From Saccostrea echinata (Eukaryota): a stretch of 64,000 nt of DNA. Of the stretch, positions 1-64,000 are shown one piece after another. The notes under the pieces are model-generated. The model saw only the letters and a program-made list of their open reading frames with translations, was not told where the DNA came from and did no database searches. The first letter of the stretch is position 1. The number at the start of each line of letters is the position of its first letter. Position numbers and translations under genes: made by a program. The stretch covers positions 3,100,001 to 3,164,000 of the forward strand of contig NW_026889760.1 in the NCBI RefSeq assembly GCF_033153115.1. Direction: 5' to 3'.

Positions 1-122
1 GTTCGAATTTCCTCAAAAATACATTACATAGAAAATATACATTATCCTTTACCCAAGTGCCTAGGGAACTAAATGTAGATTAACCTTTCGAATGAGAAAA
101 TAATCCAATTACAATCCTTTAC

Positions 123-214
123 TGTACAGGAAGAAAAGGAGAGATATGTAGTCTTTTTTGTAACAGATACACTTCAATGAGAATTTTGCTTTCACCATAT
201 ATGGGCGCAGCCAT
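123..214 (-). CDS. Possible first coding exon of a divergently transcribed gene that continues off the left edge (MAAPIYGESKILIEVYLLQKRLHISPFLPV...); weakly mitochondrial-presequence-like
   Basis: Minus-strand AAGATGGCTGCG (YY1-type start context) at 214. Frame is open for 30 codons to a CA|GTAAAG candidate donor. ATG is ~230 bp head-to-head from the SDR gene ATG. No homology recognised. Confidence 0.4.
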
Positions 215-443
215 CTTTTATTTTAAATAACTCCTACGCTACTTGTGTTGGTTTTGGCCTCGCGATATCTTTAATTGGCATAGTATATGAAGTCTTTATG
301 GATAAATTCGGATATGTAAATAATAGATCATCCAGAAACTGAAATTTTTATTAAAAATTGTTCATGAAGAAATTTGTTTTTTATTTACACGAATATTATA
401 AGTACAAGTTACTAAATTTGTTGCCCACATGTGAATCGTGTCC
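215..443. promoter_or_regulatory. Putative bidirectional housekeeping promoter
   Basis: CCTCGCGATA (258-267) resembles the TCTCGCGAGA promoter palindrome. A YY1-like CCATCTT overlaps the minus-strand ATG. Lies between two divergent ATGs. Confidence 0.4.
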
Positions 444-3400
444 ATGGCCTCGGTTGTGTCAAAATTTAAGGTTAGAACATGAAATCCCTTGTAATATAAC
501 AAGATATCAATTTTATAATTTAACCATTACACATTTTTAGTGGTCGATCGATTCCTTTTTTTTTTTGCAAGTCCAATTTTAGGTATAGAAAGGTACAATT
601 TTGTTTCAAATTGGAGACAATTCGAACGTAAAGTGTTGTTTACATTGTACATTTATGTCAATTCGTTTACAGGGTACTGTTTTCCTAATTGCGAATGGTT
701 CTAGAAATCTAGGAAGAATATGTGCAGAAAACTTTGTTCAGAGAGGAGGGAGAGTTGTTTTATGTGACACAGACACAGAAGCAGGAGAAGAAATACAAGA
801 GAGTTTGGGAAGAAATAACTGCTTGTTTTTTACTGCAGATGTAAGTTGAGATGTGGACAGGTTATGATTTAGTGGAAGCCTCCCATTTATATTGGGATAA
901 AGATCAGTTGCATACATAAATGCTGTTTTAATTGATAGGAATTTGTGATATGCGTACTTGTATATTGTAAAGAAAATCAGTATGAGGTAAAATTACTCCC
1001 CCTTTAAGGATGTACAACACACCTACCCCAAAAATTTCCTGTCGTTTAATTTTCGCTATTTTTGTATATCTTATACATGACTATATCTACTATGTGTATG
1101 TACATTTTGGTCAAAATCGTTCAAGCAGAAATTGGACAGGAAGTTCCTAAAGTTACCCCCCTTTGGCTGATCACGAGTACAAAAAAATTTCAACCAACTA
1201 ACTATAAAATCCCTTATTTCAAAATATTTAAGGTTAGCCTAGCTGTCAAAATTTGCCGAATCGTTCGTTTAACTATTAAACACACAAACAAAGTGAATTT
1301 GTAGAGGTACATTTCCAGAAAAACGATTTTGAAGAATCTAAACCTAAAAACTATGGTTCATTTTTGCATTGAAAAATGCATGATTTTCAAATGAAATATT
1401 TTTTAATGAAAAAATCTGTCGTTTAATTTTGAAAAAAATAATTACTTCTTGTAACTGATGATCAAAATGTTCTTGATAATTTTTTGAAATTTTTTTAAGC
1501 AACGTGTTTTGAATTTATAGCGGAAAAGCTCTCCTCCCCCTCTCTCCGTAAGTTACGTTTCTCACAGCGTCTGAGACTTGGAACGAAAGCAATGCTATGA
1601 ATCTACAAATACAGATAAAAATTCCTAGCTGGAAAATATCTTTTACTTAATAAATGTAATGTACATTATATTTATCACAAATATATAACTTTACATCTGC
1701 ATTTAAATGAAGATGAGTAAGCAATTTCTGAAATTTTAAGACCCCCCCCCCCCCCCTCCATTATTCTCTGCAATGCAGGACATTCGAGCTTGAAAAAAAA
1801 CAAACATCGGTTACGTCTGCATAATATATATAATTGCATATTGAACTCCCAAAGTAATGTCCTTCATTCGTGTATACAGATTAAATATTGACTACTAGTA
1901 TTTTTTGTTATTCTAAATATTATTTTTTTTATATTTATATTTAGTAAAAATCTAAGGATTTTATGACCACGTGTCCGGTTTGGCGTTCATGCACACAGGT
2001 GCAGTTTCAAACCTTTATATGACTTCTACTTGCATTGAATATTATTTTTTAAGTGAACCAACAGTGGTGTATGTAGGTACAACTCTCTTGTGATGAAAAT
2101 GGAATATATGTACGTGTAGGTTTTTAATTATTTCTGTTTTCAAACGAGAGGGTGATACCCCCCCCCCCCCCCCCCCCCCTATTGTATCCTTCTATTGTTT
2201 CAATAAATGGAAATGATGTTTTCGTCCATATTAACTTCAATTTTACCAAATTGTAAATTATTTATCAATATTAAAATTATTCGTGTGCCTGAATCATCTA
2301 CAATGGTATCATCTACATTGGTATCAATCGTTTTTTTTTTTTTATTCAAGGAAATGCGATCTAAAACTATTTTCAGAAAAAGATTTTCTCAGTGGGGTGC
2401 AACCGTTGTTTTAATTTCAATAAATAATTTTTCACTGTTGATACTTACTTTAATTTGTATAAACTTTGGCTTTCAGTTCTTGTGTTCCTTGCAACACACT
2501 GTAAATGTATTTGTGTATTTGTGAGGGGAAAAAACCATAATTCTTCAGAAAACAGGAGGAATAACTCAGCTAAGGGGAGGAAAGACATACACCGCTACAT
2601 TTTTAGAGTTGTTTTTCTTTGATCAGTGACCTTCTGAAAACGGTTACTCTTTTTCATTTTTTTTTTTCAAAGAAAAGAAAAGCAAGAAAATGTTTATTTT
2701 CGTAATATGATAATATTTAGACATACCGGTAATATTTTTTTCTCAGTGTTATGCGGCTGATTGTAAGGGGACAAAGCAATGTAGAGTAGCATTAACATTT
2801 TTGATTAAAACATTACCTTTGTGTATATCATAAATACAATATTAAAGAATTAATTAACTAAATTTAAATTAAAGAAGGAATGTACTGTCTTTTTTTCTTT
2901 TTTATGGAGGAGGGGATTTATTGCAATTGCGCAAATGATCAAGGATAGGATTTGGTATTCCTAAAGAAACCACAATAAAAACCTCTATTCTTTTTTTTTT
3001 ACATTAATTACATCGGGATCGTATCGCTCGTCATTTTGATGCTTCATAATTAACGTCAAATTAACGTTATGTTAAACGTTTTATTGAAATCCCAAGAGTT
3101 ATCTCCCCCAGTGTGTTGTACGTCTTTAAGCTAGAAAATGCTTGGTTTATAAAGAGAGAATTTTTATGTTATGGCATACATGTACTTTCGATATAATTGT
3201 GATTTATTATGCACTTCTTTTAGCTAACAAAAGAAGAAGATGTTGAGAAGGCAATAAATTTGACGGAAGAGAAGTTTGGAAAACTTGATGTTACGATCAA
3301 TTGCCCGAGTTATGCAAGGACTAGCAAAATTCATATCAAATCTCAGATAGAGAGAGAAAATTCACATGAAAACACGCAAACTGAAACCAGGGGAGAAAAG

Positions 3401-5199
3401 TTAACAGAGGAGTTTATGGAGAAACTTTTAAGGGTTTGTATCAAAACAATTTATCAATATGAATCATTACAGCCCAATCACATGTATTTTATGATTAAAA
3501 TATATATATTAGTGCATGCCGTCTAAGTAAATGCAAGAGAATATTTTCTAATATCATGTAGATTAAAATGTATTTGTAAGATGTAACTATCTAGGTTTTA
3601 TTGGAGCACACAGTAAATGCATAAATGGCTTCATTGTTCATGCAAATTACTAATTAGCTGCATAGTAATTTCTGAGATAATTTACTCATTTAATTCAGTA
3701 CATGGTTACTCGTAATTTACTGCAAGTACTATGATATTCATCCCCCATTAAAATTTTTTCATGTTTTCCATGAAGTTGATTACATTTTTTGCAGGAAAAT
3801 TTGACCAGCACATTTAATGTATGTAGGCTAAGTGCTGGACTGATGTCTAAAAATGAACCTGACTCAAATGGACAAAGAGGGGTAATCATCAACAAGTCTC
3901 ACACTTTAGGATTTGGAAGTTCCCTAGTTCCTTACACCATGTCCCAGGCTGCGATAATTGGAATGACACTTCCAATGGCCAGGGATTTTAACGATCTGGG
4001 TATAAGAGTCAACAGTATTGCAACAGGTGACTTCAGTTTAAGTAGTTGAATTTTATTTTTAGGGGTGAAACGGTTCACTGTGGTATCCATTCACCACATT
4101 ATTTTTTTTTCTGGGTTTGATACATGGTAAAAATTCTCCATTTTCGGTTTGGTTCATATTTTGGTCAGGATCATTATGCAGTCGGGTTTGGTATAAGTAA
4201 ACCCATGCTACTCGGCATAATTTAATTTTTAAAATGTAAATTTTTTAGGACTGGTAGTTTGTAAAATAATCTTTAACAGTCAGATCATTCTAATCAATTT
4301 CTTCCAGTCAGTTTGCACTTAGATTTAGTGACAGGATTTATTGAAACAAAACATAAAACAATGTTGAAATTTTTTCTATCAAAATATATCATATCGAAAA
4401 TAACCGTACCAACACAAAATTATACAATATGTATCATATCGTGAAGGAGGCGTATCGTTTCATCCCTATTTATTTTAGTATTTTGGCCAGACAGCTATCT
4501 GGATTGTAGAGTAACAAAATTTCACCAACCTTGACTAGTTCATTCCTATTATCACCTTTCATCCGTGGGTAAATCAATCATTGTAAGATCATTTAATGTC
4601 ATCTTTAGAAGGAGTTTTGCTCCTTTTGTCTTGAAATGACATTTGTTTTTCAAGTACAAACATGCCAAGGCTTTCAATGAGGAGAGGCAAGAGGTGATTT
4701 TTCATCGTTTCAATGATCAGAATTCTCTGCTTCAAATTTCATAATTGGCAAAATTATTGGAAATAGTTCTAAAAAAGCCTCTTAAAAGGAATAAATTCAC
4801 CTTTTCATTTCGATATTATTGAAACCCCTTGAAAGCCTGCATGCTGTTACATTAATTTTTCAATCATAAAGAAAATGTTAAAAATGTCAAGTAATACTTC
4901 CATATTTCTGTCATATAGGCCTAGGATTAAGCATAAGATATACCTTTTCAAAATGATTTAATATTGGATAAAAATGAATAGAATTTCTTTCGTTTTTGTT
5001 TACAGGGTTTTTAGACTACCAAATACCAGAGGGATGGCCTAAGAAAAGAGAGCGAAAGTTTTGTAGTTTAATGGCATTTCCTCATAAACTTGGTTCATCA
5101 CAAACATTCTACCATCTTTGTGAGAAAATAATTGACAATCCATATGTGAATGGAGAAGTTATCAAACTAGATGCAGGGGTGCAAGCAGTGATACTGTGA
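444..5199 (+). CDS. HSD17B10/SDR5C1 (3-hydroxyacyl-CoA dehydrogenase type 2, MRPP2)-like SDR, 276 aa, divergent with a degenerate active site
   Basis: Exons 444-470, 673-840, 3224-3433, 3795-4026, 5006-5199 are all GT-AG and phase-compatible. Family signatures: MASVVSKFK|GTVFLI, LG.NNC.F..AD, KFGKLDV..NC, NEPDSNGQRGVIIN, GMTLPMARD, GIRVNSIA, FP.KLG, IIDNPYVNGEVIKLD. Confidence 0.9.
1008..3125. mobile_element. Non-autonomous Kolobok-like DNA transposon in intron 2
   Basis: TTAA on both sides (1004-1007, 3126-3129). Imperfect TIR GGATGTACAACACAC / GTGTGTTGTACGTCT with purine-purine termini. Confidence 0.7.
4060..4468. mobile_element. hAT-type MITE
   Basis: TIR TAGGGGTGAAACG / CGTTTCATCCCTA. 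Perfect 8-bp TSD TTTATTTT (4052-4059, 4469-4476). Confidence 0.8.
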
Positions 5200-6006
5200 T
5201 AAAAAATATTCAGTCAATACACATTTCTTAATATTCAGATATATAGCTGAAATACCTGTATGGTTAGACTAAACGTTTGCTCTGGATATCAAAGTTTTGA
5301 GGAGTTTTCAGGAAGCCATGCAGGTTTGCATTATATGATTTGCCGTCATGCTATGAACTCTACATCATTGCTAACACAAAAGAAGTTATAGTGTAGGAAA
5401 AAGAAAGCAGATATGGTCCATCCCAGATATACATTTACTTGTAATTTGAAAGATGAGAGCACTACACTCTATATTATGAATTCTGAATGATAAATGGTAC
5501 ATGAAATGCATAGAGTTTTAATAAAAAAAAAAAGAAAGATCTGTTTTAAGAATGTAATCATATTTTAAGAAAAGAATAATAAATGAATTGTTTATTAATA
5601 CATGCAGTTATAATGTTAGCTTACTTAATCAGAATTTTAAGCAGTCATTATATTTTGCAATTCATTTAAAAACATTAAGTTGTGAATAAGTATGGAAAAA
5701 ACATTATCACACAGACGTGTCTATTGTGTATTCTTCCTTATTGGTACAGTGTAGTAGTTCAAAGGTAGACTAGAGTATAATTTTTTTAGGGAGTTCATTC
5801 TATATACCCAGTTATTTTTGCACAGGCATCTAACATATGGATTGTGTAACCCCTCCCTCCCAGTAATTTATAAAAAAAATTCATTTTTATCCTATATAGC
5901 ATATAATATCAACAGTGTGATATTTTCATTTTTGTTCCTTTATGGATATACATGCAGAGGGACAATCTCTGAAACTTAATAAAATGAGAACTAGTATCAG
6001 ATATAA

Positions 6007-6474
6007 AACAAGCATTCTGAGAGTATTGCATGAGCAATACTAGTCCCCTACCGGCAAGTGTAATCTGGTTCTGTTCCCGTTAAGAATTGAAAATGCCATA
6101 ATTCCGTCAAAAATTAATGAAGCGGGACGAAATGCAAACTTGATCTATAACTAATCAAGGTAAAGCCACATACCAAAAATCAGCTCAATATCTACAAGCG
6201 TTTAGAAGAAAATTGCGGAAAACCCGTAAAAATTGAAAAGGCCGTCATTCCGTCAAAAATCAATGAAGCGGAACGAAATGCAAACTTGATCTGTAACTCA
6301 TCAAGATACACTCACACACCAAAAATCAGCTCAATATCTGCAAGCGTTTAGGAAAAAAGTGCGGAAAACCAAGTGGGACAGACAGAGGGACAGACAGACA
6401 GACGGACAGACAGACGGACGGACAGACTCAGAGGAAACCTATAGTCCCCTCCGGTTTCACCGGTAGGGGACTAA
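6007..6474 (+). mobile_element. Helentron-associated non-autonomous element (HINE/CvA-like), copy 1
   Basis: 5' box with TAGTCCCCTACCGG, two ~120-bp internal repeats, GACA/GACG microsatellite and 3' hairpin TAGTCCCCTCCGG...CCGGTAGGGGACTA. Near-identical to copies at 8127 and 8814. Confidence 0.85.
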
Positions 6475-8126
6475 TAATTTAGGCATGATATTCTAGGAGT
6501 TCATATATTTTTGATACATTATTAATTATGTCTTAAAAATATCCCAGATTTGGGGGAAGGGGGGTTACACTATCCACACATCAGCTCATTCAAGGAGGGA
6601 GGATCCTGCTTTCAAAAGTCTTAAAACAAAAAATGGGGGCCAATACAATTCTTTTGACACTACAGAATATTTAATATGACCTTTTTGCACTGAAATTGTG
6701 TCTTAGACATAAATCACTTCGTAGTTTTTCCTGTAATATAAATTTATCCAAATAAAATGGGACCAAATATACTCTTATTCTATCTTGAAAGGACACATTA
6801 AAAATTGTAAGAAAGAAAAGGTTTCAAATTACTTCGCAGAATGATCAAAGTTATCTCATATATTCAGAAAAGAAAATCAAAAGTGGGGGTCTATGACATA
6901 CATTTTTAGATATTACTGAAAAAGTGTTAATTTTAAGTTAAAACTGGCCCTAATATTTCGTGGATTTTCATAATATACTTACTATATTTGTCACACTATG
7001 ATGATAGAATTCATAAAAGTTAATTGAATAAATATTGAAGGACCAGCATAAAACATTTCACTGCACAAAATAACTCTGTGTGCAACGTGCATGGGAAAAT
7101 AGGAATCCAAACTTAACAGTGCTGTAAATACTTTGAAGGAGAAAAATTGATCATTTTCTTCTAAAATACCTTCCATCAAATATAGTTCCTCAATTAATGA
7201 TTTTTATATGGAATTTATTCGTGGGTTTTTAATTGACTATAGTTTAATTTGCATTTTAGAATCCAAAATTAATGCAAGAACTAAAATATGATGCAGATTT
7301 TTAGGAATAAAGGTCCAGACAAAAATCTGCTCAAAAGATCAGGATCGAACCTCTTTAAGTATGTTAATGAACAAAACAAAATTAATTAATTGACCAAGGC
7401 TGATCACTTCTACTTAATGTGTACTTAAGAAATCTCTATACACTGCACATAATTCTAATTTCATGGTACTTGTAAGTAGCTAAAGTGATCTGCCCTTTGA
7501 TTTAAAAATCTAGTGTAGTACACAGTTGTGATCCATTCGAGTAATTCAAGGTAGTCCGATCCTCAGGTTCTGAAAATCAGCCTTTCAGTAATTGAAAATG
7601 CTCACAAAAATGTCTCTGATATGATTTCACATAGTAACGTGAATTTACCCATGGTATTTCTTCAAAGTTCATCATTATAGTTATATAATCATATTATATA
7701 GGGAAATTATCAAATCTCAAATATATTTTCAGGAAATGCGAATAAAAACACCAGCTAAGCATTTTCTAGTTGAAAATTGATCAACAAATATAATTCAGGA
7801 TAAAAAAGAATATAGGTATCCAGGCATTTGGAGGAAATTGCATCGTTTTGTTTTGCTTTTTTTTCTCGCTTATATACAGTACATGCATTTAAGATCTTCT
7901 CTTTGTTATATAATACATAGTGTAAAAAGCTTGTGTTATCATTGCATGACATCACATATTACGTCTAATTCCATATCTTGCTAATACAGGCCACCAATCG
8001 CTCTAACTCATATCCGAATGATATGAAAAGGTTTTCGTTAGCGGGACTTCCGGATATGCGTTGGAGGGACTTTTTATCTTCGCCTCGGCGGTAAGTTGAG
8101 CTCTTTTTCTTGTATTTTAACCCTTT

Positions 8127-8196
8127 TTAGTCCCCTACCGGTGAAACCGGAGGGGACTATAGGTTTCCTCTGAGTCTGTCCGTCCGTCTGTCCGTC

Positions 8197-8231
<35 letters not shown>

Positions 8232-8642
8232 CTGTCTGTCTGTCTGTCCCTCTGTCTGTCTGTCAGTCTGTCCCACTTGGTTTTCCGCACTTTTTTCCTA
8301 AACGCTTGCAGATATTGAGCTGATTTTTGGTATGTGAGTGTATCTTGATGAGTTACAGATCAAGTTTGCATTTCGTTCCGCTTCATTGATTCTTGACGGA
8401 ATTACGGCCTTTTCAATTTTTTCGGGTTTTCCACAATTTTCTTCTAAACGCTTGTAGATATTGAGCTGATTTTTGGTATGTGGCTTTACCTTGATTAGTT
8501 ACAGATCAAGTTTGCATTTCGTCCCGCTTCATTAATTTTTGACGGAATTATGGCATTTTCATTTCTTAACGGGAACGGAACCAGATTACACTTGCTGGTA
8601 GGGGACTAGTATTGCTAATGCAATACTCTCAGAATGCTTGTT
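8127..8642 (-). mobile_element. HINE copy 2, inserted into the left TIR of the 7987-13730 element
   Basis: Reverse complement of 6007-6474. The empty site (T-run) is visible in the right TIR at ~13585-13595. Confidence 0.85.
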
Positions 8643-8813
8643 TACAAAACAAAGAATGTGATTCGACCCGTTTTATTGAGTTGTTGCTTCGTTATGAACT
8701 GTTTGGGCTGAATTCTGTGTTGTAATGACGCTAGAAAGTTTATTCTGCAAGTTTCGTCAAACAAATCTAACCCGGCGGTACCCGTCGTGTCTGCGATCAA
8801 CTAAAACAAAGCT

Positions 8814-9281
8814 AACAAGCATTCTGAGAGTATTGCATTAGCAATACTAGTCCCCTACCGGCAAGTGTAATCTGGTTCTGTTCCCGTTAAGAATTGAAAA
8901 TGCCATAATTCCGACAAGAATTAATGAAGCGGGACGAAATGCAAACTTGATCTGTAACTAATCAAGGTAAAGCCACATACCAAAAATCAGCTCAATATCT
9001 ACAAGCGTTTAGAAGAAAATTGCGGAAAACCCGTAAAAATTGAAAAGACCGTAATTCCGTCAAAAATCAATGAAGCGGAACGAAATGCAAACTTGATCTG
9101 TAACTCATCAAGATACACTCGCATACCAAAAATCAGCTCAATATCTGCAAGCGTTTAGGAAAAAAGTGCGGAAAACCAAGTGGGACAGACTGACAGACAG
9201 ACAGAGGGACAGACAGACAGACGGACGGACAGACTCAGAGGAAACCTATAGTCCCCTCCGGTTTCACCGGTAGGGGACTAA
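8814..9281 (+). mobile_element. HINE copy 3, inserted into the left TIR of the 7987-13730 element
   Basis: Same family as 6007-6474. The empty site CGCTTATTAGCTTTG is in the right TIR at ~13408-13422. Confidence 0.85.
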
Positions 9282-10454
9282 TAAGCGATTGTGATACATT
9301 TTATTTATGTCAATTTGTCCCTAAAGGATCGTTAAACACTTTGACATAACATAGGCTGTCCTTTTTTTGATTTAAGCGATAGCTATGAATGAAAAAAAAA
9401 ACATGATATGAGTTAGCGGAACCAGATATGAGTTAGCGGTACATGATATGAGTTAGAGAAGCAAAATAGAATGCTAGATAATTTACTATTATGTTCAACT
9501 ATACCACACACGAATTTGAATAAAGCCATATTTCAGGTATTATGATTTCACTATCATTCTAAATTTAAATTGGATACATTGGTTGTCACCATGGAAAAGG
9601 GGGGGGGGGGTGTAAATGTATCTAAAATATTTCTTGTTTCAGGTTATTAATTGTCGGTCATCGAGGCTATTTTTTCATTGTCATTTGGCTATTGCCATGT
9701 TTGGACTGAATCAGTTAAAATACAGCGATTTCTTATTCTGCTGAACATTAGAATTCATCTAATTTCAGGTTTCAATATGGGCCTTTTCAAAGGCAAACGC
9801 AGAAAAGGGATAGCCATATCACGATCGAGTAAAAGTTTCCTCGTATTATAACAGAAAACGGTCATTAATTGACCGATCACCATTGAAATCACCGGCTGCA
9901 AAGAAGTGCATGCTTTCTCCTAAATCATCAACCCTCTTTAAAAGTCCGAGGAGTAAACTGTCTCTAAAGTACGCGGGGGGGGGGGGGGGGGCTTTTTCTG
10001 AAAATAGTCTTCTACTGTAATTTTAGCACGTAAATTTTAATTAAGGTGCTACTTGCCCATCCCCCCCCCCCCCATTTTTTCTTGCTATATGATCATTCAT
10101 ACAGCATTTGAAACATAAAGATAACATCATAATTAAAAAAAAAAATAGAAAAATGAGAATATGAAGCTTTTAAATATGTATGGTTCCCTGTTGCATGGAG
10201 TACCTCATACAGAAATCTGTACTCGACTGTTTTAGACATGCCCACATGTTCACTAAATGTATATTTATGCTTTTCTTCAGGTCTTATGCTTTATACTGGC
10301 AATATTTTGGTAATCAAGCACTGCTGAAAAAAATTAACATTCGAAATATGCATACCTATATAGAGCATCAAAATTGGTAAACTGCTGAGAAATGTAATAA
10401 AATTTATTTTGTGATAGGGATTAAGCTATGGTGAATATTTCTGCCCCCCCCCCT

Positions 10455-10700
10455 CAACTTGTCAGATAGCTACATCAATTTGTCAGATCTTTTCGTTAGC
10501 TTGTCACTTATTCACGAGTTTAAAATCAATATGAAAATGTGTCCATGCTTAATTCAGGCCGTCAGGTGACAAAATATTTTTCTGGTAAGTGGACATAGTA
10601 TCTGACAAGTCAACATAAGATCTGATATGTCGATATATTATCTGACAAGTCGAAATAATTTTCTGAAAAGTCGATATAATATTCTACAAGTCAACATCAT
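10455..10700. repeat. ~20-21-bp minisatellite (TCTGACAAGTCGACATAATA-like) with inverted units upstream
   Basis: About 6 degenerate tandem units at 10580-10700 and inverted CTTGTCAGA units at 10455-10510. Confidence 0.55.
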
Positions 10701-11327
10701 TATCATTAAGACATTTTTCCTAAACCTGTTTGATTAATATTCAAAGTGAAGATTGGTGTTTCGAAGGCATTATTTTTTTTTTCCAGAGACCACTTCTTTG
10801 ACAGCAGAGAAAAAGATAGAAAAATGCGGCGCCTAGAAAAACCATGAATGAACCTACAAGAGGAGACTTACCGATACGAAGCTGACATGGATATAAAGTA
10901 AATGAAGCAAAGATACACCCTTCCAAAAGACTTGGCATTAAATTGGACACATTTTGATTGCTATTGTTACCAGTACACTATGATTCAATAATTTGAGTAA
11001 TATACACGTTTTGTGTTGTATTGCAAAAACTAAAATAAAGTAAAACACATTGTTTATGTATTTATTCAAATATTTTCAAATATTTTCTCTCCCTGAGATA
11101 TTTGATGTACAAAAAATAAACTTGAAAATAAAATATGGAAAGTTAAAACAGAATTTTTTAGAAACAATCACTTACAAACTCTCTGTCGGTCGATCGATTG
11201 ATCGATACATGTAAATGAAAGATAAATCAAACATAAATGAAAGTCTTTTCAACATGCATGTACATAAAAATCAATAACAAAACTAAAATAATAATAATAA
11301 AAAAAAACAATATCAGAGGTAATCATT

Positions 11328-11882
11328 TTACACGTGATGAGCCTTTGAGTGACGACTGAGTGCAGCTGGATATTTGTTAACATTTTCCACACATCTCGCA
11401 CACGTACATGCGGCCTTGGCGAGCACTTTTTATATGTAATTTCATTGCTCTTTTTGTTGAAAATGTTGCATCACAAGTATCGCACTTGGACAGGTTAAAG
11501 GATTCTCCATCTGCACTGTTACTGCACCTTCGTTTGTGTTCATTTAAGCTATGTTCAAACGAGTATTTTTTGTTGCATTTATTACAATGCAAATTGAAAA
11601 TGTTATGTTTTGATCTTCTGTGGCCTTTTAGTTGATATGCCGTTGTACAAGCGAAGTCGCATTTGTTACATTTAAACTTCTTTTCTCCCAAATGAGTACT
11701 CAATTAGTGTCGATGTTTGCTGTTTTTCAGCGTGAACGTTTTCTCACAGTACAGACATTTGTATTAGAACTGCTTTCTGACCCAAATGTAATGTCTTTCT
11801 ATGATAGGCAAGTTTCCCTGCTTGAGTATATTTAGCGGTACACTGTTTACAATGATAATATTTTCTCGCCATCTTTCATCAA
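11328..11882 (-). pseudogene. Multi-C2H2 zinc-finger pseudogene (at least 6 fingers); 5' part runs into the N gap
   Basis: Reconstructed fingers: CKQC..YHRKTLH, CLYC..HRH*LSTH, CNKC..HRRSKH, CNKC..HKRRC, CDTC..HIKSAR, CEMC..(frameshift)KYPAALSRHSKAHH. Contains in-frame stops and frameshifts. Confidence 0.85.
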
Positions 11883-12011
11883 NNNNNNNNNNNNNNNNNN
11901 NNNNNNNNNNNNNNNNNNNNNNNNNNNNNNNNNNNNNNNNNNNNNNNNNNNNNNNNNNNNNNNNNNNNNNNNNNNNNNNNNNNNNNNNNNNNNNNNNNNN
12001 NNNNNNNNNNN
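11883..12011. other. Assembly gap (129 N)
   Basis: Run of N in the sequence. Confidence 1.
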
Positions 12012-15000
12012 AAATGGAGAGTGAAAACACAAGCTATTTGTCTCAATATTAAAAAATGTAAAATTTGATTTTGGGGGGGTGGGGGTGGAAATTACATTAT
12101 CAACGAACTCCCCTGACAGTGGACTGCCTGGAGAGACCAAAACTTGCTAATAGTTGACAAACTATCATATTAAATATCAACTGCACATTCTACGAGTGAT
12201 CACCAGCCCTGATAGTTGAGTGAAGTAAAACAAATTCAATAAATAAGTCGCAAAATTGTTTAATCTTATAAAAACAATGACAACAGTGCTAAACCAATTC
12301 AACTATTTCTTTTTAATAATTCAACCTAACTAAACCTAAAATAATTCAACCCGACCTGAGAAACCCGAGTAAAGGGAACACATTTTAGGCTAAGTCTAAA
12401 CAATTCTTAGTTTGGAGTTGTCGACCTTAACTTTGAGCTGATAGATAGGAAGGAATGTTTTTTTTTTAATTTTATTTTGAAAAATTTAATTACGTTTCCA
12501 GTTTTTTGGTTGAAACAAATCAAAGGAATTTTCTTGGGGTTTCTAAATGCTTCACTTATTTTAAGTCTTTCATTGACTAATACAAAAATCAAAAATAGAA
12601 AGTGAATTAGTCTCAATTTCATAAAAACTTGTAACTAACCAGTAAAAAAAATTCATTTTAAAAAATGACTGGAAAGATAGTTTGGGTCGGTAGGCAACTT
12701 GCAAACAAATTATTTTTATTTTATAGGCCTTACTAAATAGGAGTAATTGGTTAAGATCCAATTCGAACAGTAGCATCAAGTTCAATGAGATTGGAATTTA
12801 AATAATTCTTTTGCGATTTTGTTGTCAATACTTCTAGTATTAAGACTTAACAAGCACTCATTTATTATTCCTGGCATGAATGGTCAGCGTGATAAAAATT
12901 ATTGCTCTGGTTTCTAGTATCAATTAAGCCCCCCCCCCCTTTCCCCAAATTTACCTTCAACAGTTTCAAATGCTCACTGAAGTGGTGTTGCCCCAAATAC
13001 TTTTTGTTGCAGTAAAGTTAAGTCAGGATAAAGTATCAATAAAATTTGGTTGTGAAAGAAGTTGGAACCTGCCCACCTTCGAGTTTGGATAATATCCATT
13101 TTTTTTTAATGTTGCTTGAACTTTTTTTTCATATAAGTTTTCAATTTTTTTTCCATGGCCAGCCCCCATCCAATTTCAAAAACGATAATCAGTGCCTCTT
13201 GCTAAACACGTTTGAAGATTATACCCGTTATGATTTTTTTCTAACTCATATCATGTACCACTAACTCATATCTGGTCCTGCTAACTCATATCATGTTTTT
13301 TTTTCATTCATAGCCACCCCTAAAATTAATAAAGGACAGCCTATGTTATGTCAATGTGTTTTAGGATCCTTGGGGGACAAATTGACATAAATAAAATGTA
13401 TCACAATCGCTTATTAGCTTTGTTTTAGTTGATCGCAGACACGACGGGTACCCCCCGGGATAGATTTGTTTGACGAAACTTGCAGAATAAACTTTCTGGC
13501 GTCATTACAACACAGAATTCAGCCCAAACAATTCATAGTGAAGCAACAACTCAATAAAATGGGTCGAATCACATTCTTTGTTTTGTAAAAAAGGGTTAAA
13601 ATACAAGAAAAAGAGCTCAACTTACCGCCGAGGCGAAGATAAAAAGTCTCTCCAACGCATATCCGGAAGTCCCGCTAACGAAAACCTTTTCATATCATTC
13701 GGATATGAGTTAGAGCGATTGGTGGCCGTGTAATAAGCATTGGTATCTAATGCTAGATTAAAGGAAATTCGATTTCTCTAAAAAATGAATTTATTATTTT
13801 CTTTTATGGGGTACAAATGTCAACTTTTACATGACCGTTTCTAAGTTTAAGACTTCAAAGAACTTTGAATCATATTGAGATGCATAAAATGAAAATTGTT
13901 GCACGAAAAGATCTTAATTTCAAGCTTCATTTTGAAACTTTTTAAATAAAATAAAAAAATTAAGAGTTATCCTTCCTGGCTGAGTATTGGACATCCTTAA
14001 GCATTATATTAGGGCAAAACGAAGTTACTGAATGCTTTATTGGCATGTGTTTTCCTTATGTAGGCCCAAGTAAAAAACGGTGATTTCTGGTCAACAATAC
14101 TTTGTTGCCCGAGAACATTTTCTTGGGGAAGAATGGCATGTACCGTAAATGAATCAACTTAATAATTTCATTTTTATATGATATAATTTTCTTTAAGTCC
14201 ATTTTTTTTCATTAGTGTATAGATGTTGAGTTGATCAAGGATTGTAGTGAAAGAGGATTTCGAACACGGTTCAGACCTTGGGTATTAAATGGTAATGTGT
14301 AATGCATTGAAAATATTAGATTTTAAACTTAATTTTCTAGTAAAATTTCATCACATTTTTCTTACCCTCTGTATGAAATAATCTGAAAAGGTAAGCTTTT
14401 TAATGAATCTGACACAAATTAATAATGGTCACTGGCAGGTGATTTTTTTTTAATTCCTGAAATCAGAATCTTAATTATCTTTCAACTTCTTTTTAATTTC
14501 TTTCTTCAACAGTATTTATAAATAAATTACCCTAAATAATTTTTTTAAATGAAAAAACTTCTTGAAAATTTTCAATGTGAATTTGATTTGAACAATTATG
14601 AATTCAGTTTCCTATAAAAGGTGGTACAAAATATTTCTCGCCGTTCAACACATGGCCTTTGCTACATGTAGTGGTTAAGTCATGTAATCACATCCATATG
14701 TCGTTGTATGCAAGTACATGTAGGTTGTACTTTTCCTTAAGTTTTAGAGATTGGCCATGTACGGTAATTTTATATCGTACATGGCCAATCTCTAAACTTG
14801 AGAAAAAGTACAATCACATGCGCGGAACTAGAGGGGGTCGTGGGTGGGGGGTCCGGACCCCGCCCACCTCCTTGAATTTGCAGAGCTATTAAAAGTATAC
14901 ATGTATACTGAAACTGATTAAAAAATGACTTTGGACCCCCCACCCCACCCCCGAACACGTAGACCCCACCACCACCACCACCACAAAAGTTTTTCACGTT

Positions 15001-15236
15001 CGGAAAAGAAATTTTTACGTTTTTTCCTTTTTTTTTCTTTTCTTTTTCTTTTTTTTTTTTTGCTTGTCAAGAATTTTTTTTCTGGATTGGAATTTTTTTT
15101 GACTTGGGTGGACCCCCCCCCCCCCTGGAAAAAATTCCTGGATTCGCACCTGAATCTGCTTGCATAGAAAAAAATATGGATAACTATGGTTGACGGAGAA
15201 ATCCCATATTTTTGAGAAATTATGAGCTCTTACTAT

Positions 15237-15442
15237 ACCTACCTACCTACATGTTCCTATAGTCCTTGTTGCATCCGGAGGCACATGGGGCAAGGACTAT
15301 AGGGATTTCCATTCTTCTCTGTTCGTAGCTGTCCTCTCCACCTCTCACCAGGTAAGATTCATTTCCTTCAGTTCTTTTTCAACATTTCGCCTCCATGTTG
15401 TTTTTGGTCGGCCTTACCTCTTTTTCCCTTCTGGGGTCCATA
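15237..15442 (-). mobile_element. 5'-truncated RTE-clade LINE 3' end
   Basis: Translates to WTPEGKKR*GRPKTTWRRNVEKELKEMNLTW*EVERTATNREEWKSL, the RTE C-terminus. (TAGG)n tail. 12-bp TSD AGCTCTTACTAT (15225-15236, 15443-15454). Confidence 0.9.
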
Positions 15443-15949
15443 AGCTCTTACTATTTTTTTTAAATCAAAATGTGCACGTGTTTTTTTGTTTTTTGTTTGT
15501 TTTTTTTTGGAGGGGGGGGGGGGTTCAACATTTCAAGGGCCTGTGTTGTTCTGTGAAATTTTCCTTTGATGTATATTATCAAGGTAGAGCCTTGCGCGAG
15601 TCAAAAAAAAAGTCATTTGACATTTTTGTCCTCCGTGAGGGGACATTACAAACCCGTAGGAAGCAATTTTAGTTTTGGGGGGGGGGGGGCACAGCCATAC
15701 ATTTTCAGTTGAGGGGGCACTACCAACAATTTCCCGACAAGCAGAAAAAAAGGTCATCAACTACCAAAAGAAAAAAAAAGGTCATCAGACGTTTTTATTG
15801 AGGGGGCGCAAGCATATAAGCATATAGTATCTAAGGTTTACTATAGTAATCTATATATCGGCAAAATTATTGGGGGGCACGGCCCCCCGTGCCCCCCGGT
15901 TCCTACGGCCATGCATTAAATCTCATTCATTTTTAATTGACAGTCTGCC

Positions 15950-18440
15950 ACAAAAATTTTAACATTGGTCATAACTTTTGAATGAGAAAAGACAGGGCAT
16001 TTACATTTCTTACGTACATTACCTGTGACAATACCTTTCCAAACATACTATGATTTTTTACTCCTTGACCTTGAAGTTTGACCTACTTTTCAAAAAGTAG
16101 GTCAAACATAACGTTTGTATAAGGCGCCGTTTTGGTATTTATTGCCATTTAGTGATATTACCTATTCGAATAGGTGATATCACCTATACGAATAGGTGAT
16201 ATCACCTATTCGAATAAGTGATACCACTCATTCAAATTGAATAGGTGATATCACCTATTAGATTACGTGATATCACTTATTCGAATAGGTGATATCACTT
16301 ATTCGAATAGTGATATCACCTATTGGAAATGAATAGGTGATATCACCTATTCGACTAGGTGATATCACCTATTCGTGCTGAATAGGTGATATCACCTATT
16401 CTAATAAATGATATCACCTATTCCAATATTTGATATCACCTATTCAATTTGAATAGGTAATATCACCAATTTGAATAGGTGATATGCTTACAATAATAAA
16501 TAATGAATGCTCCCTTCCTCAAGACTATCTAGATTTCCATTGGAACCAAGCAAATTCGGGCTTCCCCGTTTTCCTCTGTAATTGAGACATTTTAGATACC
16601 TTATGTTATCAACCCCTGTAAAGTTATATAAATTTTATAAATTATACCAAGATGGGATACAATTTAACAGAGTGGCATACCTTTCTCTCTTTATTATGTA
16701 AGGTGGGGCATTTTCCGTATGGAACAGTTAATACTTATTATGCGATTTTCACGATTTTTCCTATAGTATACATGATAGATAAGTGTAATAAATATAATTT
16801 GTGAGCAAAAAAAACTACAAGATCTACTGGGGTGCTTAAAACTAAATGCGAAGCTGAAATCCATCGTCTCCAAGAACGGTAAGTTATAAAACGAAAGTGA
16901 AAGTAAATGAGAATTAAATGCTATAGTCTTGGGAGCAGTTGTTATTTCATAAATAATTTGAATAGGTGATATCACCTATTCGAATAAGTGATATCACCTA
17001 TTCAAAATGATTAAGTGATACCACCTATTCGAATAGGTGATATCACCTATTTGAATTGGTGATATCACATATTTAATTTGAATAGGTGATATCACCTATT
17101 CGAATAAGTGATATCACCTTTTCAAATAGGTGATATCACCAATTCAAATCAAATAGGTAATATCACCTATTCAAATAGGTGATATCACTTATTCGAATAG
17201 GTGATATCACCAATTGGATAGGTGATATCACCTATTCGAATAGGTGATATCACTTTTTAGCACTGAGTTAATACCAAAACGGCGCCTCATACGTTTGAAT
17301 GAGAAAAGATAGGGTTTTCATATTTCACATTATTCACATTACCTGTGACAAACCCTTTCCAAATATACTACGATTTTTGACCTCATGACCTTGTTGCCTG
17401 GCCTACTTTTAATAAATTTTAACATTTGTTATAACTTTTGAATGAGTAGAGATAGAGCTTTCATATTTGACTTGTCCATTACCTGTGACAAGACGTTTAG
17501 CATGCTATGATTTTTGACCCTGTGACTTTGACTTTCAAGTCTGACCTAATTTAAAAAAAAAAAACATTATTGATAACGTCTAAATGAGAGAGGATAGTGT
17601 GTTCATATTTGACAAGTACATTACCTGTGTCAAAAAGTTTCTGAATATGATATGATAATTGACTCCATGACCTTGAAGTTTGACTTAATTTAAAAAAAAA
17701 TAATTAACACTGGTGGTAACTTTTGAATGAGAGATGATAGAGTTTTCATATCTCACAAGTGCATTACTGTACCAAAAAAAATCCAAGTGTGGAATATATT
17801 CGACCCTGTGACCTTGACTCAAATTCGACCAAATTTTCGAACATTTTATCATTGCTGCTAACTTTTGAAGGAGCGAAGAGCGAAGAAGGGCAATCATATT
17901 TGACACGTGCATTACCTGTGACAAGCATTTCCAAATGCATTATGATTTTTAACCCCAAGACCTTGAAGTTTGACTTATAACATTGCCGATAACTTTTGAT
18001 TGAGAGAAGATAGGACATTTACATTTGACATGTGTATTATTACCTGTTTCAAGACCTTTCCGAATGTACTTTGGTTTTTGACCTCGTGACCTTGATCTTG
18101 AAGTTTAACCTACAGTCTCTCATAATTTTACATTGGTAATAACTTTTGAATGAGAAAAGATAGGGCATCAAGATTTACATTACCTATGACAACACCTTTC
18201 AGAAAGAATTATATCATTTTTGACTTCATGACTTTGACCTAGAATGCTGGCCTACTTATCAAGAATTTTAACTTTGGCCATAAGTATTGCTCCAGAAGAA
18301 ATTAGGCTTTCATACTTTTTTCACATGTGCATTACCTGTGAGAATATCTTTTGGATTGCATTACTAGTATGCTATTTGACCTCATGACCATCATCTTGAA
18401 AATACTGTTTTGAGAAGCTTTCATATTTGCCATAACTATT
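15950..18440. repeat. Degenerate ~120-bp tandem array (HINE-type central repeats), interrupted by the 16118-17291 element
   Basis: About ten recurring units: ATAACTTTTGAATGAG...CATTACCTGTGACAA...TGACCTTGAAGTTTGACC. Confidence 0.75.
16118..17291. mobile_element. Non-autonomous IS3EU-like DNA transposon with arrays of palindromic subterminal repeats
   Basis: TIR TATRAGGCGCCGTTTTGGTATT and 6-bp TSD CGTTTG (16112-16117, 17292-17297). Excision restores the host satellite unit. Two arrays of ~22-bp GAATAGGTGATATCACCTATTC. Confidence 0.75.
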
Positions 18441-18527
18441 TTTAAATCAATAATTTATGTCTTTGCTGTATGATGCACAGACAAGACAGAAAACAGAGAC
18501 AGGACGGATACAATATGCCATAAATAA

Positions 18528-19259
18528 CAGAGGCGGATCCAGCAATTTTTGAAAGGGGGGTTCCAGGGTGGTGCCCCCCCCCCCCCCCCCACACACACAC
18601 ACAGTCACTCAAACATAGATTCACACAGAGAGATCTTAGGTCGTGGTTTGTTTCTTTGAAAAGGTAACCCCCCTCCTAGTCCGAATAAAAAACAAAGACA
18701 TTCTTTAAACTACTGTAGCCTTAAAATTGAATGGATTTGCAGGGTTTCTGAAGAAAACAAAGATTTTTTTTTAGAATTTGAAAAACTTTTTGGGTAGGTT
18801 TTTGAAAATCTATGTAAAACAAAGAATTACATGTAATTTACTGTCACAGTGGCCTTTTGCATATTCCCTTTTATGACTTATTTAAGTTTGTTCCTTCAAA
18901 AGATGATCCGAAAACGGTACACATATAGCCAAAGATCGCCGGAATTTGATATCAAATTAAACCCCGCATGTTACTTATATATTAAAATAAGTAGAATATT
19001 TTCTACCATTCTCTCATAAATAAAAACGCTGAAAGGGAGGAATAGTGAAGGTAAATATCTGGGACTCTATCGATATTGCAAGTGAAATATGAGCAACCGA
19101 TCGAGCTGTTTTGAACTACGCTTATAAGTTAGTTCTAAGTACAAATATCAATTCCAGAAAACATTTTATCCTCTTTCTCTCTCGCTTTCTCCACTCGGCA
19201 AAAAATAAAAGGGGGGGTTTCCAACCCCGGGAACCCCCCCCCCCCTGGATCCGCCAATG
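18528..19259. mobile_element. MITE with GGCGGATCCAG TIRs and 5-bp TSD
   Basis: CAGAGGCGGATCCAG ... CTGGATCCGCCAATG, with AATAA on both flanks. Confidence 0.65.
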
Positions 19260-20418
19260 AATAATTGCATCCTAACAACAAAGACATGAAAGCGGAGGAG
19301 GGGCCACAATTCTTTGAATTTGCTTCTTTTATTTTAACAGCATCATGGGCGGATGTGAAAAGGGGAGGGGGTCAGACTCCCTCTCCTGGAATTTTCAGTA
19401 ATTCTATGTAAAAAAAAAACAAAACAAAAAAATGGAACCCCCCCCCCCCCCCCACACACACACACAGAGGAGATGCAGACCCCTTTAAAAATGGTAAGGC
19501 GAGACATCCATCTGAAAAAAAATCGACTTAGGTGAATGTTCCCCCTTCCGAAATAGGAATACCAGCACTGGGGCAACTGGGCGAGTTGTTTATGTTCTTT
19601 AGTTTGTCAAAATAATTTCTGAGTATGACATTGATGTGGACCCCCGAAAAGGCCAAGAATCATCAAACTTTGTCAGTTATTACATGCACTTTTGGGCCTC
19701 ATGATGTATTGATCCAAAAGTAGGTCACAGATTTACTTCTAGGAATTTTTATGGTTATTCGTAATATTCATTGTGTTCAGATACACGATTCTCTTTACGA
19801 TTTTATGAGGCTTTCGTGTGGGGGGGGGGGGAGGTTCTAAGGTCATTTTTGGTTTCTTTTACATGGAAACTTAATATTTCTAAAAATGCCCTCTAGATCC
19901 ATGCATGGTTTGTTTTAAAACCAAGAGAACTTAAAGTTTATTTTTTAGAAATAAAACCTCCCATGACACTGTACATGTAGGTAATACCTAAAAGTATGTT
20001 TTATAACATTAATATTTATGTTTTTACCCCTGAGAATTTCAATAAAATTGATAGGAATAATTCTGTGATTCTATAAATACAATTTCAAAATATAAAATAC
20101 AGAATTTTTAATTTCAGTATCTAGAAATTTGATATCTTGAATACAACTGATAGGTCAAAATGAGTTGGAAATCCCAATTTCTTTTTCTTTATCCTTTTTA
20201 ATCTCCATATCTCAAAATTTCAGATATCTTGAAGCGCTCTGACCAAATTCAAGGTACTGAGATTCGACTGTAAAAAATATTCCTGCCACAGGTGACTGGT
20301 GTCACATAAGTCAAGTAACCTTTGCATAGACTTTAATTTTATTTGTGAATACTTAAGAATTTGGTACATCATAATTATGTCCCTGGAGATCATAAAGATT
20401 TACCCCTGAATTTACAGA

Positions 20419-21852
20419 CTACATATCTTCCACACTCCATTTGTAAGCCATATCTTCAACAGCTTTTTTGTCCGAGAGTTTTGCATATATTGATCGTTCA
20501 AAACCATTTGATCTGTCTACACCATCCCATCTGTAGCCTGGCATAATCCCAAATCTGTTTGGAGGTGGAGGGGGACCTTTATATTTTGGAAGTTCTTTTT
20601 TCGTTTTGTTGTTGCTTTTTTTCTTCTTAATGAAGGCTAACATTGGGTCATCAGCTCTTTCCATATCCTTTAACATAGCATCTAAATCTTTGTCATCTCG
20701 TGCTCGTGCCAAAGGTTTAGACATTTCATACAGATGATCTTCTAATTTAGCTGCCCTGTTCTCTGTTTGCTTTATACCTTTCCCCCATTCATGGTGCTTG
20801 GCTTCTATTTCTTCTTTTCTCTTTATTTCCTCTATTGTTGGCTCTGCATCTTTTTTCTTTTGCTGTCTTCCACTTTTTCTGTATTGAGTCTTAGCATCTT
20901 TTCCCAAGAGATCTGATGATATCTGTTTAAATGTTTCATCTTCTTTCCTTCTCAACACATCTGCTTCTGTCTTCATATCTTTTGCTGAAGAGAGACCAGC
21001 TTTCTTTCCAGACAATGTTTTATTCATTTTACTACTATTCTTTTCATCTTGTTCTTTCTGAAAGGAATGGTCCTTGAGATTTTTACTTTTTCCTGATTCA
21101 TTAGCACTGTTAGATTTTCTGAAAACACTATGGTCATATTTTGCATCTTCTATTTGTTTTCCTTTTTTAGAATAACTTTTAGGTAATTTCCTTGGTGGAG
21201 ATTGGTCAGAATCTGAATCATGTCTTCGATTCCTTTGTGGTGATTGGTCAGAATCTGATTCATGTCTTCGATTCCTTTGTGGTGATTGATCAGAATCTGA
21301 TTCATGTCTTTGATTCCTTTGTGGTGATTGGTCAGAATCTGATTCATGTCTTTGATTCCTTTGAGGTGATTGGTCAGAATCAGAATCATGTCGTCCTTTT
21401 CTTGGAGGTGACTGGTCAGAATTTGAATCATGACGTCCTTTTCTTGGAGGTGATTGGTCAGAATTTGAATCATGTCTTTCTCTACCTATTGGTGAAGTAC
21501 TAGAGTCTGAGTCGTGTCTCTTTCTAATTTGAGAGTTTTTCAAGTTTTCATCTTTTGCTGCGACTCCCTTCCATTTGTCCGTTGTGTACGCCTCAAGTTC
21601 TTGAATATGTTTTGGACGCTCATCCATAAACGCTGCAACAGTTGGTACATTTTCTTCTATATTGTCATATGCTGAGGTATCCTCAAGATTACTTGGAAGA
21701 AGTGTCTTTAAATCAATATCATCATCTACAATTCTTGACTTTGGAACTCTGACATTTTCTGGCTTTTTTCTTCGTTTCTTTCGTTTATCTAATGCTGTGT
21801 AATCAGAAGTGTAACGTTTCAGGTATTCTTCTTTGCTCATTCCTATGGACAT
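20419..21852 (-). CDS. BUD13: BUD13 homolog (RES splicing complex), 477 aa, single coding exon
   Basis: N-terminal [20 protein letters not shown] repeats, and C-terminal Bud13 domain ([52 protein letters not shown]). Likely start is ATG 21852; the ORF-track extension to 22011 is promoter/UTR. Confidence 0.95.
21190..21520 (-). repeat. 42-bp (14-aa) coding tandem repeat in BUD13, 8 units
   Basis: Units of the form RH(D/E)S(D/N)SDQSP(P/Q)R(K/N)x. Confidence 0.9.
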
Positions 21853-23638
21853 CTTGCTTTTTAAAAAGGTTTCACTTGTGAGAAATGTTCTCAGAACTGA
21901 AGTATATTGTGGATAGAAGTGATTTCCGGTTGAACCGCGCTTAAACAATTCATACAAAAGATTACTCGACATATCTGACACCCCCCCCCCCCCCCCAAAA
22001 AAAAATTCCATGATCTGCCACTTCTCTAAAGAAACATTCGCATTATTTATAAATTTTAAATAAAGAATAATTCTGCATTCTTAGTTCTTCATATGTAAGA
22101 AGAAGTAAATATATTTTCATAGAAGAAACTTCTGTCATTCTGGACGGACTACCAACTCTATTTTGGGTTTTAGGTAGACAGGAGGTAAAACTAGTACTGT
22201 CACTACCGACTCCCGACTGTCTCGGATTAGTATTTTTTCGTTGATATTCTCCACAACGCTTAATAACAGATTTGGCTCAAACTTTTTAGGCACATTCACA
22301 TTGTTGAACTAAATTCACATAATTAATCTCAGTCAGGATTGGTTTAAATTTTAAAATTAGCATTTTCTCTTAAATCTGGAAATTATATTTATTTATTTAT
22401 TTATTTTTTCAAATACATGAATGAGTGTCTTAATATTTCTTGTATACAAGTGATATATTTCTTAAAGAATTTATTCATATATTCCACTGCATGAGAGTAT
22501 TAACAAGTTGTGTTTTTATTTGCATCATTATTATTTTTTTATGACTTCATATAACTCTCCTGAACATATAACTTGATATAGATATGAATTGATTAAGTGT
22601 CTCCTTTGCCAACAAACATCTTTTACATTCTCTGGAAAAATAATTTTAATAAAAAATCTTATGAAATAATTAAGAGCTTATCTTTTTGTTGAAATCATAT
22701 ATTAAGAGATGTTTTAAGATCCAATAAATAAAATATATTGGTGTGATATTCGTCATAAAACTTTTTAAAGTTGAAACTCTATGACTTGAACTCTATTTTC
22801 AGGATTCATACTATAAACTTAAACAACTTATGTGGTAAAACATCCAATATTTCTCGTTAAAAAGTTGATAGTCATATAAAATATAGTTTTATATGATAGA
22901 ATTATCCTTTTCTTCAAAAGACTCGAAAGATTGCAGACATGGATCAAGAATTTTTTTCGGGGGGTGGGGGGGGGGTGGGTGGGGGGGGGTCCATCCCAGT
23001 CAAAAAAAATCCAACCCAGAAATTTCTTGAAATTTTTTTTTTAAATAACTCCTTTCCCAAACCTGAAAACAACTATTTCGTGGGGGGTGGGGGAAGGGTG
23101 TAGTCGCTGACTTCTAAAGCTTCATATCTATGACTTTTATACCAACTTAACACGGATCCGCGTTTTCTGGGGGGGGGGGGGGGGGCTCCAAGATCAGTTC
23201 TAGTTGGTTCAGTATATATACATTTAACTGTTTGATAACTCTGCAAATTCTAGGGGGGGGGGTCCGGAACCCCCCCCCCCCCCCAGATCCGTGCATGCGT
23301 CTGACAAAATGTATACTTACGTGTAATATACATAAAGAAAGCTCATTATATTTAAGCTAACTAATATAGTTTATTTCTTATAATTTTTTAAAATATAATT
23401 TTAAAAAATCCTCAAAGATCATTATAAGTATATATTTTTGCAAATTCCTAAGTGACATTTTCAAATTCTAGTGCTGTTCTGCATTTTGAAGTGTCGTTTT
23501 CACTTGAATACTGTACAATAGAAAACCGAGAGAGTCGTGAGTCGGCATTCACTATTCTAGTTTTACCGTTTGCATTTTTTCTTTCAGTTTGTAAACACGC
23601 GTACACGTGAAGCAACAAAGGCCTATAATATAATTAAC

Positions 23639-37181: not shown

Positions 37182-37416
37182 TCAAAAGGTTGGTACAGGG
37201 GGTGGATTCAAACAAGAATGCTGTTCTCACTGGTCAAAGACCAGAAAGAGTGCATTGTGGGGAAAGTCAGAAACTATTCCTAAACTGAAGCTTGATAAGG
37301 AATGGCATGTAATGACATTGTATGATTTTTGTATAGATCAAGCTAAACTACAATTGAATCAGATTTGTGATCACCTAATGAAAAATTGATGAGTTTTACA
37401 ATGACATCTTTTTGAT

Positions 37417-37623
37417 ACTGTATACAGGGAAATTTTCACCCCCATTTTATTTTCGCCCATTTGGCCCTACTCACAGGTGGGGGAATTTAAAACGGAGGGA
37501 ATTAAAAAAAACACAGTAGAATTTCTTAAACAGAACTGTGATTGGGGGAATTTGAAACAGGCAAAGTTATTTGCAAGAGTGAAAGGGTGAAAATAACACA
37601 GGGTGAAAATAACCCTGTATACA
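37417..37623. mobile_element. TA-flanked MITE in the MED20 3' region
   Basis: TA|CTGTATACAGGG ... CCCTGTATACAG|TA. Confidence 0.65.
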
Positions 37624-38629
37624 GTACTCGCCTATAGGTCAACTATATCAAAGGTAATATTTTTTTGTTAAGTAGTTTATGGGCAGGTTTTTCAGGAACT
37701 TTATACTGTAATAGATGCATGCTTTTGCTACGAATGTAATACTTCACAATTTTATATGATGAAGTCTCCAAGAAATTTGACAAAAAACAGTGAATACAGA
37801 TGAAGGATACAAGTTATCAGGGGTGTAATCATATGGCTAAAGTGTAGTGTGATATATCATGATGCACAGGGGCTGTATCATGATATGCATCATGATATTT
37901 CACCTTTCATATTTTTAATATAATTTGTATGTCTATGTAAATTTCTATTACAATGGGAAATGATGAAAATTGTAGATTATTTCATCGGATTCAAAATGAC
38001 TTAAGAAAACATTTAATAAGCTCTGAATACAATAAAAAATAGCATTAAGTAAATTAACAAAATCACTTTTATTAGGTAAAACTAAAAAGAAATAACATTA
38101 ATTGCTTAAAATGCTATATATCATGATACACAGATATATGTTTTTTTTATATCACTATATGGTACGTTTTTTTTTTATGTATTGTGGTATACTTGTATAT
38201 ATTGTTACACCCCTATACAATTAAGTTACATGTATATGGTTGAACTCATTGTTTTCCTAATGAGCATATGTTATATGTGTACTTAAATTGATCTAATAAA
38301 TCTAGTAATAATGGTTATGTATTGTATGTTTTACATGATCCTCTGAATGACAAAAAAAAAAAAAAAATTGTATGCACTCATATTATTTAGTAGCTTTTGA
38401 TTTTGCTTGAATTTAGAATTAAATGCAAAATCCTGAAAAACTGGACAAGAAATGAAAACTGTTTAAAATTACATGCACATATAATTATATCATTTGTGAG
38501 CAGGCAAGACTTTTGCTGAGAACAAAAAATGACAAGTATGAATAGATCTAGTCTTTTAGAGCCTTTTTTTCAGAAAGTAACTGTGAATAGATCTAGTCTT
38601 TAAGAGCCCTTTTCAGAAAGTGAATAGAT

Positions 38630-41600
38630 CTAGTCTTTAAGAGCCCTTTTTAGGAGGTCCCTGTCTTGGACATGATGTGGCACCGTCACTTTAAGTCCTG
38701 GGTTTTCCTCCATGGTTCTACATATTGTCTCCTCAGCCTTTGCGTTTCCAGCCCAACATCTACGATTTACCTGGAAAACAACATTACTGATCAACATTTT
38801 TAAACATTTATGTTTTGAAAAACTTTATAAATTAAGACCAGCAATGAAACCATGATTTGATACTGAGCTAGGGTAGTTTTTAAGTCTGTTTTGATTAATA
38901 TCTGGCCCATTTTTAATGGCAGTAGGAATTTTTTTGTTTGATTCATTCAATGGTGTCGGAACAATGTGAATAAAAAAATTCAGTAAGGTTTACCCCATTT
39001 GACACATCCCAGGCTAGCATTCTCCTGGCTTTCTCTCCAGCTTCCTGTAAATAGCGAGGATTCTACTTAAGGAAACTTCGTTTATACATATTTTATCAAC
39101 AGTCAATACTTCAGATGAGATTGCAGTGATAAATTTTTACAGAAAGATGAAACATAGTTCAGAACATGTCAGCTTTACCTTAGATCCATCTAACACCAAT
39201 CCAAACCCACCGTTGATTACTTCACCCCTAAAGTACAGTTGACGTATATGCTCAAATGCAAAAACAAAAACAAAAATCTGTGTACCGTAAAACCATATTT
39301 CCCCAATAAAATCTAAATTTTGAAAATCTCTGAAATATACATAATTGTATGTGTTGTAAAAAAATCTTAACAAAAAAAATATTGTTTAGAAATTGATTAT
39401 TTTCACTTCTTATTTCTGTGAGTCGCCCGCTTGGCGCAGGGGTTAGAGCGTTTGCCTTAGAGTCGCGGTGTAAGGAGTAGATCCTTACGCCACGGGTTCG
39501 AATCCACTGCGGGACGTGGAGACCGCTCCTTAAGATGAGACTGTATAAACCGAGGTCCCGTGTTGCAGTAGATGCCGGGACGAAAAAGATCCCTCTCTGC
39601 TCATTGGCCCTCAGTGCCGAGTCAAAAAATTTGCACCTCTCCACTGGCAAGTGGTGGCGTCTCCATATAAGAGAAAAATTTTCGAGAGAGACGTTAAACA
39701 ACAAGCAAACAAACAAAATTATTTCTGTGATGTCACAAACTGTTCGCATTTTATTTTTTTTCATTATTTTTTTTTAAAGAAATCTGTAATTATGCTCTAT
39801 ACCAGGGGAATATCTGCAGACTTAAAAGCATTAATAAATTCAAAAATTCTCTGATTTTGAGAGATAATTACAGCATGCAGTTGATTTGCGCTCTGTAAAT
39901 TCTATAGTCATAATTGAACATTTTTGTTCATGTCGTCGTGTTTCTTTAAAAAAAAATTGGGGAGCACTTATTGGTCAAATTTTACAGTCCTTTAAAGTTT
40001 CAACTGCCACTTCAGCAAGATCGTTGTTTGATAAACCCTGTTCAACTATGCAGCGACAAGAACTCTATTTGATAATCAGATACAAGTGGTGGTTAGAAAA
40101 GAACTACTATAATTACACATGGCTATAGTAATTTTGATGTTTTTTTTTGTATACAAGTAAAACAATAAATTATATTTTATACCATCCTACTCCCCCGCCA
40201 TTGTGGAGCGCCACCCAGGTGGCTCCTCTGAAAGCATCCCCAATACAGTTCTGCACAGCCATATCTGATTGAGAAGCACACATACATCTGTTAGAGTGAA
40301 CACATTTATAAGCAATTTATTATTATCAATTCTTGTCATTTATATATACGAGATGAAAGAAGTGGCCAACCTGCACAGAACGCTGATCCATCATGAATGT
40401 TGGAAGTTTCTCTGTATGGACTGTCTGTACCGCTGACGTCATGATGGTCACGACTGATCACCACTGGACCCTGCCAACAAACAGTGCAAAATAAGTCATC
40501 AGTTTTTGAAATATTGGACTTTCATGCAAGAAATTATTTTGGCGAGTATTAATGAAGAGAAAGTCAGAAATCGGGATTTTAAACATCTTTTTAAATGTCT
40601 AATGTTATATGTATAATTAAATGCATTGTCACGAATGTTAGTGAGCATGCATTGACAATTTCCAAATCCATCTACTTTAAATAAGGAACTACATATGTAT
40701 GTAGAAGTAAATAACGTACAATATCGTATTTGTCGGATATAAGACCCACGGCTGTTTACTCTGTAAGCTTCTGTAGGAGTCATGTGACTGTTCGCTTACC
40801 CTAAGTTTCTTGCTGCCTACGGCCTCGTTAAACGCTGTAGCTATTTCTGTTCTGCCCTTCTGGTCTGAATAAAGTATTCTGGCTTGTGATCCCACAACCT
40901 GCCGGGGAATTCGTGCTTCAATGTATACACGTACTTATGATGTCAATAAGAAGACTTTCGAAATTATACAGACACGTTTACCATTTATTGTAAAATCACA
41001 TATCTTCGTGGGGTCAGATTTTCATGGATTGAGGAAAAACTGGGCTCGCGGGGATTTTGTTTCGTGGATAAAGAATTGTGAAGTAGTTATGTATTTAAAA
41101 TTTTGATTTTGTGGTGGACATGAATTCGTTAGTCTCTTCATACCTTGAAAACAACGAAAATTAACCCCCTACGAAAATTAGTGATTTCACGGTATTTCTA
41201 AGATATTACGTCTAGCATTAACCATTTACTTCTTATAAGAATTTAAACTTGGGGTGAAAATTCGAAGCAGCCTTCATTTATGTAATACAAAAAGTGAAGG
41301 GATCAGGAAAAATTTATTGCTCTTGAAGTTTTAGTACAAACCAGTTTATTTTGATTAGCTTCCCTTATCCATCTGATGTTGTCTTCATATTGCTGTTTGG
41401 TGCTTAACGGGACTAGATTAACACAAATAAAACCATATCACAGCGAAAACACCATGTCAGAAAAGTTTGAAGCATAACGTACGTGATTATTTACATGTAT
41501 CTGAGACAAAACTGTAAAATTTATCTGCAAAAAGAGATTATCCATTAAAGATGAAAATTGAGAGAAACTTCCAGTGACGATAACAAACATGGAGGTCTCG

Positions 41601-44600
41601 AATTGCTCTGGAAGTATTTTTATTCATGACATATGATTAAAAGCAAAGGACGTTCATGTACATGTATCCACAACATAAAACCAATATCTAATAACCAGAA
41701 TAATATACAATTATTGCTGTTTTTGAGGTCGAAACGATGATTTAGCCACCTTCGAAATACAATATTCACCTCGCCCGAATGTATACTGACATGACAATGA
41801 ATGTTAAATGATACAGAGTCGGTAGAGCTGATTTACCTCCTTTGTTTATGATGTCCTCTAGAACAGAAGTGGCGATTTCATCTGTCGTATCTAAATCACC
41901 TGGATTGCCTGACGTGCATACCCACCTTCAAAAGAATGGGCTTTAATGATCGAAATCATTTGATTTCATAAATATCGTTATTTTCATAAATTTAGTTCCT
42001 CATATATTAAGTGATATTCTTTTTTAACTTCATGATCATATTGAATTCCTCTTAAAAACCTAGGATTATCAACCTGACGTCTCTACCTGAACGGACCGAA
42101 TCCCAGTGAGAATATGTCCCCCATGATGTCTTGGACGTATGAAGGGTACCGAAAAGTTGTTCCAGTCACCCCTGACTTTTTTCCCACATCCGCCCCTGAC
42201 AAGAATATCAAATGCTATTTGATCATATATATGTATGTAATGTAAATGTACATCAATATTACTATCCTCAAAATTCATAATTTAATACGAATATAGTATT
42301 GTTCCGTTAAGTAATGTGTATGAGGTTGAATTTTTTATGTGAAGATTTTTTTTCAAATCCAAAATAATCCTGCATTTCTTTTATTTTATGGTTGTCAAAT
42401 ACATTCATGAAAAAATAAGACCACCAGAAACAATGTGGACGCAAACAGATTTCAAAAATTCCCATTAGAGTTCAAAACTAACATTGCTGTATTCATTTTT
42501 GATTGTGGAAATTTACATTTTAAGTGGGGGACAAGGCATGTACAATACCTGCTCGCCCAGCCTCCAGAAGGAACGCGTTTCCATAATCAAAGAAATACAT
42601 TCCTCTCGCCGACAATTTATTGATGGCATCTACCTGGCGTCTTAAACTGCAACAATCGAGACATTGCTATATTCAGCGAGTATGAAACTATAGTATTGGA
42701 TGCTAAAATGAATTTAGAAATGCTTCCATTAATATAATATTAAAAAAGACAAGCTTTATTTAACTGTTTAATCAGTGTTATGTATTATCTAATAAACAGA
42801 AGAATCGTAATATTAAAGACCATGGGATTGCAATTTGATACTAGTGAGTAGAACATTTGCTGTTCAGACCCTGCAATGCATATTTGTTTGTAAGGATTTT
42901 AAGAATTTTAGGGATCCAGTATAGAAAGGGTGGTACGAACTCCCTTCATTGACTGGAATGTTAAAAGTATTAAAGACTGAAATGTGATTATGAAGAATTT
43001 CATCCTTCAAAAGTGACCTGTCAGTATAAGTTGGATTTGCAGATATGAAATTAAGACCACGTTCTTCTAAAATACAGTTATAATAATGAGCCCTACAATC
43101 CAAGACAATACAAGCCTTGTCTACTGGAACCATAAAATATTGTTCATGTAGTCTTTCCAATATTTTTATCACCTCTGATTTAATGAAAACAGAAGTTTAG
43201 GTGGTTCGTATATTGCCTATGAACTTTCTAACACGAAATGAGGGAATGAATTAAGATTAGCGCGATAAGAACTAATGAAGCAAAATGAAGCTTTTCTGCT
43301 GCGCTTTGAATTCAGTATCCTTACACATGTTACAGTTCAAATGAAACAAACGTGCATAAAAAATTCGAAGAGAAGCACTTCTATGTCAGGCCATACTGCA
43401 GCAATATTACATGAATATTGCATGAAGCACGAGATTAAACTGCATTGTATTATATAATTTACTGTGAATGATATATTAAACGTCTTACACTGAGCATTTT
43501 TAATTACATGCATTGAGAGTAAATTATTGCTGTATACTGATAATAATTAAAATATGTTACCTTTCCTGAACCAAATTCTTGAACCTTACAGCATTTTCAT
43601 GCATTTCAACTCTTGCTTCCTCATAGGACAACTACAGTCATATAAAACAAAACAAAGTTGTCTAAAAAAGACCAATTTTATTCAACTTTGATTTTTGAAA
43701 TTTTCATTTTGAAAACAGATTGCTTGTTCTTGAAAAATGACTGTCATATAAAAATGTGCTTTAGGTACAATTCTTGTTCAATTTCTAAAGTATCTTAATT
43801 TGATTACTATTTGATAAATATTTATGGTGAAGATTTCATTATATCATGTTCGTATAAAGCTCAAAAAACTTTCAATTAAACATATGGAGATAACGAACAG
43901 TATTCAAGCTCAAAAACCATTTAAACAATAAAAATCAGGAGTTGAGCAAACACGGACCTCTAAAACATCAGAGGTCGGATCAGATGCTGTGGAGGAGTGA
44001 GCAACCCATGCCGACCGGTCACACCCGCCGTGTACTTCTTGTCATGATCGAGAAATAACGAAAAAATCCGTCGACAATTCAGTGTGTAAATAATGGCCTA
44101 ACAATTAGTATGAAAAACGTCAGTCAGTATTTGACTTAATGATAGATTGTATTTGCTGAGAAGGTCATTGCATTGACCATAGAACTTACGAAATGTGACT
44201 TTAAACGAGACTGTTGATATTCTTGTTTCATCAACTTGTTTGTCAATAGCTTGCTTTTTTTTTTAGGAATCGTTCGTATGTAGAGCATGCTCTTGCGCAT
44301 CGAATCAACTGGAGACATAAATCCCATATGCAGGTGAAAAGGCTATATCGCTACATCACGTTTATCATAAAGATTGGTTGTCATTTTATTAAGAATGATA
44401 CTCAGTTCAAAACGTGCTCTATCAAAACATGAAAATCATAGGAAACCTAGTGACCTTGAGGCTGTTATTTGTGTGAAATGGGAGCAACTAAATTCTACAA
44501 AGTAAATTATTAATCCTTAATTAAAAACAGTAATTAAATGGCAAAACCTCATCATATCTTTTTGTTTGCGTCTTTGTTAAGTAAATATAGCAATATATTT

Positions 44601-47600
44601 AATTCCAAAATGTGTGTTTAACTATTTCACAAAATTGCATGCTAGGTTTTTGAGCTGATCAGTTCATCAAGAGTGACGTTTAATAAAAGAAGTGGTCTTT
44701 GGACTTTTGTGATACACTGTACTGCATATTATACAGACAGTTTTAAATGTAGTCTCCATTGAATTGAAGCACTTTGATATATCTATTTACCGTATTAGAG
44801 CTTAGATTTCCCAACCATCGTATACAGTTTCGTAGCACTTGGCAAATTTACCTTTCTATGAAATCAGAATTGTATATAATGTATTTACCTGCACTGGGTA
44901 ATATCCTCCCAGGAAGGGATTGTGACAGCTTGTCTGGTCCGACCCAAGATCCGCCAATAGATCACCTGTACTCTCGTACTCGGAAACCAAACGCTCCCTA
45001 AGATTACAGAAGGTATAAGTCGTTCTTATAAGCATCTCATAGTTAGATGGGACTCATTTATTGTACATGTAACAAGATCTCTTATAAAAACAAGTCATTC
45101 ATCAATCACTAATTTGTATAGTTGGATTTTTGACTCCACCTGCTTTCTATTAGACTACAAATAAATACCCTTGGAATACCCTGAGGAAGTATATAAATAT
45201 ATCACTTGAAATTATTATATATTTATGTTACGTTTTCAAATTAATCATGAATGATTTCAGGAAGGTGGCTTTTATTTTTCCCCCCTTTCTTTGCTAGAAC
45301 TTTCCGTACTAGAATATTATTTGCCAAACTTAATGTACCACAAATCCACCACATTTCCATGGTATCCAATGCTGCATTTCCTCTTCATTTTCTTGGCCTG
45401 GCGTATGAGACTGACACATTCTGTCAAATCCCCTGTTATCTTCATCACCCATCCTTGGTTGTACCTCTTTTCCAAAGCTTCTTTGCTGACCTTTATTAAG
45501 ATTTACAGTGATTGATTTTTAAAAATAAAATTATTACAGTCAAATAATTAAGTTCATCAACGGGTTGAACACCAAAAAAAAAAATGCTTGTGTGTTTTAC
45601 CACTGCCACTAAAGGGCACTCAAAACAGAGGGAAAATTGGTTTGAGAGCGTTTGTCTCGATGACAGAAATTTTAATTTAATTTTAACACTTTGTAATCCA
45701 TATAGAGGATGAAAGTGACAATTCAAACGAATATTTCCGAAAGTGAATCAGGCTTTTCAACATGCTGCATAAAAAATATTAATATTTTTTGTACTAATAC
45801 CCCTGGCCAAGAGATATATTCCACACTGTGGGTGTCTGGAACGAAATATATAAGTACCTCGGCAACAACACTAATGCAGCCACAGATGGTTCCAGCCTTC
45901 GGTTGAGCACCACTCATACCACCCAGACCAGATGACACAAACACCTTAAACAGTATATTCAGAGAACGAATTGTGGATAACCAAATCTGGCATCATTATA
46001 AGTTCTTTTCTATTTTTCATTACAGAAGGTAGTAAATAAATAAACTTATTTAAGAAAGATCTAAATGACCTTGAAGATTGTTGGTATGATATAGCACAAA
46101 ATGAAAACTAAAGCCTTTAAATAGACAGCATCACATATATATATTTTTGTAAATTAAGTTCTAGCCAATACTAGTAGACCAGCACTGACAATTTCACATT
46201 CAATTTGGTCTCTGTTGCCTTTTATCCACTATTATTCTGTACCTTTCCTGTCATATCTGTACATCCCAGGTGTTTGCGAGCAGCATTCAAAACAGTCAAC
46301 TATACAGAAATAAAATAAAATAAAACGAAAGTTTGCTAAGCAAACGTTAATGAAATATTCTAACAAATGTAAACTTAATTAGTAGGCGGTTGTAAATTGT
46401 TCTTACCGTAGTTCCATGCACGATTCCCTGTGGTCCTATGTAACAAAAGCTACCAGCTGTCATCTGTCCATACCTGCCACAAAAATGCTTTGTTTGATTT
46501 TTTTCAATTCTTAACTAATGATAAAAAAATTAAGAAATACTTAAAATGTTGTACAAATAAAGAAAGAAAACGACAGACTCACATTGAGACACCAAGAGCG
46601 AACATCTTTTCATACATTTCCCTGGAGGAGTAATTAGGAATGACCTGAAATGGATTCAAATCAATTGAATATATGAAGCTCAACTTTTTCTGTCACTTGA
46701 ACATGAACATTAATATGAGTATACCAATGTAATAAACATTGCCATAATAAAGCCAAAGTATAGCTCTCGCAAATCAAAAGAGACTTACAGTAAAATGTGA
46801 AATAGAATTCTGTCTCGATGCAACAACCCGCCTAAATTAGTTTCTCTATTGTTAATCACACATTTTTAATAGAGAAAACTTTTGCGTAATTTTGATAAAT
46901 AATCTAAAACGGTAAAAAGATTACTTTTGATTTTTAATAAGAAGTAATTCATATTTCTTATCATGCAAATGATTCACAAAAATTGTAGAGGTGTACATGT
47001 GTATTTTTCGTAAACAATCGTAATCCCAAGTCTTTTGATATTAAAATCACGCTAAGAATAAATTATTTAATTTATAGCACAAGATTCCATGGGTACCAAT
47101 CTATTGTATATTTTGCAATTTCGTCGCCCGCGTAGCGCAGTGGTTAGAGCGTCTGCTCTAGAGTCGCGGAGCAAGGAATTGATCCTTACGTCGCGGGTTC
47201 GAATCCCGAGACCGGTCCTTCAGATGAGACCGTATAAACCGAGGTCCCATGTCGCAGTAGGTGCTGGCACGAAAAAGACCCATCACTGCTCAATGGCCCT
47301 GAGTGCCGAGTATGGGTCAAAATTTGTAGCCCTCTACCGGCAAGTGGTGGCGTCTCCATATGAGTGAAAAATTCTCGAGAGGGACGTTAAACAACAAACA
47401 AAAAAGCAAACATTTTGCATTTCAAAGTTTGATAAAATTTAAAGCAAATAAGAATTCTTTTACTAACCATACCGTTGGTAACAACCACTCGTGGTGCGGA
47501 GGTCGAGCTCGGAAAGAGTCCTGCAGGGTGACCGGAATACATTACAAGAGTTTGCTCATCCGTCATCTCTGATAGATATTTCATCGTAAGAAGAAACTAT

Positions 47601-49603
47601 CACAAGGAAAAAACAACTAGTAACTTTATCGAAATAAAACAACATGAAAAAAGAATTACACTGAAGAGAAACTTTGGTACATAAATTTTCCCAAACCTTT
47701 TGGATATGCAAATTTACTAAAAAAATTATACTGAAATATAAACATTCAATCAAAATAGGATGTAACCATAAGGAATAATATATGTTGCACCCTTCAGTTT
47801 GCTTCTAATATGGGGCCTTTAACAGTATATCTTTTCCGTAGACCAAATTAATGTAGGCAATGAAAGATTTCATATTTATGTGACTTTATAATCTGAATCA
47901 TAAATTAAAAGTATTCTTAATGCTTGACAAGCAAGATATTGAGAACAGTTCAAAACACTTTAAACATGACCTTAATATGTACAATAATGGTCATATTAAA
48001 AATCTATCCAAATATTATTTGATCAATGTTGCAAATATAGTCAGAAGGACATGGAGTTGATTCAGAAAAATTAATTTGATATGTAATGCAGAAAACGGTA
48101 CATCTCAAGCAGCATTTGAAGTACTAGTATATCTTCAACATGTATAAAATTATGTCAGTGTACAGTTTATAATTTAACTTAGCAATACGAAGATACAATG
48201 AAGTGCAGGATCCAAAGCAAAATATCCATCTTTAAATCTTCGCTAGCCAAGTGTCCGATTCGTTTACCCTCATCTCCCCCTTGGGTGATGAGGGTAAACG
48301 AATCGGACACTTGGCTAGCGAAGACGCCATCTTAAGTGAAATCATGCGTGCAAGATTCTACTAAGGTAATCTAGCCACTTGGCAATTGACCTAATCTAAC
48401 TGAATCAAATTAAGAAATCTTTTGGGTACCTTAAATTCAATGAGGAGTTCCAATGACAAGAAAGTTTGAAGTACGGAAAAAATAACAATATACCCCTACG
48501 TTCTTTAGAGAAGTTAGGTATCAAAGAACTGAAGCGAACAACAATTACCTGTGCCCAGTTTGAGAACACCTGTCCATTTCCTCCATATGTTACAAGCTCC
48601 TGTGGGAACTGAGCAACACAGGGGTCAAGGTTATTAAGAATCATATGAATTATTGCAGCAGCATGCCGGGTGCGTGCTGGAATCTCATCTATTGGGTATG
48701 CTCTTCGTGGAAAGGAAAAATGTAAACACTTCTGATATATGATGTAAAAATTTACACATATTAATGTCAAAATTATTTCCAATCTAAAACGCCATATCCC
48801 ACTATTATAATATTTTTCGCAGAATTAATGACTTTACTTTAAATTTAAAACTACATGTACTACCTCAAAAGTTTTTTTTATGCCACTTTTTAGCCCAGTG
48901 CATATAAAATGATTTAGTAAGAGCAAAATAAGTGTAAAATGAAATGTAAATTAAGTCACAATACAAATTAATAATTATATTTCCTGTAATAGTGATAAAA
49001 GCTCAGTACCTCATTTGTGTTTCGGGCATAAACCTGTACATATAGATATGTCCATAGTTCCTAAGTTCGTCTGCAAACTCCTCTGCCAATGTTTCATGAA
49101 CTTCTACAGGAAAATATCTCAAGGCATTTTCCAGGGCTAACTGTAAATTGAATTAAGACACTTTACTGTATTGAAACAGCTTTGCATTGATAGTCTAAAC
49201 TAGTTTGCCTATCTTCAAATTAAAAGAAAAACAATACTGTGAACGCAAGTAAATGTTTTTTCACCATTGGGCACTGCTATACCTATGATGTATAATGCAA
49301 GATACATACATGTAACTTTTGTAACACTTATCAAAATCTTTGTTGTTCATATACCCAAACTCTGTCATATTTCGGTTATTTAGGTGATGACACTTAATCC
49401 ATAACAGCGCTTGTTTACAGCGTATATTTACCAGCATGTTCATATTATTAATGAAGAGTAATAATAAAAACATTTACCGCCTGCTCCTCAGGACTTAAAT
49501 TGGGGGTCCTAACAGGTGCATGGGCAACAGTCTCATCCCGTTGCCTCTTGGGTGGGAGAGGGTCTAAAGGCAATCCCTCAAATATGTCCTTTAAAGACGT
49601 CAT
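38630..49603 (-). CDS. UROC1: Urocanate hydratase (eukaryotic type), 677 aa, 21 exons
   Basis: Exons 49603-49478, 49140-49010, 48702-48549, 47596-47468, 46644-46583, 46473-46407, 46299-46243, 45944-45858, 45490-45339, 44997-44889, 43631-43561, 42646-42549, 42195-42087, 41925-41837, 41412-41342, 40898-40800, 40470-40371, 40264-40183, 39227-39179, 39044-38994, 38770-38630 sum to 2034 nt. Motifs NNLDP.VAQFPQELVTYGG, YGQMTAGS, GLGGMSGAQ, DQTSCHNP, RDHHDVSGTDSP.RET, HNGGGVGWGEVINGG. Confidence 0.97.
39422..39716 (+). mobile_element. tRNA(Ser)-derived Deu/Nin-domain SINE
   Basis: A-box TGGCGCAGGGG and B-box GGTTCGAATCC. Deu core GATGAGACTGTATAAACCGAGGTCC. AAAC tail. Confidence 0.85.
42850..43240 (-). 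mobile_element. Penelope-like retroelement fragment (pre-RT region)
   Basis: LHEQYFMVPVDKA..C..HY...L..G...NPTY...EIL.NH followed by a frameshifted LYWIPK motif. Confidence 0.75.
43880..44390 (-). mobile_element. Penelope-like retroelement 3' fragment
   Basis: Degenerate AYG.Y.SQL, LLTNKLMKQEYQQSRLKS, followed by a bivalve Penelope-type 3' region. Confidence 0.7.
47123..47404 (+). mobile_element. tRNA(Ser)-derived Deu/Nin-domain SINE
   Basis: Same family as 39422: A and B boxes, GATGAGACCGTATAAACCGAGGTCC core, AAAC tail. Confidence 0.85.
48235..48326. mobile_element. 92-bp hairpin MITE with a near-perfect 9-bp TSD (AcademH/DNA9-like)
   Basis: Perfect 38-bp arms (48237-48274, 48287-48324) and a 12-nt loop. 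Flanks CCATCTTTA and CCATCTTAA. Confidence 0.7.
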
Positions 49604-50155
49604 GTTTGTTTGGCCTTGTGAGGTAATTGTCTTGCCGATTATAAACCCTCACACTGATAAAGGGGTCGCGTTCACTGTTATCTGAGAGACTCTTGTCAGT
49701 AGTTTGATTGTATCTCAAGAAATCTCGTAATTTTATTTCATCATTTAACTTATTCTTGAAATAAACACGTACATAAAAACCTTTTAAGTACCAGTTTTTG
49801 GTATAGCTTTGAGAATTATTACGTTGAAAACTATATAACAATGCATTTAATAATCATTAAACAGTGTGTTCATAAGCAAATAGGAACAACATGCAATATA
49901 AAAACTTATATGCGTGTATTTACAACAGTCTGTGAGAGTATAAATAGACTGATTCTTGATAATCAAGAAAGGAATAAACAAGTAATATGACAAACTATTG
50001 TTCATATCCAGAGAAAACACAATTATTAATGATCCAATCTGATGACAAAGAAAGTGATAATAGTGAATTGAAATTGTTATGCTAGAAAAACTCTCTGAAA
50101 TTTTCTTTATGCATATTGACAAAAACGACGAATATATTTGTCAAAAACATCAGAG

Positions 50156-52438
50156 CTATATAGCAATCTTTCTCTCGCAAATAAATCTGGCCACAAAAGT
50201 ATCATAGGGTGCATCGTGATACTTCCCTTTATAAACACGCAAACAATTTTCATCCCTTCGTCGTTGTGGTTGGAATTCATCCCAGGGAAGAAAAGATATT
50301 GGGGATCCTTCAGAAAATACCCAGTCTCCTTTTCTGTAAATGTCATTTCCATCGATGAAGAACCATGTCAGTGTGGGATCTGTAGAAGAAATTTTGTATG
50401 CAAAATCACAAAATATTTATATATTTTATTTATTTCTAATTTTTTATCATATATATGTACGTGTACTATCGATATTGTTTAATACCAAAACGCTACGTAA
50501 CATACATAATTATCAAGGAAGCCTGCATATAACTACATTTAACATCAAAGAATTTCAAGGGTTAATTTTTCTTCAAAGTTTTTCTGTATCACATTGGCAT
50601 TTTAACTAGTAAACATTTGTTGAATGCGATTTTTATGTATAGAATTCTGTAACTTCGAGACTTCAAACACCTGGTAAGGGTTTTGACTCTACACTTTAAT
50701 AACGCCACTTAATCACGGGGTGGTTTAACATGATAAATATACTCCCTTACATCAAGTCAATATTCTATATTTAAAAGAAAATTAATGATCTCAAACTGCT
50801 GTTTTTGTCTCCTGTATTGAATATTTCTCATATTTTTTAAAATTACGTGTTTTCTTTTCTATTCAAAACTTTACACTTTATAGGTACGTAAAATTTCCAC
50901 ACAAATTACGTGTTTTCTTTTCTATTCAAAACTTTTCACTTTATAGATACGTAAAATTTCCACACAAATATGAAGTACACAGGTAAACGATATATTGAAA
51001 GAGCTATATCACAACAGCCCTCTTCTCTCTAAATTTATGAATATTCATTATGTGTCTGAGTTTCTGTAAAAAAGGTTTATGAAGGAGTTTGAATTAGAAA
51101 TGAAATAAAAAGAAACATATGATATAGGTGTATGTGTGTTTTTGCCCACAATATAAATTCCATTTTGTTTCTTGATTGCCATTAATGGAAATACATGACA
51201 CTTTTGCAATAGATTTTGATGTTAAATCTGTTTCTAAATTAAAAACCACTTAAAAAGCAATAAATCAAACATGATTCATTTTTGGTGTCATGTACTCTGA
51301 GCATAGAGTCTTTCAATCTAATATAGTAAGCAAAGTCAGATGAAACTCTCATTGACTTTATTTTGGATATAATTGTCGAAAATTCACATACATGTAGTAC
51401 AAATTAAACACAATGAGAGCTTTATGGTATTGTATGATTACATGTACCTGATCTCAATGCTAAATTTTGGATTTCATCCAGAACATCAGATGCTGTTATG
51501 CCAAAAAGCTTCCCACCATCAGAAAAACATGTGTTGTTCGCTTCCATCCATGACATATCTATGTGATAAAGCCACACACTTCCTCATGGATGTTAAACGG
51601 AGGAATCCAAAATCTTCACAGGATGCTTTTAATCAGATGGTATGATTAATATATATAGGCATTGTTTTATTGTTTCAAAGCTTTATTCTCTTAGAAATAC
51701 AGTATATATGTAAAATTTTGCTATTCCAAAAAAAAAAAAAAATTAAATACTTCGTATTGATTTCACTAAGCATAAACATTATAAATAGTTGAAAATTCAT
51801 TTTTTACTAGTGATTTACTGGTTTACCTTGTCTTTGATAAAGCTCCAACGCCCCAGATTTCATTTCATATCCATTGTCTATATTCAGGGAATAAAGCTGA
51901 CAAATACCATAAAGTGTATTTCTCATAAAGGAAAAACATGATGTAAATTGCAGGCATCTAACTGCGCAAACCTGATTTGTAAGAGTTGCTGCCTTCCATA
52001 GCAAAAACGGTTGTAATAAATATAATTCTGATGCATTTATTTTTACTTCACTAAAGTTGAATGACCGATGTCGCCCATAAGCACCACCTGTAAGACATTC
52101 AAGGATTATAACTTTATAGTTATCATTGTTAAGAGTAAATATATGTTACACTTCACTCGTGTAAGAAATGTGAGTGGTATGCTAGGTTAACTTCCACAGG
52201 TTTTTTTATCTTCTGTAAAATATATTTCGTTTACTGTGAAGCCATTTTCCTTTCCCCCAAACATTAAGTACATTATTTACTAACACTTTTATGAAGATTA
52301 ATATTTTCCATTGTTTTTATTACAGTGCTAATCTTATTTAAACCATTTCTTAACTAATTATCTTAAACATCAAGCAAGCTTACCATAAGTAAGAATACTA
52401 CTAGTATATACTGAACAGACTGCTACAACTCTTGTCAT
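50156..52438 (-). pseudogene. Secreted PAN/Apple + C-type lectin, copy A; frameshifted (or assembly error)
   Basis: Exons 52438-52384, 52087-51827, 51625-51448, 50379-50156. Exon 3 is 178 nt versus 180 in the paralog (2-nt loss in a TG run). The CTLD Cys after YHDAP is Tyr. Confidence 0.75.
50839..50968. repeat. ~63-bp direct tandem duplication in the lectin intron
   Basis: AAATTACGTGTTTTCTTTTCTATTCAAAACTTT...AAATTTCCACAC occurs twice. Confidence 0.8.
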
Positions 52439-54789
52439 GGTCGTGATCATTTTTCTATCGATGCATCCGGCCAATTCCGAGCCATTTTCCAACAGTCCTT
52501 AAAACCAATAGGGGATCTATATAAACACAACAATTCCATTTCCAGATATAAAATAAAACTATTTAATGTGTTTCAAACATTTTGAAGTGGTTTTTTCCAT
52601 TTGGGTATTTATTGTGCCCAAAAAAACTTGAAGAAAGGAATTTATGTGCATACACTATTCGTGATAATTATTGGTGCTGTAATATTGACATAAATAAATG
52701 CAGTAAATGGAATTTGTCGAATTTGATTTCAACATAAAATGCGTTTGTGCAGGAATACAGTACATCGTTCAATTCTCATTTCATTGTTCAAATCCTTATA
52801 CTTGATTACTCGAGCAATTTTTTACATGTAAGAATGTATAAAATGAATGAATTTTCATGTCATAATTGCAATGGGTTCAAATTTACAGAAACTCAGTTAT
52901 GCAAGTTCCTGGCAAACAATAGTAAAAACAGGCAATTTCCTTATCCCACGCACTGATGCAATTTTCACGCACGTTTGAACGAACGTTTGACGTTCATTTT
53001 TGTCGTTTGCAATGACATGTATCCAAAAAAATCAAGTTTTGCTCATTGTAGTGATGAAATAATTGTCATCCACATAGCGTTACATGACACATGCAATCTT
53101 GTCACACACGATTCCGATTATGATGTGTTCATTTAGAGGATACACATTCCTTTACATTATAATTATTCCACCAAATTATATGAAAATTTGACGTACACCG
53201 ATCTCCTAGTTCTTGTCTCATTCATGAATAGAAAATCATTTTAATTGTTGAAAATTTAACCTTAAGCAATACGATGTATATTTCAACAATAAATATTTTG
53301 GTACCAAATACGAATACTAATCATATAAATTCCTTCAATTTCACAATTTAATTTTTCTTGAACAGCTTTATTTAAAGTTAGAATAATTCTTGAAAATTGA
53401 TGATATAAAAAAAAATCGGATCGGGCATCTGAATACAAAATGATCTGTAGTTGTTATGTGTTGCGTAAGTGATTGCAGATATTGAATTCAACGAGTTGGA
53501 AAGTCTTTGCTAAAATATTTCACAAGTAAGATATTAATTTCATCATGTTCATGGATTTAAAAATACACCCTTTTCATTGAAAGTACTAGTGTAATGAACA
53601 TTTAACCTGTGTCAGAAACATGTTCGGAACATTTTATCATCTGATGTCTATTTTGCACTGTAAACCATTTTTATTTTCCTAGTAATTACTAGTACTACTG
53701 CTTATGGTCAACATCAATAGTTTGAAAGTGTCCTTAAACCTTTGCTAATAATGAGATCAAAATACTGAATTCTTAAAACATAAAATCATGGGTAATAAGT
53801 AGTTATCTACAGAGAAACTGTACATCTGCACCTCATTTAAACCATGAAACTCTCATATAGATAATTTTTTTCTTCCTTAACACCCCCTTAATCCTAATCC
53901 TATGATAAAGCATTCAAAATAAGACTAGTATTAAAGATAACCTTCCATTAGGAAGAATTATACATACTAAATAAATAGTCACTGTCTACATATCATGTCA
54001 ATAATGTTACGCATCATTCCAAGCTGTCGTCAACAAAGACAACGGGGTATCTCCATAAACACAACAATTCAATTCTAAGAAATATATACAATGTATTTCA
54101 AATAGTTTATGTGCTTTCTCTCATTTGTGTTTCCGTTGTATTAAAGAAAACTTAAGCTTGTAAAAAGGATGAAAACTATGGAACTATCCATTATAATATT
54201 GTGTTAGGTTAAACTGAAATAAATTAATGCTGTAAAGGAAGTTTAAAACTTATCTTTCACAATAAAATGTGTTTTGGACAAGTACGGTCATTCAATTTTC
54301 ATTTTATTTTATTGGATTACTAGCACAAGTTCTGAAAGAAGAATAAAATTCTTTTACAGAATTAAAAATCTGTAAATTTACATTGTGCTTATAAATCACA
54401 CTAAATCTCGAATGCACATTTTCTCTCTATAATTAATGATGCAACTTCCAATTAATGAAACAGTTACATGACTGTATATTTTTTGTAGAATGCATTCACT
54501 AGTTATACCAAATTTTGTCCACAAATAATGAAAATGAAACATAATATATGTATCATTAATTTATTCAATAAAATGTGGGATTCAGTGAATTTTCTTTGTA
54601 AATTGATAATTTTAAACATCATTCATATCGTGGTTATCCAAAGAATTCCATGGAAATTTACCAATTTCTGTCATAAATTGAAAAAAAAAAATCAATGGAA
54701 TAATTTGCGTACCTTTTTAACGAAGGTCAACTTGTGATGTATACATAAAATCAAATAATATGATTACAGTATTGAATATTTATATTAAC

Positions 54790-55690
54790 GTTTCACATAC
54801 CAGTCTCTGTAACGATATTTGGTATGCATCTCTTGGTTTTCATCTTTTAATAGTAGTGGGGCTAAACCTGCACACAGTACCTTTAGCAAGTTCCTGTGTT
54901 ATTAAATAGGCGCTTCCCAAACTGTTCACGTTGATGCAACTCTTCTTTTGCTTAGATGTTGTCTTGAAGCACAATGGTACTATATATGATATGAAGCATT
55001 ATTACAAATTGGGGAGTTTTCATTTTTTTCAGCGTCGAGATCTCTTTATTTGTCCCACTATCCGGATATTCCAAATATCCTTTTTATACCAAAAGATATG
55101 GTTGTTTACGTACAATTTATTGACATCGCACTTTTTGTATATGGTTTCCACTGATTGCTTTTTGCGAAGATCTATGTCTCTCCGAATCTAATGTCTGTAC
55201 GCTAGTTTGCACGAACGTTCGACGTCACGTTTTCTTGTATGAAACAGGGTCTACAAGTTTTATTCTGTACTTATTGCAGTTACATATGTAGTCTAGTATC
55301 ACACAGAAGCGATAAATTTGACGGTTTTATTAAAATGATACGAATTTTTAGATTGATTCACAGATTTTATAATGTTTGATGTGCCCTTTACTCCAACTTC
55401 AGACTCATTTAGCGACCACAGATCTATAGATTTTCCTACCAATTTTTGAAAGTTTGGCAGCAAATCACACTCTAGAGAATTTCAGCATATGTTTGGTGTA
55501 TTAAATCTATACAATTCAATTACTTACACATATAACTTCCTTCATTTATACAATATACATTTTCTGGAAAATATTCCTTTTATTGAAAATTTTGTTGGAG
55601 AAACTTAAGCAATAAAGAAAAAAGAATCTAATATACATATATCTGATTTTCCGAAACTCTTTTCTTTTAACGTCCACGTTAACATTTTAT
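54790..55690 (-). pseudogene. Decayed multi-exon gene relic of unknown family, copy 1
   Basis: Paralogous to 57910-58820. Shared splice-like junctions and peptides DVNKLYVNNHIF.YK.D and TI.LQDN..AKEELHQREQFGK, with synonymous differences and stops. Confidence 0.55.
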
Positions 55691-56625
55691 TGTGATTTAT
55701 TTTCATATGTGCCCTACTAAAACAAATAAAAGAGGATGAATACCACATATATTATCGTACTGAATACAACATCTCGTAATTGAGTGTAATTTATTCATAC
55801 AAAATGGTCTCTGTTTAACTTTTGGTACTGAGCTTGGCAAATGAAGAATTCAACTTGTTGATAGGGCTACTCTATACAAACCTATTGCAAAATAAAATAT
55901 ATATACATGTAAGATTTTTCTTTCCAGTAGAAGTTTGTGAAAAGTACTTGTACAGCTATGGGGAAGAAAAGATATTAATTTAATTTTTATTCAAAATAAC
56001 AAAGTTAAAATAACATCATTTGATACACTGTTACTTTAATCAAACATTTGAATATTAAAATGTTTTATTGTAAAGACAAATTTTATATTTAACACATCTG
56101 AAGAGATATGTTTCAACTCCACGCAGCCTGACACGTTATTTTTAACGATTGGTATCAAGAAACAATTAGTTCTGGTCAATTTGAACACAAGGCAGAATAT
56201 ATAAAAACTTATAATGATATATTTAACATACTAGAAATATTTGAATAAACATATAATATTGCAGCATACCGATCTGAAATATATATATATGGAAATATAT
56301 ATATATGGTCTTTTATATTAACTTAATACATATTTTGTCCATATCCAAATTGATTATACAGAAAGTGACAGAATATGTCGTTTTTAATAAGAGAGTCTAA
56401 ATTAAGGAATTTATACCGACGGAACATATTACTTTAACTATTGTTTGATATCAATATTTTTAAAGAATATTCTTACAACAAACATGCATACAAGGAAATA
56501 TTTGTATAAGTGTAAACCCACCTTGTTTTGACTAAAAACCGCTCTAAAAATATCATCTCAAATGATACTTTGCACAACATCCTCTACTTTTTACATATAA
56601 CTTAAAATACATGGACGTTGCAACT

Positions 56626-56915
56626 CTGGTGGTCAGGTAGGTTTGATTGCTGGTGACCAGGCAGCCCAGTTGGTAGAACACCTGAGTATTGATTCCAGAG
56701 GTCCGGGTTTGAATCATGGTCTGGTCCGGCGGGTTTTTTTATCAGTTATATTTGGTGCCGTGTCTTGCCATGGAAGTAATAGGTGAAAAACGTGCCAAGG
56801 AAGAGCTTGGATTGGTGTCTTCGGGGACAAAGACCTTTATAAAGAAAGGAGCTGTGTGACGATCAGGAAGGTAAAATCGCCGATGGCCAGATGGCTCAGT
56901 TGTAGATCACCTGTC
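56626..56915 (+). mobile_element. TRIM-like non-autonomous LTR element with a tRNA-like sequence inside its terminal repeats
   Basis: Repeat 1 has A-box CCCAGTTGGTAGA and B-box GGTTTGAATC. It is followed by a tRNA-His-like PBS TGGTGCCGTGTC (56753), a short internal part, a purine tract AAAGAAAGGAG, and a truncated repeat 2 (GGCCAGATGGCTCAGTTGTAGA). Confidence 0.6.
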
Positions 56916-57909
56916 CTGACAAGGTAAGGTGATTCGGGGGGGGGGGGGGGTCAAAATCCACGAAGTAAGTAAAAAATACCGGAAAAAAGAGAACATTTCA
57001 TTCAACAATTACAATGAAATGACCTAGATCATTGAAATATCGTATTGAGGCAAACTCATGCCACAATACTTATACAAGTTCAGCGAAACGTTCTTCATGA
57101 GATTCATTCATTGATTTTCCCCTAGTTATATGCTTGCTGTGTTTTCTATTTAGCTGAAATAATGATGAAAATATTAAAAGTCATTAATTGACGGAAAAGA
57201 GACAAATCAAATGAGATATACATGTAGCTACCCCCTTTCCTTCAAAAAGACAACTTGCTGAATGTGAAAATGTAAGATAAAACGGCTTTTAGGAAGACTT
57301 CACAGTATACGTATATAACTTCCTCCTTCTTTTATCCACAAAGTATTTAAAGATGACTATACAGGGTAGGAACATATTTTGAAAATACTGTAAACAAATA
57401 CAAAAATTTAACACGATTATTGGAAATTGCTCAAAAATTGAAGGTTCAACATATTCAGTGCTTTTATTCGACAAGGGTCGAGTTTTAATTTATCATTGAT
57501 AAGCAACAGTCTAGCTTCATGGAAAGAATCCCTTGCCTTTGATGAAGCTTTAATTAGTGTTCGATTGTATTTAAGATCCATTGTTTACACTTATCAACAT
57601 CATTTACACACACCAGATTGTCTACATTTCAATGATGAAAGACAAAATATTGATTCTAAAATCTGATTACAAAGGTTTGTTCTGATACAGATCTCAAATC
57701 TACAGCGGAAACAATTGTAATACAGGAAAATATTGATTTGTTATTTTTACTTCACTTAAAATGTGACTTCTCTCAAGCAAAGGCAACACCTCCACTAATC
57801 ATTTCACATAATTTTATGCAAACATAAAATAACATAAAATGATGTCTACAGATTTGAACATTTAATAGGTTATTTATGTTTTTTCTTTGTGGTAGTGGGT
57901 ATATGCACA

Positions 57910-58820
57910 TTTCACATACCAATCTCTGTAACGATAATGTGACATATGTAGAAGTTCTACGTTATTGTTATTCATCTCTTGGCTTAACCTGCACACAGTA
58001 CCTTTTAGCAAGTTTCTATGCTATTAGATAGGCACTTCCCAAACTGCTCACGCTGATGCAACTCTTCTTTAGCTAAGGTGTTGTCTTGAAGCATAATGGT
58101 ACTATAATATGAAGCTTTATTGCATATTAAAGATTTTTAAATTTTTTTTCAAGGTCTAATTCTTTTTATATGTCCCACTACCCGTGTATTGCTAGTATCC
58201 TCTTTATATTAAAATATATGATTGTTGACGTACAATTTATTGACATCGAACTGTTTTGGTCTCCGGTTGCTTTTTTCGAAGATGCATGCCTCTCAAAATC
58301 TGTTGTCTGTACGCTGGTCTGGATGAACGTTCAATGTCACATTTTGTCGTATGAAACTCAAAGTCTACAAATTTAATTTTGTATTTTCGTTATTTTAAAT
58401 TATTTGCTGGCCACTTGGAACTGTTGCATCTGCAGTGTGGTATCACACATATTAAAGTCGATAAATTTGACTCCTTCATGAAAATGATATGAATTTTTAT
58501 ATTAATTTGCAGTATTTATGAATATTTGAAATGCCCTGTTTTCCAAATTCCAGGTTAGTTTAGCGACTAGATTTTCATTCCAAGTTTTGAAAACTCGACA
58601 TCAATATAAAACTCTAGAGCAATTTACTAAGAAATAGTTGATTTACTAAATCTAATAAATTCAATTACTTATACATATTAGTTCATTTTTATACATTATA
58701 CATTTTCTGGAAAATTTTCTTTTAACTGAGAATTAATTTGGGAGAAACTTAAGTAATAAAGAAAAAAGAATCCGATATTTCTGATATTCCAAAACTCTTT
58801 CTTTTGGATGTCCACTTTGA
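57910..58820 (-). pseudogene. Decayed multi-exon gene relic of unknown family, copy 2
   Basis: Colinear similarity to 54790-55690 over ~900 bp, with in-frame stops. Confidence 0.55.
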
Positions 58821-59730
58821 TATTTTGATTTGTTGATGTATTGATTTACTTGTCAAAGGAAGTTCCATAAAAGATTAAAACAAAACCATCAAATTCTTCA
58901 TAAGTCTTAATATAATGAAGCTGTGAAGATGTTCCTGTATATTGTAAAACTAGTGTATTTAATATTCTGAAGTCATTTATTTATTTATTTTTTTTTCATC
59001 TATACAATGTTATACATGTTATACAAGTAAATACATTAATCAAATGTAAGATGTATACTCAAAACAGAACTTAACTTTCATGCAGCGTCACAAACTTTTC
59101 AGCAAAGCTAAACTAGCTTCATTGTTATATTGACAAATGACTAAAATCTTTACACTCAGAATATTACAAGAATCAAAAAAGAAATATTGATAATAATAAT
59201 AAATATATAATTTTGCAAATTGGCTCTTTCGGTTGTTAAGTCTCGTCCATAGTTTTCACTTTTGCATTAAAGAGTTGTCTCCAAATATTTTATAGACAAA
59301 TTTTACAAAGATTTAAACAAAAACAAACTATAAAATGAATAAATAAAAATAAAATAAAAACAAAATACATGTAATAAAAAATTCAAATGAAATTATTCAA
59401 CATTACAAAATTGAATGGTGGATCCTTATGAATAAAAATGGACATAAAATTCAACGAAAAAATGTTTTATTAACAGTAGGTGTGATATTTTTGACCTTTG
59501 AAAAAAAAAAAGAAAAACCCGAAGATAATTTTAAAAGAAGCCACTATAAAAAAAAAAAAAAATCAGTGTTTTCTGTCTACAAACGAACTTGAAAAATGGC
59601 CTTAAACTTGGCGGATAGAAGTAAAGATTTAAAGAAAGATCAAGAATTAAATATCATTACTGACGAACTTTTAATTCTCGGGTTAAGAAAACGCGCATTA
59701 AAAAAAAAGATATAAAATGCATTTATTTGG

Positions 59731-60423
59731 TTAGAATACTTGCAAAATCACAAAATTTCTTTCACATATAAATCCACTAAAATAGTTCTCGCATGGGGCA
59801 TCATGATATTTTCCATCTACAACAAGCAAGCAATTTTGAGCCGTTCCTCCCTGAGGCTGCTTGCTCTCCCAAGGCAAAAAAGAAATCGGAGATCCATCCA
59901 AATACATCCAGCTACTTTCTTGATCTTTGTCATTGCCGTCGATGAAAATCTCTGTAAATGGTAAGCTTTAGTGACATTTTCTATTGTAGCTTTAATGTTA
60001 CAGATTTTGGAATGGGAAAAAAATCTCGGATAATACTATTGGAAAAGTCGCTAATAAGCATTGTTTATTGATTATATTTTTAAGCACCAAACACACAGTA
60101 GGACATATCTGGTATTTCATTACCTCATAAATGATAAATGAATGGAGCCACAAATTCCAAACATAAATGATCATACATTTTTTTTTAATTTCACAATATA
60201 CGAAGTGCTTAAGTTTGTTTTTGTACCTATATATCAACACTGTAAATCTGTCAATAAATATTTATATAGCAATCGAATCATTATACGATATATAAATATA
60301 TCTGTGCTTCTTCATATAACAACAGTATTGTTATCTTTTATCATCTTATATATACCGGTATTCGATTTATTTTTAATTTTCATCTAATAAAGAAACTTTA
60401 ATTAAGAATTATTCCATTTTTTA

Positions 60424-60487
<64 letters not shown>

Positions 60488-61967
60488 AAATGGATTTTTT
60501 AATCTATTTTCTCTATCTCTCTGATTAACTAATAAAGATGTAAATAAAGCAATTACCCGGTAAACACGAGTTGAAAGTAAATCAATATTATTATGGAGGT
60601 CTTTCTGATGATTCTGAATTCAATTGTTCTTTGTTCATTATTTATTAAGATACATGACCATAGGAGAACATTAATGTAATAGTGAAAGGTCGAAAACTCA
60701 TTTAATACTGGATACTCTATTGCATATTATTTAAATGATTCTTTTTGCATTTTAATGAGTTATGAATTACATGTGGTAAAAATATAAATTTGTTTTTCTT
60801 TACTTTAATAAACAAATTATTGACAAAAACATATAAATGGATATATTTGCGTTTTGTTTTGTGTGTTAATTAGAAAAAAAAATCATTTTTAAAATTATTT
60901 ATTTAATTAGGGGGAGGGGGTTCAATAAGCTGTAATAAAGCTCTCAATAAATGAATAATACCATTGGATTCTAAATATTTCTGAAAGAATTTTCCAGACG
61001 TATGTGTATAAAAGCTAGTTACCAACGGCGGTTTTAATCTTTGAAATACATGTAGATACCTGTTGGTGATGTTAAACTCAAAACTTCTTCCAGTATTGCA
61101 GCTGTTGTGATGCCGAAAAGTTTTCCACCAGCAGAAACGCAGGTTCCGTTTGCCTCGATCCATGACAGCTCTTTCTGGTAAAGCTTCATACATTTCCTTG
61201 TGGTCTGTAAACTGGTGTATCCCAAATCTTCGCAAGATGCTTTAAATAACATGTAAAATATAATGAAAAAAAATGATATTCATTCGGAATTTACAATTCT
61301 GATGTATTCTGTAAATATGCTAAGTTTCCACAAGTTTCTTAAAATGGTCTTACCTTGCCTTTGGTAAATCCTCACTGTGCCGGATTTAAATCCAGATACA
61401 TTTTCAGTATTCACAGAATATAATTTACATCCAATCTGTTCATCACTAACGAAAGAAAGACAGAACATAATTTCCAAACATTGAATTGCACAGGCTATTT
61501 TTGAAAGTTTGGTTCCATTCTGCAGAAAAAATGGTTGCAATAAGGAAAATGTTGTACTGTTAACATGTTCACCTCTGAAATGGGATGATCCATCTAAACA
61601 TGTAACAATACCTATAAAAATTAATAAGTGAAAGACAATATTTAAGAATTGTCAAACCAATGAATAAGAAATATTGAAAAATGAATGTATTGTTACGGTC
61701 TTTCTCCTGATATCTACTTATCTCTAAAACAATTTCCTTTATCAACACTAGTTACAGATCTCTTTTCCTTTTGATAATAATTATATCAGATATGACATGT
61801 ACGTGCACAATTTACAAATTGTTTAACTTTCTCTTAATATTTTATATATAGATATGTCTTTAATATCATTTAATGTTTTTTAATTAAGTTAAAGGGATTT
61901 AGCCATGATATAAATATGACTCACCAACTGGTAGAACGCAAAATGTCAAAAACACAGCCCTCTTCAT
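59731..61967 (-). CDS. Secreted PAN/Apple + C-type lectin, copy B, 233 aa, intact
   Basis: Exons 61967-61925 (signal MKRAVFLTFCVLPV), 61611-61354 (CAIQC..C.SF...C.LY PAN-like), 61239-61060 (SWIEANGTC...GGKL), 59951-59731 (FIDGND, W...QPQ...NC...YHDAPC...FICE). All introns are phase 1; total 702 nt. Confidence 0.85.
60427..60485. repeat. (GA)n microsatellite, ~29 units
   Basis: Pure GA run. Confidence 0.98.
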
Positions 61968-62270
61968 TGCACAGAAACGAATAAACGTGAGACCTGCATA
62001 ACAATTCTCGTGATACCGAACTGCTTATAGGGTTCGTTCACTTCCCAATTGAAAAAATGATTTAATTAGTATAGTTATAGAAACCTTTCCAAGACCGTAT
62101 TGATTGAATTGTATGCCATAAATCTGAGAGGTTTCAGAAAGGAAACCTTGAAAATATGTAACTCTTTGGCAAACACATTGTTGAAATCATTTTTATATTA
62201 CACAATCGTATCTTAGTAAATAAAAAGAAGAGTTTTCGTTTGTGAAAGATAAGACCATCGATCATTTTAA

Positions 62271-63021
62271 GGGAGCCAACTGGGGTTAACGTTTTTTTTT
62301 GTGTGTGTAAAACAACAATAGAAACACTTTTTATTTTTATAACACGTGTAGCCTACACTGACCTCAGTGTACATGTAAAATTCTAAAGAAATTTATCGTC
62401 TAGGTATTTTAAGGACTACCTCAAAACACATTTATATTTAGATGTGCTATAGTATTGTACGGGGATGCTATTTTCGAATTTCAAGGCATATTGAAAAATA
62501 ATACTACAATAGACTCATTTCTCAAATTATAATATTTGTTGAGAAAAATTGTACAACATATCTAAGAAACACAGAATTCTAAATTCTGGTTTTCAGAGGG
62601 AACGCCTCAAAATGTCAAAAATTTACGAAATTTTCATGTTTTTATTGAGTACCACAAAACTCAACAGACACCAAGAATTAACACAGAAATTATAAGGAAA
62701 AAATAAATGATTGGGAGGCTTTTAAATTCGTGTGATTAAAATTTCAAGAGCGTATATTTTGTACTTTTTATAAAACTGTTTAAAACCCCTTCTTAAAGAA
62801 CTTTAAGTTGATCATAAAGTCGTAAACACACTACAACGACGTTCATCTACCTATTATTTGAAAAAAAGTTTAAAAATTCTTAAAAGGTGTGATTACATTT
62901 TTTACCTGTAATTTCTTATTTTTTTTAAATTTAATAAATTTTGTTGAAATAATTGTTTTAAAAGTGCAGATAAGCTTTATTCAGCGGAAAGTACTGTGCA
63001 ATGAAAACCCCAGTCGGCCCC
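62271..63021. mobile_element. Kolobok-like non-autonomous element
   Basis: TTAA|GGGAGCCAACTGGGG ... CCCCAGTCGGCCCC|CTAA. Confidence 0.55.
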
Positions 63022-64000
63022 CTAAAAAACTATCTGTATTTTATCAGCTTATTCTGGTTTCCCCTTCTGCATAATGATTCTTCTAAATTGTTTAACATAA
63101 TAAAGTTTTTTCAGAGAAATCTGTAGAATGTGTTATTGTTTTGCAGAAATTGATATCATGGGATCAGTAATTTTAAAATTCACAGAGACAGAGATTTACA
63201 ACTTAAATCTTGTTTTTCATCTGATGTAAAGCATATTGTTTTTCATCATAAAGCGAGAATGTCATGTGTTTTATGTCAAAATTCATCAAAAAACTAACTG
63301 AGGGGGTACATGTATACTTTTTTTTTTTTTAAATTTTGATAATAAACTTAAACATATGCTATAAAATAATAGCCTCCAGTATGGAGTTGTGGAGTTTATT
63401 TTCCTTATGGAAGTCTGAAGGTGCTAATTGCCTCCTATTTATTATCAATACAAATATATGTTAATTGATCCTCGACTTTTATTTTATGAAATCACTTAGA
63501 CATGATTACTGTGAATAAATAGAACAATATTTTATCATATCTTTATTTTAATAGAAAAACTACTGAATAACTTGCTTGGAATCCCTTTTTTCCTAATTCA
63601 TGTGAAATCTACAAACAATTTACAAAGATTTAAGACAGAATCATCTAAGACTTATCTGAATCTTCTGAAAATCTCCGATGCCTCAACTCATAGATGAAAT
63701 ACAATATTTTTTAATTAAATACAGAAATAAATTTAATTGTATTTTCTTTATTACCATGTTATATAAAAACATTTCTAAAAATGTAAACCTTTGTACTTTG
63801 ATCATTGAATACGTTTTGATTTCTTTTTTACCTTTAATCCCTAACAATTTTGCGTGTTTTCCTCTGAATATCAAGATTAATAAAGTTTCGTAGGTTTATT
63901 AAGCTTACCACAAAGACAAGAAAGAGTGAAACACATGATCTAGTAGTTTTCAAAGAAAAAGCTTTCTAAATAAAAATAATTAAAAAAATCATATATGGTT

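What the first reader, a model, noticed from the sequence alone, without database searches (positions are those of the whole stretch)
444..5199. Intact HSD17B10 paralog that has lost its dehydrogenase machinery: candidate dedicated scaffold (pseudoenzyme) subunit of mitochondrial RNase P
Seen: the ORF and splice sites are intact, yet several SDR functional motifs are altered. The glycine-rich TGGASGLG reads ANGSRNLG, NCAG reads NCPS, the catalytic Ser region INTAS reads INKSH, and catalytic YxxxK reads YTMSQ (Lys to Gln). The family-specific NEPD.NGQRG, GMTLP.ARD and C-terminal NGEVI.LD segments are retained. Established: HSD17B10/SDR5C1 (fly scully) moonlights as the tetrameric scaffold for TRMT10C in mt-RNase P and tRNA m1R9 methylation, a role largely separable from catalysis. 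Inference: after duplication this copy may have kept only the structural tRNA-processing role, or may act in a heterotetramer with an active paralog.
Basis: partly seen in the sequence, partly recalled or inferred. Interest (0 to 1): 0.78.

Follow-up and report, generated by a model that had tools for sequence, protein, structure and literature searches.

The report
Catalytically dead HSD17B10 paralog in oysters
Oysters carry and express a second copy of the mitochondrial enzyme HSD17B10 that has lost its cofactor-binding and catalytic residues, so it probably serves as a non-enzymatic structural subunit whose exact job is still unknown.

Summary
Window 444-5199 (+) holds a five-exon gene with GT..AG introns. 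Its product is identical to the NCBI protein "3-hydroxyacyl-CoA dehydrogenase type-2-like" of Saccostrea echinata (P0154, 276 aa).

- **Motif loss:** against human HSD17B10 it reads T16A, G17N, S20R, G21N, NCAG to NCPS, S155H and K172Q, with a 2-residue deletion before Tyr168. Asn121 and Tyr168 are kept.
- **Expression:** intron-less contigs in 3 of 4 public runs laid (2 studies) carry exactly the predicted splice joints.
- **Second gene:** an intact canonical gene lies on another contig, with introns at the same four positions.
- **Conservation:** the same losses are fixed in all five full-length orthologs (Saccostrea, Ostrea, Magallana gigas/angulata, two unnamed oysters). No member was found outside oysters. 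Open frames across this clade argue for selection, with about 19 stop codons expected under neutrality.

It is therefore a conserved predicted pseudo-dehydrogenase that databases label as an ordinary enzyme.

The mt-RNase P scaffold idea is feasible: human S20F and K172A mutants keep that role. It is not shown, though. The tRNA-facing loop and the former lid are the least conserved parts, Arg226 is not kept, and the canonical copy looks fully competent.

The parts
444..470 (+). Exon 1, coding (MASVVSKFK). Transcript contigs begin at or a few bases before the ATG.
   Evidence: Joint 470/673 seen in runs X1 and X2.
673..840 (+). Exon 2, Rossmann beta1-alpha1-beta2-beta3. It holds the degenerate glycine-rich motif ANGSRNLG (691-714). 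Asp41 is kept.
   Evidence: Joint 840/3224 in X1, X2 and X5. The exon ends match those of the canonical paralog.
3224..3433 (+). Exon 3. It holds NCPS (3299-3310) in place of NCAG and the loop D region.
   Evidence: Joint 3433/3795 in X1, X2 and X5.
3338..3388 (+). Stretch of loop D (P0154 residues 104-120) that holds a lineage-variable insertion of 15 residues relative to human. It lies in the loop that corresponds to human residues 97-107.
   Evidence: Gaps in the alignment to 1u7t. Length and sequence differ among the 5 orthologs. 0 of 30 columns are invariant at P0154 residues 106-135.
3795..4026 (+). Exon 4, covering helix E, the HSD10-type hairpin NEPDSNGQRG, INKSH (3888-3902; catalytic Ser to His), YTMSQ (3933-3947; catalytic Lys to Gln) and helix F (GMTLPMARD). 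It is the most conserved part within the oyster clade.
   Evidence: Joint 4026/5006 in X1, X2 and X5.
5006..5199 (+). Exon 5, coding. It holds the former substrate lid (variable), the FPHKLG segment (Arg226 to Lys), NPYVNGEVIKLD (Asn247 kept), a hydrophobic tail, and the TGA stop at 5197-5199.
5200..5608 (+). 3' untranslated region. Contigs end at 5528-5532 (X2, X5), just after an AATAAA at 5520-5525, and at 5608 (X1), after a second AATAAA at 5580-5585.
   Evidence: table 8; sequence.

Best explanation
This is a real, transcribed and correctly spliced paralog of HSD17B10 (SDR5C1). It arose by DNA-level duplication before the oyster family Ostreidae radiated. It then lost the NAD(H)-binding glycines and two of the four catalytic-tetrad residues, and has been kept with an open frame ever since.

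It is most likely a pseudo-dehydrogenase. It keeps the SDR fold and the helix E / helix F / C-terminal-strand blocks that build SDR tetramers. I therefore think it works as a non-catalytic subunit of an HSD17B10-type tetramer, either on its own or mixed with the active paralog, and not as an enzyme.

Shown here:
- gene structure
- expression
- motif loss
- conservation across oysters
- existence of an intact paralog

Inferred only:
- loss of NAD binding and of activity
- oligomerisation
- mitochondrial location

Whether the tetramer serves TRMT10C and mitochondrial tRNA processing is open. I put that at about 0.15-0.2.
For: **Gene model and motifs:**

**Expression:**
- 3 of 4 runs laid (X1, X2, X5; 2 studies) hold intron-less contigs of 886-1143 nt with all four GT..AG joints.
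- The genome holds only two loci for exons 2, 4 and 5, and both contain introns, so the contigs are not a retrocopy.

**Paralogy:**
- The canonical gene on contig C51 has TGGASGLG, NCAG, NTSS and YSASK, with introns at the same four positions.
- The best solved relatives are mammalian HSD17B10 (183 bits), against at most 130 bits for bacterial relatives.

**Conservation:**
- All 5 full-length orthologs share A[NSC]G[STA][RK]NLG, NCP[STY], INK[SA]H and Y[ST]MSQ.
- The clade has 100/100 support.
- 129 of 260 columns are invariant. These are concentrated at P0154 residues 136-210 (57 of 75) and 241-270 (21 of 30).
- Of 87 columns invariant in 19 animal canonical proteins, 42 are kept and 21 are replaced by one fixed new state.

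**Selection proxy:** about 337 replacements on the clade's tree would bring about 19 stop codons if the gene were neutral, and none is seen.

**Fold:** the ESM Atlas's own model has pTM 0.85 and TM 0.87 to SDR clusters over 253 residues. Pfam adh_short scores 89.6 bits.

**Loss of activity is plausible:** human K172A abolishes dehydrogenase activity and S20F cuts it to 16% (PMC3526285, passage read).
Against: - No dN/dS could be computed, because no ortholog DNA was obtainable (closed; one search gave only bacterial genes).
- The open-frame argument is biased, because only predicted proteins are in the database.
- The protein evolves three to four times faster than the canonical copy in the same species pairs (68% against 89% identity for Saccostrea-Ostrea).
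- Loss of NAD binding is inferred from motifs only. Asp41, Asp64, Asn90 and Tyr168 remain.
- The remodelled former active-site loop is itself among the most conserved stretches. That fits a new binding or catalytic pocket better than a passive scaffold.
- Arg226, which the human tetramer needs, is Lys in 2 of 5 and Ser in 3 of 5.
Confidence: 0.55

Rival explanations
1. After duplication the two jobs of HSD17B10 were divided, and this copy is the dedicated platform for TRMT10C in mitochondrial RNase P / RNase Z and m1R9 methylation. It would act either as a homotetramer or together with the active copy.
For: - The human scaffold role needs neither the active site nor an intact cofactor pocket. 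S20F and K172A, at two of the positions changed here, keep full methylation and cleavage (PMC3526285 and PMC4446446, passages read).
- Arg130 and Asn247 (subunit interface) are kept in 5 of 5.
- The N-terminus resembles that of the canonical protein.
- TRM10-family and PRORP-like loci exist in the genome. One 255-aa ORF on contig C29 aligns best over its length to human TRMT10C, at E 2.5e-7.
- The canonical oyster copy has changed 11 of 102 columns that are invariant in 16 other animals, among them L131Q, G134V/I, G173A and V176A.
Against: - Loop 97-107, which lies along the anticodon arm in the human complex (PMC8437803), carries a variable insertion: 4 of 45 columns invariant.
- The former lid, which lies near TRMT10C in human, is variable: 9 of 30 columns invariant, and Pro210 is kept in 1 of 5.
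- Arg226 is not kept.
- The conserved RMxP tail is replaced.
- The canonical copy keeps Arg130, Pro210, Lys212, Arg226 and Asn247.
- The dead clade keeps the ancestral state at only 4 of those 11 oyster-changed columns. That is no more than its overall rate of 42 of 87.
- The groove residues that hold the TRMT10C adapter helix are not named in the texts I read, so they could not be checked.
Confidence: 0.17
2. The copy is neofunctionalised. The remodelled pocket (Arg/Lys20, Lys153, His155, Tyr168, Gln172) binds a new ligand or partner, or carries out a chemistry that does not need NAD. The function is unrelated to tRNA processing.
For: - The changed residues are themselves fixed: INK[SA]H, SSL[VA]PY[ST]MSQ and [RK]NLG are the same or nearly so in 5 of 5.
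- P0154 residues 166-195 have 23 of 30 columns invariant, as high as in canonical bivalves.
- 21 canonical-invariant columns were replaced by a single new state.
- The stem branch is long, at 3.06 changes per column, and is followed by slower change.
Against: - No ligand or activity can be inferred from sequence.
- The same block also contains helix F of the tetramer interface, so its conservation has another explanation.
- No related family with such a pocket was found.
Confidence: 0.2
3. It is a decaying duplicate, that is, a transcribed pseudogene in the making with no function.
For: - It evolves three to four times faster than the canonical copy.
- Its Pfam score is half that of the canonical copy (89.6 against 175.1 bits).
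- dN/dS was not measured.
Against: - The frame is open and all four splice joints are intact in three genera.
- About 19 stop codons would be expected if the gene were neutral.
- Half of the columns are invariant, and they lie in blocks.
- Spliced transcripts are present in two studies.
- Many full-length transcript-sized contigs exist for the Magallana orthologs.
Confidence: 0.04
4. It is still an NAD(P)-dependent dehydrogenase with an unusual motif set.
For: - Asn121, Tyr168, Asp41, Asp64 and Asn90 are kept.
- A Lys appears at position 153, near the old site.
- The fold is predicted intact.
Against: - Two of the three motif glycines are lost and a bulky Arg/Lys sits at position 20. Human S20F leaves 16% activity.
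- NCAG, PG and Thr203 are changed.
- The catalytic Ser and Lys are lost. Human K172A has no activity (PMC3526285, PMC4446446).
Confidence: 0.04

Closest known systems
Human/rat HSD17B10 (SDR5C1, MRPP2; PDB 1u7t, 1so8, 7onu, 1e3s)
   Same: - It is the best solved relative, with E 6e-53 over residues 1-272.
- It has the same fold family and the same HSD10-type hairpin NEPDxxGQRG.
- It shares helix F GMTLPxARD and the C-terminal NGEVIxLD.
- Asn121, Arg130, Tyr168 and Asn247 are kept.
   Different: - Identity to canonical animal proteins is about 39%.
- The glycine-rich motif, NCAG, the catalytic Ser155 and Lys172, and PG/Thr203 are lost.
- There is a 2-residue deletion before Tyr168.
- Loop 97-107 carries a 15-residue insertion.
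- Arg226 is Lys, and the RMxP tail is replaced.
Canonical HSD17B10 of the same oyster (P0238, contig C51)
   Same: - Same genome.
- Introns at the same four positions.
- Similar N-terminus.
- Similar helix E, helix F and C-terminal blocks.
   Different: - The two are 39% identical.
- The canonical copy keeps all SDR motifs.
- The canonical copy is 89% identical between Saccostrea and Ostrea, against 68% for the dead copy.
Engineered human SDR5C1 S20F and K172A (Vilardo et al. 2012 and 2015; PMC3526285 and PMC4446446, passages read)
   Same: They carry substitutions at the very positions that are changed naturally here: a bulky residue at position 20 and loss of Lys172. These kill or cripple dehydrogenase activity.
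   Different: - The engineered proteins are otherwise wild type and are shown to keep tetramer formation, TRMT10C binding, methylation and RNase P activity.
- The oyster protein has more than 150 further differences, and none of these properties has been tested.
Dead-paralog partners of active enzymes ('prozymes' of trypanosomatid AdoMetDC and deoxyhypusine synthase; PMC5201418 and PMC3663545, abstracts in the listing)
   Same: A catalytically dead duplicate is kept by selection beside an active paralog of an oligomeric enzyme.
   Different: In those cases heteromer formation and activation are shown. Here no interaction has been shown, and the family is unrelated.
HSD17B8-CBR4 heterotetramer of mitochondrial fatty acid synthesis
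   Same: An SDR tetramer built from two different SDR subunits in mitochondria. This is recalled; one search gave only a listing with the start of one abstract.
   Different: Both of its subunits keep SDR motifs (recalled). It is a different SDR subfamily.

Membership tests
SDR superfamily (classical short-chain dehydrogenases/reductases) | Match to Pfam adh_short above the gathering score | tested here: met
   P0154 scores 89.6 bits against a cut-off of 26.6. The canonical paralog scores 175.1 bits.
SDR superfamily (classical short-chain dehydrogenases/reductases) | Rossmann-type SDR fold | tested here: met
   The ESM Atlas's own model of this exact sequence has pTM 0.85 and TM 0.87 to SDR clusters over 253 residues.
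SDR superfamily (classical short-chain dehydrogenases/reductases) | Cofactor motif TGxxxGxG | tested here: not met
   It reads ANGSRNLG. Thr16, Gly17 and Gly21 are lost in 5 of 5 orthologs.
SDR superfamily (classical short-chain dehydrogenases/reductases) | Catalytic tetrad Asn-Ser-Tyr-Lys | tested here: not met
   Asn121 and Tyr168 are kept. Ser155 is His and Lys172 is Gln in 5 of 5.
HSD17B10 / SDR5C subfamily (by descent) | Closest relatives are HSD17B10 proteins, and the HSD10-type hairpin insertion is present | tested here: met
   The top PDB matches are all mammalian HSD17B10. NEPDSNGQRG is kept. The clade sits among protostome HSD17B10 proteins in the tree, though its sister group is unresolved.
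HSD17B10 / SDR5C subfamily (by descent) | Gene structure shared with the canonical gene of the same genome | tested here: met
   Introns lie at the same four positions and phases.
HSD17B10 as an enzyme (3-hydroxyacyl-CoA / hydroxysteroid dehydrogenase) | NAD(H) binding and dehydrogenase activity | not testable with these tools
   The motifs predict loss. An assay is needed.
MRPP2 role (platform of TRMT10C in mt-RNase P) | Tetramer-interface residues Arg130, Arg226 and Asn247 (PMC4446446) | tested here: inconclusive
   Arg130 and Asn247 are kept in 5 of 5. Arg226 is Lys in 2 of 5 and Ser in 3 of 5.
MRPP2 role (platform of TRMT10C in mt-RNase P) | Loop 97-107 along the tRNA anticodon arm, and the surface region around Pro210 | tested here: not met
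   The loop carries a variable insertion, with 4 of 45 columns invariant. Pro210 is kept in 1 of 5 and the lid has 9 of 30 columns invariant. The human anticodon contacts are of minor kinetic weight (PMC12630138, abstract and passages).
MRPP2 role (platform of TRMT10C in mt-RNase P) | Hydrophobic groove that takes the TRMT10C adapter helix | not testable with these tools
   The groove residues are not named in the passages read. No coordinates were available and no complex prediction was possible.
MRPP2 role (platform of TRMT10C in mt-RNase P) | Partner genes present in the genome | tested here: inconclusive
   There is one PRORP exon-level hit at 31 bits, below the cut-off. There are two TRM10-family loci. 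The C29 ORF aligns to human TRMT10C at E 2.5e-7.
Pseudoenzyme | Homolog of an enzyme that lacks key catalytic residues, is expressed, and is kept by selection | tested here: inconclusive
   Residue loss and expression are met. Selection is supported by open frames and blockwise conservation in 5 of 5 orthologs. dN/dS was not computed, and no protein or activity data exist.

The most novel reading that the evidence does not exclude
Oysters have split the two jobs of a moonlighting enzyme between two genes. The canonical HSD17B10 keeps dehydrogenase chemistry. The dead paralog, alone or in mixed tetramers, has become the platform on which TRMT10C, PRORP and ELAC2 mature mitochondrial tRNAs. If so, the oyster would be a natural separation-of-function system for HSD10 biology.
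Probability: 0.15. Interest if true: 0.8.

Novelty: new variant of a known kind. Interest (0 to 1): 0.5.

Why it matters
HSD17B10 is a standard example of a moonlighting enzyme. Its dehydrogenase chemistry and its scaffold role in mitochondrial tRNA maturation are hard to separate in vivo, and that difficulty sits at the centre of the debate on HSD10 disease. An old, expressed paralog that has naturally lost the chemistry offers a way to ask which non-enzymatic property selection keeps.

In practice the gene is labelled in public records as an ordinary "3-hydroxyacyl-CoA dehydrogenase type-2(-like)" in Saccostrea, Ostrea and Magallana. Metabolic reconstructions and expression studies of oysters therefore count a probable non-enzyme as an enzyme.

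I found no paper that describes a dead HSD17B10 paralog in the held library (searches; the review PMC10941002 was searched for 'paralog'). Subscription journals are largely missing from that library.

Tried and rejected
**dN/dS.** A scan of metagenome contigs with the Magallana ortholog gave 80 loci, all at 29-35% identity and so not oyster orthologs. The loci were not used further. No dN/dS is therefore reported. The stop-codon expectation is a weaker stand-in.

**Structure.** Only the ESM Atlas summary was available.

**TRMT10C-contact residues of SDR5C1.** I looked for them in six papers and found no residue list in the main texts. They may be in figures or supplements, which I could not see.

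**Timing of the duplication.** The tree leaves the sister group open. An oyster-only duplication is not rejected (AU p 0.405).

**Reciprocal retention.** I asked whether the dead copy keeps ancestral states that the canonical oyster copy lost. It does so at 4 of 11 columns, no more than its overall rate of 42 of 87. I rejected this as evidence.

**Horizontal origin or retrocopy.** I rejected both because of the shared intron positions.

**Literature on the M. gigas entry K1PDG2.** No paper holds the term. Oyster expression tables in supplements, which were closed and not asked for, might list the gene.

Full report
**What is there.** Reading window 1-6000 and translating the five stretches gives a gene on the + strand. 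Its coding exons are 444-470, 673-840, 3224-3433, 3795-4026 and 5006-5199, and every intron runs GT..AG. A later search returned a database protein, P0154, which NCBI names [quoted passage not shown]. The five exon translations tile it exactly, leaving only the one codon split between exons 4 and 5. The window is therefore from that oyster or one indistinguishable from it, and NCBI predicted the same model independently. All full-length analyses below use P0154.

**The motif losses are real.** Exon 4 alone matches Pfam adh_short (E 3.7e-8), and its best solved relatives are rat and human HSD17B10. The full-length alignment to human HSD17B10 (1u7t/1so8, E 6e-53) gives the following in human numbering:
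- T16A, G17N, S20R and G21N, so TGGASGLG reads ANGSRNLG
- NCAG 90-93 reads NCPS
- T153K and S155H
- two residues missing at 164-165
- Tyr168 kept, K172Q
- P198T and T203Y
- Arg226 to Lys, and R252K
- the C-terminal RMxP tail replaced by a hydrophobic tail
- Asn121, Arg130, Asp41, Asp64 and Asn247 kept
- fifteen extra residues in the loop that corresponds to human 97-107

The whole protein still passes Pfam adh_short, at 89.6 bits against 175.1 for the canonical paralog. The ESM Atlas holds a model of this exact sequence with pTM 0.85, and it superposes on SDR clusters at TM 0.87 over 253 residues.

**It is expressed and spliced as predicted.** One run search found five holders with 18-22% of the sampled words, which is about the exonic share of the stretch. 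I laid four runs on window 300-5700. Three of them, X1, X2 and X5, come from two studies. They hold contigs of 886, 1060 and 1143 nt that skip exactly 471-672 (X1 and X2 only), 841-3223, 3434-3794 and 4027-5005. Exons 2 and 4 show 0 other letters. The fourth run, X6, touched only intronic repeats. The runs are not on record as RNA. The genome, however, holds just two loci for each of exons 2, 4 and 5, and both contain introns, so intron-less contigs must come from spliced RNA. Two coding differences were listed: a synonymous G>A at 3295 in all three runs and an Ile-to-Leu change at 5191 in X1.

**A canonical paralog exists.** The second locus lies on contig C51. It encodes TGGASGLG, NCAG, NTSS, YSASK and PG..T. 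It equals the NCBI protein P0238 and has its introns at the same four positions and phases. The copy in the window is thus a DNA-level duplicate of an animal gene, not a retrocopy or a transfer. The two proteins are 39% identical.

**It is old and confined to oysters as far as the data reach.**
- An all-against-all HMMER search with exon 4 found 1371 proteins at E<=1e-3, but only 3 at E<=1e-30. Canonical HSD17B10-like proteins followed at 58% identity or less.
- Word searches with P0002 (85 hits among 554 candidates) and with a profile of the five dead proteins (1323 hits among 7183 candidates) gave six clusters at 397-542 bits: Saccostrea echinata, Ostrea edulis, Magallana gigas K1PDG2 (partial), and three Logan clusters.
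- The next single-domain proteins score 241 bits or less.
- One Logan cluster contains the NCBI proteins of M. gigas and M. angulata, both named as ordinary dehydrogenases.
- All five full-length proteins share A[NSC]G[STA][RK]NLG, NCP[STY], INK[SA]H and Y[ST]MSQ.
- In a tree of 33 chosen proteins the five form a clade (100/100) on a stem of 3.06 changes per column. Their sister group among protostome HSD17B10 proteins is unresolved.
- A clade of dead plus canonical oyster proteins is not rejected (AU p 0.405).
- One paper puts the split of Asian and Atlantic Crassostrea at about 63 Mya (PMC12021676, passage read). The split from Ostrea and Saccostrea must be older, but I found no figure for it in the text I read.

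**Evidence for selection, and its limits.** No dN/dS is therefore given. The stand-ins are these:
- The clade's internal tree length of 1.30 implies about 337 replacements. With 0.056 nonsense per missense mutation for this coding sequence, about 19 stop codons would be expected under neutrality, and none is seen. This is biased, because only predicted proteins reach the database.
- 129 of 260 columns are invariant, and they lie in blocks: P0154 residues 136-210 (57 of 75) and 241-270 (21 of 30). By contrast, residues 91-135 have 4 of 45 and residues 211-240 have 9 of 30.
- Of 87 columns invariant in 19 animal canonical proteins, 42 are kept in all five, 21 are replaced by one fixed new state, and 24 vary.

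Against strong constraint, the dead copy is 68% identical between Saccostrea and Ostrea where the canonical copy is 89% identical.

**What it most likely does.** The parts that are kept are helix E, the HSD10-type hairpin, strand E, helix F, strand F and the C-terminal NPYxNGEVxKLD. From my recall of SDR structures, not from a test here, these include the elements that build SDR tetramers. Experiment anchors three interface residues (PMC4446446, passages read). Arg130 and Asn247 are kept in 5 of 5, but Arg226 is Lys in 2 of 5 and Ser in 3 of 5. My best reading (0.55) is a non-catalytic subunit of an HSD17B10-type tetramer, homomeric or mixed with the active paralog.

One caution applies. The remodelled former active-site stretch is itself nearly invariant, so a new binding pocket is a serious rival (0.2).

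**The RNase P idea.** It is feasible. Human S20F (bulky residue in the dinucleotide pocket, 16% activity) and K172A (no activity) both support full methylation and cleavage (PMC3526285). K172A also keeps the tetramer and TRMT10C binding (PMC4446446). The oyster protein is changed at both positions. The genome holds TRM10-family loci, one of which aligns best over its length to human TRMT10C (E 2.5e-7), and a PRORP-like exon.

The elements that face TRMT10C and the tRNA in the human complexes are, however, the least conserved parts here. These are loop 97-107 along the anticodon arm and the substrate-site region, which the adapter partly covers (PMC8437803, passages read). The canonical oyster copy keeps Arg130, Pro210, Lys212, Arg226 and Asn247. 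The human anticodon contacts are of minor kinetic weight (PMC12630138), so the first point is not decisive. The groove residues for the adapter helix are not named in the texts I read, so the key test could not be made.

Canonical oyster HSD17B10 has itself changed 11 of 102 columns that are invariant in 16 other animals, including four in helices E and F. The dead copy keeps the ancestral state at only 4 of these 11, which is no more than its general rate. I see no signal of divided labour in that. I put the dedicated-scaffold reading at about 0.15-0.2.

**Novelty.** Automatic annotation has predicted the gene in several oysters, but as an enzyme. I found no description of a catalytically dead HSD17B10 paralog in the held library. 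It is a new variant of a known kind: a lineage-restricted, conserved pseudo-dehydrogenase derived from a moonlighting enzyme.

Noticed in passing
window 20419-22011 (-): A single uninterrupted 530-aa ORF encodes a BUD13 homolog (Pfam Bud13, E 2.1e-41). It contains a 42-bp (14-residue, [17 protein letters not shown]) tandem repeat of 6.9 copies at 21188-21478. A splicing-factor gene with no intron in its coding part may be a retrogene.
   Followed up: partly
G000 contig C51, about 1317500-1324000 (-); loci L003 and L004: The canonical oyster HSD17B10 is itself unusually diverged. Its clade has a stem of 0.55 changes per column, against end branches of about 0.2. In all three canonical oyster proteins, 11 of 102 columns invariant in 16 other animals are changed. 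Examples are GQRG to QARG, L131Q, G134V/I, G173A, V176A and IAPG to ICPG.
   Followed up: partly
window 1741-1757 and 2158-2179; also about 1000-2800 and 4280-4830 (introns 2 and 4): The introns hold long poly-C runs and dispersed repeats. The same public runs carry contigs at 90-95% likeness to these repeats, so the repeats are multi-copy and their copies occur in the runs.
   Followed up: no
window 16152-16485 and 16956-17253: Two arrays of a 22-bp unit that contains the palindrome GATATC (13-14 copies each). A 143-bp repeat follows at 17294-17778.
   Followed up: no
window 6076-6427, 8174-8561 and 8883-9234: Repeated 146-bp units with adjoining GACA/GTCT microsatellites occur in both orientations. 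They border and lie inside the stretch that another first-stage note (s1-813513, 7987-13730) calls a long-TIR transposon.
   Followed up: no
window 39423-39517 (+): ARAGORN calls a 95-nt tRNA-Ser(AGA)-like sequence. It overlaps a 170-aa ORF on the other strand and could be a tRNA-derived SINE and not a tRNA gene.
   Followed up: no
protein P0153 (Magallana gigas K1PDG2, 197 aa): The older M. gigas database entry lacks the whole of exon 3, an in-frame skip. No exon-3-skipping joint was seen in the Saccostrea runs, so it is probably a prediction error and not an isoform.
   Followed up: partly
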